In this document: positions 1 to 64,000 of the stretch, one piece after another | Position numbering within the stretch: position 1 is the stretch's first letter | Layout: the number at the start of each line of letters is the position of its first letter | Assembly (NCBI GenBank): GCA_905212975.1 | Contig: CAJMGO010000004.1 | Coordinates: 4,044-68,043, forward strand | From: an uncultured Bacillota bacterium | GTDB taxonomy: Bacteria; Bacillota_I; Bacilli_A; RF39; UBA660 | Reading direction: 5' to 3' | DNA length: 64,000 bases | Program-made: the position numbers and the translations under genes | The notes under the pieces: model-generated | What the model was told of the DNA's origin: nothing | Databases searched by the model: none | The model's input: the letters and a program-made list of their open reading frames with translations, nothing else

Positions 1-824
1 AAGAAGATACTGATAAAAAAGAAATACCACCACTTTTATTTAAAAAAAGTAATGGTGCATATCTTTATGCTTCAACAGATTTAGCAACACTTTTAGAAAG
101 AAAAAGAGATTATAATCCAGATCATGTACTTTATGTTACAGATTTAAGACAGGCACTTCATTTTGAACAAGTATTTAGAGTTTCAGATAAAGCAGGAATA
201 ATAAGCAAAGAAAAATTAGAACATCTTCCATATGGTACAGCAAATGGTCTTGATGGTAAACCATTTAAAACAAGAAATGGAGATAATCCAAAGCTTGAAA
301 ATTTATTTAATGAAGCAAAAGAAATTTTTAAATCAAAAAAAGAATCTAATTTAGATATGAGTGAATCAGATTTAGATAAAATAGTAAATAGTATTGTAAA
401 GTTTGCTGATTTACAAAACAATAGAGAAAGAGATTATATATTTGATATAAATAAATTTTCTGAGGTAGTTGGAAAAACTGGACCATATATTTTATATACA
501 TATCTTAGAATAAATAAAATAACAAAAAATGTTGACATAATATCAGATAATATTTATAATGATTCTGATAGAAATTTAAGATTAAAATTATTAGAATTAG
601 AACGTTCTGTAAAAAATGCATATATAAATAGAATGCCTAATTTTATAGCTGAATATTTATACGACTTATGTGTATGCGCTAATGCATTCTATCAAAATAA
701 TCATTTAAGTGATTTAGATGATGATACAAAAAGAAATGATTGGATGTATGTATTAAATTTAACTAATAAAGTTATAAAAGAAATGTTAAATCTATTAGTT
801 ATTGAAATACCTACAATAATGTAG
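1..824 (+). CDS. argS: Arginyl-tRNA synthetase, 3' portion (5' end lies outside the window)
   Basis: Frame 3 is open from nt 3. Translation LYASTDLATLLERKRDYNPDHVLYVTDLRQALHFEQVF matches the ArgRS catalytic core, followed by a DALR anticodon-binding domain. The protein ends in Met (IEIPTIM*), as is typical for ArgRS. Confidence 0.85.
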   Translation, partial: EDTDKKEIPPLLFKKSNGAYLYASTDLATLLERKRDYNPDHVLYVTDLRQALHFEQVFRVSDKAGIISKEKLEHLPYGTANGLDGKPFKTRNGDNPKLENLFNEAKEIFKSKKESNLDMSESDLDKIVNSIVKFADLQNNRERDYIFDINKFSEVVGKTGPYILYTYLRINKITKNVDIISDNIYNDSDRNLRLKLLELERSVKNAYINRMPNFIAEYLYDLCVCANAFYQNNHLSDLDDDTKRNDWMYVLNLTNKVIKEMLNLLVIEIPTIM

Positions 825-845
825 ATACTAGGGAGGAATTAACTT

Positions 846-1262
846 ATGAGTTTAAACAATTTAAAACAAGAAGACTTAGAAATAATGTCTAATACTGATA
901 TAGCTTACCACATTTTAAAAGAACATAATGCAATGACTACTGCTAATTTATTTAAAGAAATTTGTAATTTACTTGAATTAAGTGATGATGAATATGCAAA
1001 CAATATAGGAGATTTTTATACTGCACTAACAACAGATAAAAGATTTGTGCTTCTTGATACAAATGAATGGGATTTAAGAGATAAACATTCAGTTAAAATA
1101 GTAATGGAAGAAGAAGAGGAAGAAGAAGAGGAAACAGCTGATGAAGTTGAAGAATCAGCTGACGAAGATGACATTGATGAAGAAATGTTAGATGACGATT
1201 TGGATGATGATGATCTAGATGATTTATCAATAGTGAACGATGAAGAACTTGATGAAGAATAA
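846..1262 (+). CDS. rpoE: DNA-directed RNA polymerase delta subunit
   Basis: N-terminal HARE-HTH-like domain (NNIGDFYTALTTDKRFVLL resembles B. subtilis RpoE DRIAQFYTDLNIDGRFLAL) plus an extremely acidic poly-E/D C-terminal tail. RBS GGGAGGAA upstream. Confidence 0.85.
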   Translation: MSLNNLKQEDLEIMSNTDIAYHILKEHNAMTTANLFKEICNLLELSDDEYANNIGDFYTALTTDKRFVLLDTNEWDLRDKHSVKIVMEEEEEEEEETADEVEESADEDDIDEEMLDDDLDDDDLDDLSIVNDEELDEE

Positions 1263-1274
1263 GTTCTTTTTTTT
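1243..1274 (+). terminator. Rho-independent terminator of rpoE, overlapping its stop codon
   Basis: AAGAACTT-N10-AAGTTCTT hairpin followed by T7. Confidence 0.65.
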
Positions 1275-1278
1275 ATAT

Positions 1279-1303
1279 AAAAAAAATATGGAATTAACCA
1301 TAT
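1279..1303 (-). terminator. Terminator of the ZIP transporter gene (minus strand)
   Basis: ATATGG-aattaa-CCATAT hairpin followed by a U-run on the minus strand. Confidence 0.5.
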
Positions 1304-2101
1304 TTAACCTAAACCTACATCTAGTATCATCATTATAGAAAAACCAATTAAAGTAAATAGTGCCATTAAGTCTTTCTTTTTATTTGATTGACTTTCAGGT
1401 ATTAGTTCTTCAACAACTACATATATCATCGCTCCAGCAGCAAAAGCTAAAAGAAATGGAAGTAAAAATCTAACTTTTATAACTAATATAGCTCCAATAA
1501 TACTACTAATAGGCTCTACCAGTGCACTTAAACTTCCATAAATAAATGATTTTGTTCTAGAAAATCCCTCTCTTCTAAGAGGAACTGAAACAGCAGTTCC
1601 TTCAGGAAAATTTTGAAGTCCAATACCTAAAGCAAGCAAACATGCAGTACTAGTTGAAGCACCATCTAAACCATATGCAATAGAACCAAACGCAACACCA
1701 ACAGCTAATCCTTCTGGTATATTATGAAGAGTGATAGAAAACATAAGCATTAAACATCTTTTAAATTTAGTGTTTATTATCTTTTTCTTTTCACTTATCT
1801 TATCAAAAATTTTATCACCAATAAACAATAAAATTCCACCAAAAAGAAAACCAATAAGTGCAACAAGCCATGCAATCATATTTAAACTATTAGCCATTTC
1901 AATAGATGGAGAGAGAAGAGACCAAAATGATGCAGCAATCATTACTCCTGCAGAAAAGCCAAGCATTGCATCCATAATACTTTTATTTATTTTCTTAAAA
2001 AGAAATACAAATGAAGCACCAAATGCAGTAATACTAAATGTAAATAATCCAGCCATTAAAGCTTGAACTATGTGGTTTAATTCTAAAAACCAATTAAACA
2101 T
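1304..2101 (-). CDS. zupT: ZIP-family zinc transporter (ZupT-like)
   Basis: 265 aa polytopic membrane protein carrying the ZIP signature HNIPEGLAVGVAF and His-rich TM motifs. Confidence 0.8.
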   Translation of the reverse strand: MFNWFLELNHIVQALMAGLFTFSITAFGASFVFLFKKINKSIMDAMLGFSAGVMIAASFWSLLSPSIEMANSLNMIAWLVALIGFLFGGILLFIGDKIFDKISEKKKIINTKFKRCLMLMFSITLHNIPEGLAVGVAFGSIAYGLDGASTSTACLLALGIGLQNFPEGTAVSVPLRREGFSRTKSFIYGSLSALVEPISSIIGAILVIKVRFLLPFLLAFAAGAMIYVVVEELIPESQSNKKKDLMALFTLIGFSIMMILDVGLG

Positions 2102-2124
2102 AATATCACCTATATTCTAATTTA

Positions 2125-2571
2125 TTGTATGTAAAATATCTTAAATGGTTACTCTTGACAAAAAGTTCTAGGGGAGGGTACAATATAGAAAGAATAGTAG
2201 AAGAGGGTAACTATTTCTGTAGTGAAAATTCAATCTCTAGATTAGAAGGAAGAACAACATGTACTAATGGAAATGAAATAAATGCAAAAGTTGGATTTTT
2301 AAGAATGGGTGAAATGCTGTCTGGATATTCAGTTACAATGTTGACAAAAAATTATACCACAGAGTATTCTATTAAAGGTTTAAAAAGTTATTGGATTATT
2401 AATAAAGTAAGAAAAGATGCATATCAAATAAATAATGATGGTGTTACTATTGGGACGGATCCATCTGCTAAATATAATGCCGATACATCTATTCGCCCAG
2501 TTATAAAGGTAAAAAATGAAATTACTGTTATGGGTGGAAATGGTACATGGAATAATCCTTATGAAATATAA
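2125..2571 (+). CDS. Hypothetical protein; the true start is probably downstream of an internal sigma-A promoter
   Basis: ORF with no recognisable motifs. A near-consensus TTGACA-17-TACAAT promoter lies inside its 5' part (2155-2183), so the coding part may be only the last ~90 codons. Confidence 0.25.
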   Translation: MYVKYLKWLLLTKSSRGGYNIERIVEEGNYFCSENSISRLEGRTTCTNGNEINAKVGFLRMGEMLSGYSVTMLTKNYTTEYSIKGLKSYWIINKVRKDAYQINNDGVTIGTDPSAKYNADTSIRPVIKVKNEITVMGGNGTWNNPYEI

Positions 2572-2577
2572 TTTAAT

Positions 2578-2609
2578 AAAAAAAGTTATAACATTTATAA
2601 CTTTTTTTG
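2578..2609. terminator. Bidirectional terminator between convergent genes
   Basis: A-run, AGTTATAA-catt-TTATAACT, T-run. Confidence 0.6.
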
Positions 2610-3155
2610 TATATTATTATTATTATTTTTAAGATTATTTATATATTTTGTTAATATATTTATTAATGAATCAATACCTTTTTCTTTTGAACCTACTATA
2701 TTATATTCATTTATTTCTGATCCAGGAATAAATTGAATTAATTCAATATTTTCATGTTCTTCACTTAATAATTCCTCTGTCATTTGTAAATTAATAATAC
2801 CATCTTCAGCATAGTATATTCTATTTATATTTGGATTATTTTCTACATAATTACAAATTTGTTCCCATTTGCACAAATATGGATTATTGTATAGAGTATT
2901 ATTCTTATATATTTGATTATAACAATAGTTTGTATCTAATATAATATTTGTATCTTTTATATATTCTTGAATTTCATCTATGTACCTTTTTACAAATAAA
3001 TAATTATCTCCTGATATAAAATTAAAATATAGTATTTGATTATCACTTAGTTCTATTAGTTTATCTACTAATATTTTTATTTTTTCTTTTCTTAGGTTAA
3101 TATTTTCTTCATAACCATTAAATGTTCCTACAATATCACAAAAAAATACATTCAT
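2595..3155 (-). CDS. Hypothetical protein, possibly a HAD-like hydrolase fold with a degenerate motif I
   Basis: N-terminal FFCDIVGTF resembles HAD motif I (DxDGT) but lacks the second Asp. ISGDNY is GDxxND-like. Sits in an operon downstream of a TetR gene. Confidence 0.3.
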   Translation of the reverse strand: MNVFFCDIVGTFNGYEENINLRKEKIKILVDKLIELSDNQILYFNFISGDNYLFVKRYIDEIQEYIKDTNIILDTNYCYNQIYKNNTLYNNPYLCKWEQICNYVENNPNINRIYYAEDGIINLQMTEELLSEEHENIELIQFIPGSEINEYNIVGSKEKGIDSLINILTKYINNLKNNNNNIQKKL

Positions 3156-3170
3156 AATTTTTCTTCCTTT

Positions 3171-3731
3171 CTATAGATTATCTGGTATTAATTTATCTAA
3201 ATAATTTACTAAATCTTCTTTACTATATTTATTTTCATTTTTTAGCCATTCTATACCAACATTAAATACTGCACCTAAATAAAACTTTGAAATAATTTCA
3301 ACAGGTATAGTTTTATTTTTAAATTCTATATCATTTAATCTTTTTGTTACCTCATGATTCAATACATCATATATGATATCCATAGTAATACTATTTCTGT
3401 TATTTATCATAGCAGATATATATATATTCCTTTTTTCATCAATATGATTAAAGAAAAGTTTTATTAATTCAATATAATATTGTTTAGTATTATTTATATT
3501 TTTATTTTTCGATAATTCTTCAATAAGTGAATCCTTTAAAGTATTAATATATTCTTCTAATAATTCATATTTATCATTATAATGAGAATAAAATGTTGAT
3601 CTATTTATTAGAGCATGAGAACAAATATCTGATACTTTTATTTCTTCAAATTGTTTTTCTTTCATTAATTCAAGTAAAGTTGAATATAATATATTTTTAG
3701 TTTTAATAACACGTAAATCATTCTTTTCCAT
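3171..3731 (-). CDS. TetR/AcrR family transcriptional regulator
   Basis: N-terminal HTH LRVIKTKNILYSTLLELMKEKQFEEIKVSDICSHALINRSTFYSHY is the TetR_N signature. Divergent from the MMPL transporter gene. Confidence 0.8.
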   Translation of the reverse strand: MEKNDLRVIKTKNILYSTLLELMKEKQFEEIKVSDICSHALINRSTFYSHYNDKYELLEEYINTLKDSLIEELSKNKNINNTKQYYIELIKLFFNHIDEKRNIYISAMINNRNSITMDIIYDVLNHEVTKRLNDIEFKNKTIPVEIISKFYLGAVFNVGIEWLKNENKYSKEDLVNYLDKLIPDNL

Positions 3732-3789
3732 ATAACCACCACATTAATTATAAAATAGAAAATATGATTTGTAAAGATAATAAACACTA

Positions 3790-3850
3790 TGTAGCTTATT
3801 TATACATACGTTTTTAACAAAGTGTTGTTTATTTATACGTATTTTTTATT
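3790..3850. promoter_or_regulatory. Divergent promoter/operator region with two TTTATAC(A)TACGT half-sites, a candidate TetR operator
   Basis: Repeated TTTATACATACGT and TTTATACGTAT (palindromic core ATACGTAT) between the divergent TetR and MMPL genes. Confidence 0.3.
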
Positions 3851-3909
3851 ATGTTGGTGTATTTTTTTAGAAAAAAGAATACAATTCTTTTGATGAATGG
3901 AGGAATAAT

Positions 3910-6900
3910 ATGAAAAAGTTTTCAAATTTTGTGTGTAAAAACAGAATAGCAATTTTGATTGTTTGTTCATTTTTATTTGTATTTTCAATAATAGGTACTA
4001 AAATGACAAAAATCAATTATGATATTTTAGTTTACTTACCAAAAGATATTGAAACAGTAAAAGGTCAAGATATAATGACAGATGAATTTGGTATGGGTGC
4101 ATATTCTGTTGTTATGACTGATAATATGAGTTCTAAAGAAATTTTAGAATTGGAAGAAAAATTTAGAAATATTGATGGAGTAAGTAAAGTTATAAGTGCT
4201 TATGATGTAATAGGTACTAATATTCCAATAAATATGCTTCCAAATAATATAAGTTCAAAACTTAATAAAGATTCTACTGATTTGTTATTTGTTACATTCG
4301 ATGAATCTACATCATCTATTAAAACTATAGATGCTATAAGAGAAATGAAAAAAATAAACAAAGACGATGTTAGTATAAGTGGTATGAGTTCTATGGTATT
4401 AGATACTATGGATTTATCAGAAAGAGAAATATTTATATATGTTGTAATAGCTGTTATTTTATGCTTACTTGTTCTTGAACTTTCTTTGGATTCTTATTTA
4501 GTACCAGTATTATTGTTAGCAAATATTGGTATAGCTATTTTATATAATTTAGGATCAAATATTATATTTGGAGAAATATCTTATATAACAAAAGCATTGG
4601 TTGCCGTATTACAACTTGGTGTTACAACTGACTTTTCTATATTCTTATATCACTCATATGAAAATAAGAAGAAAGATATAAAAGATAAAAATGAAGCAAT
4701 GAGTGAAGCAATATGTGAAACATTTATATCAGTAACTGGTAGTTCACTTACAACAATTGTTGGATTTCTAGTTCTTTGTACAATGAATTTAACTCTTGGT
4801 AAAGATTTAGGGCTTGTAATGGCTAAAGGTGTATTTTTAGGAGTAGTATGTGTTTTAACTTTGTTCCCAAGTTTACTTCTTACATTTGATTCACTAATAG
4901 AGAAAACTAAACATAAAGCTATTAAATTTAGTTTTAAAGGAATAAATAAATTTGTAATTAAACATTATAAAGCAATATTTATTGTATTTATTATATTGCT
5001 TATACCACTTTATAAAGCAAATAGTAAGGTAAGTGTTTATTATAAAATTGATGAAAGTTTACCAAAAAATTTACATAGTATAGTAGCTAATGAAAAATTA
5101 AAAGAAAAATTTAATATAGTTTCTGCAGAAATTATATTAGTTGATAAAAATATGAAAGCATCTGATCAAGAAAAGATGGTATCAGAAATAGAATCATTAG
5201 ATGGCATTGATTTTGTATTATCATTTTCTAAAGTAGAAGAACTTGGTATAACAAGAAATATGTTAAGTGATGATTTATTAAAAGTATTTGAAAGTGATAA
5301 ATATCAAATGATGTTATTAAATTCTGAATATGATGTCGCTACAGATGAATTAAATAATCAAGTAGATAGTATTAATACAATAATAAAAAAATATGATAAA
5401 AATGCTATATTAGCTGGAGAAGGTCCGCTAATGAAAGATTTAGTTACAATAAGTGATGAAGATTTTAATAGTGTAAATACATCTTCTATATTCTTTATAT
5501 TAATAGTAATGTTATTTGTTCTAAAATCAGTATCACTTCCAATATTATTGATTTTAGCAATAGAAGCTGCAATATTTACAAATATGGGAATATCTTATTT
5601 TTCAGGTTCAGTACTTCCTTTTGTAGCGCCAATAGTTCTTGGAACAATTCAACTTGGAGCAACAATTGATTATGCAATTCTATTGACTACTAATTTTATT
5701 AATTTAAGAAAACAAGGAAATAACAAATTTGAAGCTATAGAAAAATCATTAGATTATTGTTCTAATTCGATATTTGTAAGTGGAATGTGTTTCTTTGCAG
5801 CAACATTTGGTGTTGGTTTATATTCTGATCTAGAAATGGTTGGATCATTATGTACATTAATATCTAGAGGTGCAATTATAAGTATGATAGTTGTTATAAC
5901 TGTACTTCCTTCAATATTATTAGTTTTTGATAAATTAATAATAAAAACTACTTTGGGTATGAAAGGAATGAATAAAATGAAAAAGAAAACAATAAATAAA
6001 GCGAAAAAAGTACTTGCTGCTTTTCTAATTACTTCATGTGCATTATTACCAAATGTATCTTATGCACTAACAAAAGAAGAAACTGTATATGCTAAATTAA
6101 ATAGTGATGGTAGTGTAAAATCTACTACTGTAAATGAACATCTAATAAATGATGAAAAATTAGATTCAATTATTGATTATTCAGATTTAGAGAATATTAC
6201 TAATACTAATAGTAATAATAAATTTAAATCAGAAAATACTCTTTTAACTTGGGATGCTAAAGGAGAAGATATATTTTATCAAGGTACAACAAAAAAACAA
6301 TTACCTATAACTGAATCTGTTACTTATAAATTAAATGGTGAAGAAAAAGATTTAAAAGACATATTAGGTAAAAGTGGGAATATTGAGATAAATATTACTT
6401 ACACAAATTTAGATAAACATAATAAATATATAAATGGAAGATATGAAAATTTATATACTCCTTTTGTTGTAGCTACATCTACAGTTATACCAGTAGAAAA
6501 TAATAGTGATGTAACAATAACTAATGGTAAGGTTGTAAATAATGGAAACTCTTATGTATTAGTAGGTTTATCATCACCAGGCCTTTATGAAAGTACTCGT
6601 ATAAATGATTTAAAAGATTTTAATAAAATAACTATAAAATATAATACTAAAAATTTTGAATTATCATCAATTTATTCAATTATTACTCCAAAATTAATAA
6701 GTAGTAAAGATATAAACAGTTTAGTTAACTTAAATTCTTTATACAGTAGTGTAGAATTATTACAATCTTCAATTGATAAAATAGAAGAAGGTTCAAAAAA
6801 AGCTTTAGATGGTATAACTAGTGTTGAAGATGGAAGTATTAAAATAAATGATAACTTAAAAATTGTATCACAAAAATTAGATGAAATAAAAAATGGTAGT

Positions 6901-7701
6901 ATTTCAGTAGATAATGGATTAGAACAAATAATACAACAATTAGATAAATCAAGTGAAGTTTTAAATAATAAAGAGACATTGCAAAATATTGAAAATATGA
7001 AATTATTAATATCAAAGAATGAAGAAGTTATAAAATCTCTTGAAACATCAACAAGTTCATTGAAAGAAAATTATACTAAATATGCTTTAGCAAATAAAAC
7101 ATATGAAGAAATATTAAATGCTCCAACAGAAATAGATTTATATAATATTAAATTTACTTATGAAAATACATATTCAAAAAATGTTGAAATGTTAACTCTT
7201 TTAAAAACAAATAATGAAGCTTTAAAAACATCTTTAAATACATTTAATGAAGTTAATACAAAAATAACTACAACAATAACAACATTAAAAACATATTTAA
7301 ACCAAATAAAAATAGGAACAAGTAAATTATCATCAGGTACTTCTCAATTAAGTAGTGGAATGACTACACTAAGTGGTAAGATGAATGAACTTACAGCTGG
7401 TACAACAAACCTTAAAAATGGAATGACTACTTTAAATGATGGAATAGTAACATTTAATAATGATGGTATAAAGAAATTATCAAGTATGAGTAATACATTA
7501 AAAACATACTCTACAAGAGTAAATTCACTAGTTAAATTAAGTGAAGAATATAAAACAATGAATTTAAGTGGTGATAATGAAGCTAGTAGTAAATTTATAC
7601 TTGTAATAGATGGTGAAAAGAAAGAAAACAAAGTAACTAAAAAAGAAGAATCAGCAAAAAAAGAAACCATTGCTGATAGAACAAAAAAATTATTTAAATA
7701 A
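3910..7701 (+). CDS. MMPL-family (RND-like) membrane transporter fused to a large C-terminal YhgE/Pip-like repeat domain
   Basis: 1263 aa. N-terminal ~700 aa has two 6-TM bundles typical of MMPL. The C-terminal ~550 aa is Ser/Thr/Asn-rich with repeated ...LSSGTSQLSSGMTTLSGKMNELTAGTTNLKNGMTTLNDG... motifs characteristic of YhgE/Pip (phage infection protein) domains. Confidence 0.7.
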   Translation: MKKFSNFVCKNRIAILIVCSFLFVFSIIGTKMTKINYDILVYLPKDIETVKGQDIMTDEFGMGAYSVVMTDNMSSKEILELEEKFRNIDGVSKVISAYDVIGTNIPINMLPNNISSKLNKDSTDLLFVTFDESTSSIKTIDAIREMKKINKDDVSISGMSSMVLDTMDLSEREIFIYVVIAVILCLLVLELSLDSYLVPVLLLANIGIAILYNLGSNIIFGEISYITKALVAVLQLGVTTDFSIFLYHSYENKKKDIKDKNEAMSEAICETFISVTGSSLTTIVGFLVLCTMNLTLGKDLGLVMAKGVFLGVVCVLTLFPSLLLTFDSLIEKTKHKAIKFSFKGINKFVIKHYKAIFIVFIILLIPLYKANSKVSVYYKIDESLPKNLHSIVANEKLKEKFNIVSAEIILVDKNMKASDQEKMVSEIESLDGIDFVLSFSKVEELGITRNMLSDDLLKVFESDKYQMMLLNSEYDVATDELNNQVDSINTIIKKYDKNAILAGEGPLMKDLVTISDEDFNSVNTSSIFFILIVMLFVLKSVSLPILLILAIEAAIFTNMGISYFSGSVLPFVAPIVLGTIQLGATIDYAILLTTNFINLRKQGNNKFEAIEKSLDYCSNSIFVSGMCFFAATFGVGLYSDLEMVGSLCTLISRGAIISMIVVITVLPSILLVFDKLIIKTTLGMKGMNKMKKKTINKAKKVLAAFLITSCALLPNVSYALTKEETVYAKLNSDGSVKSTTVNEHLINDEKLDSIIDYSDLENITNTNSNNKFKSENTLLTWDAKGEDIFYQGTTKKQLPITESVTYKLNGEEKDLKDILGKSGNIEINITYTNLDKHNKYINGRYENLYTPFVVATSTVIPVENNSDVTITNGKVVNNGNSYVLVGLSSPGLYESTRINDLKDFNKITIKYNTKNFELSSIYSIITPKLISSKDINSLVNLNSLYSSVELLQSSIDKIEEGSKKALDGITSVEDGSIKINDNLKIVSQKLDEIKNGSISVDNGLEQIIQQLDKSSEVLNNKETLQNIENMKLLISKNEEVIKSLETSTSSLKENYTKYALANKTYEEILNAPTEIDLYNIKFTYENTYSKNVEMLTLLKTNNEALKTSLNTFNEVNTKITTTITTLKTYLNQIKIGTSKLSSGTSQLSSGMTTLSGKMNELTAGTTNLKNGMTTLNDGIVTFNNDGIKKLSSMSNTLKTYSTRVNSLVKLSEEYKTMNLSGDNEASSKFILVIDGEKKENKVTKKEESAKKETIADRTKKLFK

Positions 7702-7727
7702 AAGACTTCTAAAAAAGTCTTTTTTTT
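7701..7727 (+). terminator. Terminator of the MMPL gene
   Basis: AAAGACTT-ctaaaa-AAGTCTTT followed by T8. Confidence 0.7.
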
Positions 7728-7735
7728 GCTATAAT
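7727..7735 (+). promoter_or_regulatory. Extended -10 promoter (TGCTATAAT) for the LRR/radical-SAM operon
   Basis: TGnTATAAT lies immediately after the upstream terminator and 19 nt before the AGGTGAG RBS and ATG at 7754. Confidence 0.5.
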
Positions 7736-7753
7736 CAATAATAGGTGAGAATT

Positions 7754-9016
7754 ATGTTTAATATTATATTTATAGTAGTTATTATTTTTATTATTGTAAA
7801 GCAGGTAAAATCTTCATCAAAAATAGATTCAAGTCCTGTTACAATGGGTAATATTAAAATACAAAATAGTTCACAATATACTCTTAATCCAATATATAAC
7901 TTAAATGATAAGCAATTACTTGAACAAATGGTAAGAAGTGAATTAAAAAAACAAAATGTTGAAAAGATAAAATTGAAATCCGTTGAGAATATTAAAATTA
8001 TATTAACTTGTATTTTTTCTTTATTAAATATTGTTTTTATTTGTTGTATATTTTTTCATACATTTTCTTATAAATATTTATTTGAAATTTTAAATATAAT
8101 AGTGTATATAATTATGATGAATAAAGTAAATACAGTAAGTTATTTAAAAAAACAAATTAAAGCAAGACCAGATGAAAAAATATCTTATATTATATCTTCA
8201 AAAGTTCAAGGCTCAGGTAAATCTTTACTATTTATAAGAATGATTATAATTATTGTTAGCTTTTTTTCAATTCTATTTTTTATAAAGCCACATACTTTTT
8301 ATGAAAAGACAGATGAAGGATATTATGTAAGATTTTATACATATGGAATCACTAATTTTGAAACAGTTACGATTCCATCTACATATAAAAATGAAAAAGT
8401 TATTGGAATAAGAGGAAAAGTATTCAGTAATATGAAACTTATAAAAGAAATTAATTTACCTGATTCTATTGAAGTTATAAGAGGAAGAGCATTTGAAAAT
8501 GACTATTCTTTGGAAAAGATTAATTTACCTAAAAATTTAACATATTTAGGTGGTAGTGCATTTAAGAATTGTAGCTCTCTTATATCAATAGAGATACCTA
8601 GTGGTGTTAAAGAAATAAATGGTAGTACTTTTGAAGGATGTTCAAGTTTAAAATATGTTAAATTACATGATAATATAACATCTATACATGGTTCAGTATT
8701 TAAAAATTGTTCAGATTTAGAAGAAATAAAATTACCAAAAAATATTACAGAAATAAGAGGTAATACTTTTGAAGAATGTACATCTCTTAAATCAATTGAT
8801 ATACCATATGGTGTTACAAGAATAGGTGGGCATGCATTTTACGGTTGTACTAATTTAAGGAGTGTTAAAGTTCCATCTACGGTTAAGGAAATAGGAAGTT
8901 CAGCATTTAGAAAGTGTCTTTCTTTAGATATTATTAATATCCCAGAAGATACAATTGTAAATGATAGAGCATTTAAAGAAAGTCCAACATTGGTATATAG
9001 GTATCAAGATGAGTAA
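7754..9016 (+). CDS. Membrane-anchored BspA-type leucine-rich-repeat (LRR_5) protein
   Basis: N-terminal ~200 aa contain about four hydrophobic TM segments. The C-terminal ~200 aa hold about eight tandem ~23 aa repeats (INLPxxLTYLGGSAFKNCSSL / IPSGVKEINGSTFEGCSSL ...). Start taken at ATG 7754 (RBS AGGTGAG) rather than the GTG at 7745. Confidence 0.65.
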   Translation: MFNIIFIVVIIFIIVKQVKSSSKIDSSPVTMGNIKIQNSSQYTLNPIYNLNDKQLLEQMVRSELKKQNVEKIKLKSVENIKIILTCIFSLLNIVFICCIFFHTFSYKYLFEILNIIVYIIMMNKVNTVSYLKKQIKARPDEKISYIISSKVQGSGKSLLFIRMIIIIVSFFSILFFIKPHTFYEKTDEGYYVRFYTYGITNFETVTIPSTYKNEKVIGIRGKVFSNMKLIKEINLPDSIEVIRGRAFENDYSLEKINLPKNLTYLGGSAFKNCSSLISIEIPSGVKEINGSTFEGCSSLKYVKLHDNITSIHGSVFKNCSDLEEIKLPKNITEIRGNTFEECTSLKSIDIPYGVTRIGGHAFYGCTNLRSVKVPSTVKEIGSSAFRKCLSLDIINIPEDTIVNDRAFKESPTLVYRYQDE

Positions 9017-10739
9017 TATGAAATTTATACATTTATTATATGTCCCAACTATGGCATGTAATATGAATTGTAAATATTGTTATTTGGAAGATAATACAAA
9101 AGATGAAATGAAACAATATAAAGCAATTGATACATTAAAATATGCAATAAATAAATTTAAAAATAATAATGTGATGCCATTTAATATTTCACTCCATGGA
9201 GGAGAAGTAACAACTCTAAGTAAAGAAGATTTTCATGATATTATAGAGTATATAAGTAACTATTATAAGGAAAATAAAAATTTAATAGAAGAAAATGGTT
9301 TTAGAGTTGGTACCCCACATATAAAAACAAACTTATATAATTTAGAAAAACATATAGATACAATAAAAGAATTTAATGTATCTATTAGTGGTAGTTTGGA
9401 TTTACCTTTTTCTTTACATGATGAATATAGAATTACAAAAGGTAATAATAAAACATTAGATAAAATCTTAAAAAATATTGAATTATTAAATAAATTAGAA
9501 AATAAGAAAAAGGTATCTGCTACTATATTTAAAGAACACTATAATAGAATCGATGAAATAATAGAAAATATAGAGTATTTAAATAAAAATACATGTTTAG
9601 ATATGAATGATTTTAATTTCATGATAGGATTTGATTATAATTCTAACGGGTTATTAACTCCACTTACAGAAGAAGAACAAGTAGATTTCTTTAATAAAAT
9701 GCATGAACACTTTGATAATACAGATTTAGATTCAGGTGTTAATGGGGCATGGTTTAATGAATTTGGACCAGATTATTGTACTAATTGTGATAATTGTGGA
9801 GAAAAATTCTTTTTACTTGAAAAAAATGGAGATATTTATTCTTGCGTAAGAGGTCAAAAACATAAAGAATTTTATTATGGAAATATTTACAATAATACGA
9901 TAGAAGAAATACTAAATAATGCTTATGAAAAAATTATGAAAGCACATAATATGCAAAAGATGAGTGAAGAATGTAAAAATTGTGAGTATTTATATATATG
10001 TAAAACAGGGTGCCCATTTGTTAAAAATATTTATAATTCTAATAAGTCTTATACTTGCAAACTACAAAAAGAATTATATAAAAAAAGAAATTATGAACCA
10101 ATTAATGATAAGTCTATAATGTATGATTATATGTGTAAGATGCATCCTGATATAGCAGATGAATTTATAGTTAAAAATAATAATGAACATAAAAATTTAG
10201 AAGATTTAATAAAGGAAGATATACATTTAAAATATATATATGATCCAAACTCATTTATCTTAAGTATTGATGGAAATGAATATAATTTAGAGTCACAAAT
10301 ATTAAAAAAATCAAGGGAAATAGTATATATAACTAATAAAAGTAAAGTTGTTTTATATATAAGAAAAAATATAATAAATGAAGAATGTGAATATCCAGAG
10401 AACAATTCTGTTTGGATTATGCTATTAAGTGGAGATACAGTACAATATGGTGATGAAAAAAGAGTGAAACAAAGACATATAATGACACATCAGATATATA
10501 AAGGTGTACTTAATCAAATAAAATGTAATAAAGATGATTTTTATTGCTATGATATTACAAATTTATTAAAAGAATATAGTATATATCTATCAAATACTAA
10601 TCCAAATAATATATTTTTTACAACAGCATCACTTAGGGATTATCATTATTTAAAACAAAAAAATAATGCATATTACCATATAGAAGCAATAAATTTACCT
10701 TTTCAAAATATAGAGTTTAATTATTTAGAATGGAAGTGA
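9009..10739 (+). CDS. Radical SAM / SPASM-domain enzyme with ~200 aa C-terminal extension of unknown function
   Basis: CNMNCKYC is a Cx3Cx2C radical-SAM cluster motif and GGEVTTL is a SAM-binding motif. The SPASM/twitch region shows GDIYSC...YYGNIY and CKNCEYLYICKTGC (Cx2Cx5Cx3C). The ATG overlaps the LRR gene stop (ATGAGTAA), indicating translational coupling. Residues ~380-576 have no recognisable motif. Confidence 0.8.
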   Translation: MSNMKFIHLLYVPTMACNMNCKYCYLEDNTKDEMKQYKAIDTLKYAINKFKNNNVMPFNISLHGGEVTTLSKEDFHDIIEYISNYYKENKNLIEENGFRVGTPHIKTNLYNLEKHIDTIKEFNVSISGSLDLPFSLHDEYRITKGNNKTLDKILKNIELLNKLENKKKVSATIFKEHYNRIDEIIENIEYLNKNTCLDMNDFNFMIGFDYNSNGLLTPLTEEEQVDFFNKMHEHFDNTDLDSGVNGAWFNEFGPDYCTNCDNCGEKFFLLEKNGDIYSCVRGQKHKEFYYGNIYNNTIEEILNNAYEKIMKAHNMQKMSEECKNCEYLYICKTGCPFVKNIYNSNKSYTCKLQKELYKKRNYEPINDKSIMYDYMCKMHPDIADEFIVKNNNEHKNLEDLIKEDIHLKYIYDPNSFILSIDGNEYNLESQILKKSREIVYITNKSKVVLYIRKNIINEECEYPENNSVWIMLLSGDTVQYGDEKRVKQRHIMTHQIYKGVLNQIKCNKDDFYCYDITNLLKEYSIYLSNTNPNNIFFTTASLRDYHYLKQKNNAYYHIEAINLPFQNIEFNYLEWK

Positions 10740-10743
10740 AAGT

Positions 10744-11106
10744 ATGTTTAAAGAACCAGAAACATATAATGATTTAATTAGAACAAAAAGGTGTTCTGAT
10801 TTAGCAAAATATTTTGATATACCTAAAGAAATACTAGAAGAAATATGGAATTTTTTATCTCAAAATCCAAAAAATAACGTATATGCATCAAGCAATAAAA
10901 TTAATTTATATACTAATAATAATTTGATAAAGGTTGAAACTTTACCAACTTCTTGTTCAAGTGTAAGTGGTATAAAAATATCAGATAAAGAATTTAAAAT
11001 ATATCCAATTTATACACCAAGTTCATCTAGAAATTATTATACATCAAGTGGCCGTTCTTCTAATAACAATAATAACAACAACAATAATAATAACAATAAT
11101 AACTAG
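10744..11106 (+). CDS. Hypothetical 120 aa protein with a Ser/Tyr-rich C-terminal region ending in a poly-Asn tail; candidate substrate or partner of the rSAM enzyme
   Basis: Starts 4 nt after the rSAM stop. The C-terminus is ...PIYTPSSSRNYYTSSGRSS(N)14, encoded by an imperfect (AAT/AAC)n trinucleotide repeat. Only 2 Cys. Confidence 0.5.
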   Translation: MFKEPETYNDLIRTKRCSDLAKYFDIPKEILEEIWNFLSQNPKNNVYASSNKINLYTNNNLIKVETLPTSCSSVSGIKISDKEFKIYPIYTPSSSRNYYTSSGRSSNNNNNNNNNNNNNN

Positions 11107-11108
11107 AC

Positions 11109-12125
11109 ATGATAAGAGTTTATGATAAAGCTCATTATAATAGATTAAATGAGTATAATGTAAAAATTAAAACTACATATAAAGATGATAAGTCATTACA
11201 TGTAGTGGATGATAATACAAAAAATGATATTGTTGATGGTATTAGATTAGAAAAAGAATATTATAAAGATAATAAATTAGTTTATAAAATAAAAGATTTT
11301 GATCCAAGAATTAAATATACATTTGTAACTAATAATGAAGATGATAAAATAATTAAATGCCCAAATTGTGGTATGAGTGATATTGGTAAAAATTTTAAAG
11401 AAGGATGTCCTTATTGTGGTACATATTATAATGTTGATTATGAAAATAAAAGTTTAGGCGCTAAATATCATTATGATAGAGCTATTAAAGAAAGCAAATA
11501 TTTATTTATAACTTTTGTTGTTGATTTAATTATGAGTTTTTTAATAATGTTTTGCTATATAAAAATAACAGGAAGAACTTTTAATGTTTATGATATATCA
11601 AAAATATTTATTTATACAATAATACTTGCTGCAGCTCTTTTTTATGTATTTTATATGCTAAATGCGTTTATTATAACTTTACCTGTAAAAATATATAAAG
11701 ATAAAATTAATAAACGTCAAATAGAGTTTTGGAACAGAATGAAAGATATAAATAAAAATACATTTTATAATAATCTTAATTATGAATTACAAAACTATTT
11801 TTATAAAGATATTCCAAATATAATTGATTATGATATTATTGATTATATAGAATTTAAGGAACAATATGATGAAAAGCATAATTTATATATATGTGTTAAA
11901 TTGAAATTGAGAATTGTAAAAATAGAAAATAATAAAATAATGTCTTATGAAGAGGTAAAGAATATTAAATTAGAAAAAAATGATGTAAAAATAGAACAAT
12001 TAAATAGTGGAATTAATGTAATAAAATGTAGAGGTTGTGGAGCATCAATCGATGTAACACAAAATGAATGTGAATATTGCGGTGTAAAGACAAATTATTT
12101 ACAAGAATGGTATCTAATAAAGTAA
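11109..12125 (+). CDS. Membrane protein with two CxxC-N-CxxC zinc-ribbon motifs flanking two TM helices
   Basis: CPNCG...CPYCG (res ~84-103) and CRGCG...CEYCG (C-terminal), with two hydrophobic helices in between. Starts 2 nt after the preceding stop. Confidence 0.55.
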   Translation: MIRVYDKAHYNRLNEYNVKIKTTYKDDKSLHVVDDNTKNDIVDGIRLEKEYYKDNKLVYKIKDFDPRIKYTFVTNNEDDKIIKCPNCGMSDIGKNFKEGCPYCGTYYNVDYENKSLGAKYHYDRAIKESKYLFITFVVDLIMSFLIMFCYIKITGRTFNVYDISKIFIYTIILAAALFYVFYMLNAFIITLPVKIYKDKINKRQIEFWNRMKDINKNTFYNNLNYELQNYFYKDIPNIIDYDIIDYIEFKEQYDEKHNLYICVKLKLRIVKIENNKIMSYEEVKNIKLEKNDVKIEQLNSGINVIKCRGCGASIDVTQNECEYCGVKTNYLQEWYLIK

Positions 12126-12164
12126 ATAAAAATCTTTGATATACTAAAGAAATAAAAAAAGAAG

Positions 12165-12191
12165 AAAGTACAAAATTATTGTACTTTTTTT
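12165..12191 (+). terminator. Terminator closing the LRR/rSAM operon
   Basis: AAAGTACAA-aattat-TTGTACTTT followed by T-run. Confidence 0.7.
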
Positions 12192-12249
12192 GTTAATTAT
12201 TAGAAAATATATATTAAATATTTATCATATATTTTAATAGGTGATATAA

Positions 12250-14154
12250 ATGTTTTTTAAAAATATACATTCAAGAATTAGAGTGGTACTTTTATTAATC
12301 ATAATGCTATTTTTATGTGTTATTATTAAGGTATTCTATATACAAGTTATAAGTTATAAAAAACTTTCTAATTTAGCTTATGATCTTTGGAATAGAAATC
12401 TTCCTATAGAAGCAGATAGAGGAAAAATATATGATAGAAATGGTGTTGTACTAGCTGATAACAAAACTACAGTTTCTCTTGTAATAATTCCAAATCAAGT
12501 AAAAGATAAAAAAGAAGTATCTGAAAAATTATCAGAAATATTAAATGTTAGTTATGATGAAATTTATGAACATGTAAGTAAAAAAACTTCTATCGAAAGA
12601 ATTCATCCGGAAGGAAGAAGATTATCTTTTTCTATAGCAGATAAAATAGATTCACTAAATTTAGATGGGGTATATCTCTTAAAGGAATCAGCTCGTACAT
12701 ATCCATATGATAAATTATTATCTCATGTACTTGGATATGTGGGAATAGATAATCAAGGACTTAGTGGTTTGGAACTTATGTATGAAGATTATTTAACAGG
12801 TAAGTATGGATCAATAAAATATGTATCTGATGCTAAGGGAAATAGAATGGAATTATCAGAAACATATGTAGAACCACAAGATGGTATGAATATAAATTTG
12901 ACAATAAATTTTGAAATACAGCAAGCATTAGAAAGAGAATTAGATAATGCAGTAAGTAGATACAATCCTGATCAAGCAATTGGTATAGTAATGAATCCAA
13001 ATACTGGAGAAATTTTAGCTATGTCATCTCGACCAAATTTTTCTCCAACTAATTATAAGGATTACTCAAAAGAAGAAATAAATAGAAATTTACCAATATG
13101 GGCAACATATGAACCAGGTTCAACTTTCAAAATAATAACACTCGCAACAGCACTAGAAGAAAAACTAATAGATTTAGATAAAGATACCTTTACAGATACA
13201 GGAAGTGTTAATGTAGCTGGTGCCAGAATAAAATGTTGGAAACATGGAGGTCATGGTACACAAACTTTATTGCAAGTTGTAGAGAATTCTTGCAATCCAG
13301 GTTTTGTATATATTGGACAAAAAATAGGAAAAGAGACTTTATTTAAGTATATTAAAAACTTTGGTTTTGGAAGTAAAACTGGTATTGATTTAAATGGAGA
13401 AAGTAAAGGAATTTTATTTAAAGAAGAAAATGTAGGACCTGTCGAACTTGCAACAACATCATTTGGTCAAGGAGTAAGTGTTACTCCAATGCAACAAGTA
13501 GTAGCTGTATCTGCAGCAATTAACGGTGGATATATTTATCAGCCTTATATAGTTAAAAGCATAAATGAACCTGAAACTAATTCAGTAATACTTGAAAATA
13601 AATCTAAAGTATTAAGAAAAGTAATAAGTGAAGAAACTAGTGAAAAAGTTAGATATGCACTTGAAAGTGTCGCAACGAATGGGTCTGGAAGAAATGCTTT
13701 TATAGAGGGATATAGAGTAGGTGGTAAGACAGGTACAGCACAAAAAGCAGTAAATGGATCTTATTTAGTAGGAAATTATATTACTTCATTCATTGGCTTT
13801 TTACCTGCCAATGATCCTAAAGTTGTAGTTTATGTAGCAATAGATAATGCTAAAGGTGTAACACAATATGGTGGTACTGTTGCAGCCCCTATAGCGCGTA
13901 ATTTAATGGTAAGTATTATAGATATATTAAATATAGAAAAACCAAGTGGTGGAAGTAGCAAAAAATATAATTGGTATGATAAGAAATATGCAACTGTAAA
14001 TGATGTAACAGGATTAAGTTTAAGTGATGCATTAAATTCTTTAAAACAATTTAAAGTTGAATATAAGGGGAATGGTGATACTGTTATCCATCAATCTCCA
14101 AAAGGTGGAGAATCAATATATGAAGGTGAAACAGTAATGCTTTATTTAAATTAG
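12250..14154 (+). CDS. Class B penicillin-binding protein (FtsI/SpoVD family) with C-terminal PASTA domain
   Basis: N-terminal TM, PBP dimerisation domain, transpeptidase motifs STFK, SCN and KTGT, and a C-terminal PASTA domain (VNDVTGLSLSDALNSLKQFKVEYKG...). Followed by mraY and a SEDS gene, as in the B. subtilis spoVD-...-mraY-...-spoVE cluster. Confidence 0.85.
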   Translation: MFFKNIHSRIRVVLLLIIMLFLCVIIKVFYIQVISYKKLSNLAYDLWNRNLPIEADRGKIYDRNGVVLADNKTTVSLVIIPNQVKDKKEVSEKLSEILNVSYDEIYEHVSKKTSIERIHPEGRRLSFSIADKIDSLNLDGVYLLKESARTYPYDKLLSHVLGYVGIDNQGLSGLELMYEDYLTGKYGSIKYVSDAKGNRMELSETYVEPQDGMNINLTINFEIQQALERELDNAVSRYNPDQAIGIVMNPNTGEILAMSSRPNFSPTNYKDYSKEEINRNLPIWATYEPGSTFKIITLATALEEKLIDLDKDTFTDTGSVNVAGARIKCWKHGGHGTQTLLQVVENSCNPGFVYIGQKIGKETLFKYIKNFGFGSKTGIDLNGESKGILFKEENVGPVELATTSFGQGVSVTPMQQVVAVSAAINGGYIYQPYIVKSINEPETNSVILENKSKVLRKVISEETSEKVRYALESVATNGSGRNAFIEGYRVGGKTGTAQKAVNGSYLVGNYITSFIGFLPANDPKVVVYVAIDNAKGVTQYGGTVAAPIARNLMVSIIDILNIEKPSGGSSKKYNWYDKKYATVNDVTGLSLSDALNSLKQFKVEYKGNGDTVIHQSPKGGESIYEGETVMLYLN

Positions 14155-14208
14155 AATAGTTTTAATATTCTAATTTTTTTTTACATATTATTTATTAGGT
14201 GATGTAAT

Positions 14209-15201
14209 ATGTTAATACTTACGAAGTCAGTTTTAATTTTAGTAATTAGTTTTATTTTATCAGTACTTATAGGACTTGTCTTAATTCCTATATTAAGAAA
14301 ATTTAAAGCAAGTCAATCATTAAGCATTTACCTAGAAGAACGTCATAAAAGTAAAAAAGGTACTCCGACAATGGGTGGATTAATATTTATAATTACACCT
14401 ATTATAGTTATTACCATATTATATTTACTTGGTAAAATAGAATTATCTTTTAATTTTGTCATAATAATTTTTACATTTTTAGCATATTCACTTATTGGTT
14501 TTATAGATGATTATTTAATAATAAAGAGGCATAATAATAAAGGTTTAACAGAAGGACAAAAATTTTTTATGCAAGTAATAGTTGCTGTTATATATTTTTA
14601 TCTATTTATGAAAGCAAATAATGAACCATTACTTTGGATACATGCTTTAAACTTAAAAGCTGATATTGGCTGGTTTTATGGATTATTTATACTATTTGTG
14701 CTTGTAGCTTCATCAAATGCAGTTAATCTAACAGATGGATTAGATGGTCTTGCAGGAGGTCTTTCTTTTATAGCTGTACTAACATTTGCAATTATAACAT
14801 ATTCTACAGGCTGGCTTTATGGATATGAAGAAATTGCCTTATTTTTATTTAGTATAAGTGGAGCAGTACTAGGATTTTTAGTATTTAATTCTAATCCAGC
14901 AAAAGTATTTATGGGTGATACTGGATCACTTTCTCTTGGAGCCTTACTTGGTTCAGTTGCAATTTTAACGAGGCATGAAATACTTCTTATAGTAATAGGC
15001 ATTGTATTTGTTATAGAAACTCTAACTTGTATTATTCAAATTATATATTATAAATTTACTCATAAAAGATTTTTCCCAATGACTCCTATACATCATACAT
15101 TTGAAAAAATAGGATGGGAAGAAAAAGACATTGTAAAATTATTTTGGATAATAGGATTAATAGGATCAACTATTGGAATTATATATGGGGTATGGATATG
15201 A
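14209..15201 (+). CDS. mraY: Phospho-N-acetylmuramoyl-pentapeptide transferase
   Basis: 10-TM protein with MraY motifs (KKGTPTMGGL, NAVNLTDGLDGLA, FMGDTGSLSLGA). Confidence 0.9.
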   Translation: MLILTKSVLILVISFILSVLIGLVLIPILRKFKASQSLSIYLEERHKSKKGTPTMGGLIFIITPIIVITILYLLGKIELSFNFVIIIFTFLAYSLIGFIDDYLIIKRHNNKGLTEGQKFFMQVIVAVIYFYLFMKANNEPLLWIHALNLKADIGWFYGLFILFVLVASSNAVNLTDGLDGLAGGLSFIAVLTFAIITYSTGWLYGYEEIALFLFSISGAVLGFLVFNSNPAKVFMGDTGSLSLGALLGSVAILTRHEILLIVIGIVFVIETLTCIIQIIYYKFTHKRFFPMTPIHHTFEKIGWEEKDIVKLFWIIGLIGSTIGIIYGVWI

Positions 15202-16283
15202 AAAAGGTTGACTATATTTTAGTTTTATCAGTAATAGCGCTTGCTACTTTTGGAGTTATTATGGTATATTCATCATCATATATATGGGCAGAATATAAAT
15301 TTAATGATCCATTTAAATATGTAAAAAATCAAGGCTTATTTTTAATAGTTGGAATAATATTTATGTTTATAATAAGTAAAATAAATTATAATATATATCA
15401 TAAATATTCAAACAAATTACTTATTCTTACAGTAATACTCTTAATACTTGTTTTAATACCTGGTATTGGAAGTGTTAGAAATGGAAGTCGTAGTTGGTTT
15501 GGAATAGGATCTTTTGGAATACAACCAAGTGAGTTGGCTAAAATATCTTTAATTATTTTTACAGCAAAATATTTAACTTTAAATAGAAAAGAGCTTAGAA
15601 GTATAAAAAGTGGAGTATTACCAATATTTTTAGTATGTTTATTTATATTTGGACTTATAATGCTACAACCAGATTTTGGTACAGGAGTAATAATTGTTAT
15701 GACAATAGTTGGAATGTTATTTGTAGGAGGAGTAAATTTTAATTTTTTTATACGTCTTGGAATACTTGGATTATGTGGTATATCAGGTCTTATCATAGCA
15801 GCTCCTTATAGATTAAAAAGAATACTTTCATTTTTAAATCCATGGAGTGATCCACTCGGTAGTGGATTTCAAATAATACAAAGTTTATATGCTATAGGGC
15901 CTGGAGGATTATTTGGATTTGGTTTTTTAAACTCAAGACAAAAGCATTTTTATCTTCCAGAGCCACAAACAGATTTTATATTTTCTATAATCTCAGAAGA
16001 ATTTGGGTTTATGGGTATAGTTATAGTTTCAACACTTTTTTTAATAATTATAATAAGAGGTATAAATATAGCCATAAAATGTAAAGATTTATTTGGTAAA
16101 TTACTATGTTTTGGAATTATATTTGGGCTTTCATTTCAAACACTATTAAATTTAATGGTAGTAACGGGATTAATTCCTGTTACAGGGGTTACTTTACCAT
16201 TTTTGAGCTATGGAGGTTCTAGTTTACTTATAACATTAGCAAGTATGGGAATTGTTTTAAATATAAGTAGGTATAGTAAATAA
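15198..16283 (+). CDS. SEDS-family peptidoglycan glycosyltransferase (FtsW/SpoVE)
   Basis: 362 aa polytopic protein with FtsW/RodA motifs (SELAKISLIIF, FGFGFLNS, LPFLSYGGSS). Start chosen at ATG 15198, overlapping the mraY stop. Confidence 0.85.
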   Translation: MKKVDYILVLSVIALATFGVIMVYSSSYIWAEYKFNDPFKYVKNQGLFLIVGIIFMFIISKINYNIYHKYSNKLLILTVILLILVLIPGIGSVRNGSRSWFGIGSFGIQPSELAKISLIIFTAKYLTLNRKELRSIKSGVLPIFLVCLFIFGLIMLQPDFGTGVIIVMTIVGMLFVGGVNFNFFIRLGILGLCGISGLIIAAPYRLKRILSFLNPWSDPLGSGFQIIQSLYAIGPGGLFGFGFLNSRQKHFYLPEPQTDFIFSIISEEFGFMGIVIVSTLFLIIIIRGINIAIKCKDLFGKLLCFGIIFGLSFQTLLNLMVVTGLIPVTGVTLPFLSYGGSSLLITLASMGIVLNISRYSK

Positions 16284-16303
16284 TGTTTTAAATTTATAAA
16301 AAT

Positions 16304-16329
16304 AAAGAATATGAGAAGTATTCTTTTTT
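16304..16329 (+). terminator. Terminator after the SEDS gene
   Basis: AAAGAATA-tgagaag-TATTCTTT followed by T-run. Confidence 0.65.
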
Positions 16330-16330
16330 A

Positions 16331-16361
16331 TTGACTCTCCATTTGACTGTAATGATATATT
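16331..16361 (+). promoter_or_regulatory. Promoter with 19-bp -35/-10 spacer (MerR-type architecture) upstream of the MerR gene
   Basis: TTGACT, a 19 nt spacer (containing a second TTGACT), then TGaTATATT (extended -10). Confidence 0.35.
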
Positions 16362-16445
16362 TTAACTGTAAAGAGGTGAATAATATTTAAATATAAAATT
16401 AATACGTGATATAATTTAATTAGTTAAAATTTAAAAGGAGGTCAT

Positions 16446-16823
16446 ATGTTATATAAAATAGGTGAGTTTTCAAATATGACAGGACTATCTGTGAAAACTT
16501 TAAGGTATTACGATGATATAGATTTATTTAAACCAATTGATGTAGATTTATTTACTGGGTATAGATATTATAGCACTGATCAAATTTATGATTTAGAGCT
16601 AATCAATGTATTAAAAAGTGTTGGATTTTCATTAGAAGAAATAAAAAATAATTGGGATTCTTTTACAGTAGATTTGTTTAATGAAAAAAAAGATGAATTA
16701 TTAAAAGATATAGAAATAAAACAAAAAGCAATAAAAAAAATAGATGAATTAAAAAGTAATTTAAATAATGGTAAAATTAGAAAAAGAAAGGAAAATACAA
16801 AGAAAGTTAAATCTTTGTATTAA
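16446..16823 (+). CDS. MerR family transcriptional regulator
   Basis: N-terminal MerR HTH (YKIGEFSNMTGLSVKTLRYYDDIDLFKP) with a C-terminal coiled-coil. Confidence 0.75.
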   Translation: MLYKIGEFSNMTGLSVKTLRYYDDIDLFKPIDVDLFTGYRYYSTDQIYDLELINVLKSVGFSLEEIKNNWDSFTVDLFNEKKDELLKDIEIKQKAIKKIDELKSNLNNGKIRKRKENTKKVKSLY

Positions 16824-16832
16824 GGTGATAAA

Positions 16833-17858
16833 ATGAATAATACAAGTTTATTAATAGGAAAAGCAAATAATAAAAATATAAGACACGAAATTAGTTGTAA
16901 TATAAATAATTCTATAACAAATCATGAGAATATATTAGTTTTTAGTGATAATGTATCTTATTATAGTGATTTTTTAAGAAAATTAAATGAAGAAGAATAT
17001 AATACCTATATATTAAATTTAAAAGATAGTTCTCATAGTAATGGATTTAATCCTTTTATTCTTCCATATAAATATTATAAATCTGGTAAAAAAGATAAAG
17101 CAGTTGAAATGTTAGAAAGCATTGGGCATGAGATTTGTAAGGAAAAGAATAGTAATTCAGATCCTTTTTGGGAGAATAGTGCTACATCATATTTTACGAC
17201 TTTAGCGCTTATTCTTTTTAAAGAAGGATCATATGATGAAATAAATCTAGGAAGTATACAAACTATGTTAACTCTTGGTGAAAAAGAATTTGAAGATACT
17301 AATTTAATTAAAAAGTATTTTAGTACCTTGGATATTATGGATCCTATTTATGTATTTGGATCTCAAGTTATATATTCTCCATCTGAAACTAGAGCAAGTA
17401 TTATATCGGTATTAAAACAAAAATTAAATTTATATTGTACAAAAGAAATTTTATTAAATAATTTATGTAATAACGAAATAGATTTATCTATTTTAAATAA
17501 TAAAACAGCAATTTTTATAATAAGTGATACTAAATATAATGGTATTTCTAATATACTAATAAATCAAATATTTAATCAAAATAAAGAATTTTCATATTAT
17601 ATAGATAAAATAGAAAAATTAAATAGTATTACTGAATTAGAAAATATGATTGATAATAATGAAAAAATATTTATTACGTCAAGTTCTAAGCAAGAAATTA
17701 GTGATATATATGGAAATAACTTAATAAATAATATAAATTATGTTAAAGATGTAAAAGAAGAGTATGAAATTTTAGATAAATGTAATATTAATTTACCAGA
17801 TACTAAAATTAATAAACATAATTATTTTAATATAGAGGATTTTATAAAAAAATGTTAA
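16833..17858 (+). CDS. VirD4/TraG-type coupling-protein-like soluble domain with degenerate P-loop
   Basis: Spacing and motifs resemble the T4CP core: ILVFSDNVSYYS matches the VVVTDPKGELY region, NGFNPF the NPLD motif, and DPFWENSATSYFTTLALIL the xxFWxxAxxLLxAL helix. Walker A is GKANNKN instead of GxxGSGKT and there are no TM segments. Confidence 0.4.
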   Translation: MNNTSLLIGKANNKNIRHEISCNINNSITNHENILVFSDNVSYYSDFLRKLNEEEYNTYILNLKDSSHSNGFNPFILPYKYYKSGKKDKAVEMLESIGHEICKEKNSNSDPFWENSATSYFTTLALILFKEGSYDEINLGSIQTMLTLGEKEFEDTNLIKKYFSTLDIMDPIYVFGSQVIYSPSETRASIISVLKQKLNLYCTKEILLNNLCNNEIDLSILNNKTAIFIISDTKYNGISNILINQIFNQNKEFSYYIDKIEKLNSITELENMIDNNEKIFITSSSKQEISDIYGNNLINNINYVKDVKEEYEILDKCNINLPDTKINKHNYFNIEDFIKKC

Positions 17859-17925
17859 AAAATTAAATTTATACTTTAAATCTACATAGAATATATTATT
17901 ATAGTGTAATATTGGGGGTAACACA

Positions 17926-18069
17926 TGAAAAAAATAGAAAAATTAAAAAAATTAAGGAATGCTTTATTATATTATAAAGCAAGTATTGAACATGATGAAC
18001 AGATTAATAATCAATTTGTTCAATATGAAAAAAGTAAAGAAAAAGTAAAAATTTTAACTTTATTTAAAT
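17926..18069 (+). CDS. Small hypothetical protein (47 aa), absent from the ORF track
   Basis: Strong RBS GGGGGT 6 nt before the ATG. Lys/Glu-rich. Confidence 0.25.
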
Positions 18070-18154
18070 AACAAAAGAACATTCATTAGAATGTTTTTTT
18101 TTGATGTTATAATTTGAAAAAAGTAATAAAAAGTGTTACAATTATGAAGTTGAG

Positions 18155-20242
18155 GTGATTACTTTGAAAAAAGGTAATAAATTTTTAAATTATATTAAAT
18201 CTTTCTTCAAAGATTTTTCAATTAATTTTGTTAAATGTATAAAGAAAATTATTAATTATTCAAAGACTAATATACTATTTTTTACATTTGTTATAACTTC
18301 TGTTATAAATTCAACTATGCTTAGATTATTTACAGTAAAGAATGGGTTAAGTATTAGTCCTGTTTTAGCTGATTTAACAGTAGTTATATTTATTGGATCT
18401 ATTTGCTATTTTTTAAAGCCAAAACACCAATTTAAATACTTGTTTATTATGTCGGTTATATTTTCTATAATTTGTATAATTAATTCTGTTTATTATACAA
18501 ATTATGTTTCTTTTTCATCTGTATCGTTATTAAAGGCTGCAGGTCAATTGGGAGGAGTAAAAGACTCAGTTACTGATTTGTTACAACCAAGAGATTTTTA
18601 TTATCTATTTCAAGTTGTAGCACTCTTATTTGTACATAAGTTTTTAAAACGTAAAGGTTATTATAAAAAGGTTGAAAAAATTGAAGTAGGTAGAATTAGA
18701 TTTTTAAACTCAATTGTTGGAGGACTTATTACTTTAGGTTTCTTTGTATCAACATTAACTAGTACAGATATAAGTAGATTAAGTAAACAATGGAATCCTG
18801 AATATATTGTTATGAAATATGGAATATATACATACCATATAAATGACTTAATTACAAATATTAAATCATCATTAAATCCTTTATTTGGATATGATAAAGC
18901 TGCAGCTCAGTTTAGAGAATTTTATTCACAGGATTCTGAAACTAAAACAAATGAATATACAAATTTATTACAAGGAAAAAATGTTATAGCAATACATGCA
19001 GAAAGTATGCAAAAATGGGTAATAAATACAACCATAAATGGGAAAGAAATAACTCCTAATTTAAATAAATTAGTTCGTGAAGGACTTTATTTTTCTAATT
19101 TTTATGCACAAGAAAGTACAGGAACAAGTAGTGATAGTGAATTTACATATGCATCCTCAATTTTACCAACTTCTAAAGGTACTGTTTTTGTAAATTATTA
19201 TGATAGAAAATATGTAACTTTACAAAATATGTTAAAAGAAAAAGGATATTATACTTTTAGTATGCATGGTAATAATTGTTCATTCTGGAATAGAAAGCTT
19301 GCATATGAAAGTATAGGTTATGAAAAATTTTATTGTTATACTAATGATTATGTAATTGATGATACTGTTGGTCTTGGACTTTCGGATAAATCATTCTTTA
19401 GACAATCAATTGATATATTAAAAAATATTAAACAAGAACATAAAAATTATTATGGAACAATGATTATGTTATCCAACCATACACCATTTAATAAAAATGG
19501 AGAACCTTTTTCAGATTTTGATGTAAGATATCACTTTCAAAAATTAAATGAAGAAACAGGTGAATATGAAGATGCATCTTGGGATTATTTGGAGGGAAGA
19601 AAGTTAGGATATTATATCCAATCAGTTCATTATGCTGATGAAGCACTAGGTGAATTAATTGAATATCTAGAGAATAATAATTTAATGGAAAATACTCTTT
19701 TAGTATTGTATGGTGATCATGATGCTAAAGTGAAAAAATCTGATTATAATTTTTATTATAATTTTAATCCAGAAACTGGTGAAATGTATGATAAAGATGA
19801 TGAAAGATATCATGAAGTTGATTATTATGACTATGAACTAAATAGAAAAGTACCACTTATAATGTGGACAACAGATAGTAAATTGAAAGATAAATTTAAA
19901 GGTGAAGTTACAAAAGTAATGGGAATGTATGATGTTCAACCAACACTTGCTAATATGTTAGGTGTTAAAAGTAAATATGCTTTAGGGCATGATATATTCT
20001 CAATTGATGAAAATGTAGTAGTATTTCCTGATGGTAACTGGTTAACAGATAAAATGTATTATAATAGAAGTAAAGACGAAGGAAAAATGCTAGATATAAA
20101 TGAAACAGTAGGAAGTGATTACATTAATTATTATAATGATTATTCAGATAAATTAATTACTGTTTCAAATTCAATAATAACATATGATTTAATATTAAAA
20201 ACAGAGGAACAAGAAAAAATACTAAATGAAGTTATTCCTTAA
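18155..20242 (+). CDS. ltaS: Lipoteichoic acid synthase family protein (LtaS-like sulfatase-fold)
   Basis: N-terminal 5-TM domain plus a ~420 aa extracellular alkaline-phosphatase/sulfatase-like domain (AESMQ..., SDSEFTYASS, GDHD). 695 aa. Confidence 0.75.
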   Translation: MITLKKGNKFLNYIKSFFKDFSINFVKCIKKIINYSKTNILFFTFVITSVINSTMLRLFTVKNGLSISPVLADLTVVIFIGSICYFLKPKHQFKYLFIMSVIFSIICIINSVYYTNYVSFSSVSLLKAAGQLGGVKDSVTDLLQPRDFYYLFQVVALLFVHKFLKRKGYYKKVEKIEVGRIRFLNSIVGGLITLGFFVSTLTSTDISRLSKQWNPEYIVMKYGIYTYHINDLITNIKSSLNPLFGYDKAAAQFREFYSQDSETKTNEYTNLLQGKNVIAIHAESMQKWVINTTINGKEITPNLNKLVREGLYFSNFYAQESTGTSSDSEFTYASSILPTSKGTVFVNYYDRKYVTLQNMLKEKGYYTFSMHGNNCSFWNRKLAYESIGYEKFYCYTNDYVIDDTVGLGLSDKSFFRQSIDILKNIKQEHKNYYGTMIMLSNHTPFNKNGEPFSDFDVRYHFQKLNEETGEYEDASWDYLEGRKLGYYIQSVHYADEALGELIEYLENNNLMENTLLVLYGDHDAKVKKSDYNFYYNFNPETGEMYDKDDERYHEVDYYDYELNRKVPLIMWTTDSKLKDKFKGEVTKVMGMYDVQPTLANMLGVKSKYALGHDIFSIDENVVVFPDGNWLTDKMYYNRSKDEGKMLDINETVGSDYINYYNDYSDKLITVSNSIITYDLILKTEEQEKILNEVIP

Positions 20243-20327
20243 AAAAGAAAAGAAGATGAACAACATCTTCTTTTTTGAATAAAATATATTGTCAAGAATA
20301 AAATATTTTGATATAATCTTCTTGTAT

Positions 20328-20401
20328 GGGTCTATAGCCAAGTGGTAAGGCGTGGGACTGCAACTCCCTGATCGTTGGTTCAAATCCGACTAGGCCCTCC
20401 A
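20328..20401 (+). tRNA. tRNA-Cys (GCA)
   Basis: Cloverleaf with acceptor GGGTCTA/TAGGCCC, anticodon loop CTGCAAC, T-loop GGTTCAAATCC, and encoded CCA. Confidence 0.85.
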
Positions 20402-20447
20402 TCGGGAAATCTGTTCGAACTTTTATAGTTTAGGGCTTAATATATAA

Positions 20448-20482
20448 AATATCAATTTCTAAATGAAGTTGATATTTTTTTT
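20448..20482 (+). terminator. Terminator after tRNA-Cys
   Basis: AATATCAA-N13-TTGATATT followed by T8. Confidence 0.6.
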
Positions 20483-20630
20483 GTTAAGAAAAGACAGATT
20501 TTATGATTAATATTGCAAGAAAACAAATGGAGTTATTAAAGAATAATAAATCATTTAATAATATTGAATACATTGAAAACAAAATTAATAACAAACAAAA
20601 GTTAACTTTATAACAACATTTTGAATATAG

Positions 20631-20666
20631 AAAAAACGATGGCTATTATAAGTCATCGCTTTTTTT
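20631..20666. terminator. Bidirectional terminator
   Basis: A-run, CGATG-N12-CATCG, T-run. It lies at the 3' end of the minus-strand membrane-protein gene. Confidence 0.5.
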
Positions 20667-20683
20667 AGAATATTTTTAAATTA

Positions 20684-21034
20684 CTAATTGAAAATGCCAA
20701 AAATACTTGCTAAAGCATTAATTATAAGTGAAAGTGGTATCATAGATGTAAGTATGGCTATTATACTAAATGATATCTTAAGAGATGTTTCTTTTTTTGA
20801 TTTTAATGCACATACTATATAAATAATTGCAAATACAAATAATAAAATATTGTCTATCCATAATAATGGACCATTAATATAATTGATTAAAAAGTTACTA
20901 ATATTATCTATATTTTGATCTATATAAGTTAGGTATGTAAAATTTAATATTGTAATCATTATACTTATAAATGTTAAAACTATTAAAGATATTTTTATAA
21001 ACTTTTCTACATCACTATTTAATATTTTTTTCAT
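20684..21034 (-). CDS. Small membrane protein (3-4 TM), unknown function
   Basis: 116 aa hydrophobic ORF with its own RBS (GGAGGATGA). Confidence 0.45.
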   Translation of the reverse strand: MKKILNSDVEKFIKISLIVLTFISIMITILNFTYLTYIDQNIDNISNFLINYINGPLLWIDNILLFVFAIIYIVCALKSKKETSLKISFSIIAILTSMIPLSLIINALASIFGIFN

Positions 21035-21144
21035 AAAATTATCATCCTCCTAGAATAAATATATACTATAATATTTGGTAAGTCAAGTTAGGTTTGACAG
21101 GGGTTAAGTTTTGTTATAAAATTGTTAATAGAATAGGTGATGTT

Positions 21145-21507
21145 ATGAAAAAAGGTTTTACTTTGATTGAATTGTTGGCTGTTATTACTATAATGGGTTT
21201 GCTTGCTGTTATTATGATACCTAAGATTTTAGAAAGAGTTGATAACGATAACCAAAAAGTAGATGAAGCAAAGGTTTCATTAATTAAAAGTGCGGCTGAT
21301 ACATATATATCCAAAAATATAAATGATTATCCAAATACATTAAATAATATTTATTGTATTTCTTTATCTGATCTTGATGATTCAGGACTTATAATGGTTG
21401 ATATATCTGATGTTATAGATAATGGTTATGCTTATGTTAAAGCTAGTATTAAAGAAAATGGTAATTTGTATTCTTTAACAGAAAAGTGTCAAGAAGTTAA
21501 AAATTAG
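21145..21507 (+). CDS. Type IV pilin / pseudopilin-like protein (class III signal peptide)
   Basis: MKKG|FTLIELLAVITIMGLLAVI is a prepilin peptidase cleavage/methylation motif. 120 aa with two C-terminal Cys (disulfide loop). RBS AGGTGA. No adjacent pilB/pilC genes. Confidence 0.7.
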   Translation: MKKGFTLIELLAVITIMGLLAVIMIPKILERVDNDNQKVDEAKVSLIKSAADTYISKNINDYPNTLNNIYCISLSDLDDSGLIMVDISDVIDNGYAYVKASIKENGNLYSLTEKCQEVKN

Positions 21508-21542
21508 TTGTAAATTTTATTTTATATTGCTATAATTAAATT

Positions 21543-21710
21543 ACTAGAGGAAGTTATAAAAGAAAAACCTACAAGTAAACGATTCGGGAACTTAATGAAT
21601 AGGTTGTGTTGAATGCTTAAATTTATTTAAGAATCCTAATATTTATTCTGTAGTGCCCACCTGGTAGAACAGGTTTTATCGTTTAGACTTCTTCTAGTTT
21701 TTTTTTTGTA
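21543..21710 (+). ncRNA. Candidate structured RNA or complex terminator between the pilin gene and ftsK
   Basis: ACTAGAGGAAGT (21543-21554) pairs with ACTTCTTCTAGT (21688-21699) with one G-U, enclosing ~135 nt with internal complementary stretches (AAACGAT/ATCGTTT, AAAACC/GGTTTT). It is followed by T10. Confidence 0.25.
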
Positions 21711-21748
21711 TTTATGTTATAATTGTCTTAATGATAGGAGGCATCATT

Positions 21749-24007
21749 ATGAGTAAGAAAAAAAAGAGAAAAGAAGAAGGTAAAACTCCTAAAAAATATT
21801 CTACAGAATTATTTGGTTTACTTCTTATAATAATTGCTCTTATAGGTTTTATTCCAAAAACAGGAATTATAGGTAATTTTATAAGTAGTTTTTCATCCTT
21901 TTTAGTTGGAATATGGTATGGTTTGTTTTTGATAGCTTTAATAGTTATTGGAATATATATGATTATAAAAAGAGAAAAACCAGACTTTTTTACATCAAAA
22001 CTTGTTGGGCTTTATATATTTATTTTAGGATTATTAGTTTTAACTCATACTAAATATATAAAAGATACTGATTTAAAAGGAATGGATATAATCAGTGAAA
22101 CTTTAAATCAATTTATGGCTTCTATATCATCAGGTAAAAGTCAATTAGGTGGTGGAATTATAGGAGCTGCATTTTCTTGCCTTTTTGTAACTCTTTTTGA
22201 TACAACAGGAACTACTATTGTAACATGGGCATTACTTATATGTGGTGTTGTTATGTTTACTGGAATGTCTATTATGGATATTTTAAAGAAAGGTGCTTCG
22301 AAGGTTAAAATAACAAAACATGAAAAGAAAGAAAAAGAAGAAAAAAATGAAGTTAGAGAAATTCATGACTTAAAAGAACTTGATGAAGTAAATGAACAAA
22401 GTGATAAAAGAACTGTTGTAACATCAATAGATGAGATAATAAATATTAATAATAATGCAAAGGAAGAAGTTAAACCAGATGTTATTTTAGAACCAAAAGA
22501 TGTTGTTGAAGAAATTGAACCTATAAATAAAAAAGGCTATGTTCTTCCTTCTAATAATCTTCTTTCTAAACCAAAACAAAAACAAGTAGAGAGTAAAGAT
22601 ACTATTGCTCATAATGTTACTGTACTTGAACAAGTTTTAAAGGATTTTGGTATAACTGGACATGTTGTTGCAATTAATCCTGGACCTACGGTTACTCAAT
22701 ATGAAGTAGAAGCTGCAAGTGGTACAAAAATGAGTAAAGTTTTAAGTATTCATAGGGAAATTGCTCTTGCTTTAGCTGCTAAAAATATTCGTATAGAAGC
22801 ACCTATACCTGGTAAATCAACTATAGGTATAGAAATACCTAATAAAGTTGTTTCTACTGTAACAGTAAGAGAAATTCTAGATAGTGTACCTCCTAAATAT
22901 AAAGATTCTAAATTGCTTACTACTTTAGGTAGAGATATAATGGGATCTCCTCAATATTGTGAGATTAATAAAACACCACACCTTTTGGTTGCTGGATCTA
23001 CTGGTAGTGGTAAATCAGTATGTATAAATAGTATGATTGTATCAATACTTATGCGTTCTAAACCTGATGAGGTAAAATTAGTATTAGTTGATCCAAAAAA
23101 GGTAGAACTTTCTATGTATAATGGAATTCCACATTTATTAACTCCTGTTGTAACTGATCCAAGAAAGGCTAATATAGCTTTAAAGAAGATTGTTACTGAA
23201 ATGGAAAATAGATATGATATGTTTAGTGATAGTGGTACTAAAAATATTGCTGGATATAATGAATATGTTGAAAAAGAAAATAAAAATAGAGATGAAAATC
23301 ATAAGATTAGAAAATTACCATTTATAGTTGTAATAATTGATGAACTTGCTGATTTAATGCTTGTTGCTGCAAAAGAGGTAGAAGATTCCATTATGCGTAT
23401 AACTCAAATGGCAAGAGCAGCTGGTATTCATTTGATTGTAGCGACTCAAAGACCTTCAACTGATGTAATTACTGGTGTTGTAAAAGCTAATATTCCATCT
23501 CGTATTTCATTTGCTGTTTCATCTAGTATAGATTCAAGAACAATTCTTGATATGACAGGTGCTGAAAAATTACTTGGTAAAGGTGATATGTTATTCTTAC
23601 CTCAAGGAGAAAATACTCCTATAAGAATTCAGGGTACTTTTATAAGTGATGAAGAAATAAAGAAAGTTGTAGATTATACTATAAATCAACAAAAAGCTCA
23701 TTACGATGAAACTTTTATAATGAGTGATGAAGAGATGCATGCTACAACTATGGTAAACGAAACAAGTAGTTCAAATCCTCATGAAAAAGATGCTACGGAA
23801 GAGCCTTTATATAATGAAATTGTTGAATTCGTTGTAACACAAGGTAAGGCAAGTGCTTCGCTTTTACAAAGAAGATTTAGACTTGGATATAATAGGGCAG
23901 CACGTGCAATTGATTTGTTAGAAGAACGTGGTATTGTAGGACCTCAAAATGGTTCTAAGCCAAGAGAGGTACTTATAAAACTTGAAAAAGAAGATAATGA
24001 TGATTAA
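21749..24007 (+). CDS. ftsK: DNA translocase FtsK/SpoIIIE
   Basis: N-terminal 4-TM domain, linker, motor domain (GSTGSGKSVCINSMIVSIL Walker A, VVIIDELADLM Walker B) and C-terminal gamma winged-helix domain. RBS AGGAGG. Confidence 0.9.
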   Translation: MSKKKKRKEEGKTPKKYSTELFGLLLIIIALIGFIPKTGIIGNFISSFSSFLVGIWYGLFLIALIVIGIYMIIKREKPDFFTSKLVGLYIFILGLLVLTHTKYIKDTDLKGMDIISETLNQFMASISSGKSQLGGGIIGAAFSCLFVTLFDTTGTTIVTWALLICGVVMFTGMSIMDILKKGASKVKITKHEKKEKEEKNEVREIHDLKELDEVNEQSDKRTVVTSIDEIININNNAKEEVKPDVILEPKDVVEEIEPINKKGYVLPSNNLLSKPKQKQVESKDTIAHNVTVLEQVLKDFGITGHVVAINPGPTVTQYEVEAASGTKMSKVLSIHREIALALAAKNIRIEAPIPGKSTIGIEIPNKVVSTVTVREILDSVPPKYKDSKLLTTLGRDIMGSPQYCEINKTPHLLVAGSTGSGKSVCINSMIVSILMRSKPDEVKLVLVDPKKVELSMYNGIPHLLTPVVTDPRKANIALKKIVTEMENRYDMFSDSGTKNIAGYNEYVEKENKNRDENHKIRKLPFIVVIIDELADLMLVAAKEVEDSIMRITQMARAAGIHLIVATQRPSTDVITGVVKANIPSRISFAVSSSIDSRTILDMTGAEKLLGKGDMLFLPQGENTPIRIQGTFISDEEIKKVVDYTINQQKAHYDETFIMSDEEMHATTMVNETSSSNPHEKDATEEPLYNEIVEFVVTQGKASASLLQRRFRLGYNRAARAIDLLEERGIVGPQNGSKPREVLIKLEKEDNDD

Positions 24008-24020
24008 TCTTCTTTTTTTT
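23988..24020 (+). terminator. Terminator overlapping the ftsK stop
   Basis: AAGAAGAT-N11-ATCTTCTT followed by T8. Confidence 0.6.
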
Positions 24021-24043
24021 GATATAATTAATATGGTGATTAT

Positions 24044-24928
24044 ATGAAGTATTTATCTGAATTTTTAAAATACATTGATTTAGAAAAAAACTATTCTAAT
24101 TATACTTTAATTAATTATAAAGATGATTTATCTTTTTATTTAGATTTTTTAAATAAAGAGAATATTGATGTGTTAGATAGTGATTATAAAGTAATTAGAA
24201 ATTATTTATCATATATGTATAATAAAAAATATAGTTCTAAAACTATAAGTAGACATATAAGTTCTCTTAGAAGCTTTTATAAATATATGTTAAAAGAAAA
24301 TTATATAGTTAAAAATCCTATGACTCTTATATCTAATCCAAAACAAGAAAGTAAACTACCTCATTTTTTATACTATAATGAACTTGAAACTATTTTAAAT
24401 ATTCCAGATAAAAGTACACCTTTAGGTCAAAGAGATAGTGTAATATTAGAGCTTTTATATTCAACTGGTATAAGAGTAAGTGAGCTAGTTAATATAAAAT
24501 TAAAAGATATAAATTTAAGTACAAGAAAAATTAGAATTTTAGGTAAAGGAAATAAGGAAAGAATAGTTTTATATGGAGAATATTTAAAAAACTTACTTGA
24601 TATATATTTAAATGATGGAAGGGAAAAATTAGTAAAGAATAATCAAGAGTATCTGGTTTTAAATAAAAATGGTAGTGGTCTTACAACTAGAGGAGTTAGA
24701 GTTATAATAGATAATATTTTAAAAAAAGGTGAAATAGATTTTCATATTAGTCCACACGTTTTAAGGCATACTTTCGCAACACATATGTTAGATAGTGGAG
24801 CTGATTTAAAAAGTGTTCAAGAATTATTAGGTCATGAGAATTTATCTACTACTCAAATTTATACTCATGTTTCAAATGAACGACTTAGAAAAGTATATTT
24901 ATCAACACATCCAAGAGCCAAAATGTAA
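24044..24928 (+). CDS. Tyrosine site-specific recombinase XerC/XerD family
   Basis: 294 aa with C-terminal catalytic motifs HVLRHTFATHML and LGHENLSTTQIYTHV (R-H-R-Y). The size and motifs fit chromosome-dimer-resolution Xer recombinases. Confidence 0.8.
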   Translation: MKYLSEFLKYIDLEKNYSNYTLINYKDDLSFYLDFLNKENIDVLDSDYKVIRNYLSYMYNKKYSSKTISRHISSLRSFYKYMLKENYIVKNPMTLISNPKQESKLPHFLYYNELETILNIPDKSTPLGQRDSVILELLYSTGIRVSELVNIKLKDINLSTRKIRILGKGNKERIVLYGEYLKNLLDIYLNDGREKLVKNNQEYLVLNKNGSGLTTRGVRVIIDNILKKGEIDFHISPHVLRHTFATHMLDSGADLKSVQELLGHENLSTTQIYTHVSNERLRKVYLSTHPRAKM

Positions 24929-24967
24929 TTAATATACTAAAATTGCCATAATAATAAAGGTGATATT

Positions 24968-25471
24968 ATGTATTATATTAATTACTTTTTTTTATACTCA
25001 ATTATTGGTCATATAATAGAATCTATAATTTATTTATTTTGTAGTGGTCATAGTGGTTTTTTATATGGCTATTGGACTCCTATATATGGTATAGGAATAA
25101 TTATAGTTTTAATTATTGATAAGTTTCTTAAAAAATTTAAACTTAGTAGATTTAAATATTTATTATTATTATTTTTAATATCTAGTATTTTACTTACTTT
25201 AATTGAATATTTAGGTGGTATTTTATTAAAAAGTTTATTTAATATAGTTTTATGGGATTATTCAAATCATAAATTTAATTTTGGAAAGTTTATTTCTCTT
25301 AAAATGTTAATTATATGGGGAATTAGTTCATTACTTTTTATTGTTTTTCTAAAAGGAAAAAGTGATAAAATAGTAAAAAAAATACCAAGAATAGTTTCTT
25401 GGATATTAATTATATTATTTTTTATAGATTTACTTTTAACTATTTTTATGAAAAGCAAAATATTCTTCTAA
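24968..25471 (+). CDS. Hypothetical 4-TM membrane protein (possibly DUF1113-like)
   Basis: 167 aa, hydrophobic, N-terminal YYINYFFLYSIIGHIIESIIY. No catalytic motif recognised. Confidence 0.4.
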   Translation: MYYINYFFLYSIIGHIIESIIYLFCSGHSGFLYGYWTPIYGIGIIIVLIIDKFLKKFKLSRFKYLLLLFLISSILLTLIEYLGGILLKSLFNIVLWDYSNHKFNFGKFISLKMLIIWGISSLLFIVFLKGKSDKIVKKIPRIVSWILIILFFIDLLLTIFMKSKIFF

Positions 25472-26083
25472 TGTTATATTATTTTCATATATATATTTTG
25501 ATATTTTTCCAACATATCTATAATGCCAAGGCTCATATTTAAATCCAGTTATATATTCTTTATCTTTAGGATATCTTAATATAAAACCATATTTATAAGC
25601 ATTTTCTTTTACCCAATTAAATTCAATAGAGTCTCCAAATAAATTATAATCATTATTACTTCCCATTATATCAACAGAAAGCCCTGTTTGATGTTCAGAA
25701 TGGCCTGGTCTTGCTGAACATTTATCAGCATATTCATATCCTTTTTCTTTTACATAATGTTCATATAATTTTTCCTGATATGAATAACTTCTGTATGCTG
25801 ATACAGCAATAATTTTATAACCATCTTTAAGAGCAGATTTAGCCATATCTTCAAATGCTAAAGCAGCTTTTTTTTCCATATATTTATCATCAAATGCGTA
25901 ATTTATATCTAACTTTTTTAAATCAGGAATAAAATTACTTCCAATGCGATTATTTTTATTTATAAGAGTTGTATAACTTATACTATCAATAGATTTTATA
26001 TTATGGTAAAAAAGGGGATTAGGAGTTATTTCATCTCCTATAAAAAGTAAGATAAATATAATTATAGTTATATATTTTTTCAT
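25436..26083 (-). CDS. D-alanyl-D-alanine carboxypeptidase, VanY / peptidase M15B family
   Basis: N-terminal membrane anchor. Zinc motifs GHSEHQTGLSVDI (SxHxxGxAxD) and EPWHYRYVG. Confidence 0.75.
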   Translation of the reverse strand: MKKYITIIIFILLFIGDEITPNPLFYHNIKSIDSISYTTLINKNNRIGSNFIPDLKKLDINYAFDDKYMEKKAALAFEDMAKSALKDGYKIIAVSAYRSYSYQEKLYEHYVKEKGYEYADKCSARPGHSEHQTGLSVDIMGSNNDYNLFGDSIEFNWVKENAYKYGFILRYPKDKEYITGFKYEPWHYRYVGKISKYIYENNITLEEYFAFHKNS

Positions 26084-26127
26084 AAAAAAACACCACTATA
26101 TAATATGCTTTAGTGATGTTTTTGTTT

Positions 26128-27060
26128 CTATTTATTTTCTACATAATATGCATAATATTCATCAAAAGTTATATTCTCATCATGTATTTTTTTAGCAGCT
26201 TTAACGCCTACATATCTCCAGTGAGCATCATTTGCTTCATATCCTGTTATTTTAACTTTATCACTAGGGTATCTTAAAATAAATCCATATTTGTAAGCAT
26301 TAGCTTTCATCCAAGATAAAATATTTCCTTCTTCATCCAAATTAATATCTATAGAGTATCCTGATTGATAGTCTGAAAATCCTGGCTTTGAAATAGATGT
26401 ATCATCATCTTCACCACCTTGGTTATTCCATAGAGCTTCTTGATCAGCATAACTTCTATAACTTAATTTTATTAATATATTTAGATTTTCTTCATGAGCA
26501 TCATTATATAAATCAATAAATGCATTGTAGGCATCTTCTCTTAAGTAATTTGTTCCATAACAATACCAATTTTTTACCTCTACTAAATCATCAAATTCAA
26601 CATTTTCATCTAATTTAGTATGTTTATTTATTAGTATTAATTCTTTATCCTCTACATTTGAATTTTTATAATTTTCATAATTTTTTTCATTTTGACCTAC
26701 ATTAACAAGAGCGATAATATTAGAAAGTTTTTCTTTATCATGTTTTTTATAATAATCTAAATATGCATCCATATTATTTTCTATAAAATATTTCTCTTTA
26801 ATTAATTTATATGCGACTGGGTTATAGTCAGCTTTTAAAAGATATTCTATATATTTATCATCTAATTTTAGTATTTCAGTTACTTCTTTATCATTATATC
26901 CAACTTTTTTTAATTTATAATTATTACTTTGTTTTTTATTATGTATAGAAACAAATACATTAATTAGAATAATAATAATTATTATTGATACAAGAATACC
27001 AATTGCTTTATATAATACATCTTTTTTTATTTTTCTTCTTTTTACTATCATATATTTCAC
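26128..27060 (-). CDS. VanY / M15B-like paralog with an altered first metal-binding motif
   Basis: Same fold signatures (GFSDYQSGYSIDI and DAHWRYVG), but the SxH His is replaced by Tyr. N-terminal TM anchor and a ~150 aa extra N-terminal domain. Confidence 0.6.
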   Translation of the reverse strand: MKYMIVKRRKIKKDVLYKAIGILVSIIIIIILINVFVSIHNKKQSNNYKLKKVGYNDKEVTEILKLDDKYIEYLLKADYNPVAYKLIKEKYFIENNMDAYLDYYKKHDKEKLSNIIALVNVGQNEKNYENYKNSNVEDKELILINKHTKLDENVEFDDLVEVKNWYCYGTNYLREDAYNAFIDLYNDAHEENLNILIKLSYRSYADQEALWNNQGGEDDDTSISKPGFSDYQSGYSIDINLDEEGNILSWMKANAYKYGFILRYPSDKVKITGYEANDAHWRYVGVKAAKKIHDENITFDEYYAYYVENK

Positions 27061-27150
27061 CTATAATAATTATACTATAAATAAAATAAAAAACAATTCC
27101 GAATATATATTTGCATTTTAGTAAATAATATATATATATGGAGGAATTAT

Positions 27151-27660
27151 ATGGAACTTTTATTTCTTTGTTTAAAAATATTTTTTGTTAGAATAATAGA
27201 TGTATCAATGGGAACAGTAGCGACTATATTAACTGTAAAAGGTAAAAAAATTTTAGCAAGTGTTATAGGATTTATTGAAATACTTTTATGGTTTTTAATA
27301 GTGAAAGAAGCACTAAATACAGATGAAACTAGTATTTTAATTGCTATATCATATGCTTTAGGTTTCGCAACAGGTACATATTTTGGTGGATATATATCAG
27401 AAAAATTTATAAGTGGTAATTTTGGTGTACAAGTTATAACTAGTAATAAAAAATTAATAAATATATTAAGAAAAGAAGGATTTGGATTAACAGCTATAGA
27501 TATATTAAGTGAAGATGAAGTAGAAAAATATATGTTATTTATTGAAATAGATAAAACTAAATTTATAAATCTTCGAAAAATTATAAAAAAATATGATAAA
27601 AATGCCTTTGTTGTAGTTAACGAAACTAAAGAAGTATATAATGGGTATTTTCAAAAATGA
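27151..27660 (+). CDS. UPF0316 / DUF2179-family small membrane protein
   Basis: FFVRIIDVSMGTVATILTVKGKKILASVIGFIEILLWFLIV resembles the conserved N-terminus of Firmicute UPF0316 proteins. 169 aa. Confidence 0.45.
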   Translation: MELLFLCLKIFFVRIIDVSMGTVATILTVKGKKILASVIGFIEILLWFLIVKEALNTDETSILIAISYALGFATGTYFGGYISEKFISGNFGVQVITSNKKLINILRKEGFGLTAIDILSEDEVEKYMLFIEIDKTKFINLRKIIKKYDKNAFVVVNETKEVYNGYFQK

Positions 27661-27708
27661 TATAGATTTATTTTTAAATTAGTTGTATAATAGTCCTGAA
27701 GTGATGGT

Positions 27709-28713
27709 ATGAAGAAGAGAAAGAATAAGAAGAAAATTATAATATTTTTATTTATAATATTATTATTGATTTTATATTTAATTATTTTATTTTTAAATTA
27801 TAAGAATGCAATTAACTTAAAAAGAAAAGCAGATGAAGTGCTAATTACAGTAGATAAAGATTTATCTATTACAAAAAAGTATAATGAATGTATTACGAAG
27901 AAATACACCGAATCTGATATGACAGATGAAATAAAAAATAAGATAGAAGAAATAGATAAATATATAAAGGAAAATTATGAAGCAAGTGTGTATTATGAAG
28001 ATATTAATACTGGTTTTAAATATACTTATAATGAAAATACAGTTTACTATGGTGCAAGTTTGATTAAACTAGTTGAAGCTATGTATATTTTTGATGAAGC
28101 AGAAAAGGGTAATATAGATATAAATGATACATTAACGTATACAGCCAAATATAAAAAAGCTTATAGTGATGGTATGGAAAAGCATAAAATAGGTGATGAT
28201 GTATCTATAAAAGAATTAATAAGTTATGCTATTATGTATAGTGATAATAGTGCTCATTTTATGCTAAGTGATTATATAGGTACTGATAATCTTAAGGCTT
28301 ATGGTAAAAAATTAGGTGCTAAATATACATTGTATGGAACTGACACTTTTGGTTCACAAACAGCATATGATACTAATATATATTTGAAACATGCTAACGA
28401 AATAATAGAAAATAGTAAAGAATATGGACCACTTTTAAAACAATATATGATGAATACTTATTATAATTCTCTTTATTTAACTGATAAAGATAGCAATAAT
28501 GTAGCGCATAAATATGGATGGTATAGTTATTATTATCATGATATTGGAATAGTATATGAAACAAGACCTTATTATATATCAATTTTAACTTTGCATGGAA
28601 ATGATGATTATGAAAAAGTTGTTAGAAATATACATAAAAAAGTAAATGAATTACATCATCTATATTATAAAAATAGACAACAAGTATGTAAAGATAAAAT
28701 ATATGGTAATTAA
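27709..28713 (+). CDS. Membrane-anchored class-A beta-lactamase-like serine hydrolase
   Basis: N-terminal TM, then S-L-I-K (SxxK), YSDNSA (SDN) and HKYGW (KxG) motifs in class-A order. Confidence 0.5.
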   Translation: MKKRKNKKKIIIFLFIILLLILYLIILFLNYKNAINLKRKADEVLITVDKDLSITKKYNECITKKYTESDMTDEIKNKIEEIDKYIKENYEASVYYEDINTGFKYTYNENTVYYGASLIKLVEAMYIFDEAEKGNIDINDTLTYTAKYKKAYSDGMEKHKIGDDVSIKELISYAIMYSDNSAHFMLSDYIGTDNLKAYGKKLGAKYTLYGTDTFGSQTAYDTNIYLKHANEIIENSKEYGPLLKQYMMNTYYNSLYLTDKDSNNVAHKYGWYSYYYHDIGIVYETRPYYISILTLHGNDDYEKVVRNIHKKVNELHHLYYKNRQQVCKDKIYGN

Positions 28714-28782
28714 ATTAGTTAAAAATTAAAAGTTAACTAATTTTTTTTAATTTATAACATATTCTTTTATTAGAGGTGAATT

Positions 28783-29931
28783 ATGAAGAAAGTATTATGT
28801 TTCTTATGTTTGTTTTTTATTGCATTTAGTGTAAAAGCAGAAGAGTCAAAAGTAGATTATACTTTAGCTCAAAATGCAGAAAGTGCTATATTGATTGAGG
28901 CATCAACTGGTAAAATATTATTTGAAAAAAATTCTCATGAAAAATTATCTCCAGCTTCTATGACCAAAATGATGAGTATGCTTCTAGTAATGGAAGCAAT
29001 AGAAAATGATGTTATAAAATGGGATGATATTATTACTGTATCACAAAGAGCTTCTTCTATGGGAGGAAGTCAAATACTTCTTGAAGTTGGAGAAAAAATG
29101 AGCGTAGAAGATTTATTTAAAGGTGTTGCTGTGGGTAGTGCAAATGATGCTGTTGTAGCACTTTCAGAAGCTGTAGCTGGAAGTGTTGAAGAATTTGTAG
29201 AAATGATGAATAAAAGGGCAAGTGAATTAGGTTTAACAGATACAAATTTTAAAAATCCACATGGACTTGATGAAGTAAATCATTATTCTTCAGCGCATGA
29301 TATGTCCATTATAGCTCGTGAGTTATTAAAACATGAAAAAGTATTGGAGTTTTCATCAATATATGAAGATTATTTAAGAAAAGGTACTGATCGTGAATTT
29401 TGGTTAGTTAATACAAATAAACTTGTTAGATTTAATCCTATTGTGGATGGATTAAAAACTGGTTATACAAAAACTGCAGGATACTGTTTAACAGCTACAG
29501 CTAATAAGAATAATATGAGACTTATATCAGTAGTAATGAAAGAACCAGATACTACTACAAGAAATAGTGAAGTAACAGAAATGTTAGATTATGGATATGC
29601 TAAATATAAATTAGAAAAAGTTGTAGATAAAAATGATGTATTAAAAGAAATAAAAATCTCTAAAGCAAAAGATGAAACTGTAAAGATTGTACCAGTTAAT
29701 GATGTAAATATAATAATGAATAAATCTACGAAGCTTGGAAATATTACATATGATTTAAATATAAATAAAATAACTGTACCCACTAAAAAAGGTACATGTG
29801 TTGGAAAATTAAGTATAAAAGAAAACAATAAAATTGTTGATACTATTAATGTAACTATAAAAGAAGATGTAACTAAAGTAAATATATTTAAACTTTATTT
29901 AAGAACATTAAAAGATATTATTACAGGATAA
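28783..29931 (+). CDS. D-alanyl-D-alanine carboxypeptidase (peptidase S11; DacB/DacF-like)
   Basis: Signal peptide. SMTK (SxxK), SANDA (SxN) and KTGYT (KTG) motifs, plus a C-terminal beta-sandwich domain. Confidence 0.8.
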   Translation: MKKVLCFLCLFFIAFSVKAEESKVDYTLAQNAESAILIEASTGKILFEKNSHEKLSPASMTKMMSMLLVMEAIENDVIKWDDIITVSQRASSMGGSQILLEVGEKMSVEDLFKGVAVGSANDAVVALSEAVAGSVEEFVEMMNKRASELGLTDTNFKNPHGLDEVNHYSSAHDMSIIARELLKHEKVLEFSSIYEDYLRKGTDREFWLVNTNKLVRFNPIVDGLKTGYTKTAGYCLTATANKNNMRLISVVMKEPDTTTRNSEVTEMLDYGYAKYKLEKVVDKNDVLKEIKISKAKDETVKIVPVNDVNIIMNKSTKLGNITYDLNINKITVPTKKGTCVGKLSIKENNKIVDTINVTIKEDVTKVNIFKLYLRTLKDIITG

Positions 29932-30012
29932 TATCTTTTTATAATACTTAGAATATTATTTTAGATATTTTTATCAATATAATGAATTATATGTTATAAT
30001 TATATATAGATT
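29911..30012 (+). repeat. Repeat copy 1: gene-end (KDIITG*) + 11-bp-stem terminator hairpin + promoter cassette
   Basis: AAAGATATTAT-TACAGG-ATAATATCTTT hairpin overlapping the dac stop, then ~75 bp that is >90% identical to 33431-33505. The cassette contains an extended -10 TGTTATAAT at about 29990. Confidence 0.8.
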
Positions 30013-30044
30013 AGATAGAATAATTTGAAAGTGAGACTTTTATT

Positions 30045-30698
30045 ATGAAGAAGAAAATAATAATCATTACTACTTTGATAATGTTAATATTAATAATTAT
30101 TATTTTATATACACTATATTATTTTAATTATATTCCACATAAAAAATATACAAATACAGATTTTAATATAAAAACTTATAAAAGCAATATTGATAAAGAT
30201 AATGACGGTATAGATGATCAAACAGATATATTAAATAATGCAAAAAATTATATAGAAAAAAAGCCTAAATATAGGAGTAAATATTATGAAACAGGTTATC
30301 CTGATGATGAATATGGAGTTTGTACTGATGTAGTAGCTTTTGCATTAAAAGATGCTGGATATGATTTAATGACCTTAGTAAATGAAGATATCAAAGCCAA
30401 TAAAGATTTATATGATATAAATGTTATTGATAAAAAAATAGACTTTAGAAGAGTTCAAAATTTAAAAATATATTTAGATAATAATGCTATAAGTCTTACT
30501 ACAGATATAAATAAAATAGATAAGTGGCAAGGTGGAGATATTGTTGTATTTAAAAAACATATCGGAATAGTGTCTGATAATAGAAATAAAAAAGGAATAA
30601 GTTTCATTATACATCATGCTAGTCCTTATCAAAGATATTATGAAGAAGATATTTTAGAATATAGAAAAGATATAGTTGGTCATTATAGAATTAGTTAA
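30045..30698 (+). CDS. Membrane-anchored hypothetical protein, possibly a papain-like (NlpC/P60 or DUF1287-type) hydrolase
   Basis: N-terminal TM. Conserved-looking Cys (YGVCTDVVAFAL) and downstream His (KKHIGIV, IIHHASP) in Cys...His order. Weak evidence. Confidence 0.3.
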   Translation: MKKKIIIITTLIMLILIIIILYTLYYFNYIPHKKYTNTDFNIKTYKSNIDKDNDGIDDQTDILNNAKNYIEKKPKYRSKYYETGYPDDEYGVCTDVVAFALKDAGYDLMTLVNEDIKANKDLYDINVIDKKIDFRRVQNLKIYLDNNAISLTTDINKIDKWQGGDIVVFKKHIGIVSDNRNKKGISFIIHHASPYQRYYEEDILEYRKDIVGHYRIS

Positions 30699-30743
30699 GA
30701 GTTTTAAAAAAATTAAAAAATAATAAATTGGAGATGGTGATAA

Positions 30744-33293
30744 ATGTATTCTAAAAGAAAAGAAGATATATTAAAAATTTTGAATAGTAATATTTCTGGA
30801 TTAGATAGTAAAGAAGCAAATAAAAGATTAAATGATTATGGAAAAAATATTATTTTAAATAAAAAGAGAAAACCATGGATTTTAAGATTTTTAAAACAAT
30901 TTAATGATACAATGATTATTATATTATTAGTAGTAGCATTGCTTTTATATTTTTATGGAATTTTCTATTCTCATGAGTATACTGATACTATTGTTATTCT
31001 TTTTGTAGTTTTTATAAATGCTATTGTTGGATTTGTACAAGAGGAAAAAGCAACATTAATATTAAATGATTTAAAAAAATATGAAACTAGTACTTGCAAA
31101 ATAAAAAGGGATAATAAAATTATTGTAATAAATACTAAAGAATTAGTTCCAGGAGATATAATCTATTTAGAATCTGGAGAAACAGTTCCTGCTGATATTA
31201 GAATATTATCTTGTGAAAATTTGAAAGTAGATGAATCTACTTTAACCGGAGAAAGTGTTCCTGTTTTAAAATGTGAAGATGTTTTAGAAGAAAATTTAAT
31301 TCTTCAAGAACAAAAAAACATGCTATTTTTAGAAACAAGCATTACAAGTGGAAAATGTACTGGTATAGTTGTAAGTACAGGAAAAAACAGTGAGATAGGC
31401 AAGATTGCATTATCACTTAATGAAGTTGATACATTAGAAACACCATTACAATTAAAAATAAAAGAGCTTTCTAAAAAGATAACAATAATAGTATTTATTA
31501 TTTTAATATTTATCTTTATTTTAGCTTTAATAAATAAGTATACAATACTTGAAATTATAATGCTATGTTCATCTCTTGCAGTAGCTGCTATTCCAGAAGG
31601 ATTACCAACTGTAATTACAATAACATTGTCCATTGGAATATCTAATTTAGCAAAAAAGAAAACAGTGGTAAAACAAATGCAAGCAGTAGAAACACTTGGA
31701 GCTATAGACATTATTTGCTCTGATAAAACTGGTACTATAACACAAAATAAAATGACTGTTAAAGAAGAATATGTGTTAGATGAAAATATGCTTAATTATA
31801 TATGTGCTCTTTGTAATGATGGCCTTATTTATAAAGATAAATATGTTGGTGATCCTACAGAAACATGTTTGTATGACTATCTATACAATAAAAAGATTGA
31901 TCCACTTAAATTAAGAAAAAAATGTAACAGAATATTAGATATACCATTTGATAGTGATAGAAAGATGTTTACTACCTTAAATAAAATAGATAATGATATA
32001 TATATATTATGTAAAGGTAGTATGGAATCTTTGATAGAAAAAGTAAATTTAACTAAAAGTGAGAAAAATGATATTTTAGATAAAGTTAAATGTTTATCTA
32101 AAGATGCTCTAAGGACTTTAGGATTTGCTTATAAAAAAATAGATTATATACCAAAAAATATTAAAGAGTTAGAAGAAGAGGAAAAAGATTTATCTTTTGC
32201 TGGTATTCTAGGAATGATAGATCCGCCTAGAAAAAGTGTTAAGAAAAGTGTCCTTTTATGTAAAAAAGCTGGAATTAGACCAATTATGATTACAGGAGAT
32301 TCTATAGATACAGCAACTGCTATTGCCAAAAATGTTGGAATAATAACTAATGATAATGAAGCAATAATTGGAAGTGAACTTGATAAATATAATGATAATG
32401 AATTAAAAGACATAGTAAAAAAATATTCAGTATATGCAAGAGTTAATCCATCACATAAACAAAGAATAGTTTTTGCTCTTCAAAATAGTGGAAAAATTGT
32501 AGCAATGACCGGAGATGGAGTAAATGATGCTCCAGCTATTAAAGATGCTCATGTTGGTGTAGGAATGGGTATTACTGGTACTGATGTTACAAAGTCAGCT
32601 TCTGACATAGTATTAATGGATGATTCTTTTTCAACAATAGTTGTAGCAGTTGAAGAGGGTAGAAGAATATATAATAATATCAGAAATAATATAGTATTTT
32701 CATTATCAAGTAATTTTGCTGAAATATTTACTATTATTATAGGGTTACTTACTAAAAAAACAATTTTATTGCCAATTTATATCTTATTTATTGATTTGGT
32801 AACAGATTCTATTCCAAGTATATGTTTATCTTTTGAAAAAAGTGAAAATGATATAATGAATAAAAAACCAAGAGGTATTGATAAACCATTATTTACATCT
32901 TTTATTAAATCTTGTATTGCATCTTCAGCTATAATAGAAACTGTATTTGTAGTTTTTACATATTTTATTAGTTTAAAAAATTATGGACAAGAAACAGCTA
33001 TGTCTTTAGCGCTTCTTTCAATGGTAATTCAAGAAATTGTTTATTCAATTTCTTGTAGAAATCTAAAACAATCAATTATTAAACAAGGAATATTTTCTAA
33101 TAAACCAATGAACTATGGAATATTATTGATACTTTTAATTGAACTTATAGTGTTTATTACTCCTATAGGTAAATTAATAAGTATTACATCAATAGATATT
33201 AGATTAATTTTAGCTGTATCTATCATAAATTTAATGTCAATATTTATTTATGAATTAATTAAACCATTATTAGTAAAATGGTTTAAAGATTAA
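30744..33293 (+). CDS. P-type ATPase, Ca2+-transporting (type IIA)
   Basis: 849 aa. Motifs DKTGTITQNKMT (phosphorylation site), TGES, MITGD and MTGDGVNDAPA, with a 10-TM architecture. Confidence 0.85.
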   Translation: MYSKRKEDILKILNSNISGLDSKEANKRLNDYGKNIILNKKRKPWILRFLKQFNDTMIIILLVVALLLYFYGIFYSHEYTDTIVILFVVFINAIVGFVQEEKATLILNDLKKYETSTCKIKRDNKIIVINTKELVPGDIIYLESGETVPADIRILSCENLKVDESTLTGESVPVLKCEDVLEENLILQEQKNMLFLETSITSGKCTGIVVSTGKNSEIGKIALSLNEVDTLETPLQLKIKELSKKITIIVFIILIFIFILALINKYTILEIIMLCSSLAVAAIPEGLPTVITITLSIGISNLAKKKTVVKQMQAVETLGAIDIICSDKTGTITQNKMTVKEEYVLDENMLNYICALCNDGLIYKDKYVGDPTETCLYDYLYNKKIDPLKLRKKCNRILDIPFDSDRKMFTTLNKIDNDIYILCKGSMESLIEKVNLTKSEKNDILDKVKCLSKDALRTLGFAYKKIDYIPKNIKELEEEEKDLSFAGILGMIDPPRKSVKKSVLLCKKAGIRPIMITGDSIDTATAIAKNVGIITNDNEAIIGSELDKYNDNELKDIVKKYSVYARVNPSHKQRIVFALQNSGKIVAMTGDGVNDAPAIKDAHVGVGMGITGTDVTKSASDIVLMDDSFSTIVVAVEEGRRIYNNIRNNIVFSLSSNFAEIFTIIIGLLTKKTILLPIYILFIDLVTDSIPSICLSFEKSENDIMNKKPRGIDKPLFTSFIKSCIASSAIIETVFVVFTYFISLKNYGQETAMSLALLSMVIQEIVYSISCRNLKQSIIKQGIFSNKPMNYGILLILLIELIVFITPIGKLISITSIDIRLILAVSIINLMSIFIYELIKPLLVKWFKD

Positions 33294-33400
33294 TAATTAT
33301 CTTTTTAATATTTAAATTAAATTTTATAAAATGAAATATAATTTTTGAATATACTAAAAGAATTTTATTCAAAATATGAAAGAATAAGTAATATAAAGTA

Positions 33401-33505
33401 AAAGATATTATTACAGGATAATATCTTTTTATAATACTTAGAATATTAATTTTAGATTTTTTATCAATATAATGAATTATATAGTATAATTATATATAGT
33501 ATAGA
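33401..33505 (+). repeat. Repeat copy 2: remnant gene end (..VKDIITG*) + hairpin + promoter cassette
   Basis: Identical 28-nt hairpin and downstream promoter-like DNA as in copy 1. Only ~9 codons of the gene end are retained upstream. Confidence 0.8.
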
Positions 33506-33539
33506 TAGATAAATAGTAATTTGTTTGTTAGGAGGAAAT

Positions 33540-34112
33540 ATGAAAAAGAAAGCAATTATAGTTTTAATGACCGTTGCACTAATTATAAGTTGCATCATAA
33601 TATTATTTTTATTAAACAGAAAATACTCATATGAAGATGAGAACACATTGTATTATATAGAATTTAAAAACGAAATATTGAGATTTGAAAGATATGATTA
33701 TTCAACAGGCCAAAATCAAGTTGTCGTTGTTCAAAAAAGTACTGATAAAGGAAAAACTTTTGAAAATGTAACAAAAGAACCAATAATATTAAGTATGGAA
33801 CCTAAATTAATTTTTTTAGATAAAAATTTAGGATTTGCAATTGCTAAATCAAACTTAACAAAGAACAATGATTATATGGGATTTAAAGTAACACAAGATG
33901 GTGGCAAAAGTTTTATAAATAGTAAAATAAACTACTATAATCCTAATATTGAAATTTTAACGGTGGAATCAACACCATATTTTGAAAATGATGTTTTGAA
34001 AGTTAAATGTTCAATTTATCAAGTTAGAGAAGATAAAAATGGATATGAAGATGTAGAATTAATATTCATAAGTATTGATAATGGATTAAGTTGGGATTTA
34101 GATGACAAATAG
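33540..34112 (+). CDS. Secreted/membrane-anchored hypothetical protein
   Basis: 190 aa with an N-terminal hydrophobic anchor. RBS AGGAGG. Driven by the duplicated promoter cassette. Confidence 0.5.
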   Translation: MKKKAIIVLMTVALIISCIIILFLLNRKYSYEDENTLYYIEFKNEILRFERYDYSTGQNQVVVVQKSTDKGKTFENVTKEPIILSMEPKLIFLDKNLGFAIAKSNLTKNNDYMGFKVTQDGGKSFINSKINYYNPNIEILTVESTPYFENDVLKVKCSIYQVREDKNGYEDVELIFISIDNGLSWDLDDK

Positions 34113-34139
34113 TAATTGTAAAGTGAGGTAAATATTATG

Positions 34140-34530
34140 TGACAGAATATAGAACAAGAAATTCAAAACTGTAAAAAAATGGTAAAATTACAATTTTTAT
34201 TATTTGTGCTTTAATTATGATTTTAGTTTTCTGTTTCATTTTATTTAAATCATTTATTGTTGAACTTGCAAAAAAAGACTATTATTATATTGGTATTACG
34301 GAAAATAATAGAAGTAAAATAATAGAATTATTAGAAGAAAGAAATATAGAATATTGTGAATCAATTTACAAGATTGAATTTATGTAAAATTTACCAGATG
34401 ATAAAAGTGGAGAAATTTATTGTTTAGATAAAAAAATATTTATTTTATTATTGATGATTCGATGATGAAAAATGATTTAGTAGATTATATTAAAAATAAT
34501 GGTGTACATACAAAAGAATAAATTGCAATT
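34140..34530 (+). pseudogene. Degraded gene remnant(s): frameshifted fragments of a small N-terminally anchored protein
   Basis: Short ORF pieces (MVKLQFLLFVL*; MILVFCFILFKSFIVELAKKDYYYIGITENN...; ...LPDDKSGEIYCLDKK...; MMKNDLVDYIKNNGVHTKE*) lie in different frames around an A7 tract. They resemble N-termini of the flanking small secreted proteins. Confidence 0.3.
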
Positions 34531-34548
34531 TACTAAATAGGAGGAAGT

Positions 34549-35118
34549 ATGAAAAAGAAACTTTTAATTATTTTAGGATTTATATTAGTGATTTTGATAG
34601 TTGCAGGATTTGTTACAAGTTATATTGATAGTGCAAGAGTTAGAAATAGTGTTGAACCAAAGTTTACAATCAAAATAGTAAGCGAAGATGGAAAGAAGGT
34701 TACATATTGGGGATTAGGATATAAAGTTGTTCTATATCCAAGTGTTAGTCCGAACGAACCATTTAAAAATAATCGTGGTGTAAAGTATGGTAGTTGGTTT
34801 ATGAAATATAGCTTAGATAGATATGATGAAATCAGAGATGAAATAGATAAAGAACTAGAAAAATATATGAGTCTTGTTAGTCCAAATTGTCAACAAGGAA
34901 ATGGTGGTCAATTAATTACTCATGAAACTCTAGTGTTTAATGGTGGAATGGATAAGGATGTGTTGTTAGATATAGATAATGAATCATATTGTGGTTTATA
35001 TGTAAAAACATCTTGTCCAAAAGATGGAATAAATGAATGGAAAATATATCTAAGTTGTAATGACTATGAAGATGAAGAATATATAGAGTGGGCAAAAAAA
35101 TTTGAGCCAAAGAAATAA
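34549..35118 (+). CDS. Secreted/membrane-anchored hypothetical protein
   Basis: 189 aa with an N-terminal TM and four Cys. RBS AGGAGG. Confidence 0.5.
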   Translation: MKKKLLIILGFILVILIVAGFVTSYIDSARVRNSVEPKFTIKIVSEDGKKVTYWGLGYKVVLYPSVSPNEPFKNNRGVKYGSWFMKYSLDRYDEIRDEIDKELEKYMSLVSPNCQQGNGGQLITHETLVFNGGMDKDVLLDIDNESYCGLYVKTSCPKDGINEWKIYLSCNDYEDEEYIEWAKKFEPKK

Positions 35119-35262
35119 AAACAAATTACAATTTATCTAATTGTTCGTAATATAATAATATAACAAACATTCAAGCAGAAAAATCTGCTTTTTTTATTTT
35201 GTAACTTAGTTGTAACATTGATTATAATATAATGTTATTGTGAAAAGGAGGAATTGTTAGTT

Positions 35263-35934
35263 ATGGAAATTTTGAAAGTAGATAATTTAACTAAAATTTA
35301 TGGTAAAGATACAACAAAAGTTGTTGCATTAGATCATGTTTCTTTTTCGGTAGAAAAAGGTGAATTTGTAGCAATAGTTGGTGCATCAGGATCTGGTAAA
35401 TCAACACTACTACATTTAATTGGAGGTGTTGATCGACCATCTTCTGGCAAGGTGTTTATTGATGGTAAAGATATATTTAATTTTAATGATGATAAACTTG
35501 CTATATTTAGAAGAAGACAGGTAGGATTAATATATCAATTCTATAATTTAATACCTATATTAAATGTAGAAGAAAATATAACACTGCCACTTTCTTTAGA
35601 TAATCGTGAGGTTGATAAAGAAAAATTGAACGATATGTTAAAACTGTTAGGATTACAAAATAGAAGAACACATCTTCCTAATGAATTATCTGGTGGACAA
35701 CAGCAAAGAACAAGTATTGGTCGTGCTTTAATTACTAATCCTACAATTATACTAGCTGATGAGCCAACTGGTAACTTGGATTCTAAATCAAGTGATGAAA
35801 TAGTTGCTCTACTAAAAAAATCAAATAAAGAACTTAATCAAACAATTATTATGATTACTCACAATATGGAAATTGCAAAAGTGGCTGATAGGATAATTAA
35901 AATTGAAGATGGAAAAATTGTTGAGGAGGTATAA
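35263..35934 (+). CDS. ABC transporter ATP-binding protein (MacB/FtsE-like)
   Basis: Walker A GASGSGKST, signature LSGGQQQR, Walker B ILADEPTGNLD. RBS AGGAGG. Confidence 0.85.
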   Translation: MEILKVDNLTKIYGKDTTKVVALDHVSFSVEKGEFVAIVGASGSGKSTLLHLIGGVDRPSSGKVFIDGKDIFNFNDDKLAIFRRRQVGLIYQFYNLIPILNVEENITLPLSLDNREVDKEKLNDMLKLLGLQNRRTHLPNELSGGQQQRTSIGRALITNPTIILADEPTGNLDSKSSDEIVALLKKSNKELNQTIIMITHNMEIAKVADRIIKIEDGKIVEEV

Positions 35935-35936
35935 TT

Positions 35937-38558
35937 ATGAGCTTACTTAACAAATTGACAATTAAAAATCTTAAATTGAATAAGAAAAGAACAGTCGTTA
36001 CTATTATTGGTATTATGCTATCAGTTGCTTTAATAACAGCTGTAGCATCTATATACTCTAGTGGTATAAAATCATTAATTAAATACGAAACATGCGAAAA
36101 AGGAAACTTTCATACTGCATTTTACAATGTCCCTGTTAGTGATATCGATATATTTGAAAACAATAGAAATATAGAAACTATCAATATTACTAAAAATGTT
36201 GGTTATGCTAAAATAGACTCTAAAAATGAATATAAACCTTACGCTTTTATAAAGGCATTTACTAAAGATTCTTTAAAAAATTTATCTGTTAAACTGGTGG
36301 ATGGAAGGCTTCCTGAAAATGAAAATGAAATAGTTATACCGACTCATTTAAAAACAAATGGTAGATTATTTTTAAATATTGGTGATTCTATTACTTTAGA
36401 TATAGGAAAAAGAATTGATAATAGTAATTATGAATTAAATCAAAATAATCCATATCAAAAAAATGATGAAGAAGTTGGTGAATCTATAGTTGAAACAACA
36501 TCAAAAACATATAAAATAGTTGGTATTATAGGAAGACCAGCTACAAATATAGAAGGTTATTCTGCACCAGGATATACATTTATAACTTATCTTGAAGAAA
36601 ATAAAATAAATGGAATTGTTGATGTATATGCAAGATTTTCAAAAGATGGTGTAAAAAACAGTTATGAAACTATTGCTAATATATTAGGTGTTGATGCAAA
36701 ATTATTTAAGAAAGTTAATGATAATGAGAAACAAGCGTCAAATAAAGAATTAAAAGAATATCTAAATCAAATGGATAAAGCAAAATATAGTGATATAAAT
36801 GTTAATTCCTATTTAATTGCTTTAGAAACAAATCCTATTTCAAATAGTGGTATTGGCGGTTTAGGTATTGTTGTAGGAATTGTAATAGGAATAATTGTAT
36901 TTACTTCAATATTTTGTATAAAAAATAGTTTTGATATTTCTATTACAGAGAAAATAAAGCAATATGGTATGTTAAGAAGTATTGGAGCAACTAAAAGACA
37001 AATTAAAAGAAATGTTTTTTATGAAGCTACAATATTAGGATTAATTGGTATTCCATTAGGACTATTACTTGGTTTTATAGCATCATATATACTTATTATC
37101 ATAAGTAATTATTATTTAAATGGTTCATTTGCAGAAGGTTTAAAATTAGTATTTTCTTTTTCTTGGTTGTCTGTTTTAGTAGCCATAATACTTGGTATTG
37201 TAACTATATACTTCTCTGCATTTAGAAGTGCAAAACGAGCATCTAAAGTATCACCAATAGATTCTATTAGAAATAGTGCTAATATTAAAATAAATCCTAA
37301 AAAGATTAAATCACCAAAATTAATAAAAAGTATATTTGGTGTGGGTGGCGAAATATCATTTAAAAACTTAAAAAGAAATAAGAAAAAATATAGAACTACA
37401 GTTATATCAATAGTTGTTTCTGTATTTATATTTATTGCTTTATCAGGATTTATGAAATTGGCATTTCAACAAGTAGATCATGAATTAGAGATATCTGATT
37501 TTAATATTTCATTATCTACAACTATCACAAATAATGAATCTTATAATAAATTTATAGAAACTACTAGATTAGATAATATAGAAGATTATACAATATTTAG
37601 AAATAGTGAAATATCTTTTACAGGGAATCATTATAACAAAGAATATGCTAAGTTTTTAAATTTAGCATTAGATGAAAATAAACCTACATATGCATCTATA
37701 ATTTCTATTGGAGAAGAACAGTTTAAAAAGTATGTTGATTCATTAGGCTTAAATTATAATGAAATTAAAAATAAAGCTATTCTTGTTGATAAGGGATATG
37801 TTTCTAACTATAATAAAAACAATAAGTTAACTACTAAATATATGAGAGTATTTAACTTTAATAAAGGTGACATCATTGACGCCACTATCACTGATAAAGA
37901 TAAAAAAATAAAAATAGAAATTGGAGCAGTTTCTGATGTTAAACCTTTTGGATTTAAAGGTGTCGATGGGCAATATTTACTTATTAGTGATGAAATGTTT
38001 GATGCTAATTTTAAATCTAAATCATTAGCAATATATTATAAATCAAATGATGCTGATAAATTACAAGATGATCTTGATGATTTCTTAAAAGGCGAAGATT
38101 ATAACATTAATAATGTAGATGAAAATGTTAAAATAATGAGTAACTTATTTACTTTAGTAGGAATATTTCTTTATGGATTTATAATTGTAATTTCATTAAT
38201 CGGTATAACTAATATTTTTAATACTATTACTACTAATATGGAACTACGAAAACAAGAATTTGCTATGTTAAAATCAGTTGGTATGACAACAAAAGAATTT
38301 AACAGGATGATTCGATTAGAAAGTTTATTTATGGGTATTAAATCTCTATTCTTTGGTGTACCTATTGGAATAGCATTATCATATATTATTTATCATTTCT
38401 TATCAGAAGAATCAGGAATACCTTATAAACTTCCTATTGTAGCAATATTAATTGCTATAGCAGTTGTATTTATACTTATTTCGTTAATTATGAAGTATTC
38501 TATGAGTAAAATAAATAAGCAAAATACTATTGAAACAATTAGAAATGAGAATATCTAA
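35937..38558 (+). CDS. ABC transporter permease with duplicated FtsX domains
   Basis: 873 aa with two FtsX modules (YGMLRSIGATKRQI and FAMLKSVGMTTKEF), each followed by TM helices, and large extracytoplasmic loops. Starts 3 nt after the ATPase stop. Confidence 0.8.
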   Translation: MSLLNKLTIKNLKLNKKRTVVTIIGIMLSVALITAVASIYSSGIKSLIKYETCEKGNFHTAFYNVPVSDIDIFENNRNIETINITKNVGYAKIDSKNEYKPYAFIKAFTKDSLKNLSVKLVDGRLPENENEIVIPTHLKTNGRLFLNIGDSITLDIGKRIDNSNYELNQNNPYQKNDEEVGESIVETTSKTYKIVGIIGRPATNIEGYSAPGYTFITYLEENKINGIVDVYARFSKDGVKNSYETIANILGVDAKLFKKVNDNEKQASNKELKEYLNQMDKAKYSDINVNSYLIALETNPISNSGIGGLGIVVGIVIGIIVFTSIFCIKNSFDISITEKIKQYGMLRSIGATKRQIKRNVFYEATILGLIGIPLGLLLGFIASYILIIISNYYLNGSFAEGLKLVFSFSWLSVLVAIILGIVTIYFSAFRSAKRASKVSPIDSIRNSANIKINPKKIKSPKLIKSIFGVGGEISFKNLKRNKKKYRTTVISIVVSVFIFIALSGFMKLAFQQVDHELEISDFNISLSTTITNNESYNKFIETTRLDNIEDYTIFRNSEISFTGNHYNKEYAKFLNLALDENKPTYASIISIGEEQFKKYVDSLGLNYNEIKNKAILVDKGYVSNYNKNNKLTTKYMRVFNFNKGDIIDATITDKDKKIKIEIGAVSDVKPFGFKGVDGQYLLISDEMFDANFKSKSLAIYYKSNDADKLQDDLDDFLKGEDYNINNVDENVKIMSNLFTLVGIFLYGFIIVISLIGITNIFNTITTNMELRKQEFAMLKSVGMTTKEFNRMIRLESLFMGIKSLFFGVPIGIALSYIIYHFLSEESGIPYKLPIVAILIAIAVVFILISLIMKYSMSKINKQNTIETIRNENI

Positions 38559-38620
38559 TATAAGGAGCGAAAAGCTCCTTATATTGTGGTATAATATTAT
38601 GTAATGAAAGGAGCTAATAT

Positions 38621-39277
38621 ATGAATATTTTGTTAATTGAAGATACAGAATCAATTATAAAAGGACTCACATACTCTTTTGAAAAAAATAACTATAATTT
38701 AAATGTAAAAACTACTATAAAAGATTCAAAAGAATATTTATTAAATAACTCCAACATTGATTTAATAATACTTGATATAACTTTACCAGATGGAAATGGA
38801 TTTAACTTATTTGAAAATACTATTAAGAATTTAAAAATTCCTACTATTTTTTTAACAGCTAAAGATGAAGAAGATGATATTGTTAAAGGATTAAATGTAG
38901 GTGCTGAAGATTATATAACTAAACCTTTTAGCTCTAAAGAATTACTTGCAAGAGTTAATAGAATATTATTAAGATCTAAAAAGAAAAATATTATTAAAGT
39001 AAAAGATATTTCTTACGATATGGATAAATTTGTTTTAATGAAAGATAATATTCCTATTGAACTAACTGCATTAGAATTAAAACTTGTAAATTTATTATTT
39101 AATAACTTAAATAAAGTAGTTAGTAGAAATGTTATATTAGATAAAATTTGGGATTGGACTGGTAATTATGTAGATGATCATACGGTTACCGTTTATTTCA
39201 AAAGAATTAGAGAAAAAATAGGAACAGATATTATTACTACTATTAAAGGAATGGGTTATAGGATTGATGAAGAATAA
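38621..39277 (+). CDS. OmpR-family response regulator
   Basis: Receiver domain (LLIEDTESI, phospho-accepting D in LIILDITLPDG) and a winged-helix output domain. 218 aa. Confidence 0.85.
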   Translation: MNILLIEDTESIIKGLTYSFEKNNYNLNVKTTIKDSKEYLLNNSNIDLIILDITLPDGNGFNLFENTIKNLKIPTIFLTAKDEEDDIVKGLNVGAEDYITKPFSSKELLARVNRILLRSKKKNIIKVKDISYDMDKFVLMKDNIPIELTALELKLVNLLFNNLNKVVSRNVILDKIWDWTGNYVDDHTVTVYFKRIREKIGTDIITTIKGMGYRIDEE

Positions 39278-40481
39278 AATTAAATTAAAACAGTATTTTA
39301 TTTCTACATTTATTGTATCAATATGTTTATTTGTTTCGTTCCTAACATTAAATATATATGAATACAATACTTATACTAAAAATTTTAATAATAAAATTGG
39401 TGCTATTATTAATGTAATCAAAGATAAGTATCCAGAAATAACGGATAAAGAAATTATTACAATTTTAAATAGTGATGAATTTGAATCTAATGATTTTTTT
39501 ATCAAATATGGAATTGATGTAGATAATAAATCAGTTCTTATTAAAAATGATAAAGACTATCATATGTTTTTAGTTATAAATATGTCTTTTTTAACAATAA
39601 CTATTATTATTTTAATGATTTTATATATTAGATATAATCATAAAAAAGAAAATGATATAAAGGATATTATTAAATGTATAGAAGAAATAAACAAAAAGAA
39701 CTATGAATTACAGATTGATTCGATATCAGAAGATGAATTATCAATTTTAAAAAATGAAATATATAAAACTACCATAATGTTAAAAGAATCAGCTGAAAAT
39801 TCTAACAAGGATAAAATAAATCTAAAAAAATCATTAGAAGATATTTCTCATCAATTAAAAACTCCACTTACTAGTATATTAGTAATGTTAGACAATATTA
39901 TTGAAGATCCTGATATGGATAAGTGTGTTAGAAATGATTTTATTAGAGATATAAAAAGAAATGTTACAAACATTAATTTTTTGGTACAAACACTTTTAAA
40001 GTTATCAAAGTTTGATGCTAATACAGTTTATTTTATAAAACAAGAAAATGATTTACAAAATATTGTTAAAGAATCCATTAAAAATGTTTCTACTTTATGT
40101 GATTTAAGAAACATTAATATTGAATTTAATACTAAAGGAAATTCTAAAATTGTATGTGATTCTAAATGGCAAATTGAAGCAATAACTAATATATTAAAAA
40201 ATGCTATAGATCACTCTAAAAATGCTTCAAAAGTAACAATTAATATAGAAGATAATAATGTATATTCAATGATTGAAATTATTGATACTGGTGATGGTAT
40301 TTCTAAAAAAGATATAGCACACATCTTTGAGAGATTTTATAAAGGTGAAAATGCTACATCTGATAGTATAGGTATTGGACTGGCTCTAGCAAAGACTATT
40401 ATTGAAGAAGATAACGGAAATGTTAGTGTTGAATCAAACAAACTAGGAACAAAATTCGTAATTAAATATTTTAAATTATAA
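39264..40481 (+). CDS. Sensor histidine kinase
   Basis: Two TM helices flanking an ~80 aa extracytoplasmic loop. H-box SHQLKTPLTSI. N, G1 and G2 boxes (NAIDHS, DTGDGIS, GIGLALAKTI). Overlaps the RR stop. Confidence 0.8.
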   Translation: MMKNKIKLKQYFISTFIVSICLFVSFLTLNIYEYNTYTKNFNNKIGAIINVIKDKYPEITDKEIITILNSDEFESNDFFIKYGIDVDNKSVLIKNDKDYHMFLVINMSFLTITIIILMILYIRYNHKKENDIKDIIKCIEEINKKNYELQIDSISEDELSILKNEIYKTTIMLKESAENSNKDKINLKKSLEDISHQLKTPLTSILVMLDNIIEDPDMDKCVRNDFIRDIKRNVTNINFLVQTLLKLSKFDANTVYFIKQENDLQNIVKESIKNVSTLCDLRNINIEFNTKGNSKIVCDSKWQIEAITNILKNAIDHSKNASKVTINIEDNNVYSMIEIIDTGDGISKKDIAHIFERFYKGENATSDSIGIGLALAKTIIEEDNGNVSVESNKLGTKFVIKYFKL

Positions 40482-40578
40482 TGCTCATAGTGTAGTAATA
40501 ATCCGAATAATCTAATTTAGAAAAAATGTGGTATAATTGAATAGATAGATAGTAATTTATTGAAATGGAGGATTGATT

Positions 40579-41034
40579 ATGAAAAAAATTTTAACTATTT
40601 TATTATGTGGGATTATAGTATTGGGAATGGCAGGATGTGGAAAAGCAAAAAATAAATTTGATATTGGAAATAAGTCTAATATTAAGATTTCACAAAATGA
40701 TGTTACAATGACTATTAAAGAGGGAACATTAACAAATAAAAGTGCAACTCTTGTTTTAACAAATAATAGTGATAAAAATTTCCAATATGGGGATCCTTAT
40801 GAAATAGAAATTAAAAAAGATGAAGAATGGCATAAAATAAATATTGAATTATATTTCGATATGCCAGCTTTTCAACTTTCAGCAAAAGAAAGTAAAGAAA
40901 TTGAACTCAATTGGGAAAATGGGTATGGTAAACTTGCAAATGGAACTTATAGAATTATAAAAGAAATTGACTATGAATATGAAGAAGAAAAATATGAAAC
41001 TTTCAATGTAGCAGTTGAATTTACTATTGAATAA
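40579..41034 (+). CDS. Lipoprotein, unknown function
   Basis: Signal peptide with lipobox LGMAGC. 151 aa. Confidence 0.55.
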   Translation: MKKILTILLCGIIVLGMAGCGKAKNKFDIGNKSNIKISQNDVTMTIKEGTLTNKSATLVLTNNSDKNFQYGDPYEIEIKKDEEWHKINIELYFDMPAFQLSAKESKEIELNWENGYGKLANGTYRIIKEIDYEYEEEKYETFNVAVEFTIE

Positions 41035-41068
41035 AAATTACAATTTGATAATTTGTTAGGAGGCTTAT

Positions 41069-41245
41069 ATGAAAAAATATATAAAATATTTAATAAATAT
41101 AGTTGTTTTTGAAATTATATATACTTTAGTAATGTATTTGTTTTCTAAAAGTATAAATTGGAAAATGGTTTTTGTTACAACAATAATATATGCTGTTTCT
41201 TATATAGTAACTGATTTGATATGTGATAAATTAAAAAAAGAATAA
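41069..41245 (+). CDS. Small 2-TM membrane protein (58 aa), absent from the ORF track
   Basis: Strong RBS AGGAGG 7 nt upstream of the ATG. Two hydrophobic helices. Confidence 0.35.
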   Translation: MKKYIKYLINIVVFEIIYTLVMYLFSKSINWKMVFVTTIIYAVSYIVTDLICDKLKKE

Positions 41246-41248
41246 ATT

Positions 41249-41327
41249 ATGAATTAAAAATATGAAGATTATAAAAAAAATAAAACAAAAAGAATATTAA
41301 AAGATATTATTACAGGATAATATCTTT
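41249..41327 (+). repeat. Repeat copy 3: gene-end remnant (..KTKRILKDIITG*) + terminator hairpin
   Basis: Same AAAGATATTAT-TACAGG-ATAATATCTTT hairpin at 41300-41327, preceded by a 23-codon ORF remnant ending KDIITG*. Confidence 0.7.
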
Positions 41328-41400
41328 TACTTTACACAGATAATTATTTTATTATTTAGTTTTTTGTTATTTTATACTATAATATGTATGGTGGTAAGAT

Positions 41401-42582
41401 ATGAAAAAAATAGTATTTGGTTTAATTATTTTTTTAACATTTATAAATGTTTCTGCGTTAGATATAAATTCAAAAAATGCAGTTCTTTATAATTTAAATG
41501 ATGATAACGTAATATATGAAAAATCTAAGGATGAAAAGATTCAAATAGCTAGTTTAACTAAGATAATGACATCTATTGTAGCTATTGAAAATATAGATAA
41601 TATAAATGATTATGTTACTCTTAAACAATCTGATTTTAAAGGATTAGAAGGGTATGCGAAAGCTGGATTTAATGTTGGCGATAAGGTAACGTATGAAGAT
41701 TTATTATATGGTATTATTTTACCAAGTGGTGCAGATGCTGTACAAGCTATTGCTAATAATGTATCTGGTAGTATTGATGACTTTGTTGAATTAATGAATA
41801 AAAAAGCAGTTGAGTTAAATTTAAAAAATACTCATTTTGATAATCCTATAGGTATGGATAGTGTTGAGAATTATTCTAGTGTAGATGATGTTGCTAAAAC
41901 TTTAAAATATGCATTAAAAAATAAAGATTTTAAAAAAATATTTACTACAAAAAAGTATACAACAACAAATGGTCTTGTTTTATCTAGTACACTAAGTGCC
42001 AAAGCAAAAGTTTTAAATAAAGATGCAAGTTACATATTAGGTTCTAAAACAGGAACAACTAATAAAGCTGGTCTTTGTTTAGCTAGTATAGCTTCCTTAA
42101 GTAATATTGATTATTTACTTGTAACTTGTGGAGCAAAAAATGGATCTTACCCATATAATTTAGAAGATGCATTAGATACTTATAATTATTATGATGAGAA
42201 CTATGAATATAAAACTTTAATAAGTAAAAATCAATTACTAAAAACTTTAAAAGTTAAAAAAAGTACAATTAAGAAATTAGATATATATTCTAATAAAAAT
42301 ATAAAAGTATATGTAAAAAAGAATATTGATTTAAATAACTTAGAATATAAATATGATGGATTAGATGTTATAGATTATAAATCAAAAGTAGGGGATAAAC
42401 TTGGCGTTATAACTGTTATGTATGAAGGAGAAGAATTATATACTTACGATGTTGTTTTAAATACTGAAATAAAGAAATTTCCTTATTATTTAATTTATAT
42501 TTCTATATTTGTATTTTTTATGTTAATAATTTATATAAAGAATAAAAAGAAAAAAAGAAGAATAAAAAGAAGAAAAAGATAG
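41401..42582 (+). CDS. D-alanyl-D-alanine carboxypeptidase family protein (S11), membrane-anchored by a C-terminal TM and poly-basic tail
   Basis: SLTK (SxxK), SGADA (SxN-like) and KTGTT (KTG). C-terminal TM followed by KKKKRRIKRRKR. Confidence 0.7.
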   Translation: MKKIVFGLIIFLTFINVSALDINSKNAVLYNLNDDNVIYEKSKDEKIQIASLTKIMTSIVAIENIDNINDYVTLKQSDFKGLEGYAKAGFNVGDKVTYEDLLYGIILPSGADAVQAIANNVSGSIDDFVELMNKKAVELNLKNTHFDNPIGMDSVENYSSVDDVAKTLKYALKNKDFKKIFTTKKYTTTNGLVLSSTLSAKAKVLNKDASYILGSKTGTTNKAGLCLASIASLSNIDYLLVTCGAKNGSYPYNLEDALDTYNYYDENYEYKTLISKNQLLKTLKVKKSTIKKLDIYSNKNIKVYVKKNIDLNNLEYKYDGLDVIDYKSKVGDKLGVITVMYEGEELYTYDVVLNTEIKKFPYYLIYISIFVFFMLIIYIKNKKKKRRIKRRKR

Positions 42583-42585
42583 AAT

Positions 42586-43497
42586 TTAATTTTCTATCTT
42601 TTTAATTGCATCTTTAATTATATCAACTGAGTTTTGTAATTTATTTGTTTCTTCTTCATTTAATTTAACATATATTCTTTTTTGTATACCTGATTTATTT
42701 ATTATAGAAGGTATTCCCATATATATATCATTTACTTCATCATATGCTGAAACAGCAAGTACTGTATTTTCATCACCTAATATAGCATTTGTTATTCTAG
42801 CTAAACACATACCAATTCCATAGAATGTAGCACCTTTTTTATTAATTATTTCATATGCAGCATTTCTAACATCTTTTTCTATTTCAGATAGTTCTTGATT
42901 ATTTAAAAAATCAGTTATATTTTGAAGACCTATATTAACATTACTCCATGGAACAAATTCTGAATCACCATGTTCTCCAATAACATACCCATGTACGTTT
43001 TTAGGATTAATATTTAGTTTTTCTCCAACTAAATAACGAAGTCTTGCTGTATCAAGACATGTACCAGAACCAATTACTCTATTGTGAGGTAATTTTGAAT
43101 ATTTAAATGTTAAATATGTCATAACATCAAGTGGGTTAGTAGCAATTAAAAATATACCATCAAATCCAGAAGACATTACATTATCTATAATAGATTTAAA
43201 TATTTTACTATTTTTATATATTAAATCCATTCTTGTTTCACCAGGTTCTTGATTTGCACCAGCAGCAATTACAATTAATGTAGCATCTTTACAATCAGAA
43301 TAATCTCCAGCTTTTATATCTATTTTAGAAGGACCTACTGCAAGACAATGATTTAAGTCCATTGCTTCTCCTTCTATTCTTGTTTTATTTAAATCAATTA
43401 AAACAAGTTCATTAACATATGTTCTTTGATTCAAAAGGGCATATGCATAACTCATTCCAACATTTCCACAACCTATTATTACAACTTTATTTTTCAT
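42586..43497 (-). CDS. ldh: L-lactate dehydrogenase
   Basis: NAD-binding VVIIGCGNVG, substrate/catalytic loop GEHGDSEFVPWS, 303 aa. Confidence 0.9.
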   Translation of the reverse strand: MKNKVVIIGCGNVGMSYAYALLNQRTYVNELVLIDLNKTRIEGEAMDLNHCLAVGPSKIDIKAGDYSDCKDATLIVIAAGANQEPGETRMDLIYKNSKIFKSIIDNVMSSGFDGIFLIATNPLDVMTYLTFKYSKLPHNRVIGSGTCLDTARLRYLVGEKLNINPKNVHGYVIGEHGDSEFVPWSNVNIGLQNITDFLNNQELSEIEKDVRNAAYEIINKKGATFYGIGMCLARITNAILGDENTVLAVSAYDEVNDIYMGIPSIINKSGIQKRIYVKLNEEETNKLQNSVDIIKDAIKKIEN

Positions 43498-43513
43498 AAA
43501 ATAAACCTCCTTT

Positions 43514-43614
43514 TAAGCATAATAGTAAATTAAAATACAACAAACTACTGCTATTACAACTAATGTGATAACTTTAAATGTAGTTTTTGCAATATTCTTT
43601 TTATATTGTTTCAT
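43514..43614 (-). CDS. Possible 33 aa micro-protein with one TM, upstream of ldh
   Basis: RBS GGTGAT. MKQYKKNIAKTTFKVITLVVIAVVCCILIYYYA*. Speculative. Confidence 0.2.
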
Positions 43615-43674
43615 TTTATCACCAAATTTATTATACCACATAAAGAAAAAAATTTACCCCCCTAAGGTAAATCT

Positions 43675-44223
43675 TTATATTAATCTTATTTCATCATCTG
43701 TAAAGAATGGTTTATTTTTATCTATTCTATCATAAAATAGAATTCCATTTAAATGATCTATTTCATGTTGAAAGGCTATAGATAAATCCTCTCTTGCTCG
43801 AATTGTTATTTTATTTCCATCAGTATCTAATCCTTCTACAGTAACACGTGCATATCTTGGTACATGGCCATCAACTTCTCTGTTAACACTAAGACATCCT
43901 TCTCCTGCTTCTGCAGCTATAATTTCTGTTGAATTACTAACTATTTTTGGATTTACTACAACATAGTTTTCAAATTTTCCTTCTTCATATTCATAGACAA
44001 TTACTATAATACGTTTTAAAATTCCAATTTGAGGGAAGGCTAAACCCATACCAGGGCGTAAATCATATTTTTTAGATAAATTTTCTATTTGACTATATTT
44101 TAAATTAAGTATTATTTGATTTATTGTTTCCTTTTCTTCTTTAGTAAGTGGTTCAGTTACTTCTTTAGAAATTTCTCTTAATATTTTATTTTTCTCATCT
44201 AATATTTTTAATTTTTTAAACAT
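43675..44223 (-). CDS. def: Peptide deformylase
   Basis: Motifs GMGLAFPQIG, EGCLS and HEIDHLNG. Start chosen at the Met preceded by GGTGATG. Confidence 0.85.
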   Translation of the reverse strand: MFKKLKILDEKNKILREISKEVTEPLTKEEKETINQIILNLKYSQIENLSKKYDLRPGMGLAFPQIGILKRIIVIVYEYEEGKFENYVVVNPKIVSNSTEIIAAEAGEGCLSVNREVDGHVPRYARVTVEGLDTDGNKITIRAREDLSIAFQHEIDHLNGILFYDRIDKNKPFFTDDEIRLI

Positions 44224-44300
44224 ATACATCACCAGTGAATATATTTTAGCACAAATTTAATTTAAAAACAATAAAAACCCTATAAAAATAGGGCTTTTAA

Positions 44301-44456
44301 TTAGTTGTTACGATTCCATGTTCCAGCACCAATTATGATTACAAGTAAAATAAATAGAACAAGGATTATAGCTGCTCCATATCCAGTACCGTATCCGTAA
44401 TTTCCTTGATTACAGCAAGCATTTCCGTATCCTTGATATCCTCCGTAGTAGTACAA
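44301..44456 (-). CDS. YjcZ-like sporulation micro-protein (Gly/Tyr-rich N-terminus plus hydrophobic C-terminus), TTG start
   Basis: (M)YYYGGYQGYGNACCNQGNYGYGTGYGAAIILVLFILLVIIIGAGTWNRNN*. RBS GGAGGGGA 6 nt upstream of the TTG. Matches the composition and architecture of the B. subtilis YjcZ family. Confidence 0.45.
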   Translation of the reverse strand: MYYYGGYQGYGNACCNQGNYGYGTGYGAAIILVLFILLVIIIGAGTWNRNN

Positions 44457-44598
44457 AAAAATCCCCTCCTTTTTCTAATATAGTCTACTCAAAAGATGTA
44501 AAATAGGTGATTGAATATGCCTAAATTATTTTAAAGAAATGTACTTTATCTTGAGAGTTATTTAATAGTGTGTTATTATATAAAATAGGAGTGAAAGT

Positions 44599-45753
44599 AT
44601 GAAAAAACTTAAAAATACACTTAAAGATATGGATAAAGTATTACTTATATGTACTGTTATATTATTTGTTTTTGGGCTTTTAAATATAGTAACAGCTTCT
44701 AGTCAAGTAGCAGTATTAAAGTATAATACGTCACTTTATAATTATTTTTTTAAACAAGCTGCAATACTTATTGGTAGTGTTATTATAAGTATATATATAA
44801 TTATGAAACCAACTAGAAATTATAGAGTATTTGGACTTGTTTTATTTATTGTAGTTGGCATTTTGAATGTAGCAGTTTTATTCATAGGACAAAATTGGAG
44901 TGGTAATCAGAACTGGATTGATTTTGGCTTTTTCAATTTACAACCAAGTGAACTTGCTAAACCAACAATGATAATTTTTTTAAGTGTTTTATTTGAAGCT
45001 TTTTATTTTAGATTAAGAAATCCAAATAAAGATCATAATAGTATGTTAGCTATTATATTATTTGCAGGATTATTTTTCCCATTAATGGTTTTTTTACAAA
45101 AAGATATGGGTACAATGATAATTTTATGTGTTATATTCTTTGTTATGTTTTTTGCAAGTCCAATATTAAAAAGTGATAAATTAAAAGTTCTGTTTCTTGT
45201 TTTGATATTAGGTGTAGTTGGTATATTTATAATTTTTGTTAATGCGGGTAAATTATTTTCAGAAAAACAACTTAATAGATTTAATTTTTTTGATCCATGT
45301 TCTAGATATGAAAGTGGTGGATATCAAATATGTAATGGATTTATAGCTATTAATTCTGGAGGATTATTTGGAGTAGGAATAGGTAATAGTACACAAAAAT
45401 CTTATATTCCAGAAGCTCATACAGATTCAGTATTTGCTATAATAGCAGAAGAATATGGGTTTATTTTTTCAAGTGTAATATTAATTTTGTATATTATTGT
45501 TTTATATAGAATACTTAAAATATCTAGTACATCTAAGACAATAAGAGGAAGATATATAGCATTTGGTATGTCTATATATATTTTCTGCCATATATTCATT
45601 AACTTAGGAGGATTATTTGGTATTATTCCTTTAACAGGTGTACCACTTCCATTTTTATCTTATGGAGGTTCATTTACTCTTTCTCTTTTCTGTTCTTTAG
45701 CAGTTATTCAGAGAATACATATAGAAAATAAAAATCAAAAAATAAAGGTTTAG
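44599..45753 (+). CDS. SEDS-family protein (RodA/FtsW)
   Basis: 384 aa, 10-TM. Motifs QPSELAKP, GGLFGVG, PEAHTDSVFAI and PLPFLSYGGS. Confidence 0.8.
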   Translation: MKKLKNTLKDMDKVLLICTVILFVFGLLNIVTASSQVAVLKYNTSLYNYFFKQAAILIGSVIISIYIIMKPTRNYRVFGLVLFIVVGILNVAVLFIGQNWSGNQNWIDFGFFNLQPSELAKPTMIIFLSVLFEAFYFRLRNPNKDHNSMLAIILFAGLFFPLMVFLQKDMGTMIILCVIFFVMFFASPILKSDKLKVLFLVLILGVVGIFIIFVNAGKLFSEKQLNRFNFFDPCSRYESGGYQICNGFIAINSGGLFGVGIGNSTQKSYIPEAHTDSVFAIIAEEYGFIFSSVILILYIIVLYRILKISSTSKTIRGRYIAFGMSIYIFCHIFINLGGLFGIIPLTGVPLPFLSYGGSFTLSLFCSLAVIQRIHIENKNQKIKV

Positions 45754-45827
45754 AACAAGTTTTTTATAAAACTTGTTTTTAATTCTTATTTTTTATGTTA
45801 AAATATGTTTAGTTAGTGGGTGAGTTT

Positions 45828-47105
45828 ATGGAAAGAGTTATACCATCAGATAAATTTATTGTTATAAATAAATCAATTTTAAATGATAGTGATAGAAAAA
45901 TTCTTTTCATGCTATATCAGCCTATAATAGGTCAATCATCAATTAGTCTATATTTTTCCCTTTGGGCATATTTAGATCAAAATGATATAACTTCATCTGA
46001 TTGGACACATCTACATCTTATAAATAATACTCAAATGGATCTAGATGAAATTATAAATTCTAGAGAAAAGTTAGAAGGTATAGGACTTTTAAAAACATAT
46101 GTTAAAAGAGGTATTACAAATGAATATGTATATGAATTGTATTCTCCTTTATCTGTTTATGAATTTTTGAATAATCCTGTTTTAAATATAAGTTTATATA
46201 ATAGTGTCGGTGAAACTGAGTTTGAAAGAATAGTTTCTTATTTTAAAATTCCAACTATAAATTTAGATGAATATGAAGATATAACTTCATCATTTAATGA
46301 TATATTTATGAGTATTGATTTTGATAGTTATAGACCTATATTAGGTGATTTAAGAGAAAATAAAAAGAACAAACTAAAAATATTATCTTCATTTAATTTA
46401 GAAAATACAATAAGTCTTATACCCGAAGAACTACTAGATACAAAATATGTTACAAATGAAATAAAAGATTTTTTATATAAATTGTCATTTATTTATAATT
46501 ATAATGATTCAGAAATGCTAGAATTGATTAAAAATTCAATTATAGATAAAAAAATAAGTAAAGAACTTTTAAAAGAAAATGCAAGAAAATATTATAAGTT
46601 TGAAAATCCTGATAAAGTGGTTGGAATTGTATATAAAAAGCAACCCGAACGTTTAAGAAAAGAATATGGGAACAGTAAAAAAGATAAAATAATATATCAA
46701 TTTGAAACAATGAGCCCATATGAATTTATATGTAATAAGCATGGTGGTGATAAACCGACTAAGCATGAAATAAATATATTAGAATATCTTCTTGATGATA
46801 TGAATTTAAATCCTGGAGTTGTAAATGTTATTATTGATTATGTACTTAAAATAAGCAATAATAAATTAAATAAAAATTTTGTTGATGCTGTAGCGACACA
46901 GTTTTCAAGAAGTAAAATAGAAACGGTAGAAGATGCTATGGCTTTAGCAAACCAAGAATATAAAAATAGAAATAAAACTAAAACAACAAAGAAAGTTAAA
47001 GTTTTAGAGAGTGTTCCAGAATGGGCAAAGCAAGAAAATGACATGAAGCAAGGTAGTGCTGAAGATATTAAAAAGATGGAAGAAATGCTAAGCAAATTTG
47101 AGTAG
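45828..47105 (+). CDS. dnaB: Replication initiation and membrane attachment protein (B. subtilis DnaB-type, DnaD-domain)
   Basis: N-terminus KFIVINKSILNDSDRKILFMLYQPIIGQSSISLYFSLW...KLEGIGLLKTYV aligns with B. subtilis DnaB (VVKSRSMLQDIDRQIITQLYQPLIG...KLEGIGLLKVYM). Confidence 0.8.
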   Translation: MERVIPSDKFIVINKSILNDSDRKILFMLYQPIIGQSSISLYFSLWAYLDQNDITSSDWTHLHLINNTQMDLDEIINSREKLEGIGLLKTYVKRGITNEYVYELYSPLSVYEFLNNPVLNISLYNSVGETEFERIVSYFKIPTINLDEYEDITSSFNDIFMSIDFDSYRPILGDLRENKKNKLKILSSFNLENTISLIPEELLDTKYVTNEIKDFLYKLSFIYNYNDSEMLELIKNSIIDKKISKELLKENARKYYKFENPDKVVGIVYKKQPERLRKEYGNSKKDKIIYQFETMSPYEFICNKHGGDKPTKHEINILEYLLDDMNLNPGVVNVIIDYVLKISNNKLNKNFVDAVATQFSRSKIETVEDAMALANQEYKNRNKTKTTKKVKVLESVPEWAKQENDMKQGSAEDIKKMEEMLSKFE

Positions 47106-47117
47106 GTGAATTGAAAT

Positions 47118-48041
47118 ATGAAAAATGTAATTGATTCAATTGATAAATATAATAAAAAAAAGAATCTTGAAACAGAATTATATAAAGCTTTTAATGAATC
47201 ATATAGTAACGATAAATTTAAACGCCTTGTAGATAAATTGAAATTAAATATAGAAGTATTATCTAAATATACAAGTGAGTTGGAAGAATCATCTATTGAA
47301 TATGATCATTGTTTAAATTGCAAGGGATTAATTGAATGTAAAAATAAAATATGTGGATATGCTTATTTACCAAATAAAAAAGATAAATCACTTTCTTTTG
47401 GATATAAGGCTTGTAAATTTAAGAATAAATATGAAAAGGAAAACTCATATAAAGATAATGTTTATGTATATAATGAACCGAAGGAAATAGCAAACGCTAG
47501 AATAAAGGATATATACAAAAAAGATGCGTCTAGATATCCTGTTATAACTTATCTTATGGATTTTCTAGAAAAGTATTTAAATGGTGAAAAGGTAAAAGGA
47601 ATATATTTAAGTGGAAGCTTTGGAAGTGGAAAAACATATTTAGTTTCTGCTGTGTTTAATGAACTTGCTAAAAATAATATAAAAAGTTCTATTGTATATT
47701 GGCCTGAATATATATCTTATTTAAAAACTTTATTTGGAAAAGAAGAATATATAACTGTACTAAATAAAGTAAAAAAGATACCTATTTTACTTATTGATGA
47801 TATAGGTGCTGAAGCAAATACTTCATGGGAAAGAGATGAGGTATTGGGACCAATACTTCAATATAGAATGCAAGATGAATTGCCAACATTTTTTACATCT
47901 AATTTAGATATAAATATGTTAGAACAACATCTTTCTAATAGTAAAGATGGAATAGAAGAAATAAAAGCTAAAAGAATAATTGAGAGGGTAAGACAGTTAA
48001 CTAGTGAATTTAATTTAGTTACAAAAAATTATAGGAAGTAA
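47118..48041 (+). CDS. dnaI: Primosomal helicase loader DnaI
   Basis: N-terminal zinc-binding domain (CLNCKGL...C), AAA+ Walker A GSFGSGKT and Walker B LLIDDIGAE. Confidence 0.8.
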   Translation: MKNVIDSIDKYNKKKNLETELYKAFNESYSNDKFKRLVDKLKLNIEVLSKYTSELEESSIEYDHCLNCKGLIECKNKICGYAYLPNKKDKSLSFGYKACKFKNKYEKENSYKDNVYVYNEPKEIANARIKDIYKKDASRYPVITYLMDFLEKYLNGEKVKGIYLSGSFGSGKTYLVSAVFNELAKNNIKSSIVYWPEYISYLKTLFGKEEYITVLNKVKKIPILLIDDIGAEANTSWERDEVLGPILQYRMQDELPTFFTSNLDINMLEQHLSNSKDGIEEIKAKRIIERVRQLTSEFNLVTKNYRK

Positions 48042-48053
48042 GGTTGGGCTTTT

Positions 48054-50699
48054 ATGGAAAATATAGTAAGAAAAATAGAAAAAATTAATTCAATTAATAA
48101 AAAAAGAATGTATTTATCAAAAAAAATACAACTATTAAATTATAATGATAAAATAAAACTTTTAAATGCCCTAATAGATAGTGCAACTACAAAGTATGAA
48201 AAACTAAGTAATTTGAAAAAACAATATGAAAAGTATTTAAAAACAAATAGAGTATTTAAATCTATTAGTGAAATAGAAAAATTTAAAGAAAACATAGATT
48301 TATATAAAGAAATTAAAGACTATATTGAGGTAGAACATAGTATTAAAATAAAAAATAAAAATTTATTATTTAAAATTAACGATACAGAAATTAAAAATAT
48401 TGATGTTATTCTTAATAGAAATACTTATGTTCTATTTGATAAGTTAAATTATGAATTTGATACAGATAAAAGGATTTTAATATTAATTCAATTAAAACAA
48501 ATATATTCAAAAGCAAATATCAAAATAAAAAAAGAAAATTTTGGATCTGAATATAAGACTTTTGAACGAATATATAGATATATAAATAATTTGATAAAAA
48601 TAGAGTATGAAATAAAGGATAAAATTAAAGCAAGTAAAAAAGAAATAATTGTTAAAAAGAAATATTATTATCCTGTATTGAAACTAAATGAAAAGCAAAT
48701 ATTAACCATTGATTTGAAAATTAATACGAATATATTAGAAACATTAAAAAAACTAGAAAATGAAACAGATATAAATAAAAGAATAAAACTATTAAATTTA
48801 TTGAAAAGTAAATGTATAGATATTTATTCCACACTAGAAAAGAATACTTCAAAAGAAATTTATAAATATGTAAAAGAAATTGAGGAATATTCTAATGAAG
48901 CTATAAAAATAGAACATAAAAAGAGAAAAAATATTTCAAAAAAGAATAGCAATGAAATAAATAATAATTCAAAATTGTCGAAAAAAGAGCTAGAAGTAGT
49001 TGATAAAATTAAAAATAATGATTGTTTAGACAGATATACTTTATTAGAAATTTTAACAGCATATAAGTATTTAGTTATGAATTATGTTAAAGACTATTCA
49101 ATAAGTATTCTTAATGTATCAAAGTATATATCTAACAAAATAATTGATGAAGAAATTAAAGATGATAAAGATATTGTTATGATAAATTCAATAAAAGATA
49201 CAATTAGATATAGATTACTTTCGTTAAATAAAAATGATGATAATGAATTGGAACGTTCTATATTAAAGGAATTGAGAATTGTATTTGATTTTATTTGTAA
49301 AAATTATAAAGAAGATACAAAAAGTACAGAACATGATTATAGATGTGATGTCATAAAATACTATTTAAAAGATGAAAATGGATATCCATATGTAAAAAAA
49401 ATAATTAATTATATGCCAGAAATAGTAAATGTTAGAGTAAAAGAACATAGTAATGAACATATAATTATAAATATATTAAAGGAATATATCTATAATTATA
49501 AAGAAATGTTAAAAGATAAAAATGGTTGTTTTATAAATCCAGATTATTTAAAACAAGTATATTTATTATTCATGAACAATAGTAATTTGAAGTTGAATTT
49601 TGAAGATAAAGTAACAATTGACTATATATTAGATGATTTTATACTTTATCTAGATAAAGAAATATATAAAGAAGATAGAAAAACCTTAGCAAAAAAAGAA
49701 GTAAGAAAATTAAAAAGTCAATATTTATATTATGAAAAGAAATTAAAATTTAGAAAAGTTGATGAAAGACAATTAAGATGGCAAACTGAGTTATTATCAA
49801 ATAATAGAACACATTGTTTGAAAAAAGACAATAGAGTAAATGTATTAGATGACTGTATCACATTAAATGGAATTAATGCTTATTCATTATCTCAAGATGG
49901 TGATAAGAGAAAACTTAAAATACATGTAATAGATACAAGTAAAATTGTCGCACCATATACATCAGTGGATAGTAAAATTTATAACTGCATGATTGAACAT
50001 GAAAAAATTAGTGAAAATATAAAAAGAAAATTAGCATTAAAATATAATGAAGAAAATCCTACAATTACATATGAATTTAATATTGAAAAAGGTAATTGTA
50101 TTACAGATTTTAAGATTTATAAAAGTAAAATCTTCATAGATGAGGAAAATAATACTTTATTGAAAAACTTAAGTCAATTATCCAAAAAAATTCTAGCTTC
50201 TAAGAATATTAAAGATTTCGAAAGCTATACAATTGATGAATCTATTGAAATATTACTTAATGAAGAATTTATAAATTATATTGATGAAAATAAACTACCA
50301 TTTATTTATTGTGGAAAAGAATATATAAATGATTATATAAATCATATGAATAATTTAAGTAATATATTTAATAGGTTGAATGTAATTGATTTTAAGAAGT
50401 TATACACTATTATTAGTAATAATGTAGGTGAATATAATTATTCTACAAAAGCATTCGAAGTTGATGGAACATATAATTTAAATTTAATAAATGACATTAA
50501 TTATTTATTTATTTTTAATCAACGATTAATTACAGATATTATTTTTAATAACCAAAAGCTTAAAGATAAATCAAAATATTTAAAAGAATGTGAAAAATTA
50601 GAGCATGAGTTAAATCTAAGTATTAATCATATTAAGCCAGAAGATATAGTATTTAAAAATAATGCTAAAAGGAATAAATTAAAACAATTTAATTTGTGA
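48054..50699 (+). CDS. Large (881 aa) Lys/Asn/Ile-rich hypothetical protein co-transcribed with dnaB-dnaI
   Basis: Begins 12 nt after the dnaI stop. No recognisable catalytic motifs. A short stretch (NVLDDCITLNG...KLKIHVIDTSKIV) loosely recalls the RNB-fold motif I, but catalytic Asp residues are absent. Confidence 0.5.
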   Translation: MENIVRKIEKINSINKKRMYLSKKIQLLNYNDKIKLLNALIDSATTKYEKLSNLKKQYEKYLKTNRVFKSISEIEKFKENIDLYKEIKDYIEVEHSIKIKNKNLLFKINDTEIKNIDVILNRNTYVLFDKLNYEFDTDKRILILIQLKQIYSKANIKIKKENFGSEYKTFERIYRYINNLIKIEYEIKDKIKASKKEIIVKKKYYYPVLKLNEKQILTIDLKINTNILETLKKLENETDINKRIKLLNLLKSKCIDIYSTLEKNTSKEIYKYVKEIEEYSNEAIKIEHKKRKNISKKNSNEINNNSKLSKKELEVVDKIKNNDCLDRYTLLEILTAYKYLVMNYVKDYSISILNVSKYISNKIIDEEIKDDKDIVMINSIKDTIRYRLLSLNKNDDNELERSILKELRIVFDFICKNYKEDTKSTEHDYRCDVIKYYLKDENGYPYVKKIINYMPEIVNVRVKEHSNEHIIINILKEYIYNYKEMLKDKNGCFINPDYLKQVYLLFMNNSNLKLNFEDKVTIDYILDDFILYLDKEIYKEDRKTLAKKEVRKLKSQYLYYEKKLKFRKVDERQLRWQTELLSNNRTHCLKKDNRVNVLDDCITLNGINAYSLSQDGDKRKLKIHVIDTSKIVAPYTSVDSKIYNCMIEHEKISENIKRKLALKYNEENPTITYEFNIEKGNCITDFKIYKSKIFIDEENNTLLKNLSQLSKKILASKNIKDFESYTIDESIEILLNEEFINYIDENKLPFIYCGKEYINDYINHMNNLSNIFNRLNVIDFKKLYTIISNNVGEYNYSTKAFEVDGTYNLNLINDINYLFIFNQRLITDIIFNNQKLKDKSKYLKECEKLEHELNLSINHIKPEDIVFKNNAKRNKLKQFNL

Positions 50700-50930
50700 T
50701 TGACAAATTAAAAATTAGTGGTAAAATTTAAGTAATAGTTTTGATTTGGACATGATTATTGAATAAAACTAATTTTAGCGATTTAGGAATGGTGAAAGCC
50801 TAAAAGTAAAATTTAATAATTACTACCAATGAACTGAACTCAAAAGAGTTTCCGGGTTATTCCGTTAAAAATATAAAAGTAAAAAAAAGGATGGTACCGT
50901 GCTTTCTGCACTCCTTAGTACTATTCTTTT
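50700..50930 (+). promoter_or_regulatory. T-box riboswitch leader (Thr specifier ACC) controlling the downstream small-ORF/thrS operon
   Basis: Conserved T-box sequence AGGATGGTACCGTG (50888-50901). Candidate specifier ACCA at 50824-50827. Terminator hairpin and T-run end at about 50925, just before RBS GGAGGAG. Confidence 0.6.
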
Positions 50931-50951
50931 TTGCGTTTTGGAGGAGTATGT

Positions 50952-51398
50952 ATGAACGTAAGTAGAAAAAACATTTTGGAAATAAGAGAGTTTATGTGGA
51001 ATTTTTTAAATCTTAAGTATGATGGAAAATTGAAGTTAACACATGAAGAGTTTTCAAATTATTTAATTATGAAAGGGAAAACACACTTAACACATGTTAA
51101 TTTTAAAAAAATAAAAAAAGAAGATATATTAAATGGTACATATATTTTAGTAAGAGATGATGTAGGCAAAATTATTCCGTATGAAAGGCCAATAAATCTT
51201 TCTATGTTATGCAATCAAATTAAACAAAATGAGGAAAAATTAAAGAGAGACTTAGTAAGAAAAAGATATCTGGAAGAACAAGGTTATAGAGAACTTCCAA
51301 ATGGGGAAGTATTATCGAATGATTTTTTCGAGGCAGAACCTTGTATTACACAAAAATTAAATAGAGTTAAGACTTTAATAAGAAGAGGAATAAGATAA
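50952..51398 (+). CDS. Hypothetical 148 aa protein between the T-box leader and thrS
   Basis: RBS GGAGGAG. No known motif. 17 nt upstream of thrS. Confidence 0.45.
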   Translation: MNVSRKNILEIREFMWNFLNLKYDGKLKLTHEEFSNYLIMKGKTHLTHVNFKKIKKEDILNGTYILVRDDVGKIIPYERPINLSMLCNQIKQNEEKLKRDLVRKRYLEEQGYRELPNGEVLSNDFFEAEPCITQKLNRVKTLIRRGIR

Positions 51399-51415
51399 GT
51401 AAAGAGGAGAATAAT

Positions 51416-53173
51416 ATGATTAATTTTAAAGAAAATGAAGATTTAAATAAATTAAATCATAGTTGTGCGCATTTACTTGCACATGCTATAAAACATTTAT
51501 ATCCAAATGCAAAGTTTTGGGTAGGCCCTGTTGTGGAAGAAGGATTTTATTATGATATTGATTTAGGTGATGATGTAATAAAAGAAGATGATTTACCTAA
51601 AATAGAGAAAGAAATGAAAAAAATCAGTAAGGACAATAAGTTAATTAAAAGAATAGAGCTTACTAAACAAAATGCATTAGAAATGTTTAAAGATGATCCA
51701 TATAAAATAGATTTAATTAGAAGAATGAATGAAAACGATACAGTAATTTCTGCATACCAACAAGGTGATTTTATTGATTTATGCAGAGGACCGCATATGA
51801 ATTCTACGAAAGATATGAAGTATTTTAAACTTGTAAAAGTAAGTGGAGCATATTGGAAAGGTGATTCAAAAAACAAAATGCTTCAAAGAATTTATGGCGT
51901 TTGTTTTGAAAAAGAAGAAGATTTGATGAACTATTTATCTTATCTTGAAGAAGCAAAGCTACGTGATCATAGAAAAATAGGTAAAGATCTAGATTTATTT
52001 ATGACTGATGATTTAGTTGGTAGGGGATTACCTATGTTTTTACCAAATGGATATATAATATGGCAAGAATTAGAAAATTATATAAAAAACAAAGAAAAAA
52101 GGCTTGGATATCAACATGTTATGACACCATGTGTTGGAAATGTAGAATTATATAAAACAAGTGGACATTGGGAACATTATAAAGAAAACATGTTTCCTGC
52201 AATGGAGGTCGATGGAGAAAGTTTTGTGTTAAGACCAATGAATTGTCCTCATCACATGATGATATATGCTAATAAATTACATTCATATAGGGATTTACCT
52301 ATAAGAATTGGTGAAATTGCTCATGATTTTAGATATGAATCAAGTGGTTCATTAAAAGGAATAGAAAGAGGAAGACATTTTTGCCAAAATGATGCACATT
52401 TATTTGTAACACCTGAACAAATAAAGGATGAATTTAAAAAAGTTGTTGATTTAATACTAGATACATATAAAGACTTTGGAATTAAAGACTATAGATTTGT
52501 TTTATCTCTTCGTGATTCAGAGGATAAAGAAAAGTATCATCAAGATGATGAAATGTGGGAAAAAGCAGAAAATGGACTTAGAGAGGTTCTAAATGAACTT
52601 GGTATTAATTATACTGAAGAAATAGGAGAGGCAGCTTTTTATGGCCCAAAGTTAGATGTTAATGTTAGACCTGCTGTTGGTAATGAATATACATTATCTA
52701 CTTGTCAATTAGATTTTTGTTTACCTGCTAAATTCGATTTAAAATATGTTGATAAGGATGGGTCAAAGAAAACACCTGTTGTATTACATAGAGCAATATT
52801 AGGTTCAATTGATAGGTTTATGGCTTATATTTTAGAGGAAACAAAAGGGAATCTTCCACTTTGGTTATCACCAGTACAAGTTAATATAATTCCTGTTAAT
52901 AATGAATATCATCTAGAATATTGTAACAAGTTACATGAAAAATTATTGGATGAAAATATAAGGGTTGAACTTGACAACAGAGATGAAAAATTATCATATA
53001 AAATACGTGAAAGTCAAACTCATAAAATTCCATTTACATTAATAATTGGCCAAAATGAAGTTGATAATAATTTAATAAGTTATAGAAAATTTGGTACCAC
53101 AGAAACAGTAACTATATCTATTGATGAACTTATAATATTACTAAAAAAAGCAATAAAAAATAAAGAATTATAA
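51416..53173 (+). CDS. thrS: Threonyl-tRNA synthetase lacking the N-terminal TGS (N1) domain
   Basis: Begins directly with the N2/editing-domain motif HSCAHLLAHAIKHLYPNAKFWVGPVVEEGFYYDID. Class II catalytic core (RGPH, FRYESSG, HRAILGSIDRF) and anticodon-binding domain. 585 aa versus ~640 for canonical ThrRS. Confidence 0.9.
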   Translation: MINFKENEDLNKLNHSCAHLLAHAIKHLYPNAKFWVGPVVEEGFYYDIDLGDDVIKEDDLPKIEKEMKKISKDNKLIKRIELTKQNALEMFKDDPYKIDLIRRMNENDTVISAYQQGDFIDLCRGPHMNSTKDMKYFKLVKVSGAYWKGDSKNKMLQRIYGVCFEKEEDLMNYLSYLEEAKLRDHRKIGKDLDLFMTDDLVGRGLPMFLPNGYIIWQELENYIKNKEKRLGYQHVMTPCVGNVELYKTSGHWEHYKENMFPAMEVDGESFVLRPMNCPHHMMIYANKLHSYRDLPIRIGEIAHDFRYESSGSLKGIERGRHFCQNDAHLFVTPEQIKDEFKKVVDLILDTYKDFGIKDYRFVLSLRDSEDKEKYHQDDEMWEKAENGLREVLNELGINYTEEIGEAAFYGPKLDVNVRPAVGNEYTLSTCQLDFCLPAKFDLKYVDKDGSKKTPVVLHRAILGSIDRFMAYILEETKGNLPLWLSPVQVNIIPVNNEYHLEYCNKLHEKLLDENIRVELDNRDEKLSYKIRESQTHKIPFTLIIGQNEVDNNLISYRKFGTTETVTISIDELIILLKKAIKNKEL

Positions 53174-53199
53174 AAAAAGGAGAAAAATCCTTTTTTTTG
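53174..53199 (+). terminator. Terminator after thrS
   Basis: AAAAAGGA-gaaaaa-TCCTTTTT followed by T-run. Confidence 0.5.
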
Positions 53200-53257
53200 T
53201 AATATTTAATCCTTTTTATCATAGTTTTAATTAGATATGCACTAGGGGAGGATACAA

Positions 53258-53764
53258 ATGATAAATAAAAAGAATTTATGGTTTTTGACATTATTTAGTT
53301 TAATTTTAGTATTGAGTGTGTATTATGTTACAATGCCAACAGAATTATTGATAACAAATAATTCTAATTTTGTAACTAAAGATACTAGTGAAGAGGATAC
53401 AAAAGTTTCTATAGAAGAAAATGAAGTAATAACAGCTTTAAAAGTTGCTGATGATGAAGAATATTTAAAAGAATTAGATACATTAAAATTAGTATTAATG
53501 GACAATAAGTCAAGTGTTGAAGAAAAAAATGATGCATTTGATAAAATGAAAGATTTAAATACAAATAAGAATAAAGAAGAAGAGTTGGAAAATTTGATAG
53601 AATCTTCATATAAATTAAAATCTTTTATAAAAATAAAAAATAATCAAGTTAAAGTTGTTATATCTGGTAGTGAACATGATACAACACTAGCTAACAATAT
53701 AATGAATACAATTCAAGAAAAATTTGAAACAAAAATGTATGTAACTGTACAGTTTAGTGCTTAA
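53258..53764 (+). CDS. SpoIIIAH-like sporulation protein
   Basis: N-terminal LWFLTLFSLILVLSVYYVTMP matches B. subtilis SpoIIIAH VWLLTMLSLVVVLSVYYIMSP. Acidic linker. C-terminal VKVVISGSEHDTTLANNIMNTIQEKFETKMYVTVQF resembles the SpoIIIAH C-terminus. Confidence 0.6.
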   Translation: MINKKNLWFLTLFSLILVLSVYYVTMPTELLITNNSNFVTKDTSEEDTKVSIEENEVITALKVADDEEYLKELDTLKLVLMDNKSSVEEKNDAFDKMKDLNTNKNKEEELENLIESSYKLKSFIKIKNNQVKVVISGSEHDTTLANNIMNTIQEKFETKMYVTVQFSA

Positions 53765-53790
53765 AGTTCATAAATATATGAACTTTTTTT
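53763..53790 (+). terminator. Terminator after the SpoIIIAH-like gene
   Basis: AAGTTCAT-aaatat-ATGAACTT followed by T7. Confidence 0.65.
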
Positions 53791-53800
53791 TAGTAAAAAA

Positions 53801-53833
53801 ACATACACATTGTATATTTAAATACATACAATA
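53801..53833 (+). promoter_or_regulatory. Candidate sigma-K-type promoter for gerE
   Basis: ACATAC...CATACAATA: the -10 fits the sigma-K consensus CATA---TA, with an AC-rich -35 about 18 nt upstream. gerE is sigma-K dependent in B. subtilis. Confidence 0.3.
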
Positions 53834-53879
53834 ATATGAATAAAAATATAATCCATCATCTTAGAAAGAGAGGGAGTTT

Positions 53880-54086
53880 ATGAAAAAAAGCATATTAACA
53901 AAAAGAGAAAAAGAAGTCTTTGAATTGTTAATACAAAATAATACAACTGTTCAAATTTCTGAAAAATTAAAAATTAGTGAAAAAACAGTTAGAAATCATA
54001 TATCAAATGCTATGCAAAAGCTTGGAGTCAAAGGCAGAGCAAGTGCTGTTGTAGAATTACTTAAACTTGGTGAAATTACACTATAA
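53880..54086 (+). CDS. gerE: Sporulation transcription regulator GerE (LuxR-type HTH)
   Basis: 68 aa. TKREKEVFELLIQNNTTVQISEKLKISEKTVRNHISNAMQKLGVKGRASAVVELLKLGEI is nearly identical in pattern to B. subtilis GerE. Confidence 0.9.
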   Translation: MKKSILTKREKEVFELLIQNNTTVQISEKLKISEKTVRNHISNAMQKLGVKGRASAVVELLKLGEITL

Positions 54087-54110
54087 AATCGCATTAAAGC
54101 GGTTTTTTTT
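54083..54110 (+). terminator. Terminator after gerE
   Basis: AAAATCGC-attaaa-GCGGTTTT followed by T-run. Confidence 0.5.
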
Positions 54111-54134
54111 CATACTATTAATTAAAGAGGTGAA

Positions 54135-55091
54135 ATGGTGTTAAAAAAGAGGATACTAAATAGAATTATAATTACATCGGCTACGTTATTTACTTTATTT
54201 TTACTTACTTTAATGCCTAAAACTAATGTATTAGAAGTTGAAAAAAAATTGGAATATGTTGATTATACTTTAGAAAGTAATGTCATTTATTTAATTGATC
54301 AATATGATTACGTTTCAAGAACAACTGTCGCCCTTGAACATAATGAGAAAATAGATCAAAAAGCAAAGGAATTATTAGAGCTTCTAATAATTTCAGGAAA
54401 AGAAGAAAGCAAAATTCCAAGTGGTTTCAAACCAGTAATTCCAAGTGATACAAAAATATTGAGCGTTGAATATGTCGAAGGTACAATTAAGGTAAATTTT
54501 TCGATTGAATTTTTAAATATAGAAGAATTTAACGAAAGCAAAGTAATAGAATCAATTGTGTATACATTAACATCCATAGAAAATGTAAAAAATGTTATAA
54601 TATATGTAAATGGTGATGTACTAACAAAGCTGCCATCTGGGAAAATTCTTCCAACATCATTAGATAGAGGCTATGGAATTAATAAAGAATATGATATTAC
54701 AACTTACAAAAATATTGATAAAATAACAATATATTATTTAAGTAAATATAATGATAATATTTATTATGTACCAGTTACTAAGTATATTGATGGTGGTAGT
54801 GATAAAATAGATGTAATTGTTCAAGAATTATCTAAGGGTTCATTATATCATAACAATTTAATAAGCTATCTAAATAATAATACTAAAATATTAAATAAGA
54901 AAAATGATAATAGCAGTATATATTTAACATTTAATGAAAATATTTTTGATAATATTGATACGTATAATATACTAGAAGAGGTTATTAACACAATAAGTTT
55001 ATCAATTGGTGATAATTATGATGTTGATGAAGTTATATTTAATTATAATGGAAAAGAAATTTATAAAAGTGTTATAAAAACTATTGAATAA
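54135..55091 (+). CDS. gerM: GerM-like sporulation/germination protein (GerMN domains)
   Basis: N-terminal TM anchor. YYVPVTKYIDGGSDKIDVIVQELSKGS matches B. subtilis GerM YYVPVTKRIDNSEKDDITAAINELAKGPS. Confidence 0.7.
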   Translation: MVLKKRILNRIIITSATLFTLFLLTLMPKTNVLEVEKKLEYVDYTLESNVIYLIDQYDYVSRTTVALEHNEKIDQKAKELLELLIISGKEESKIPSGFKPVIPSDTKILSVEYVEGTIKVNFSIEFLNIEEFNESKVIESIVYTLTSIENVKNVIIYVNGDVLTKLPSGKILPTSLDRGYGINKEYDITTYKNIDKITIYYLSKYNDNIYYVPVTKYIDGGSDKIDVIVQELSKGSLYHNNLISYLNNNTKILNKKNDNSSIYLTFNENIFDNIDTYNILEEVINTISLSIGDNYDVDEVIFNYNGKEIYKSVIKTIE

Positions 55092-55137
55092 AAGAAATTT
55101 TTATTGTATAATTGTCTTGTTCAGTTAGAACAGGAAT

Positions 55138-55214
<77 letters not shown>

Positions 55215-55224
55215 TAATGAAAAT

Positions 55225-55250
55225 AACCGTTGAAATTCAACGGTTTTTTT
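55225..55250 (+). terminator. Terminator after tRNA-Arg
   Basis: CCGTTG-aaatt-CAACGG followed by T7. Confidence 0.65.
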
Positions 55251-55261
55251 GTTTATTGCTC

Positions 55262-55318
55262 TTGATTAGGATTCGAACAACACGACCATAAAGAAGTGCA
55301 ATTTCTATCCAGCTTCTA
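55262..55318 (-). other. Inverted partial copy (D-loop to T-arm) of tRNA-Arg(TCT): a pseudo-tRNA remnant
   Basis: The minus-strand read GCTGGATAGA..ACTTCTTT..GGTCG..GTTCGAATCC shares D-loop, anticodon-loop (TCT) and T-loop blocks with the tRNA-Arg 50 bp upstream. It lacks the acceptor stem and CCA. It overlaps the stop of the REase-like gene. Confidence 0.4.
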
Positions 55319-56069
55319 AATAGTGAATTTTATCAAATAATAGGGAAATGAAATTTTTTTTAATAGTAAATTCTAAACTTTTGTTACTATATGTTCCAAT
55401 CTTATCACCACTTTTAATAAGTCTAGCAACAATACTTATTTCTATAATTCCTCTTTCTAATAAATTTAAAAAAGTTTCAAATGATTTTAGTTTATATAAT
55501 TCTAGTGAATAATACCTATAATAAATAACATCATCAATAATTTTTTTACTAGCCCTTATTAAAGCTAGTTTATTTAATTTTAGGCATAAATGATCTTTTA
55601 ATTTGTCTAAGTAAACAAAGGATTCTCTTTCAATTAGTTCATTATTTTTATTGTAAACACATAATATTAATATTTCACTTTTTTTATCAATTTCAAATTT
55701 AAATTTAAAATTATTATTTACGCAACATGGATTCTTACAATTAAGTGTTGCAATAAAAATATTTTTATCACTTATATCTTTATCTGGATATCCATATTTT
55801 TCAATTATTCTATTAATTTCAGGAAATGTCGGGCCATCAAAAGCAGTATTAAATAAATGTAAAGGATATCGGCTAAATCGTGTCGAACATTTTATTTCTA
55901 TATCTTTGTAATCAGGAAAAAACATTGAATCAATTTTTTTATTAATTTCATTTTCAAATGTTAATCCAACATTACCATAACTTTTATATTTACTTTTTAT
56001 CCAACCTTTATTATTTATTTTACAAAATTCATTTATTAAACTTTTCATATTTTCATCCATAATAATCAC
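55305..56069 (-). CDS. Orphan PD-(D/E)xK nuclease, type II restriction-endonuclease-like (MvaI/BcnI-like?)
   Basis: 254 aa, no TM. Candidate active site FPDYKDIEIKCS (PD...D/E-x-K). No methyltransferase gene adjacent. Followed by a 370-bp ORF-less AT-rich tract. Confidence 0.35.
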   Translation of the reverse strand: MIIMDENMKSLINEFCKINNKGWIKSKYKSYGNVGLTFENEINKKIDSMFFPDYKDIEIKCSTRFSRYPLHLFNTAFDGPTFPEINRIIEKYGYPDKDISDKNIFIATLNCKNPCCVNNNFKFKFEIDKKSEILILCVYNKNNELIERESFVYLDKLKDHLCLKLNKLALIRASKKIIDDVIYYRYYSLELYKLKSFETFLNLLERGIIEISIVARLIKSGDKIGTYSNKSLEFTIKKNFISLLFDKIHYLEAG

Positions 56070-56429
56070 CTCAAATTAAATTTTAGAGTATTAACATAAC
56101 TAAATCAAATGACTGTTTTTGTTATTTCGAATATTTAATAAATATGAAATATATTTTTTTAACATTAATAAATTTGATTTTGAACTTTATAATTATAAAA
56201 AGTAATTTTTTTGTATATAATTAGTTTTTTTTATTTATTTGTGAATTATTATTATATTGGACATAAAATAATTAAAATTAGATATGTGTTAATTATGTTG
56301 CCTTTTATTGCTTTATAAAAATGTATTAATTATTATAAAATATTTTGATTTTGAATATTTATATTACAAAATATTATAATTAAGATTAGTTTAAAGAGCA
56401 TCCTTTCATTCTATGGCGGTCATAGGGCA

Positions 56430-56455
56430 CAAAAAAACTAGTCATAAGACTAGTG
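56430..56455 (-). terminator. Terminator of the minus-strand tRNA operon
   Basis: ACTAGTC-ataa-GACTAGT perfect hairpin followed (on the minus strand) by U7. Confidence 0.65.
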
Positions 56456-56465
56456 GTAAACAAAG

Positions 56466-56552
56466 TGGTGCAGGTGAAGGGACTTGAACCCCCATGTCGT
56501 AAGACACTAGATCCTAAGTCTAGCGCGTCTGCCAATTTCGCCACACCTGCAC
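56466..56552 (-). tRNA. tRNA-Leu (TAG)
   Basis: Minus-strand read GTGCAGGTGTGGCGAAATTGGCAGACGCGCTAGACTTAGGATCTAGTG..(long variable arm)..GGTTCAAGTCCCTTCACCTGCACCA. Anticodon loop CTTAGGA. Confidence 0.85.
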
Positions 56553-56556
56553 AAGA

Positions 56557-56633
56557 TGGTGGACCCTATAGGACTCGAACCTATGACCGCCCGGTTATGA
56601 GCCGGATGCTCTAACCAACTGAGCTAAGGGTCC
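56557..56633 (-). tRNA. tRNA with CAT anticodon (elongator Met or Ile2-lysidine)
   Basis: Minus-strand read GGACCCTTAGCTCAGTTGGTTAGAGCATCCGGCTCATAACCGGGCGGTCATAGGTTCGAGTCCTATAGGGTCCACCA. Confidence 0.8.
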
Positions 56634-56774
56634 ATATATGCATTTAGCACTCTTTAATAATAGCATAACCGGGCAAATTATGCAATAATTTTTAAAGAAA
56701 TTTATAAAAAATATATACATTTTATATTTAATAAGTATTTTTTTTAAATAATTTTATACTATTAAATATCTATA

Positions 56775-56786
56775 TAATATGTTATA
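56775..56786 (+). promoter_or_regulatory. Extended -10 promoter (TGTTATAAT) upstream of cysS
   Basis: ATATGTTATAAT lies 22 nt before RBS GGTGAAGG. No T-box consensus was found in this leader. Confidence 0.4.
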
Positions 56787-56808
56787 ATTTACTAGAAGGT
56801 GAAGGTTT

Positions 56809-58233
56809 ATGAAATTGTACAACACATTATCGAGAAAAATAGAGGAATTTATTCCTAGAGATGGAAAACATGTAAAAATGTATACTTGTGGTCCTACAGT
56901 ATATCATTATGCACATATAGGTAATCTTAGAACATATATAATGGAAGATATTTTGGAAAAAAGTTTAAATTATATTGGTTATAATGTTCAAAGATGTATG
57001 AACATAACTGATGTTGGACATTTATCTAGTGATGCTGATACAGGTGAAGATAAAATGGTAAAAGGCGCTAAAAGAGAACACAAAACGGTTTTAGAAATAG
57101 CCAAATATTATACACAATGTTTTTTTAATGATTTGAAAAAACTAAATGTAAAAAAACCAGATATTATAGTACCTGCAACTTCATGTATTGATGAATACAT
57201 CAATATGATTGAAAAATTATTAAATGATGATTATGCATATAAAGCAGGGGGAAATATATATTTTGATACTTCCAAGTTAAAAGAGTATTATGTTCTTACT
57301 AATCATTCAGAAGATTCTTTGATTGAAGCTGTAAGAAATGATGTTGAAATTGATTCGAATAAAAAAAATAAAAATGATTTTGTTCTTTGGTTTACTAAGT
57401 CTAAATTTGAAGATCAACAACTAAAATGGGATAGTCCTTGGGGAATTGGTTATCCTGGATGGCACATAGAGTGTTCTTGCATTTCATTAAAATATTTAGG
57501 CGAATATTTGGATATTCATTGTGGTGGTGTTGATAATATATTTCCACATCATACTAATGAAATAGCTCAATCTGAAAGCTATTTGGGACATAAATGGTGT
57601 AATTATTGGTTTCATAGTGAACATTTAAATGATCAAACTGGTAAAATGAGCAAATCTAAAGAAAATTTTTTGACAATTTCATTACTTGAAGAAAAAGGTT
57701 ATAATCCAATTGTTTATAGGCTATTTTGTCTACAATCACATTATAGAAAACAGTTATTATTTTCGTATGATGCTTTAGATCAAATTTCTAATACATACAA
57801 TAAACTATTAAATAAGATTAAAACAATAAAGGAAAATTTATCAGGTGAATTAAATGGTGATAAAATAATATATTATCAAAATAATTTTACAAAAGCACTT
57901 GAAAATGATTTAAATACTTCATCTGCTATTACAGTATTATATGATGTAATTAAGGATGAAGATTTATCTAATAATTCAAAAATATATTTAATAGGAGATT
58001 TTGACAAAGTATTATCTTTAGATTTATTAAATGATAAAGATAATAAAGAGGATAGCATTGATATAGAATTAAAAAAATATATAGAAAATAAAATTAATTT
58101 AAGAAAACAAGCAAAAGAAGATAAAAATTATGAATTAGCGGATAATATACGAAAAGAATTAGCAAGTAAAGGTATTTATATAAAAGATACAAGAGAAGGT
58201 ACAATATATGAAATAAAGACTATTAATCAATAG
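56809..58233 (+). CDS. cysS: Cysteinyl-tRNA synthetase
   Basis: Class I motifs HIGN (YAHIGNLRTY) and KMSKS (KMSKSKENF), zinc-binding Cys, C-terminal DALR-2-like domain. 474 aa. Confidence 0.9.
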   Translation: MKLYNTLSRKIEEFIPRDGKHVKMYTCGPTVYHYAHIGNLRTYIMEDILEKSLNYIGYNVQRCMNITDVGHLSSDADTGEDKMVKGAKREHKTVLEIAKYYTQCFFNDLKKLNVKKPDIIVPATSCIDEYINMIEKLLNDDYAYKAGGNIYFDTSKLKEYYVLTNHSEDSLIEAVRNDVEIDSNKKNKNDFVLWFTKSKFEDQQLKWDSPWGIGYPGWHIECSCISLKYLGEYLDIHCGGVDNIFPHHTNEIAQSESYLGHKWCNYWFHSEHLNDQTGKMSKSKENFLTISLLEEKGYNPIVYRLFCLQSHYRKQLLFSYDALDQISNTYNKLLNKIKTIKENLSGELNGDKIIYYQNNFTKALENDLNTSSAITVLYDVIKDEDLSNNSKIYLIGDFDKVLSLDLLNDKDNKEDSIDIELKKYIENKINLRKQAKEDKNYELADNIRKELASKGIYIKDTREGTIYEIKTINQ

Positions 58234-58543
58234 TCTTTATTTCATATACATTATTTATATCTATCATATTACTAGAAAACTCGTATGTATAATAAACATT
58301 CTTTTTAGGTAATATAATTCTATTAGGTTTTAAATCTTTATATTTAAAAAGAATATTATTATTTTTATCACACATAATGATATCTAAATTTTGCAAGCAA
58401 AAAAAGGTATGAATACTATTACACTTTTTAAATCTGTAGCAAGTCTTAGTTTTTTTTCTTAAAAACATCATTCCTTTAAATTTTGAAAATAAGTTTTTAC
58501 AATTTTTAACATCATATTTTTTATTGTTTATAATTACATTCAT
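58223..58543 (-). CDS. DUF192-family small protein
   Basis: 106 aa. GMMFLRK and YYTYEF fit DUF192 (COG1430) conserved positions (GxMFR ... YVLE). Confidence 0.45.
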   Translation of the reverse strand: MNVIINNKKYDVKNCKNLFSKFKGMMFLRKKTKTCYRFKKCNSIHTFFCLQNLDIIMCDKNNNILFKYKDLKPNRIILPKKNVYYTYEFSSNMIDINNVYEIKTID

Positions 58544-58649
58544 TTAAATCACTAAAACAATAATATCACATAAAAAAACATTTGACAAATATATAAAAAA
58601 AGTATAATATGTTATTAGAAAGAATACTTGAAATCAGGAGGAATGTTAC

Positions 58650-58847
58650 ATGAAAAAATTAAGCAATAAAGGTCAAGCATTAGTTGAATATTTACTTATT
58701 ATAGCTGTTATAAGCGTTGTAGTTGTGGCAGTAGTTAAATTATTGGGTGGTTATTTACAAGATTCTATGACAAAATCTTCTTGCAATTTAGTTGGAAAAA
58801 CTTATGTTGAAGGAAATAAACCAGGTGAGGGAAGTTGTGTAGATTAA
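58650..58847 (+). CDS. flp: Flp/Fap family pilin
   Basis: 65 aa. MKKLSNKGQALVEYLLIIAVISVVVVAV carries the Flp prepilin motif (G|xxxxEY). RBS AGGAGGAA. Confidence 0.8.
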   Translation: MKKLSNKGQALVEYLLIIAVISVVVVAVVKLLGGYLQDSMTKSSCNLVGKTYVEGNKPGEGSCVD

Positions 58848-58851
58848 AATA

Positions 58852-58883
58852 GAAATATTACTTGAGTATTTCTTTTTTTTTTG
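58852..58883 (+). terminator. Terminator/attenuator after flp
   Basis: AGAAATA-N9-TATTTCT followed by T9, typical after a major pilin gene. Confidence 0.65.
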
Positions 58884-58916
58884 GTATAATTTGTATGATA
58901 ATAGGGAGGGTTGATT

Positions 58917-59258
58917 ATGAAGAATAATAGAGGTCAAGCTTTAGTTGAATTTATAATGATTTTGCCTATTTTGATATTATTTATTATGGCAGTATTTGAT
59001 TTTGCCAATATTTTGCTAAAAAAAAATGAAATGAATGATATTTTAAATGATGTTGTTTCTTTATATGAAAACAATAAAAAAGATAAAATCCAATCGTTTG
59101 TGACAGAGAATGGTGTTGAGTTTTTTATTGATGAAAAAGATGAGTTTTTAACAATAACTATTTCAAAAAAAATTGATATAAATACACCTGGATTATCTAA
59201 TATACTAGGAAATCCTTATAAAATAGAAGAAAGCAGGACAATTTATAAAAATGAATAA
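58917..59258 (+). CDS. tadE: TadE-like pseudopilin
   Basis: MKNNRGQALVEFIMILPILILFIMAVFDF is the TadE/TadG N-terminal motif. RBS GGGAGGG. Confidence 0.65.
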   Translation: MKNNRGQALVEFIMILPILILFIMAVFDFANILLKKNEMNDILNDVVSLYENNKKDKIQSFVTENGVEFFIDEKDEFLTITISKKIDINTPGLSNILGNPYKIEESRTIYKNE

Positions 59259-59622
59259 TAGAGGACAAACATTAACTATATTTATTATTTTAATACCAGT
59301 ATTATTTATGTTACTTGGAGTTATTATTGATATATCGTATGCTACATATGAAAAAAGAAATGTTGAAAATAATATAAAGTATACTGTTAGAACATCTTTT
59401 AGTAAAAATTTAGATGAAGAACAAACGATTGAATTAATTAAAAAAAATATTAAAAACATTGAAGATTATAAAGTTTATTATGATAATGGTGATTTATATG
59501 TATATATAAAAACTAAAGTAAATGGTATATTTAGTAATTTATTTAGTAATCCTATAAAAAATATTGAGGTAACATACAAAGGTACATTTGATGGAGATAA
59601 TATTATTGTAGAAAGGGGATAA
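59251..59622 (+). CDS. TadE/TadF-like pseudopilin
   Basis: MNNRGQTLTIFIILIPVLFMLLGVIIDIS. Overlaps the previous gene by 8 nt. Confidence 0.65.
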   Translation: MNNRGQTLTIFIILIPVLFMLLGVIIDISYATYEKRNVENNIKYTVRTSFSKNLDEEQTIELIKKNIKNIEDYKVYYDNGDLYVYIKTKVNGIFSNLFSNPIKNIEVTYKGTFDGDNIIVERG

Positions 59623-59624
59623 TT

Positions 59625-60386
59625 ATGGCAATAAAACAAGCAAAGGTATTTACAATTTCTTCTGTTAAAGGGGGAGTAGGAAAAACTATTACAACAATTA
59701 ATTTAGCAGGTATATTTGAACATGAAAACAAAAAGGTTCTAATAATGGATTTAGATATGTATGCTGGTGCTGTATCACTTTATTTGAATATGGAGAATAA
59801 TACTGACATATTTAAATTAGTTGATGATTTGAGAGAAAACAGGTTTACTAAAATAGAGGATTATGTTGAAAAATATGATGAATATATTGATGTTCTTCCT
59901 TCTCCTCGTGATCCAAGACTTGCTAATAAAATTGGTATTAAATATTTAAATATTGTTATTGCCAAATTAAAATCAAGATATGACGTAATATTAATAGATA
60001 CAAATCATACATTAGATGAAATTAATTTGACTGCATTAGATCAAAGTGATAAAGCTTTATATATAATAAATAATGATTTAGCTGATACTAAAAATATGCG
60101 ATCACTTATGAATATTTATTACAATATGGATATGAAAAATTATGTTGTAGTACTTAATTATTCCAATAGACAAAATAAAAAATATTTTACCGAATATGAT
60201 TTAAAACATATGATTAATAATTCTATAGATTATATTATTCCTGAATCTATGTATGTGAAAAAAATTGAAAAATATTTACTTGATGGAAATATTTTAACTT
60301 TAGATAAAAGATTTGTAAAAAAGAATAAAAAGGGAGTACAAGTATTAGAAAAAATTGCTAATAATTTAGTACGTGAAGATAAGTAG
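59625..60386 (+). CDS. cpaE: CpaE/TadZ-like ParA/MinD-family ATPase
   Basis: Deviant Walker A SSVKGGVGKTITTINLA. 253 aa. Confidence 0.7.
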   Translation: MAIKQAKVFTISSVKGGVGKTITTINLAGIFEHENKKVLIMDLDMYAGAVSLYLNMENNTDIFKLVDDLRENRFTKIEDYVEKYDEYIDVLPSPRDPRLANKIGIKYLNIVIAKLKSRYDVILIDTNHTLDEINLTALDQSDKALYIINNDLADTKNMRSLMNIYYNMDMKNYVVVLNYSNRQNKKYFTEYDLKHMINNSIDYIIPESMYVKKIEKYLLDGNILTLDKRFVKKNKKGVQVLEKIANNLVREDK

Positions 60387-61718
60387 GTGATGAATGTGGC
60401 TAGAAAATTTATAGATGAATTTGATGTTAAATTTGATGAGAGTGATTATAGTATTATAAAAGACTATGATGCATTTGAAAATAAGGAATTACTTGATCAA
60501 TTAAGAACAAAAATTATTCAAAATTTAATTGATAATAATTTAACAGCAAAAGGTACAATGGATGATTTTGTTAAAACTGAGATAGATAAAACATTAGAAG
60601 GATATGATTTGTCTGATATTGAAAGAAGCTATATTTATAATCTTATCGATAATGAAATTAACGGGTATGGACCATTATCTGAATTACTTGAAGATAAAGA
60701 TATAACTGAAATTATGGTTAATGGTAAAGACCAAATATATATAGAACTAAATGGTGAGATTATTAAAGACGATGGGATTTCTTTTATAAATGATGACCAT
60801 ATTATAAGAACTATACAAAGAATGATTCAACCACTTGGTAGAACAATAGATACAACAAATCCTATGGTTGATGCTAGACTTGAAGATGGATCGCGTTTGA
60901 ATGCTGTTATTCCACCACTTTCCTTAAAAGGGCCAGTTCTTACAATTCGTAAATTTAAACCAGAACTTGCTAATATAGAGGACTTTCTTAGAAATGGGAC
61001 TTTAACCCCATATATGGCAAGATTTTTGGAAGCTTGTGTTAAGGCAAAACTAAATATAATTATATGTGGAGGTACTGGTGGAGGTAAAACAACATTACTT
61101 AATGTTTTATCTTCATTTATTGGTAGTGATGAAAGAATTATTACTATTGAGGATGCTGCAGAATTAAAACTTAATCAGGAACATGTTATTTCACTTGAAA
61201 CTAGACTTACAAATTATGAGGGTGAAGGTGCTATAACTATTAGAGATTTAGTTATTAATTCACTTCGTATGAGACCTGATAGAATTATTGTAGGTGAAGT
61301 ACGTGGTAAGGAAGCTTTTGATATGCTACAAGCAATGAACACAGGACATAGTGGTAGTTTAACTACAATGCATGCAAATGGGCCAATAGATGCACTTAAT
61401 AGACTTGAAACAATGATTCTTATGGCTGGAATGGAAATACCTGTTAAAGCTTTAAGAGAATACATTGAAAATGCAATTAATATAGTTGTACATATTCAAA
61501 GACTTTCAGATGGTAAGAGAAAAATTACAAGTATATGTGAAGTTGATGGATTTAAAGATGATGTAATTAATTTAAATGAAATTTTCTCATTCAAACAAGA
61601 TGGTTTAACTTCAAATGGTGAAGTTATGGGTGAGTTTGTAATGAGTAAAAAAGTACCAGAAGTGTATAAGAAAATTAAAAGAGCTGGTATTGATGATATA
61701 GATGATATTTTTGAATAG
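60387..61718 (+). CDS. tadA: Tad secretion ATPase TadA/CpaF (VirB11 family)
   Basis: Walker A GGTGGGKTTLLN, Asp box, Walker B and His box (HANGP). 443 aa. Exact start uncertain (GTG 60387 or ATG 60390). Confidence 0.85.
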   Translation: MMNVARKFIDEFDVKFDESDYSIIKDYDAFENKELLDQLRTKIIQNLIDNNLTAKGTMDDFVKTEIDKTLEGYDLSDIERSYIYNLIDNEINGYGPLSELLEDKDITEIMVNGKDQIYIELNGEIIKDDGISFINDDHIIRTIQRMIQPLGRTIDTTNPMVDARLEDGSRLNAVIPPLSLKGPVLTIRKFKPELANIEDFLRNGTLTPYMARFLEACVKAKLNIIICGGTGGGKTTLLNVLSSFIGSDERIITIEDAAELKLNQEHVISLETRLTNYEGEGAITIRDLVINSLRMRPDRIIVGEVRGKEAFDMLQAMNTGHSGSLTTMHANGPIDALNRLETMILMAGMEIPVKALREYIENAINIVVHIQRLSDGKRKITSICEVDGFKDDVINLNEIFSFKQDGLTSNGEVMGEFVMSKKVPEVYKKIKRAGIDDIDDIFE

Positions 61719-61730
61719 GTGGTGAATAAT

Positions 61731-63236
61731 ATGGAAAAAGATAATTTTAGTTTATATGAATTAACTGAATATGGAAATGAACCATTAATTATAACATATA
61801 AACCTGTATCTTCTTCTTATAAGTATACATATGAAGTGTATAAAGATGGTAAAATTATTTCATCATCTACTGTAACAAATAGAAAACCTGTAGATATTGC
61901 TTTAGATGACTCAGGAATTTATCAAATAATAGTAACATCTTACGATAGGTGGGATCATATAACTAAATATGAAAGTGGTATGTATAAACTTGATTTGTCT
62001 AGTCCACATATCATATCTGATTCAGTTATTAATTTGGAACAAACATCTTCTATATCTATGGATATGTTTAAATCAAATATAAGAGTAGAAGATAATATTG
62101 ATAAAGATTTATATGATGATATAAAGTGTGATTTTGATAAATATAATTTTTCTAAGTCTGGATTGTATAAAGTTGATTGTTCTGTAAGTGATAAAGCAGG
62201 AAATACAACATCTACGGTTTTAAATTTTAATGTTAAAAAAAGTACTAAGGTACAATATCAAATTACACTATCATTAATTTTATTATTTATATTTATTTTA
62301 CTTATATTGTTTATAAGATATAGAAAAGCAATAGCTTTAGAGAAAAAAATATCAAAATATACAGTAGAACCATTAAAAAATAAGGAAGATACTTTATTTG
62401 AAAAAGGAAAAATATTATATATTAAGATAATTGATAAAGTATCAGAAATTTTTAATAAATCAGAAATATTAAATAGAATGTCTAAAAAGTATGAAAAATA
62501 TATTAGAATTAGTTCTTTTAAAAATTCTATGGATATAATCTCAAGTAAATTTATTATAGGTATGATTTGTATGATTTTATCAATTTTTTCTAAAACTATT
62601 CAATTTGAAGTAATAAATTTACCAGAACTATTAATATCTTTTATAATTGGTAATTTTATTCCAAATATTTATTATTTTGTGAAATATAAAATGTATAGAA
62701 ATAGACTTGAAAATGATTTACTACAAGCAATAATTATTATGAATAATGCATTTAAATCAGGAAGAAGTATAAGTCAAGCAATTGAACTTGTCACTAAAGA
62801 ATTAAAAGGGCCAATAGCCGAAGAGTTTAAAAAAATGAGCTTAGAACTTTCTTTTGGACTTTCTATTGATGTTGTTTTTAAAAGATTTGGTGAGAGAGTT
62901 AAAATAGATGAGATTAATTATTTAACTTCATCTCTTTCAATATTAAATAAAACAGGTGGTAATATAATTAAAGTATTTTCATCTATCGAGAAAACTTTGT
63001 TTAATAAGAAAAAATTAAAGTTAGAATTATCATCATTAACAGGTAGTTCTAAATTGATAGTATATGCGTTATTTATAATTCCTTTATTATTTATTGTGTT
63101 TATTAGTGTTATATCACCATCTTATTTTGAACCTTTATATACAACACTACTAGGAAGAGCTTTGTCTATTTTAATATTTATAATTTATATTATTTATGTA
63201 TTTTTTGTTAGAAAAATTATGAAAGTTAGGATGTGA
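61731..63236 (+). CDS. tadB: TadB-like inner-membrane platform protein (T2SSF domain) with unusual ~190 aa N-terminal beta-rich extension
   Basis: The C-terminal ~300 aa have the TadB/GspF TM-cytoplasmic-TM layout (ELSFGLSIDVVFKRFGERV). The N-terminal 190 aa have no signal peptide and are Ser/Thr/Lys-rich with an Ig-like character (SGLYKVDCSVSDKAGNTTST), preceding the first TM. RBS AGGTGG. Confidence 0.65.
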   Translation: MEKDNFSLYELTEYGNEPLIITYKPVSSSYKYTYEVYKDGKIISSSTVTNRKPVDIALDDSGIYQIIVTSYDRWDHITKYESGMYKLDLSSPHIISDSVINLEQTSSISMDMFKSNIRVEDNIDKDLYDDIKCDFDKYNFSKSGLYKVDCSVSDKAGNTTSTVLNFNVKKSTKVQYQITLSLILLFIFILLILFIRYRKAIALEKKISKYTVEPLKNKEDTLFEKGKILYIKIIDKVSEIFNKSEILNRMSKKYEKYIRISSFKNSMDIISSKFIIGMICMILSIFSKTIQFEVINLPELLISFIIGNFIPNIYYFVKYKMYRNRLENDLLQAIIIMNNAFKSGRSISQAIELVTKELKGPIAEEFKKMSLELSFGLSIDVVFKRFGERVKIDEINYLTSSLSILNKTGGNIIKVFSSIEKTLFNKKKLKLELSSLTGSSKLIVYALFIIPLLFIVFISVISPSYFEPLYTTLLGRALSILIFIIYIIYVFFVRKIMKVRM

Positions 63237-63240
63237 TTTT

Positions 63241-63939
63241 ATGTTTAAAGATGACTTTCTTATTCGCTTATATACTAAAAAAAGTGTAGAAGTTGTAAAT
63301 AAAAAGGTTTCACTTTTAGGTGATAATTTTAAAATGTCTATTTCTAAATATATGACTATAAGATTACTGTTTTGCATATTTTCATTTTTAATTACTGTAT
63401 ATTTATTTAATTTTGGATATGTAATAGCGCCAGTTATTTGCGTGTTAGCATACTATCTTTTTACTTATGTCACTCTTGATAGAGAGGTAAAAAAAAGAGG
63501 TAGAAAACTTGATAGAGAAGCTTTAGAATTTTTTGAAATATTGACACTTACACTTGAATCAGGTAGAAATTTGGAACATGCTCTTGAAATAACTGTATTT
63601 AATGTTGATAGTGAATTATCAGGTGAATTTAAAAAAACTTTATTTGAGATTAAATTTGGTAAATCTTTAGTAGAAGCATTAGAGGCAATGAAAAAGAGAA
63701 TACCAAGTGAAACAATAAATAACATAATTTTAAACATAACACAGACAAACGTTTTTGGAAATAGTATTTTAGAAACAATGTACAATCAGATAGATTTTTT
63801 AAGAGACAAACAAATATTAGAAATAAAAGGTCAAATTAATAAGATACCAAATAAAATTAGTATTATATCTGTTTTATTTATGGTCCCACTTATTCTACTT
63901 TTAGTTTTAGGACCGGTCGTAATAAATTATTTAAATTAG
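63241..63939 (+). CDS. tadC: TadC-like inner-membrane platform protein (T2SSF domain)
   Basis: 232 aa with TM, cytoplasmic domain (LEFFEILTLTLESGRNLEHALE) and TM. Follows tadB by 4 nt. Confidence 0.7.
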   Translation: MFKDDFLIRLYTKKSVEVVNKKVSLLGDNFKMSISKYMTIRLLFCIFSFLITVYLFNFGYVIAPVICVLAYYLFTYVTLDREVKKRGRKLDREALEFFEILTLTLESGRNLEHALEITVFNVDSELSGEFKKTLFEIKFGKSLVEALEAMKKRIPSETINNIILNITQTNVFGNSILETMYNQIDFLRDKQILEIKGQINKIPNKISIISVLFMVPLILLLVLGPVVINYLN

Positions 63940-63947
63940 GAGGTTTT

Positions 63948-64000
63948 ATGTATCATTTTATAGGAATAAAAGGTACGGGCATGAGTGCTCTTGCAATAGT
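63948..64000 (+). CDS. murC: UDP-N-acetylmuramate--L-alanine ligase, 5' end only
   Basis: MYHFIGIKGTGMSALAI matches the MurC N-terminal hFIGIgGiGMSaLA motif. RBS AGGAGG. Confidence 0.6.
   Translation, partial: MYHFIGIKGTGMSALAI

What the first reader, a model, noticed from the sequence alone, without database searches (positions are those of the whole stretch)
7727..12191. Self-contained four-gene operon: membrane LRR protein, rSAM/SPASM enzyme with extra C-terminal domain, poly-Asn-tailed protein, double zinc-ribbon membrane protein
Seen directly in the sequence: the operon has its own extended -10 promoter (TGCTATAAT) just after the MMPL terminator. The four ORFs are translationally coupled (ATGAGTAA overlap, then 4-nt and 2-nt gaps). 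A strong terminator follows at 12165. The enzyme has a canonical Cx3Cx2C radical-SAM site plus a complete SPASM auxiliary-cluster motif (Cx2Cx5Cx3C, GDIYSC twitch). These are hallmarks of enzymes that post-translationally modify peptides or proteins (sactipeptides, streptide, anSME, QhpD). It also has a ~200 aa C-terminal domain with no match I can recognise. The partners are unusual. Upstream is a TM-anchored BspA-type LRR protein. Downstream is a 120 aa Ser/Tyr/Asn-rich protein with a C-terminal (Asn)14 tail. Last is a membrane protein bearing two CxxC-CxxC zinc ribbons. None of the usual RiPP accessories (short Cys-rich precursor, peptidase, ABC exporter) is present. So this may be an undescribed protein-modification or signalling module rather than a classical RiPP cluster. 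The LRR protein or the poly-Asn protein is the likeliest substrate.
Basis: partly seen in the sequence, partly recalled or inferred. Interest (0 to 1): 0.85.

Follow-up and report, generated by a model that had tools for sequence, protein, structure and literature searches.

The report
Radical-SAM enzyme paired with poly-asparagine-tailed protein
This four-gene operon is built around an undescribed pairing, found from gut bacteria to phages, of an iron-sulfur radical enzyme with a neighbouring protein that ends in a run of asparagines, which points to an unknown protein modification that can be tested directly.

Summary
Four tightly packed + strand genes lie between two hairpin terminators: a membrane LRR protein, a radical SAM/SPASM enzyme with an extra 210-residue C-terminal domain, a 120-aa protein ending in Asn14, and a membrane protein with two zinc ribbons.

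The enzyme reaches no curated family cut-off. Its best matches, DynA and anSME, score far below threshold.

The four genes keep the same order in all 80 related genomes of uncultured gut Bacilli, while their flanks differ.

The key new result is that the poly-Asn tail is conserved. It is present in 73 of those 80 loci and in about 70 of 80 environmental relatives with 23-69% GC. It is encoded by interleaved AAT/AAC codons whatever the genome composition.

In Campylobacter Mu-like phages the same enzyme family sits beside a tail fibre ending in ...STNNNNY. A sister prophage whose fibre lacks the Asn run also lacks the enzyme.

The conserved core is therefore enzyme plus Asn-tailed protein. The LRR and zinc-ribbon proteins are lineage-specific membrane accessories.

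Most likely the enzyme modifies the C-terminal Asn run. The chemistry is unknown. I found no description of this system in the libraries or papers searched.

The parts
7700..7728 (+). Hairpin plus T-run terminator of the upstream MMPL-type gene. It marks the 5' boundary of the operon.
   Evidence: Fold of -7.2 kcal/mol, z -3.35 against shuffles. Sequence.
7727..7735 (+). TGCTATAAT, an extended -10-like element and candidate promoter.
   Evidence: Read directly from the sequence. Not statistically supported: promoter-like sites are no more frequent than in shuffles.
7754..9016 (+). Membrane-anchored BspA-type LRR protein (420 aa). It has an N-terminal TM segment, a TM hairpin carrying an FFHxF motif, a conserved basic loop (YLKKQIKARPDEKIS), a further TM segment, and a C-terminal LRR domain (about residues 200-415). 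It is a lineage-specific accessory.
   Evidence: Pfam LRR_5, E 1e-60. Orthologue present upstream of the enzyme in 79 of 80 loci. Many orthologues start with a double CxxC zinc ribbon. Topology is inferred.
9009..10739 (+). Radical SAM/SPASM enzyme (576 aa). The rSAM cluster motif CX3CX2C is at 9057-9080. The eight auxiliary-cluster Cys lie in 9777-10058.
   Evidence: Pfam Radical_SAM, Fer4_12 and SPASM. NCBIfam: only the generic SPASM domain passes its cut-off. Foldseek best hit is anSMEcpe 4k36-39. All eight aux Cys align to anSME. Model pLDDT 82.9.
10104..10736 (+). Family-specific C-terminal domain of the enzyme (residues 366-576). It is an Ig-like beta-sandwich with invariant polar and aromatic motifs (YG[DG]x.R.K..H, TT...R..HY, N..YH....NLPF). 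It is the presumed docking site for the Asn-tailed partner.
10744..11106 (+). Poly-Asn-tailed protein (120 aa), the presumed substrate. It has a conserved N-terminal domain of about 90 aa, a Ser/Tyr/Gly-rich linker, and the tail.
   Evidence: Orthologue alignments. No family hit in Pfam, NCBIfam, PADLOC or PHROGs. N-domains of the three bacterial subfamilies are distantly related by hhalign (97% and 57% probability).
11062..11103 (+). Asn14 tail, encoded by interleaved AAT and AAC codons (TCTTCCCTTTCTTC). It is the candidate site of modification.
   Evidence: Present in 73 of 80 related loci (N8-18, mode 13). AAC makes up 37% of tail codons against 7.5% in the surrounding genes. Present in about 70 of 80 environmental relatives at 23-69% GC.
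11109..12125 (+). Membrane protein (338 aa) with two CxxC...CxxC zinc ribbons (11358-11417 and 12027-12080) flanking two TM helices (about 11481-11678). Both ribbons are therefore on the same side, presumably cytoplasmic. It is a lineage-specific accessory.
   Evidence: Weak DZR hit, 21.8 bits against a cut-off of 27.3. All eight Cys are invariant or nearly so in 43 orthologues. 578 homologues, all about 338 aa and all unnamed or 'hypothetical'. Always the fourth gene of the cassette.
12161..12191 (+). Hairpin plus T-run terminator that ends the operon.
   Evidence: Fold of -11.3 kcal/mol, z -4.41; 0 of 200 shuffles fold as well.

Best explanation
The operon encodes a protein-modification system with a two-gene core.

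The first core gene is a radical SAM/SPASM enzyme. It has one SAM-cleaving [4Fe-4S] cluster, two fully Cys-ligated auxiliary clusters as in anSME, and a family-specific Ig-like C-terminal domain.

The second core gene, immediately downstream, encodes a cytoplasmic protein of about 120 aa. It has a folded N-terminal domain, a Ser/Gly-rich linker and a homopolymeric Asn tail at its extreme C-terminus.

Proposed mechanism (all inferred):
1. The enzyme docks the partner, probably through the C-terminal domain. It has no RRE-type leader-binding domain.
2. The flexible tail threads into the active site.
3. 5'-deoxyadenosyl radicals abstract hydrogen from residues of the Asn run, or the Ser/Thr just before it, probably at several positions in turn.
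4. The auxiliary clusters carry electrons away, giving an oxidative outcome such as a cross-link or a dehydrogenation.
5. The modified product stays a protein. No peptidase or exporter is encoded.

In gut Bacilli two extra membrane proteins are always co-encoded: one with an extracellular LRR domain and one with cytoplasmic zinc ribbons. They most likely recruit or use the modified protein at the membrane. Other lineages use unrelated small membrane proteins in the same role.

Phages use the same enzyme family on the Asn-run tip of a tail fibre.

Shown: gene content, motifs, conservation, co-occurrence and fold class.
Inferred: substrate identity, docking role of the C-terminal domain, chemistry, and role of the membrane proteins.
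For: 1. The enzyme is a bona fide rSAM/SPASM protein. All eight auxiliary Cys align to the anSMEcpe ligands, and no other Cys is invariant.
2. The gene order LRR-rSAM-polyN-ZnR is found in every untruncated locus of 80 species-level genomes. No flanking gene family is shared by more than 9 loci.
3. The poly-Asn tail is conserved in 73 of 80 of those loci.
4. It is also present in all 7 protein clusters found with a profile of the tail-less N-domain.
5. It follows the enzyme gene in about 70 of 80 environmental relatives that share only 37-62% identity with a GC-rich member, in genomes of 23-69% GC. An Asn run in a 66-69% GC genome cannot be a by-product of base composition.
6. Tail codons drift toward an interleaved AAT/AAC mix against the genomic bias in both directions. 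In the gut loci AAC is 37% of tail codons, against 7.5% in the window's surrounding genes. In high-GC loci it is 67% against 82%.
7. Runs of 8 or more Asn occur nowhere else in these loci.
8. The C-terminal domain is seen only fused to this rSAM in 1.84 billion representatives.
9. In phages, the full-length enzyme (PHROG 1802; the window protein matches over residues 12-571, E 3e-44) lies two genes after a tail fibre ending in an Asn run. This holds in 15 IMG/VR loci and in Campylobacter phage CAM-P21.
10. A sister CJIE1-type prophage has the same fibre N-terminus but a different C-terminus without an Asn run. It lacks the enzyme and carries a 169-aa protein (cje0230) in that position instead.
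11. No protease or ABC exporter is found in any architecture.
Against: - No experiment exists, and nothing shows that the tail is chemically altered.
- Three environmental loci have the enzyme but no Asn-tailed gene nearby (L211, L222, L235).
- Phage Asn runs are short (2-7 residues) and lie on an unrelated protein, so the recognised element may be smaller than the long bacterial tail suggests.
- The Asn run could be a docking handle, with the modified residue elsewhere.
- No enzyme-substrate complex could be modelled with these tools.
- The roles of the LRR and zinc-ribbon proteins rest on co-occurrence alone.
Confidence: 0.6

Rival explanations
1. Classical RiPP or bacteriocin. The 120-aa protein is a long-leader precursor. 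The modified Asn-rich core is cleaved off and released as a bioactive peptide. The membrane proteins provide immunity or export.
For: - The precursor-like layout of conserved N-domain, linker and C-terminal core resembles long-leader RiPP precursors.
- The small membrane partners differ between lineages, as immunity proteins do.
- Tail length varies between near-identical strains.
Against: - No peptidase, ABC exporter or second precursor copy occurs in any of the three bacterial architectures.
- The cassette is inherited with about 70% enzyme identity across more than 200 species of one lineage, rather than sporadically.
- The enzyme has no RRE domain.
- In phages the Asn-run protein is a structural tail fibre.
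Confidence: 0.15
2. The Asn-tailed protein is not the substrate. It acts as an accessory subunit, scaffold or chaperone, and the poly-Asn run may be a binding handle. The enzyme then acts on another protein or on a small molecule.
For: - Three loci have the enzyme without a nearby tail gene.
- rSAM/SPASM systems such as PQQ and mycofactocin use small partner proteins (general knowledge).
- The C-terminal beta-sandwich is only a generic binding fold.
Against: - The single feature shared by unrelated partner proteins (the bacterial 120-160-aa family and the phage tail fibres) is the C-terminal Asn run. That is the behaviour expected of a substrate motif.
- No other gene is conserved across all architectures.
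Confidence: 0.15
3. The LRR protein or the zinc-ribbon protein is the substrate.
For: - Strict co-occurrence with the enzyme in gut Bacilli, and translational coupling of the LRR and rSAM genes.
- BspA-type repeats are rich in Cys.
Against: - Both proteins are absent from the GC-rich, low-GC environmental and phage architectures, which keep the enzyme with all its motifs.
- The LRR domain is predicted to be extracellular. This follows from an N-terminal cytoplasmic zinc ribbon in orthologues plus three TM segments, and from the positive-inside rule (inference).
Confidence: 0.05
4. An anaerobic sulfatase-maturing enzyme, or another known SPASM maturase, whose true substrate is encoded elsewhere. 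The poly-Asn tail would then be a low-complexity accident of a 24% GC genome.
For: - anSME is the closest solved structure (E 3e-15).
- anSME is also the second-best NCBIfam hit.
Against: - Scores are far below the curated cut-offs: 92 against 349 for anSME, and 98 against 450 for DynA.
- The extra C-terminal domain is unique to this family.
- The tail is conserved up to 69% GC with a counter-biased codon mix.
- No Asn run of 8 or more occurs elsewhere in 1.19 Mb of related loci.
Confidence: 0.02

Closest known systems
Anaerobic sulfatase-maturing enzyme (anSMEcpe, PDB 4K36-4K39; TIGR03942)
   Same: It is the closest solved structure and sequence (Foldseek E 3e-15; profile E 2e-15). It has the same rSAM core and SPASM domain, with both auxiliary clusters ligated by eight aligned Cys. 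It has no N-terminal RRE domain. It acts on a protein rather than a short peptide.
   Different: Identity is only about 19%, and the score of 92 bits is well below the 349 cut-off. This enzyme carries an extra 210-residue C-terminal beta-sandwich domain. No sulfatase gene was seen among the genes flanking the cassette. The conserved partner ends in poly-Asn.
DynA / DarE (dynobactin and darobactin maturases; NF041298, NF038005)
   Same: DynA is the best NCBIfam hit. These are rSAM/SPASM enzymes that make oxidative cross-links. From my own knowledge, DynA links Trp to the beta-carbon of an Asn.
   Different: The score is 98 bits against a cut-off of 450. Their substrates are short peptides with aromatic residues that are cleaved and exported. 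Here the core has no aromatic residue, and there is no export or cleavage gene.
Iterative rSAM peptide epimerases (PoyD/OspD of proteusins; YydG)
   Same: From my own knowledge, these enzymes make many modifications along one C-terminal core attached to a long leader domain, and the polytheonamide core is rich in Asn.
   Different: From my own knowledge, YydG and PoyD need a conserved Cys as hydrogen donor. In this family the only invariant Cys are the 3 + 8 cluster ligands. No model for these families was available to test membership.
MftC/MftA and PqqE/PqqA (peptide-derived cofactor systems)
   Same: An rSAM/SPASM enzyme acts at or near the extreme C-terminus of an adjacent small gene product. 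The system is vertically conserved rather than sporadic.
   Different: Scores are weak: mycofactocin maturase 39 bits against a cut-off of 265. No PqqD/MftB-like chaperone, peptidase or downstream tailoring enzyme is present. The partner is a 120-aa folded protein with a homopolymeric tail.
PHROG 1802 'radical SAM domain-containing protein' (for example WKW83149.1 of Campylobacter phage CAM-P21)
   Same: This is true homology over the full length, including the C-terminal domain (E 3e-44, residues 12-571). The phage genes are likewise adjacent to a protein with a C-terminal Asn run.
   Different: Identity is 33-36%. The partner is a tail fibre with only 2-7 Asn. The accompanying genes are phage-specific (phrog_10241, a tail assembly chaperone). 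The PHROG carries no functional annotation beyond the domain name.

Membership tests
Radical SAM superfamily (PF04055) | CX3CX2C motif that binds the SAM-cleaving [4Fe-4S] cluster; Pfam score at or above 29.5 | tested here: met
   C17x3C21x2C24 is invariant in 46 orthologues and in distant relatives. Pfam score 41.5 bits.
SPASM subfamily (PF13186 / TIGR04085) | C-terminal Cys-rich domain (CX9-15GX4C ... CX2CX5CX3C ... C) that binds two auxiliary [4Fe-4S] clusters | tested here: met
   TIGR04085 scores 46.5 bits against a cut-off of 27; PF13186 scores 26.6 against 21.5. C257, C263, C279, C322, C325, C331, C335 and C350 are invariant and align to the anSMEcpe ligands.
Anaerobic sulfatase maturase (TIGR03942 / NF010308 / NF010321) | Score above the equivalog cut-off (349 bits) | tested here: not met
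   92 bits against a cut-off of 349.
Anaerobic sulfatase maturase (TIGR03942 / NF010308 / NF010321) | A sulfatase substrate carrying the (C/S)-x-(P/A)-x-R motif | not tested
   The cassette proteins hit only LRR, rSAM/SPASM and zinc-ribbon families in Pfam. The flanking genes were grouped by similarity, not annotated, and whole genomes were not searched.
DynA dynobactin maturase (NF041298) | Score above the equivalog cut-off (450 bits); a short W/N/H/Y-containing precursor | tested here: not met
   98 bits against a cut-off of 450. The adjacent gene product is a 120-aa protein with an Asn14 tail.
RRE-dependent RiPP rSAM maturases (for example CteB, SuiB, PqqE with PqqD) | A PqqD-like RiPP recognition element, either fused N-terminally or encoded alongside | tested here: not met
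   The cluster motif starts at residue 17, leaving no room for an N-terminal domain. No PqqD-type Pfam hit in any of the four proteins. Structural matches to CteB and SuiB cover only the core.
Classical RiPP gene cluster | A short precursor together with a leader peptidase and/or a dedicated exporter | tested here: not met
   No further gene is conserved next to the cassette in 80 + 80 loci. Pfam finds only LRR, rSAM/SPASM and weak zinc-ribbon matches.
PHROG 1802 (phage radical SAM protein) | Full-length match to the profile | tested here: met
   E 3e-44 over residues 12-571 of 576, covering profile positions 49-550 of 556. The phage member L093 scores E 6e-142.
BspA-type LRR proteins (PF13306 LRR_5) | Pfam score at or above 27.7 | tested here: met
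   203.6 bits, E 1e-60.
Double zinc ribbon (PF12773 DZR) | Pfam score at or above 27.3 | tested here: not met
   21.8 bits. The four CxxC pairs are nevertheless conserved in 43 orthologues.
Known anti-phage defence systems (PADLOC-DB 2.0) | Match of any of the four proteins to a defence model | tested here: not met
   No hit better than E 0.005.
Proteusin / YydG-type rSAM epimerases | A conserved non-ligand Cys that donates hydrogen; a family profile match | tested here: inconclusive
   No invariant Cys exists beyond the 11 cluster ligands, which argues against this mechanism. No family model was available for a direct membership test.

The most novel reading that the evidence does not exclude
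This is a previously unrecognised class of post-translational modification. A dedicated radical SAM/SPASM enzyme family, marked by its own Ig-like C-terminal domain, processes homopolymeric Asn runs at the extreme C-terminus of proteins. Bacteria from 23% to 69% GC keep it as a two-gene core plus lineage-specific membrane proteins. Temperate phages use it to mature the tip of a tail fibre, in the genomic slot that a sister prophage fills with a 169-aa protein (cje0230) sitting where tail-fibre assembly chaperones usually lie. The product could be a cross-linked or otherwise rigidified Asn structure with a role at membranes or surfaces.
Probability: 0.5. Interest if true: 0.9.

Novelty: new variant of a known kind. 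Interest (0 to 1): 0.85.

Why it matters
**A new kind of substrate.** Radical SAM/SPASM enzymes are a major source of new peptide and protein chemistry. None that I know of, or found in the papers searched, acts on a homopolymeric asparagine tail.

**Wide distribution.**
- Thousands of homologous protein clusters in gut metagenomes.
- 219 species-level genomes of uncultured gut Bacilli.
- 458 environmental loci.
- Campylobacter and related phages.

All members seen carry only 'hypothetical', 'uncharacterized' or bare domain names.

**Directly testable.** Two genes can be co-expressed in E. coli and the tail analysed by mass spectrometry.

**What it could reveal.**
- New Asn chemistry.
- A conserved surface or membrane function in a major uncultured lineage of the human and animal gut.
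- An enzyme-based route to tail-fibre maturation, which bears on phage host range.

Tried and rejected
**Searches that gave nothing useful**
1. Pfam, NCBIfam, PADLOC and PHROGs scans of the 120-aa protein gave no hit. For the zinc-ribbon protein they gave only weak, sub-threshold hits.
2. PDB profile searches with the C-terminal domain, the 120-aa protein and the zinc-ribbon protein found nothing real. The 'maltose-binding protein' hits come from the engineered SSS-N10 linker of MBP fusion constructs.
4. A profile search for wider relatives of the zinc-ribbon protein returned only the same 338-aa family.
5. The search for the 120-aa family returned only 7 clusters. Small low-complexity ORFs seem under-called in the database.
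6. Nine literature searches found no description. They combined radical SAM or SPASM with poly-Asn, asparagine-rich, RF39, CJIE1 and tail fibre. The two papers opened were about other rSAM genes.

**Homology tests that failed**
7. hhalign found no relation between the phage 211-aa protein and the 120-aa N-domain or the zinc-ribbon protein.
8. hhalign found no relation among the membrane partners of the three bacterial architectures.

**Ideas and results set aside**
9. P0165, an 810-aa protein with 12 apparent repeats of the C-terminal motif, is a spurious repetitive sequence.
10. A Cys17-to-Asn thioether was considered and dropped, because Cys17 is missing in about 10% of orthologues that keep the tail.
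11. The consensus promoter and terminator scans were uninformative in this 24% GC DNA.

Full report
**1. Observation**

The window is 24% G+C. Four + strand ORFs lie between an A+T-rich hairpin with a T run after the upstream MMPL-type gene (7700-7728) and a second one at 12161-12191.

| Gene | Coordinates | Product |
|---|---|---|
| 1 | 7754-9016 | LRR membrane protein, 420 aa |
| 2 | 9009-10739 | rSAM/SPASM enzyme, 576 aa |
| 3 | 10744-11106 | 120-aa protein ending in Asn14 |
| 4 | 11109-12125 | zinc-ribbon membrane protein, 338 aa |

The junctions are the ATGAGTAA overlap, a 4-nt gap and a 2-nt gap.

The consensus terminator scan misses both hairpins because they lack G-C pairs. They still fold at -7.2 and -11.3 kcal/mol, with z -3.35 and -4.41 against shuffles. 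TGCTATAAT (7727-7735) is there, but promoter-like matches are no more common than in shuffled sequence. The promoter therefore remains a reasonable guess.

**2. What the four proteins match**

- Gene 1 is a BspA-type LRR protein (LRR_5, E 1e-60).
- Gene 2 has Radical_SAM, Fer4_12 and SPASM domains in residues 11-326. Nothing matches residues 366-576.
- Against NCBIfam, gene 2 passes only the generic SPASM model. Its best equivalog hits are DynA (98 bits, cut-off 450) and anSME (92 bits, cut-off 349).
- Gene 3 hits nothing in Pfam, NCBIfam, PADLOC or PHROGs.
- Gene 4 gives only sub-threshold zinc-ribbon hits.

**3. The cassette is conserved as a unit**

The enzyme has more than 2000 homologues. 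The 120 listed are all about 580 aa, about 70% identical over the full length, and unnamed or 'uncharacterized'.

In one-genome-per-species GTDB contigs, 219 species encode a relative. The 80 best are uncultured gut 'Bacilli / Tenericutes / Mollicutes / Clostridium sp. CAG / Mycoplasma sp. CAG' genomes and Candidatus Faecimonas. From my own knowledge these CAG genomes fall in GTDB order RF39. I did not test that.

The order LRR-rSAM-polyN-ZnR is found in every locus not cut by a contig end. No flanking gene family is shared by more than 9 of 80 loci.

Identity to the window proteins:

| Protein | Identity |
|---|---|
| rSAM core | 71-78% |
| rSAM C-terminal domain | 54-68% |
| LRR | 32-63% |
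| Zinc-ribbon protein | 41-54% |
| 120-aa protein | 29-48% |

**4. The poly-Asn tail is selected, not accidental**

The orthologues of gene 3 share three parts: an N-domain of about 90 aa, a Ser/Gly-rich linker (...HYTPSSSG..SGGSSS), and a terminal Asn run.

- The tail is present in 73 of 80 loci, as N8-18 with a mode of 13. It ends in Arg (53 loci) or in nothing (18 loci). The remaining loci are truncated or have Thr-interrupted runs.
- In the tails AAC makes up 37% of Asn codons and is interleaved with AAT. In the surrounding genes of the window it makes up 7.5%.
- No other Asn run of 8 or more occurs in 1.19 Mb of these loci.
- Near-identical strains differ in tail length.

**5. The enzyme-tail pair reaches far beyond this lineage**

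A phmmer search of the C-terminal domain against 1.84 billion representatives found only 94 proteins. Every near-full-length one is an rSAM fusion of 588-616 aa; the rest are fragments.

Their contigs show Asn-tailed proteins next to the enzyme gene:
- ...GTWT-N10-G directly after it, at 58% GC.
- ...GQS-N18-G directly after it, at 64% GC.
- a tail of at least N14-G just upstream of it.

A JGI metagenome scan seeded with a GC-rich member found 458 relatives. Of the 80 best (23-69% GC), about 70 have an Asn-tailed ORF next to the enzyme, most directly downstream, typically ...RSS-N13-22-G. Most of the rest are cut by contig ends, and three have none nearby.

In loci of 60% GC or more, the tails use AAT for 33% of codons, against 18% in the enzyme genes. 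Codon usage thus converges on an interleaved mix from both directions.

The N-domains of the three bacterial subfamilies are distantly homologous (hhalign 97% and 57% probability).

Each subfamily adds its own membrane protein(s):
- GC-rich lineages: a 2-TM protein of about 155 aa, upstream of the enzyme.
- Low-GC environmental lineages: a protein of about 280 aa, downstream.
- Gut Bacilli: the LRR and zinc-ribbon proteins.

These membrane partners show no detectable relation to each other and no Pfam hit.

**6. Phages**

IMG/VR holds 16 full-length relatives. One is a gut-Bacilli-type cassette. The other 15 (33-36% identity, all C-domain motifs kept) lie in myovirus tail modules.

The gene order there is: baseplate genes, then a tail fibre, then a protein of about 211 aa, then the enzyme, then a tail assembly chaperone, sheath and tube. 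In two loci a small extra protein follows the fibre.

The C-termini of the fibres, or of that extra protein, read:
- ...STNNNNY
- ...SSNNNNY
- ...YSCNNNNN
- ...SSGNNF
- ...FSNNNNNNLAGNV

One of these enzymes is 100% identical to a 'hypothetical protein' of Campylobacter phage CAM-P21, where the record annotates the preceding gene as tail fiber protein. PHROGs assign the fibre to phrog_1162, the 211-aa protein to phrog_10241 and the enzyme to phrog_1802. The window enzyme matches phrog_1802 over residues 12-571 (E 3e-44).

There is a natural control. CJIE1-type prophages of C. jejuni share the first 152 residues of the fibre at 93% identity. Their fibre has a different C-terminus (...SFMELR) with no Asn run. 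They lack both the enzyme and the 211-aa protein. A 169-aa protein (cje0230) occupies that position instead. I read it as an ordinary tail-fibre assembly protein from its position and look, but did not test this. The Asn run and the enzyme therefore come and go together.

**7. Structure**

The AF2 model of the enzyme (pLDDT 82.9) is closest to anSMEcpe (4K36-39, E 3e-15), followed by CteB, ChlB, SuiB and SkfB. Only the first 380 residues or so align.

A profile alignment places C257, C263, C279 and C335, and C322, C325, C331 and C350, on the eight anSME auxiliary-cluster ligands as I recall them. These eight and the three rSAM Cys are the only invariant Cys in the family.

Three inferences follow:
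- Both auxiliary clusters are probably fully ligated, so no open iron site is available for a substrate Cys.
- No spare Cys is available as a hydrogen donor for epimerisation.
- Together these favour an oxidative outcome, a cross-link or a dehydrogenation, over thioether formation or YydG/PoyD-type epimerisation.

**8. The membrane accessories**

Many LRR orthologues begin with a double CxxC zinc ribbon. They continue with a TM hairpin (FFHFP motif), a basic loop and one more TM segment. By the positive-inside rule, this puts the LRR domain outside the cell and the conserved loop inside (inference).

The zinc-ribbon protein has two TM helices between its ribbons, so both ribbons face the same side, presumably the cytoplasm.

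Their role is unknown. My best guess is that they hold or use the modified protein at the membrane.

**9. Verdict**

The added finding is that the Asn tail is the conserved partner of a distinct and widespread enzyme family that phages also use on tail fibres.

The system works like other rSAM/SPASM protein maturases. It fails the membership tests for anSME, DynA, RRE-dependent maturases and classical RiPP clusters.

Nine literature searches and all family libraries gave no prior description (section 2). The modified residue and the chemistry remain to be found by experiment.

Noticed in passing
L248 (EF694689.1) 349-1911, compared with L093 6307-9743 and L167 (MW462221.2): Campylobacter CJIE1-type prophages exist in two versions of the tail-fibre module. 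Both share the first 152 fibre residues at about 93% identity. One version has a fibre C-terminus with an Asn run, a 211-aa protein and the rSAM enzyme. The other has a different fibre C-terminus followed by a 169-aa protein (cje0230) in the usual tail-fibre-assembly position. This looks like a host-range cassette swap.
   Followed up: partly
Proteins P0215 and P0355-P0367 (one 90%-identity cluster): Strains with identical N-domains of the Asn-tailed protein differ in tail length (about N4 to N13) and carry occasional H, T, D or Q substitutions. Some of this may be assembly error. Otherwise the tail length is polymorphic within a species.
   Followed up: no
L170 and L178 (metagenome loci, 66-69% GC): Two tails contain long pure AAC runs (17 and 11 codons) and are the longest in their group (N22, N18). 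This looks like recent in-frame slippage expansion, in contrast with the usual interleaved codons.
   Followed up: no
L087 (IMGVR_UViG_3300029664_000120): A complete gut-Bacilli-type cassette (62% identity, tail SSS-N14-R) sits on a 44.9-kb contig that IMG/VR classifies as viral. This may be a prophage neighbour or a misclassification.
   Followed up: no
window 21538-21704 (+): 6S RNA (Rfam RF00013, 56.9 bits). tRNA genes lie at 20328-20398, 55138-55211, 56469-56550 and 56560-56633.
   Followed up: no
window 846-1262 (+): A 138-aa protein with a strongly acidic C-terminal half that includes a Glu9 run. It looks like the acidic tail of the RNA polymerase delta subunit of Bacilli, but this was not tested.
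   Followed up: no
window 3910-7701 (+): The upstream 1263-aa MMPL-like membrane protein has a long Ser/Thr/Asn-rich, coiled-coil-like stretch of about 500 residues in its C-terminal half. Homologues flank the cassette in only a few related loci (L040, L064, L074, L077).
   Followed up: no
window 12250-15201 (+): Directly downstream lie a penicillin-binding-protein-like gene (634 aa) and a MraY-like gene (330 aa). This organism therefore keeps peptidoglycan synthesis despite the 'Tenericutes/Mollicutes' labels on related genomes. This flank is shared with only 3-4 related loci.
   Followed up: no
(PDB search): The Ser-Ser-Ser-Asn(n) linker-tail resembles the engineered SSS-N10 linker of MBP fusion constructs closely enough to give E of about 3e-4 hits to dozens of MBP fusion entries. 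This is a trap for automated annotation.
   Followed up: yes
L010 and L011 (same MAG, RGIG9051): The cassette and its upstream flank appear on two contigs of one metagenome-assembled genome. This is probably an assembly duplicate rather than a true second copy.
   Followed up: no

Follow-up and report, generated by a model that had tools for sequence, protein, structure and literature searches.

A MerR-linked descendant of type IV coupling proteins without a P-loop in the chromosome of an uncultured gut bacterium

A three-gene module between ftsW and ltaS

The window analysed here (64,000 nucleotides of an uncultured Bacillota bacterium) contains a self-contained, chromosomally fixed module of three genes, whose neighbours are cell-division genes, with ftsW upstream and ltaS downstream. 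The genes encode a MerR-family regulator of 125 aa (merR, 16446-16823), a protein of 341 aa derived from type IV coupling proteins (T4CPs; 16833-17858) and a Lys-rich protein of 48 aa (17925-18071); these and all features below are on the forward strand. A terminator-like hairpin with a T-run at the end of the ftsW unit (16304-16330; RNA fold with a 9-bp stem, dG -6.2) forms the left edge of the module, and another one, GAACATTC-ATTA-GAATGTT with a T-run (18075-18103; dG -10.8), forms the right edge ahead of the ltaS promoter. A consensus terminator scan found none in either place, missing the hairpin at 16304-16330 because its stem is AT-rich, and both AT-rich hairpins emerged from direct folding.

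A -35 element TTGACT (16331-16336), a 19-nt spacer CTCCATTTGACTGTAATGA (16337-16355) and a -10 element TATATT (16356-16361), as read from the sequence, would make up a MerR-target-type promoter (spacer of 19-20 bp) with a putative dyad operator at 16331-16361. The initial annotation had pointed to a 19-bp spacer typical of MerR-activated promoters, and the element is indeed found at that position and conserved upstream of orthologous operons. This promoter motif occurs once in the window (0.00 occurrences expected), and TTGACT-N19-TAnnnT with a dyad centred between GTT and AAC lies 5' of the orthologous operons at 37 loci, namely 31 of 38 loci, five of six further loci and L098. In L028, the element carries a 22-bp perfect palindrome, ACACTCTAGTTAACTAGAGTGT. 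No site is variable in the region 16284-16445 among 12 within-species copies. A second, sigma-A-type promoter with an extended -10 element (16386-16415; TTTAAA, 18 nt, TGaTATAAT) was the top match of a promoter scan (10/12 plus TG), and probably supplies basal merR expression. Such a TGnTATAAT box recurs beside the MerR-type promoter in many orthologous loci, and a remnant of a ribosome-binding site, AAAGAGGTGA, is present without any ORF between the two promoters.

The merR product matched PF13411 (MerR_1, E=1e-17) and PF00376 (MerR, E=4e-11) of Pfam. Its closest solved structures are BmrR (E=3e-17, residues 3-79) and MtaN (E=1e-10, residues 1-104), and it can be aligned to residues 1-99 of MtaN and to CueR. 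The monomer model consists of a wHTH and a long helix (residues 75-104), which is a candidate dimerisation helix, followed by a disordered tail (105-125; pLDDT below 50 at 115-125). There is neither an effector-binding domain nor a metal-binding loop; the protein ends at residue 125, has no Cys, and its tail terminates in the motif K-x-K-S-[LI]-[YF], which is conserved in orthologues. Searches of NCBIfam gave weak similarity to HspR (5e-7) and TnrA (2e-5). The dN/dS of merR is 0.15, and 646 blocks of the sequence collection list an identical MerR protein. The domain layout of a wHTH and a long helix resembles that of the multidrug-efflux activators BmrR and Mta (MtaN) of Bacillus subtilis, and the TTGACT -35 element, 19-bp spacer and central dyad of the module promoter are arranged as in the bmr promoter. 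Efflux pumps are the classical targets of BmrR-type MerRs. Unlike BmrR and Mta, however, the MerR protein here lacks a ligand domain (GyrI-like or TipAS-like) and carries a 20-residue disordered tail with its KxKS[LI][YF] end. As MtaN, a truncation, is active constitutively, the present MerR would need another input.

The third gene product, MKKIEKLKKLRNALLYY...KEKVKILTLFK, combines an amphipathic helix motif at its N-terminus with a basic/hydrophobic motif, 'KVKxLTL', at its C-terminus. Pfam gave no match for it, and BLAST found no link between small ORFs from different groups of loci. On the other hand, a leave-one-group-out HMM built from other loci recovered the 48-aa ORF with E=1.6e-8 among 6765 small ORFs; this procedure linked seven of the ten groups, with L016, L017 and the L021/L026/L083 group remaining non-significant. 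Gene callers annotate the ORF in every within-species contig shown. Homologues occupy one of two places, the stretch from the MerR-type promoter to merR or the region 3' of the T4CP-like gene. The C-terminus of the 48-aa protein could resemble the MerR tail, although this is a short low-complexity pattern that may have arisen by chance.

Before the small ORF lies a possible degenerate MerR-type promoter (17875-17905; TTTAAA, 19 nt, TATAGT); its positional homologue in L086 (4537) and L087 (3536), relatives with 84% identity, is an intact operator, TTGACT-19-TATAGT. Judging from position, the operator would govern the small ORF in these two loci and a Cys-rich ORF, which also had no Pfam match, in L001, L023, L082 and L090. 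In several relatives, the product of the latter is a tail-anchored Cys-rich membrane protein under a module-type operator. Moreover, the operon of L086 and L087 includes an ABC exporter gene, which overlaps the T4CP-like gene at the 3' end of the latter. The exporter and the Cys-rich protein are each present in a minority of loci only. The MerR-type operator was seen only at the genes of the module and at these add-ons, that is, the small ORF, the Cys-rich protein and, via the operon, the ABC exporter. The initial annotation had correctly paired MerR with a T4CP-like protein, but it missed the third gene, the second promoter and the Cys-rich and ABC exporter genes of the relatives.

A coupling-protein fold that has lost its anchor and ATPase motifs

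T4CPs are known only as ATPases at the membrane that supply type IV secretion systems (T4SSs) with substrates. The start codon of the 341-aa gene is 9 nt past the merR stop codon, which is overlapped by the ribosome-binding site AAGGTGA. The VirD4/TraG-like core proposed for its product was borne out by sequence profiles, pairwise alignment and fold. Residues 57-261 matched PF02534 (T4SS-DNA_transf) with E=1.1e-9 and 38.1 bits, above the gathering score of 20.1. Residues 44-253 also matched positions 64-280 of the 442 of NF045973 ('VirD4-like, CD1115 family') with 74.5 bits and E=7e-21. The equivalog cut-off of the latter profile (250 bits) was not reached, and by sequence the protein is a relative of the CD1115 family and no equivalog. 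It shares 38% identity over 248 aa (E=2e-50) with L035, a full-length, TM-anchored, chromosomally encoded T4CP of 710 aa from a related gut bacterium. The closest relatives on plasmids are conjugative CD1115-family T4CPs with 25-30% identity and partial coverage.

Sequence search of PDB chains gave only noise (E > 0.5), and the AlphaFold model (pLDDT 90.5) was compared with PDB structures by Foldseek. The best match was Cagbeta of Helicobacter pylori (8dol; E=6e-8, TMq 0.66), followed by TrwB (1e9s/1gki; E of about 1e-6), with HerA-type defence ATPases among the weaker ones. The model shows the TrwB fold, a RecA-like nucleotide-binding domain (NBD) with an inserted all-alpha domain; the N-terminal part of the NBD covers residues 1-62, the all-alpha domain about 63-215 and the C-terminal part of the NBD 216-310. 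The NBD and all-alpha core are homologous to those of L035 and of the CD1115/pLS20-type VirD4 coupling proteins found on conjugative plasmids and ICEs of Firmicutes, and the blocks NPL.LPY, DPFWE.SA.YF, EINL.S, APSET.G.I and KTA.FI follow one another in a common order. The 341-aa protein is a descendant of these CD1115/pLS20-type proteins.

Compared with these T4CPs, it has no TM region, a dead Walker A motif, a degenerate DPKGE motif and a replaced Walker B Glu. The alignment to L035 starts at residue 148 of that protein, and therefore the TM region is absent, as the initial annotation had held; the protein begins 8 residues ahead of the Walker A position, with a beta-strand (residues 4-8) as the first element of the model. 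The same alignment agrees with its description of the motifs. GKANNKNIR stands under GSTGSGKTQ, so that the Walker A consensus GxxxxGK[ST] is replaced by GKANNKNI at residues 9-16 (GSTGSGKT in L035), and FSDNVSYY stands under TDPKGEIY, with SDNVSYY in place of DPKGE. Other blocks remain recognisable, with NGFNPFILPY under NAWNPLYLPY and DPFWENSATSYFTTLALILF under DPFWEKSSADYFSGLALGLF. The DE of Walker B is IDK (YYIDK) in the 341-aa protein and LDN in the family, both aligning to FILDE; Asp258 is invariant in an alignment of 27 sequences, and the catalytic Glu is replaced family-wide. In the C-terminal part of the NBD, which is shorter than in T4CPs by about 100 aa, SSSKQEISDIYG stands for QNFAQLNQIYG, and a motif LP..K.N...YFN is found at the C-terminus.

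The P-loop loss reported in the initial annotation holds for the clade of the query, to which should be added that most members of the short family retain GKxxxGKT. The P-loop-less proteins fall into a single clade within the P-loop-positive ones, and GEVNTYKTT is present in a second clade. The family motif table further revealed that the K/R of the DNK (DPKGE-like) motif was lost together with the P-loop. The catalytic Glu of Walker B is thus missing from the whole family, and in the query clade the P-loop is gone as well, together with the basic residue in the DPKGE-like motif.

Conservation, selection and genomic setting

Related loci were collected by a search with a family alignment of nine sequences. 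The short family, of about 340 aa, occurs in uncultured gut Bacilli; in more than 100 protein clusters its members measure about 331-357 aa, a length that is kept down to 36% identity. In all 49 loci examined, including 33 of 33 GTDB loci, merR lies directly 5' of the short-family gene, in agreement with the pairing with MerR noticed at the start. merR is also upstream of a TM-less relative of 546 aa. In longer TM-less relatives, the core is fused to variable C-terminal domains (NUDIX, SUKH-1 (SMI1_KNR4) and DUF4272), beyond which Pfam found nothing in their C-terminal extensions; one of the longer relatives has no MerR.

The dN/dS of the 341-aa gene is 0.25 against the 84%-identical relative and 0.20 in the all-alpha domain, and one pair of relatives differs by seven synonymous and no non-synonymous changes. 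Within the species, 10 synonymous and 15 non-synonymous SNPs were counted; neither a frameshift nor a nonsense mutation was found in 12 copies, and the gene was present in all 22 contigs read with an identical FtsW. The all-alpha domain, which in real T4CPs binds partners and substrates, is the best conserved part of the protein, containing 36 of the 55 columns with at least 90% conservation. Even the P-loop-less clade, which has diversified to about 46% identity, has retained this domain, with a conservation of 0.78 there versus 0.46 at the P-loop. It is evident that the fold, chiefly its all-alpha domain, is under purifying selection.

The genes flanking the module are housekeeping genes that differ between loci, and its genomic position differs even between 84%-identical relatives. 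The GC content is 19.7% in the module and 23.9% in the window, the GC3 of 8-12% is similar to that of the window, and the composition gives no sign of a recent transfer. In line with the initial annotation, no VirB4, relaxase or other T4SS gene was detected in the ORFs scanned at positions 3.9 to 25 kb of the window or in the ten largest of its other ORFs. Nor did the genes flanking related loci include a T4SS or relaxase gene, except for a Mob_Pre relaxase 1 kb from the module of L090. Thus, in contrast to CD1115-type T4CPs, the short family is unlinked to T4SS or relaxase genes at the loci examined and always linked to merR. The gene content was read over 64 kb, and a T4SS is possible elsewhere in the genome.

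Database searches gave little for the T4CP-like protein: there was no match in PADLOC-DB 2.0 or in PHROGs, and in collections of viral contigs, phages and plasmids no close relative was found, with partial matches of 25-30% only. MerR matched a 60-residue HTH model of PADLOC-DB (mad1, E=7.5e-10) in its HTH region. A literature search found no description of a module of MerR and a short T4CP.

Possible roles of the module

Because the anchor and the ATPase motifs are lost and the fold is selected, the 341-aa protein, as far as its sequence tells, cannot be an ATP-driven DNA pump and must act by binding. We are highly confident of its identity and its exaptation from a T4CP. The locus as a whole is best explained as a self-regulated MerR module whose exapted T4CP scaffold is non-catalytic, an explanation to which we give a little less than an even chance. 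The alternative of a domesticated non-ATPase derivative under MerR control, which the initial annotation had offered, is supported by the conserved length, the dN/dS of 0.25, the undisrupted copies and the linkage to merR.

The activity of some MerR-family regulators is set by a partner protein, glutamine synthetase for TnrA/GlnR and DnaK for HspR, and hspR is co-transcribed with its ATPase partner. Like the MerR protein here, these regulators are short and have a C-terminal tail, but they do not use the distortion mechanism of a 19-bp spacer and their partners are unrelated to T4CPs, so that the analogy is functional only. Another likeness is found in the conjugative plasmid pIP501, which encodes both a TM-less T4CP and a small protein that binds DNA and has a MerR-like fold: TraJ is brought to the membrane by TraI, TraN has the MerR-like fold and binds TraJ in two-hybrid assays, and the release of TraN from DNA by contact with TraJ has been proposed (PMC4981023). 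Unlike the 341-aa protein, however, TraJ retains ATP binding and weak ATPase activity and belongs to a complete T4SS operon. TraN is an internal double-wHTH repressor, not a dimeric coiled-coil MerR, and does not act at a 19-bp-spacer promoter. Moreover, the best structural match offers a precedent for a small T4CP regulator, since CagZ, by binding to the all-alpha domain, controls the oligomeric state of Cagbeta (PMC9886983). CagZ (about 23 kDa) has no sequence relationship to the 48-aa ORF, and Cagbeta is anchored in the membrane and active as the ATPase of a T4SS.

With regard to mechanism, the module would be transcribed from the BmrR-type MerR promoter, backed by the extended -10 promoter. 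The T4CP-derived protein would most likely be the protein partner of MerR, because MerR has only a DNA-binding part, a candidate dimerisation helix and a conserved disordered tail, and because the operator was seen only at the module and its add-ons. Its all-alpha domain may receive a signal, either a protein or a nucleic acid, upon which the T4CP-derived protein would toggle MerR between repressing and activating forms through the MerR tail. The 48-aa protein, whose C-terminus resembles this tail, may act as a modulator or competitor. Switching of MerR by the T4CP-derived protein is possible but far from assured, and the full three-component transcriptional switch, composed of the T4CP scaffold, a MerR with a docking tail and a tail-mimicking micro-protein, is doubtful. 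If the module itself is all that the operator controls, a pure sensor role would leave the output undefined. The T4CP-like protein may instead be an effector rather than a co-regulator.

The variable C-terminal domains and the MerR-less long relative fit conflict systems better than a dedicated co-regulator. In a conflict module, the T4CP scaffold would sense some component of an invader or sequester it. Acting as a soluble decoy, it might capture relaxosomes or coupling partners of conjugative elements, or it might detect DNA or protein from phages, and MerR would hold the module off until needed. A compact, self-regulated cassette whose position varies even between close relatives is what such a system might look like, fusions to NUDIX, SUKH-1 or DUF4272 are a typical pattern of conflict systems, and the HerA-type defence ATPases among the fold matches and the Mob_Pre relaxase near the L090 module point the same way. 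Nevertheless, we consider this explanation unlikely, in view of the absence of a PADLOC match for the T4CP-like protein, the generic nature of the HTH model matched by MerR and the lack of close relatives in the phage, viral and plasmid collections searched. The module is also present in every contig read for the species, among cell-division genes and with a composition near that of the window, and in the window it encodes no toxin or nuclease-type effector. Quite improbable is a coupling adaptor, a soluble, non-catalytic receptor that would hand a substrate (the small protein or DNA, perhaps) to a membrane machine elsewhere, such as an ABC exporter, the Cys-rich membrane protein, a T4SS or a Com/pilus system. 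It would agree with the classical control of efflux pumps by BmrR-type MerRs, with the exporter gene overlapping the T4CP-like gene in L086 and L087 and with the Cys-rich protein under a module-type operator; a TM-less T4CP with a separate membrane partner is moreover known in TraJ/TraI (PMC4981023). Against it, the query has neither P-loop nor catalytic Glu, its module encodes no membrane partner, the exporter and the Cys-rich protein are restricted to a minority of loci, and VirB4, relaxase and other T4SS genes were absent from the scanned window ORFs and, apart from that of L090, from the related flanks.

The initial annotation had also considered an inactivated relic of an integrated conjugative element. 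Integrated mobilisable elements (IMEs) carrying their own VirD4 have been described (PMC5704250), and the lost ATPase motifs and TM anchor, together with the absence of other conjugation genes in the scanned ORFs, are what a conjugative or mobilisable element drifting to loss could leave behind. On the other hand, the length is conserved in more than 100 clusters down to 36% identity, the dN/dS is 0.25, seven synonymous changes stand against none that alter the protein, and none of the 12 population copies is disrupted. The partner gene, the operator and the small ORF are conserved as well, and the P-loop-less clade has kept its all-alpha domain while diverging to about 46% identity. We thus rejected the relic, as selection, conservation and the presence of the gene in 22 of 22 contigs leave it hardly any probability.

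The exapted scaffold in a MerR module, which we prefer, would mean that a soluble, catalytically dead T4CP derivative tied to a sensor-less MerR has been fixed in the chromosome of a common human-gut bacterium and maintained by selection. If both proteins cooperate, the MerR family would gain an input device of a new kind, and conjugation genes would be seen to have a new fate. If the switch operates as outlined, a widespread lineage of uncultured gut Bacilli would offer the first example of exaptation of a T4SS motor protein to gene regulation. The family also provides a comparative series from ATPase to pseudo-enzyme, running from the full-length active form through loss of the Walker B Glu to loss of the P-loop. 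Finally, the family proteins carry the annotation 'conjugative DNA transfer family protein', which would falsely signal mobile elements in these genomes.

A coupling-protein core without anchor or catalytic site

The 341-aa protein of the window matched the Pfam model T4SS-DNA_transf with 38.1 bits against a threshold of 20.1 (E=1.1e-9) and the NCBIfam model of CD1115-type VirD4 proteins with E=7e-21, well under the equivalog cut-off. A scan of GTDB species genomes revealed relatives in 210 species, including full-length, TM-anchored type IV coupling proteins (T4CPs) with intact motifs. The T4CP of a related locus, L035 (7560-9692; 710 aa, with GSTGSGKTQ, TDPKGEIY, FILDEFAN and IIQNFAQLNQIYG), shares 38% identity with the window protein over 248 residues (E=2e-50). 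In this alignment the Walker A position is occupied by GKANNKNIR and the DPKGE position by FSDNVSYY in the window protein, while the NPF/LPY and DPFWE..SA..YF blocks match. AlphaFold, supplied with 27 homologues, gave a confident model (pLDDT 90.5), for which the T4CPs Cagbeta and TrwB scored best in the PDB (E=6e-8 to 1e-6). The initial annotation, made from the sequence alone, had described a VirD4/TraG-like core keeping these blocks, with GKANNKN in place of Walker A and DNVSY in place of DPKGE; the Pfam match, the L035 alignment and the fold matches therefore confirm this observation in every detail. The protein is a T4CP descendant that has neither anchor nor catalytic site.

A profile search against 1.8 billion representatives returned 480 proteins at E<1e-30, comprising TM-anchored T4CPs and many TM-less proteins of 400-870 aa. 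The long TM-less relatives (P0120, P0252-P0335) match, from about residue 13, the whole profile of the ~340-aa anchorless proteins of uncultured gut Bacilli (hereafter the short family, to which the window protein belongs) and have its LDNFD Walker B, but vary in their C-terminal additions (NUDIX, SUKH-1 (SMI1_KNR4), DUF4272 and unknown domains). Such a relative is MerR-linked in locus L098 and not in L099, where a ClpC-like gene follows. Plasmids, phages and viral contigs yielded no close relative. What matched on plasmids are genuine conjugative CD1115-family T4CPs of 25-30% identity, such as a 729-aa protein from Clostridioides difficile whose plasmid neighbour is a pLS20_p028-type membrane protein. 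In addition, about 47 related gut Bacilli species have, in housekeeping context, conserved full-length TM-anchored T4CPs in which Walker A, DPKGE and Walker B are all intact (L034-L080; 49-86% identity). In four of these loci PepF-DnaJ lies upstream, and in about 30 RmuC lies 1-5 kb downstream. These T4CPs look like orphan chromosomal coupling proteins that are inherited vertically.

Conservation and history of the motifs

The family of the window protein forms 159 database clusters, and among the 120 listed nearly all members have 331-357 aa, with identities of 36-99%. Compared with the 84%-identical relative in L086, the T4CP-like gene showed an overall dN/dS of 0.25 (0.20 for the all-alpha domain alone), and merR one of 0.15; L086 and L087 differ by seven synonymous and no non-synonymous changes. 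None of the 12 within-species copies is disrupted; their SNPs comprise 10 synonymous and 15 non-synonymous ones. Thus, the T4CP-like protein is under purifying selection. The module, that is merR, the T4CP-like gene and a 48-aa ORF, is fixed in the species of the window, being present in 22 of the 22 contigs read with an identical FtsW; the identical MerR protein occurs in 646 blocks of the sequence collection, on contigs of up to 1.27 Mb. An inactivated relic of a conjugative element, which had been proposed as one reading, is rejected by the conserved length across clusters, the dN/dS of 0.25, the absence of disruption in the 12 copies and the 22 contigs.

Family alignment showed that most members retain a P-loop, GKxNxGKT, together with LDNKxEYY, and that all short-family members have LDN (or LDG, LDD, IDK) versus the LDE of T4CPs. 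Since none of them has LDE, the short family lost the catalytic glutamate at its root; this residue is likewise missing in the longer TM-less relatives displayed. In a neighbour-joining tree, the P-loop-less proteins, including that of the window, make up one clade nested among P-loop-positive ones, and a second clade has GEVNTYKTT, with Tyr instead of Gly preceding Lys. Loss of the P-loop and of the basic residue of the DNK motif go together. In the P-loop-less clade the all-alpha domain is best conserved (mean column identity 0.78 vs 0.46 at the former P-loop), and family-wide 36 of the 55 columns conserved at 90% or more lie within it. It is the binding domain and the fold that selection retains, not the catalytic site.

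The MerR partner, its promoter and add-on genes

In the window, 9 nt separate the stop of merR (16446-16823, forward strand, 125 aa) from the T4CP-like gene downstream of it (16833-17858, forward strand), and this stop overlaps a ribosome-binding site. The pair lies between a PBP gene, mraY and ftsW upstream and an LtaS-type gene and tRNA-Cys downstream. AT-rich hairpins followed by T-runs are located at 16304-16330 and 18075-18103, and therefore the 48-aa ORF (17925-18071), which the initial annotation lacked, falls inside the same transcription unit.

A MerR gene is directly upstream of the T4CP-like gene in all 33 short-family loci from GTDB genomes, in every further short-family locus fetched, and also before a 546-aa TM-less relative, so the pair is conserved in related species. 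The flanks vary by locus, with housekeeping genes such as argS-like, tsaE/tsaD, topA and polC. No T4SS genes were seen in the flanks of related short-family loci except one Mob_Pre (MobV-type) relaxase gene in L090 (8026-9543), 1 kb downstream of the pair, which is the sole conjugation-related gene seen close to any copy. The earlier statement that no other conjugation genes are nearby also held, as neither VirB4 nor relaxase was found among the scanned ORFs of the window. The window MerR is closest to BmrR (E=3e-17) and an MtaN fragment; it consists of a wHTH, a long helix (75-104) and a disordered 20-residue tail, and contains neither a ligand domain nor Cys. The tail ends in K-x-K-S-[LI]-[YF] in most orthologues. 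In the short-family loci examined, the T4CP-like protein is thus always co-encoded with an effector-less BmrR-like MerR.

Two A8 runs are present in merR of the window (16684-16691 and 16733-16740). The first run is A7 in two independent metagenome contigs (L106, L107), giving an 85-aa MerR, and frameshifts at the two runs would match the lengths of catalogue proteins of 85 and 98-100 aa. Assembly error is one possible cause, phase variation of the regulator another.

The MerR-type promoter predicted with a 19-nt spacer is indeed present on the forward strand (-35 TTGACT at 16331-16336, TATATT at 16356-16361), and its motif occurs once in the window against 0.00 expected. Of 38 loci, 31 have a homologous TTGACT-N19-TAnnnT with a dyad centred on GTT|AAC in the 1 kb preceding merR (three of the other seven being contig ends), and so do five of six further loci and L098; L028 has a perfect 22-bp palindrome. 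The region 16284-16445 has no variable site among the 12 population copies. A second promoter with an extended -10 (16386-16415) stands beside the MerR-type promoter, which similar TGnTATAAT boxes accompany in many relatives.

At least 20 loci contain a Lys-rich ORF of 38-58 aa whose N-terminus has a helix motif and whose C-terminus has a KVKxLTL-like one. It lies either past the T4CP-like gene or between merR and the MerR-type promoter. When the window's group was left out of the training set, the resulting HMM still picked out the 48-aa ORF from 6765 small ORFs (E=1.6e-8), and such leave-out HMMs significantly recovered seven of ten small-ORF groups. Both the MerR-type promoter in front of the T4CP-like gene and the accompanying micro-protein are thus conserved. 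In L086 and L087 the small ORF has its own intact operator copy; the window counterpart (17875-17905) keeps the 19-nt spacing and TATAGT but has lost TTGACT and the dyad. Five loci carry a Cys-rich, tail-anchored ORF (about 93 aa) that bears an N-terminal CxxCC...C...C motif, matches no Pfam model and is absent from the window: L001 (3061-3342), L023 (about 746-1015), L031 (6179-6454), L082 (9256-9549) and L090 (5247-5528). An operator copy is directly upstream of it in all of these but L031, where none was found. From the positions of these copies, the operator appears to control only the genes of the module and its add-ons.

An ABC exporter gene (ABC_membrane + ABC_tran) is present in L086 (2778-4532) and L087 (1777-3531), which represent the closest other species (84% aa identity); there it overlaps the end of the T4CP-like gene and sits between that gene and the small ORF. 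Its 3' end resembles that of the window T4CP-like gene, a likeness that suggests an insertion or deletion there. The L087 module is just downstream of tRNA-Cys, whereas ltaS intervenes in the window.

Possible roles and genomic surroundings

The locus is best described as a MerR-controlled chromosomal module that has exapted a pseudo-ATPase derived from a T4CP. The dead motifs, purifying selection, constant merR linkage and conserved promoter support the proposal of a domesticated non-ATPase under MerR control. Because the MerR has no sensor domain, the T4CP-derived protein would be its most plausible input; it may act by binding via its all-alpha domain and would probably signal through the conserved MerR tail. 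The TnrA/GlnR-GS and HspR-DnaK pairs offer a functional analogy for a partner-controlled MerR. A conflict system fits about as well, given that the longer relatives vary in their C-terminal domains and that the module occupies different genomic positions, and a residual adaptor role towards a membrane exporter may also be considered. For the T4CP-derived protein as MerR input, pIP501 provides a precedent, in which TraN, with a MerR-like fold, contacts the TM-less T4CP TraJ (PMC4981023). The all-alpha domain is the part of true T4CPs that recognises relaxosome proteins as well as small regulators, among them CagZ (PMC9886983). Our literature searches found no published description of a MerR plus short T4CP-like module; source annotations name family members 'hypothetical protein' or 'type IV secretory system conjugative DNA transfer family protein'.

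Elsewhere in the window there are T2SSE and T2SSF genes (60387-63236; ComGA/ComGB-like, or a pilus ATPase and platform), a pilin-like ORF with an N-terminal methylation motif (21094-21507), and FtsK followed by a XerC/D-like recombinase (21731-24928). Moreover, a cluster at 3910-12125 encodes an MMPL-family transporter (1263 aa), a BspA-type LRR protein, a radical SAM/SPASM protein and a zinc-ribbon protein, and could be a peptide-maturation locus.

Follow-up and report, generated by a model that had tools for sequence, protein, structure and literature searches.

The window, by which we mean the whole 64-kb stretch of DNA that was analysed, contains a dacF-like gene (28783-29931, + strand) that encodes a 382-aa S11 D-Ala-D-Ala carboxypeptidase (Pfam Peptidase_S11, 4e-83, together with PBP5_C), and at the end of this gene lies a 28-nt palindrome, AAAGATATTATTACAGGATAATATCTTT. 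An earlier note on this DNA had claimed three copies of the hairpin; exact matches were found at all three sites, namely 29911, 33401 and 41300, each on the + strand and with 0 mismatches, which confirms the three-copy observation. No fourth match is present in the window even when 3 mismatches are allowed, and 100 dinucleotide shuffles yielded no occurrence (0 expected versus 3 observed). The palindrome is perfect, with an 11 + 6 + 11 architecture whose spacer, or loop, reads TACAGG. A repeat finder recovered a three-copy 39-nt family (29901-29939, 33391-33429 and 41290-41328) as well as a 116-nt direct repeat (29909-30024 versus 33399-33514; 90% ungapped identity), and by BLAST copies 1 and 2 are 94.6% identical over 112 nt with one gap. 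Rfam returned nothing at the repeats when the whole window was searched.

Copy 1 (29901-29939, + strand; hairpin 29911-29938) is the native dacF gene end, R-T-L-K-D-I-I-T-G-stop, with the stop codon inside the 3' arm of the hairpin; its reading as the last codons and stop of a dacF-like S11 gene matches the 382-aa S11/PBP5_C open reading frame that ends at 29931. Copy 2 (33399-33514, + strand; hairpin 33401-33428) is an orphan dacF end followed by a promoter-like region, P2, and its upstream frame reads TAA-Y-K-V-K-D-I-I-T-G-* and has no start codon. Copy 3 (41290-41328, + strand; hairpin 41300-41327) is an orphan dacF end that is identical at 38 of 39 nt, lacks the promoter part, and has only the last 10 codons in common with dacF (R-I-L-K-D-I-I-T-G-*). 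The C-terminus of DacF reads ...LYLRTLKDIITG, and homologues at 63-80% identity conserve LY.RYLKDI(I/V)SGN..; the motif LKDI(I/V)(T/S)G is kept in homologues down to 63% identity, usually with N-I-x-I next. The 5' arm of the hairpin (K-D-I-I) is thus native, conserved protein-coding sequence. Conservation of this C-terminal motif among DacF homologues identifies copies 2 and 3 as derivatives of dacF, and a dacF origin is shown for all three copies; the orphan gene ends recognized in the earlier note are both displaced dacF ends. The same note had read the site as a junction for rearrangements in the dac family. Recombination between the paralogues was rejected because DacF and the product of the second carboxypeptidase gene, dac2, are only 27% identical; moreover, the two genes are ancient neighbours, adjacent in a related species (locus L024), and all copies come from dacF alone.

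Between dacF and dac2 lie 11.4 kb of accessory DNA in two blocks, with copies 1 and 3 as the outer bounds of the insert and copy 2 splitting it in two. Block A (30045-33293, + strand; delimited with Pfam and by presence or absence in other loci) consists of a gene for a DUF1287 membrane-anchored protein (30045-30698, + strand) and a gene for a P-type cation ATPase (30744-33293, + strand), both assigned with Pfam. Block B (33540-41245, + strand; delimited with Pfam and gene tables) combines an ABC/FtsX module with a two-component system and small exported proteins. Its genes, all on the + strand, specify a BNR-like 190-aa protein (the first gene of the block, from 33540), then, ahead of the ABC ATPase, a 189-aa protein, the ABC ATPase itself (35254-35934), an FtsX permease (35937-38558), a response regulator (38621-39277), a histidine kinase (39264-40481), a Big_14 lipoprotein (40573-41034) and a 58-aa open reading frame (41069-41245). 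To the right lie dac2 (41401-42582, + strand; identified with Pfam), which has its own -10 element and ribosome-binding site, and ldh (42586-43497, - strand), which is convergent with dacF and dac2 and forms the conserved right-hand border of the slot. No recombinase, integrase or transposase was found in block A, in block B or in the islands of loci L027, L029, L032 and L042, and insertion sequences occur only as add-ons (in L035/L039 and L036).

In RNA form, the hairpin of copy 1 is predicted to fold into a 13-bp stem (-10.3 kcal/mol, z -5.5) that is followed by the U run UUUU(U)AUAAU. The stem is almost pure A-U, with one G-C pair, and the final six codons of dacF, together with its stop codon, fall within it. 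The G+C-rich stem expected by a standard consensus terminator scan is not present, and the scan does not report the hairpin because it requires at least three G-C pairs. Note that we consider this criterion unsuitable for a genome of 24% GC, because the window's own gene-end hairpins are also AT-rich. Perfect stems of at least 10 bp number 18 in the window compared with about 2.4 in shuffled sequence, most have an A-tract/stem/T-tract arrangement, and the stems that were checked (38557, 42573, 45754 and 58205) are all located at gene ends. As for the hairpin itself, dacF, the ATPase gene and the 58-aa open reading frame each have one of the three copies at their end. Across loci, all arm substitutions retain RNA pairing, either as G.U or as compensatory G-C pairs, and the loop varies freely, although these changes represent few independent events. 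With its stem-loop and U run at a gene end, its A-tract/stem/T-tract style and its maintained RNA pairing, the hairpin is like a Rho-independent terminator, and it differs from the usual ones in that its stem is almost pure A-U and overlaps the coding end. We infer that the hairpin is probably the intrinsic terminator of dacF, resembling the other AT-rich terminators of this genome.

The region between the hairpin of copy 1 and the DUF1287 gene comprises a promoter-like element and 5' UTR, P1 (29939-30024, + strand), in which a consensus scan places a candidate -35 element TTATCA at 29971-29976, a TG at 29992-29993 and a candidate -10 element TATAAT at 29995-30000. In P2, the corresponding -35 and -10 elements lie at 33461-33466 and 33485-33490, and the TG is missing. 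The earlier note had assigned an extended -10 element to two copies; in this strain it is carried by copy 1 (TGTTATAAT), whereas copy 2 reads TAGTATAAT and lacks the TG. Copy 2 of other strains reads TGGTATAAT, and TGTTATAAT also stands 3' of the same hairpin in L023, a relative at 80% identity. The genes downstream of copies 1 and 2 encode two unrelated membrane-anchored proteins. The idea that one promoter had been distributed to two secreted-protein genes stands insofar as a second membrane-anchored protein gene, unrelated to the first, has a copy of the promoter-like region upstream of it, but the activity of P1 and P2 as promoters is predicted from sequence. Searches of the window with the promoter region (nhmmer and short-word BLAST) found only the two known copies to be significant. 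(An 18-nt match upstream of the Big_14 gene, at 40541-40558, was considered as a possible fourth promoter copy and rejected as too weak, with E 0.02.)

Comparison with relatives, which the earlier note had proposed, established the ancestral gene order. In the related species represented by L024, whose DacF is 69% identical, the order is VanY-VanY-DUF5698-dacF-dac2-ldh(-), the gap between dacF and dac2 is 52 nt, and the gene directly after dacF is 64% identical to dac2; block A is also missing there. Copy 3 lies about 70 nt upstream of dac2, at the place of the L024 dacF end, and together with the downstream -10 (TATAAT) and ribosome-binding site (GGTGGTA) it aligns with the dacF-dac2 junction of L024. 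These findings show that dac2 is the ancestral right-hand neighbour of dacF, with copy 1 as the native dacF end and copies 2 and 3 displaced. The slot is framed by dacF and ldh(-) in L024, L025 and L052-L054, and in L052-L054 the two genes are adjacent. The dacF gene of L024 ends in another hairpin, and the slot of related species has different hairpins or none. Elsewhere the slot is put to other uses, with an integrase island in L025 and three other genes in L023; what distinguishes L055 from L056 is a NERD gene, which is inserted at the stop of dacF and accompanied by a duplication of 8 nt. Direct repeats flanking the L025 integrase island were just 16-27-nt chance-level matches, and no att sites could be called for it.

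Within the species, at least seven arrangements occur at the slot, with further ones in L023, L024, L025, L052 and L055/L056, and strain polymorphism at the repeats is shown. Loci L057, L058 and L059, from three samples, lack block A, and in them dacF joins a copy-2-type repeat directly. Two loci (L035 and L039) lack the equivalent of window positions 33398-40544, that is, most of block B, and the left edge of the missing segment is the start of copy 2. In L030-type strains a 212-aa gene replaces 33528-35117. In five loci (L027, L029, L032, L036 and L042) differing cargo has its insertion point at position 1176 of dacF, and after the cargo comes a piece of dacF that starts at position 629; these islands have their left and right ends in common and enter 20 nt past the hairpin and so outside it. 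Genes for restriction-modification, for a Schlafen-like ATPase and for a NUDIX/glycosylase/methyltransferase set are carried on extra islands, and a KAP NTPase is also among the cargo of the slot. The dacF duplicate that follows these extra islands is 548 nt long. Rfam returned nothing at the repeats in the non-coding island leader of L029, and the common left end of the islands has no matches in IMG/VR. No donor sequence for the inserted DNA was found.

The extent of the duplicated dacF sequence also differs among strains. Fragments in other strains run from position 629 or 852 to the gene end, copy 2 of L030, L033, L037 and L043 includes 47 nt more dacF coding sequence (dacF positions 1082-1237), and the edges of the duplicated segments vary both on the left (629, 1082, 1119 and 1127) and on the right (1157, 1176 and 1237). 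Full-length and fragment dacF differ by 1 nt within a strain and by 5 nt between strains, that is, they evolve in concert. Copy 1 is unchanged in sequence across all same-species loci examined. A loop variant, TATAAG, together with a stop-creating T>A change is present in orphan copy 2 of L030, L037 and L043 and also in the functional dacF end of the strains that lack block A, whose proteins end ...IIIR or ...LRT*. Copy 3 of L035/L039 has diverged (AAAGGTATTGTTATAAGACAATATCTTT), with a single G.U pair and a compensatory change from A-T to G-C. The junctions carry short AT-rich matches, L055 has an 8-nt overlap, and at 24% GC matches by chance are likely. The earlier view of this site as a recombination junction is borne out in that strains vary exactly at the repeats and the repeated segments evolve in concert.

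Note that the strain data all come from metagenome assemblies, in which repeats can give chimeric joins, and that in L042 a loop in the assembly may account for what looks like a tandem island. The contigs without block A could represent a pre-insertion state rather than deletions, the direction of deletion being read only from the mutations at their dacF ends. Several assemblies break at the hairpin (L002 and L048-L051), and such recurrent contig breaks at the locus are due to the repeats.

Taken together, the explanation that we consider to be quite probably correct is that the slot after dacF is a recombinase-free insertion hotspot, in which homology-anchored entries have duplicated the dacF end, the resulting scars serve as terminators, and the repeats still recombine. 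Under this explanation accessory DNA would have entered the dacF-dac2 junction at least twice, each entry being anchored on dacF homology. Entry could have occurred when a circle that contained a 3' segment of dacF integrated by a single (Campbell-type) crossover, or by homology-facilitated illegitimate recombination of linear DNA; either route would duplicate part of the dacF end, 39 nt in the case of copy 3 and 116-157 nt, including the promoter-like region, in the case of copy 2. The exact recombination pathway is conjectural. The orphan ends would be positioned to terminate the inserted operons, and P2 would be positioned to drive block B. The direct repeats would stay active and exchange sequence with one another, recombination between copies 1 and 2 would remove block A and give dacF a new C-terminus, and the same dacF handle would carry further islands, including defence genes, in other strains.

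Alternatively, the dacF terminator and promoter may simply have been duplicated locally in front of resident genes, with no foreign DNA involved, in line with the duplication option of the earlier note. The 116 nt common to copies 1 and 2 and the occurrence of the promoter-like region before two unrelated membrane-anchored proteins are what such a duplication would leave, but dac2 directly follows dacF in L024, ldh is next to dacF in L052-L054, and blocks A and B are present or missing between strains exactly at the repeats. Promoter duplication also sits poorly with the missing promoter part of copy 3 and does not explain why the dacF coding sequence in some copies is as long as 548 nt. In its place stands an insertion, in which 11.4 kb of accessory DNA came to lie between dacF and dac2 and strains gain and lose DNA at the repeats; local duplication is very improbable. 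A dispersed repeat (REP-, MITE- or BOX-like), or a terminator that is common throughout the species and is there by chance, might be suspected from a short perfect palindrome in an AT-rich genome at which assemblies break. All three copies in the 64-kb window lie within the dacF-dac2 slot, however, as does every copy in about 35 related loci, so that the hairpin is not dispersed in any sequence examined; moreover, the 5' arm is conserved protein-coding sequence, the flanking identity reaches into dacF, and nhmmer detected no further copy of the promoter region in the window. The TACAGG-loop hairpin is likewise missing from one-genome-per-species GTDB, from JGI metagenomes and from IMG/VR. The GTDB scan used the hairpin arms with a free 6-nt loop and gave 19 single matches in unrelated taxa, the window's own species not being among them; none has the TACAGG loop, and we rejected all 19 as chance or unrelated hairpins. 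A dispersed repeat is thus extremely unlikely. Neither JGI metagenomes nor IMG/VR contain the exact hairpin, and IMG/VR has no match to the left end of the islands either, so that nothing in these collections points to a phage or another element as carrier of the site. An assembly artefact, which would be conceivable given that the source is a metagenome-assembled genome, is almost certainly not the explanation, since the same three-copy arrangement occurs in many independent assemblies from different studies and samples.

The remaining alternative is that a tyrosine recombinase, such as the XerC/D-like protein whose gene spans 24044-24928, uses the 28-bp palindrome as its core site and that the blocks are site-specific modules, in the manner of dif/pdif, with the site regenerated at each border. 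Modules of the dif/pdif type and dif-integrating elements use Xer recombinases at a 28-bp site with 11 + 6 + 11 architecture, and the locus is like them in the architecture of its site, in which three identical copies have inverted arms and a spacer within 6-8 bp, and in having modules bounded by site copies; the architecture is, however, common to any hairpin terminator. The hairpin is included in every duplicated segment, the blocks are in tandem, ftsK is found 4-5 kb upstream along with a gene of the Phage_integrase family (294 aa), and L025 has an integrase island in the same slot. Against this, the edges of the duplicated segments are variable, with no fixed junction in the core, the islands enter 20 nt beyond the hairpin rather than within it, no block or island contains a recombinase, and the xer-like gene (24044-24928) beside ftsK is kept in relatives and looks housekeeping. 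The hairpin arms appear unlike the conserved XerD arm, TTATGTAAACT, the copies are direct rather than alternating, the same slot in other species has different hairpins or none, the G.U changes in the arms preserve an RNA stem and not a DNA palindrome, and GC skew gives no replication terminus in the window. We therefore rejected a dif/Xer site because of the variable junctions, the lack of a terminus signal and the RNA-type G.U variants, and consider site-specific modules very unlikely. It is equally unlikely that the palindrome doubles as a terminator and as a site for a host Xer-like enzyme, encoded 5 kb upstream, or a structure-directed process, such that the dacF end would be a chromosomal docking platform that captures, stacks and releases integrase-less modules, including defence systems; a gut Firmicute with a reduced genome would then have something that resembles an integron or a pdif-module system.

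The preferred explanation, homology-anchored insertion at the dacF end, has several known parallels. Some integrative elements, such as phage 21 and e14 in icd of E. coli, integrate at a gene's 3' end and replace it with a copy that they bring along, so that their target is not disrupted. As in those cases, dacF is intact and a displaced gene-end fragment is left downstream; unlike them, the dacF locus has no integrase and no fixed crossover core, and the duplication is 8, 39, about 116-157 or 548 nt long. Where hotspots of horizontal transfer lack mobile elements, their turnover proceeds through recombination in the core genes that flank them (Oliveira et al. 2017, PMC5635113), and like such hotspots the slot has strain-variable content framed by core genes (dacF and ldh), blocks without integrase or transposase, signs of recombination in a flanking gene and, in some strains, defence genes among the cargo. 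The difference is that the dacF 3' end has been repeatedly duplicated and that the scars themselves mediate later gain and loss; since the 3' end of the flanking gene is duplicated at each event, each event leaves a readable scar. Orphan 3'-end arrays at rhs, cdiA and T6SS effector loci have been attributed to sequential displacement via homology-facilitated illegitimate recombination (Kirchberger et al. 2017, PMC5361080, which cites de Vries & Wackernagel 2002 and Prudhomme et al. 2002 for the primary work). The arrangement at dacF is similar, in that the gene is intact, displaced copies of its 3' end come after it with acquired DNA between them, and the proposed mechanism has a one-sided homology anchor. 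It differs in that dacF is a housekeeping PBP5-type carboxypeptidase gene and not a polymorphic toxin gene, that its orphan ends range from 3 to about 180 codons, and that these ends keep the terminator and, once, the promoter-like region. No toxin or immunity genes accompany the dacF orphan ends, which are near-identical pieces of the carboxypeptidase C-terminus. The locus thus extends known hotspot biology and is not a new mechanism or system.

What the locus offers is a readable record of the gain and loss of accessory genes without mobile-element machinery in a small-genome uncultured gut bacterium, and the sequence in which the insertions took place can be read from the scars. To newcomers the scars would present ready-made terminators and, once, a putative promoter. 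The scars remain substrates for deletion and gene conversion and can rewrite the C-terminus of DacF (from …TG to …IR, or with a 7-residue truncation). For the mining of gut metagenomes, the dacF-ldh slot is a predictable place in which to look for strain-specific cargo.

The 28-nt palindrome AAAGATATTAT-TACAGG-ATAATATCTTT, which the earlier note had placed at three sites, is present as three exact copies on the + strand of the 64-kb window, at 29911, 33401 and 41300 (copies 1, 2 and 3). When up to three mismatches were allowed no fourth match was found in the window, and none was found in shuffled sequences. Copies 1 and 2 lie within a 116-nt direct repeat (29909-30024 and 33399-33514; spacing 3490 bp) whose members are 90% identical ungapped and 94.6% identical with one gap, and the stretch common to copy 3 is 39 nt long (41290-41328; 38/39 identical). 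The 116-nt repeat bears out the idea that a promoter-like region, putatively active, had been copied along with the hairpin. The extended -10 element ascribed to two copies is found after copy 1 only (TGnTATAAT); in the window strain, copy 2 reads TAGTATAAT. Note that the source metagenome-assembled genome (GCA_900752905.1; window on contig CAADWX010000001.1) has a G+C content of 24% and that human gut metagenomes are among the samples with the same DacF protein.

Copy 1 provides the last residues and the stop codon of dacF (28783-29931, + strand), which encodes a 382-aa Peptidase_S11 + PBP5_C protein. Copy 2 has an in-frame stop codon nine codons upstream and no start codon, and the match of copy 3 to dacF is confined to the last ten codons. 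In homologues with 63-80% identity to DacF the C-terminus reads ...LY(L/F)R(T/Y)LKDI(I/V)(T/S)G, usually with N-I-x-I after it, and this conservation shows that the hairpin 5' arm (AAA GAT ATT AT, or K-D-I-I) is old coding sequence, so that copies 2 and 3 must have arisen from the dacF end rather than from a mobile repeat that landed there. In a related species (locus L024; DacF 69% identical) the gene order is VanY-VanY-DUF5698-dacF-dac2-ldh(-)-pdf(-), the gap between dacF and dac2 is 52 nt, and dac2 is 64% identical to that of the window (41401-42582, + strand). The window has the same frame, but its dacF-dac2 interval is 11.4 kb. Moreover, the junction between the dacF end and dac2 in L024 aligns with copy 3 and with the TATAAT box and GGTGGTA ribosome-binding site that precede dac2 in the window. 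Together, the synteny and the junction alignment show that the original junction was split, with copy 1 as its left half and copy 3 as its right half, overlapping by 39 nt; the ancestral order is the dacF-dac2 adjacency of L024. The proposed reading of copies 2 and 3 as gene ends orphaned at a recombination junction is supported by their dacF origin and by strain variation at the repeats. Rearrangement between the dac paralogues, which had also been proposed, is not supported; DacF and Dac2 of the window are only 27% identical, and the copies all come from the dacF end.

Relatives differ in what follows dacF. In more distant ones ldh directly adjoins it; elsewhere the slot holds three unrelated genes (L023) or an island with a tyrosine integrase (L025), and in another species L055 (DacF 67% identical; 8120-9360) has, relative to L056 (6580-6740), a NERD/HRDC gene inserted precisely at the stop codon of dacF, where 8 nt (AAATTTTA) overlap. 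These differing occupants show that the dacF 3' flank is a recurrent insertion point across related species. (In L055 the original terminator of dacF has passed to the NERD gene, and dacF has acquired a new one.) In L023, an 80%-identity relative, the TfoX_N gene before dac2 contains near its end TTAAAAGATATTATT (L-K-D-I-I; 3500-3540), a 14-nt match to the hairpin 5' arm. This could be chance, or the decayed scar of a dacF end that has become fused into the gene. On the upstream side, a class-A beta-lactamase-like gene (Beta-lactamase2, 334 aa; window 27709-28713) lies between the DUF5698/DUF2179 gene and dacF in the window species; it is absent from this position in L024 and L052 and may be another insertion.

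Same-species DacF variants and the Dac2 of the window were looked up, and the arrangements of the slot were mapped by BLAST, all strain evidence coming from metagenome assemblies. The window arrangement was found in many independent assemblies. In L030, L033, L037 and L043 a 212-aa gene takes the place of 33528-35117, and copy 2 has the loop TATAAG and holds 47 nt more of dacF (positions 1082-1237). L035 and L039 are without window 33398-40544, the left edge being the first base of copy 2, and their copy 3 has diverged (AAAGGTATTGT-TATAAG-ACAATATCTTT). L057, L058 and L059, from three samples, are without block A, the DUF1287 and P-type ATPase genes (30045-33293); here dacF continues directly into a hairpin and promoter-like region of the copy-2 type, and block B (33540-41245), which comprises an ABC/FtsX and two-component module and small exported proteins, comes next. 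L027, L029, L032, L036 and L042 carry an extra island between dacF and block A. Insertion sequences were also seen, an HTH_28 + rve element between dac2 and ldh (L035:16737-17977 and L039:16738-17978) and an IS110-family transposase inside block B (L036:19666-20868).

All extra islands start at dacF position 1176 (window 29958), 20 nt past the hairpin, with a common left end (AAATTAAATAAAGAATAGAAAGTGCTAGTATAGAC..., 77 to 430 nt shared), and finish in a common right end of ~57 nt (...GGTATCATTTCATCAAAAAGTGATACC...CAATATTCAC) joined to a dacF fragment that begins at position 629 and has internal deletions in L029 and L032/L036. Their cargo consists of NUDIX, HhH-GPD, methyltransferase, UDG and nucleoside deoxyribosyltransferase-like genes (L027:11177-16320), possibly an uncharacterised module for DNA modification or defence; a Schlafen/AlbA_2 ATPase and two small genes (L032:11177-13981, likewise L036); a methyltransferase and an AlwI-type restriction enzyme together with a KAP NTPase that gave PifA/QatA-like matches (L042:7585-15998); or a GNAT acetyltransferase (L029:11177-12549). 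No recombinase gene was found among the cargo of these islands, which look like one ancestral scaffold with swapped cargo. (An assembler loop may account for the apparent tandem island of L042.)

Recombination at the repeats continues. Over 548 nt, 1 nt separates the full-length dacF from the fragment copy in L027, and likewise in L042, as against 5 nt between the fragments of these two strains; this is concerted evolution of the dacF copies. Orphan copy 2 of L030, L037 and L043 has the loop TATAAG and a T>A change making TAA after ...L-R-T, neither of which carries a cost there. In the strains without block A both changes are found in the functional dacF end, and the proteins end in ...IIIR (variant P0030) or are cut short after ...LRT (P0038). 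Most simply, copies 1 and 2 would have recombined, removing block A and carrying the orphan mutations into dacF; in the reverse direction, these strains may instead represent the state before insertion. L058 and L059 come from separate samples, and their agreement speaks against a chimeric assembly. The L057 contig, from a k-mer-based (Logan) assembly, spans the ~45-nt stretch common to both copies, where such an assembler would presumably halt as a rule if both paths were in the sample.

Folded as RNA, the hairpin has a 13-bp stem (-10.3 kcal/mol; z -5.5) with a U run behind it. Perfect stems of 10 bp or more number 18 in the window, compared to about 2.4 in shuffles; they are mostly of A-tract/stem/T-tract build, and those checked (38557, 42573, 45754 and 58205) lie at gene ends, some overlapping stop codons; these similar stems suggest that the dacF hairpin is an ordinary terminator for this genome. 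(A GC-based terminator scan of the window did not report it.) No palindrome in the window is longer than the one at 58205-58248 (perfect stem of 20 bp, loop of 4 nt), which overlaps the ends of two convergent ORFs (56809-58233, +; 58223-58543, -) and is probably a bidirectional terminator. Across strains the dacF loop varies freely (TACAGG, TATAAG, TATAAA), and three arm substitutions, two giving G.U pairs and one a compensatory G-C pair, are compatible with a + strand RNA stem, albeit from few events. The same gene end in L024 has a different hairpin (AAAGGAT-aaaa-ATCCTTT); the putative terminator function is conserved there, the sequence is not. Each orphan copy closes an inserted unit, copy 2 after the ATPase gene and copy 3 after a 58-aa ORF, and copy 2 brings a -35/-10 region, a putative promoter, to the next unit.

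Every event duplicated part of dacF, in each case up to the hairpin or slightly past it but from a different start, giving duplicates of 8 nt in L055 and of 39, 116-157 and 548 nt in the window species. Such a pattern would be expected if incoming DNA paired with dacF on the left and its right end then made an illegitimate join within, or directly behind, the resident dacF end (homology-facilitated illegitimate recombination), or else if a circle with a dacF segment integrated by single crossover. We infer one or other of these pathways. Only events restoring a complete dacF would survive, which would explain the gene end in all duplicates. A dif/att-like recombination site would fit the 11-6-11 build of the palindrome and the xer-like gene nearby (24044-24928), but it fails on the variable junctions, the modules without recombinase, the lack of a terminus signal in the window, the G.U variants of RNA type and the lack of conservation of the site in relatives. 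A dispersed repeat fails too, given the copy number in the 64-kb window and the related loci and the coding origin of the arm, and so does a purely local promoter duplication, given the synteny and the presence/absence pattern among strains. That the repeats are an assembly artefact is excluded by the recurrence of the arrangement in many assemblies.

Scans of JGI and IMG/VR gave no match, and the scan of GTDB representatives gave none in the window species. Several Gracilibacteria and Peribacteria genomes from different studies contain a hairpin with the same arms, AAAGATATTATT-loop-AATAATATCTTT (L008:2408, L010:6776, L013:5906, L014:3381, L016:4294, L017:4092 and L018:4114), where it lies, in one orientation or the other, amid ~90 nt of conserved flanking DNA. 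No Rfam family was found in the three loci scanned (L008, L013, L017). This hairpin has no connection with that of dacF and may represent a non-coding element conserved in that lineage.

Comparison with the upstream regions of L027, L028, L030, L032, L033, L038, L041 and L043 revealed a second strain-variable slot at window 20242-20684, between an LtaS-like gene (18155-20242) and a 116-aa gene (20684-21034, -) and adjoining the tRNA at 20328-20398. Depending on the strain it holds a methyltransferase, CBASS-like genes (CD_NTase_C and Cap15), VanZ with a beta-lactamase-like gene, an ABC exporter or an HTH protein. (The window has tRNA genes at 20328, 55138, 56469 and 56560, and a 6S RNA, Rfam RF00013, 56.9 bits, at 21538-21704, just upstream of ftsK.)

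The dacF slot matches the published description of hotspots free of mobile elements (PMC5635113), which it resembles in its insertions without a recombinase, and the model in which sequential displacement accounts for orphan 3' ends of T6SS and rhs loci (PMC5361080), which it resembles in its own orphan 3' ends. The dacF slot is a further case of a known kind of hotspot, a well-resolved example of insertion without a recombinase in which gene ends remain as scars.
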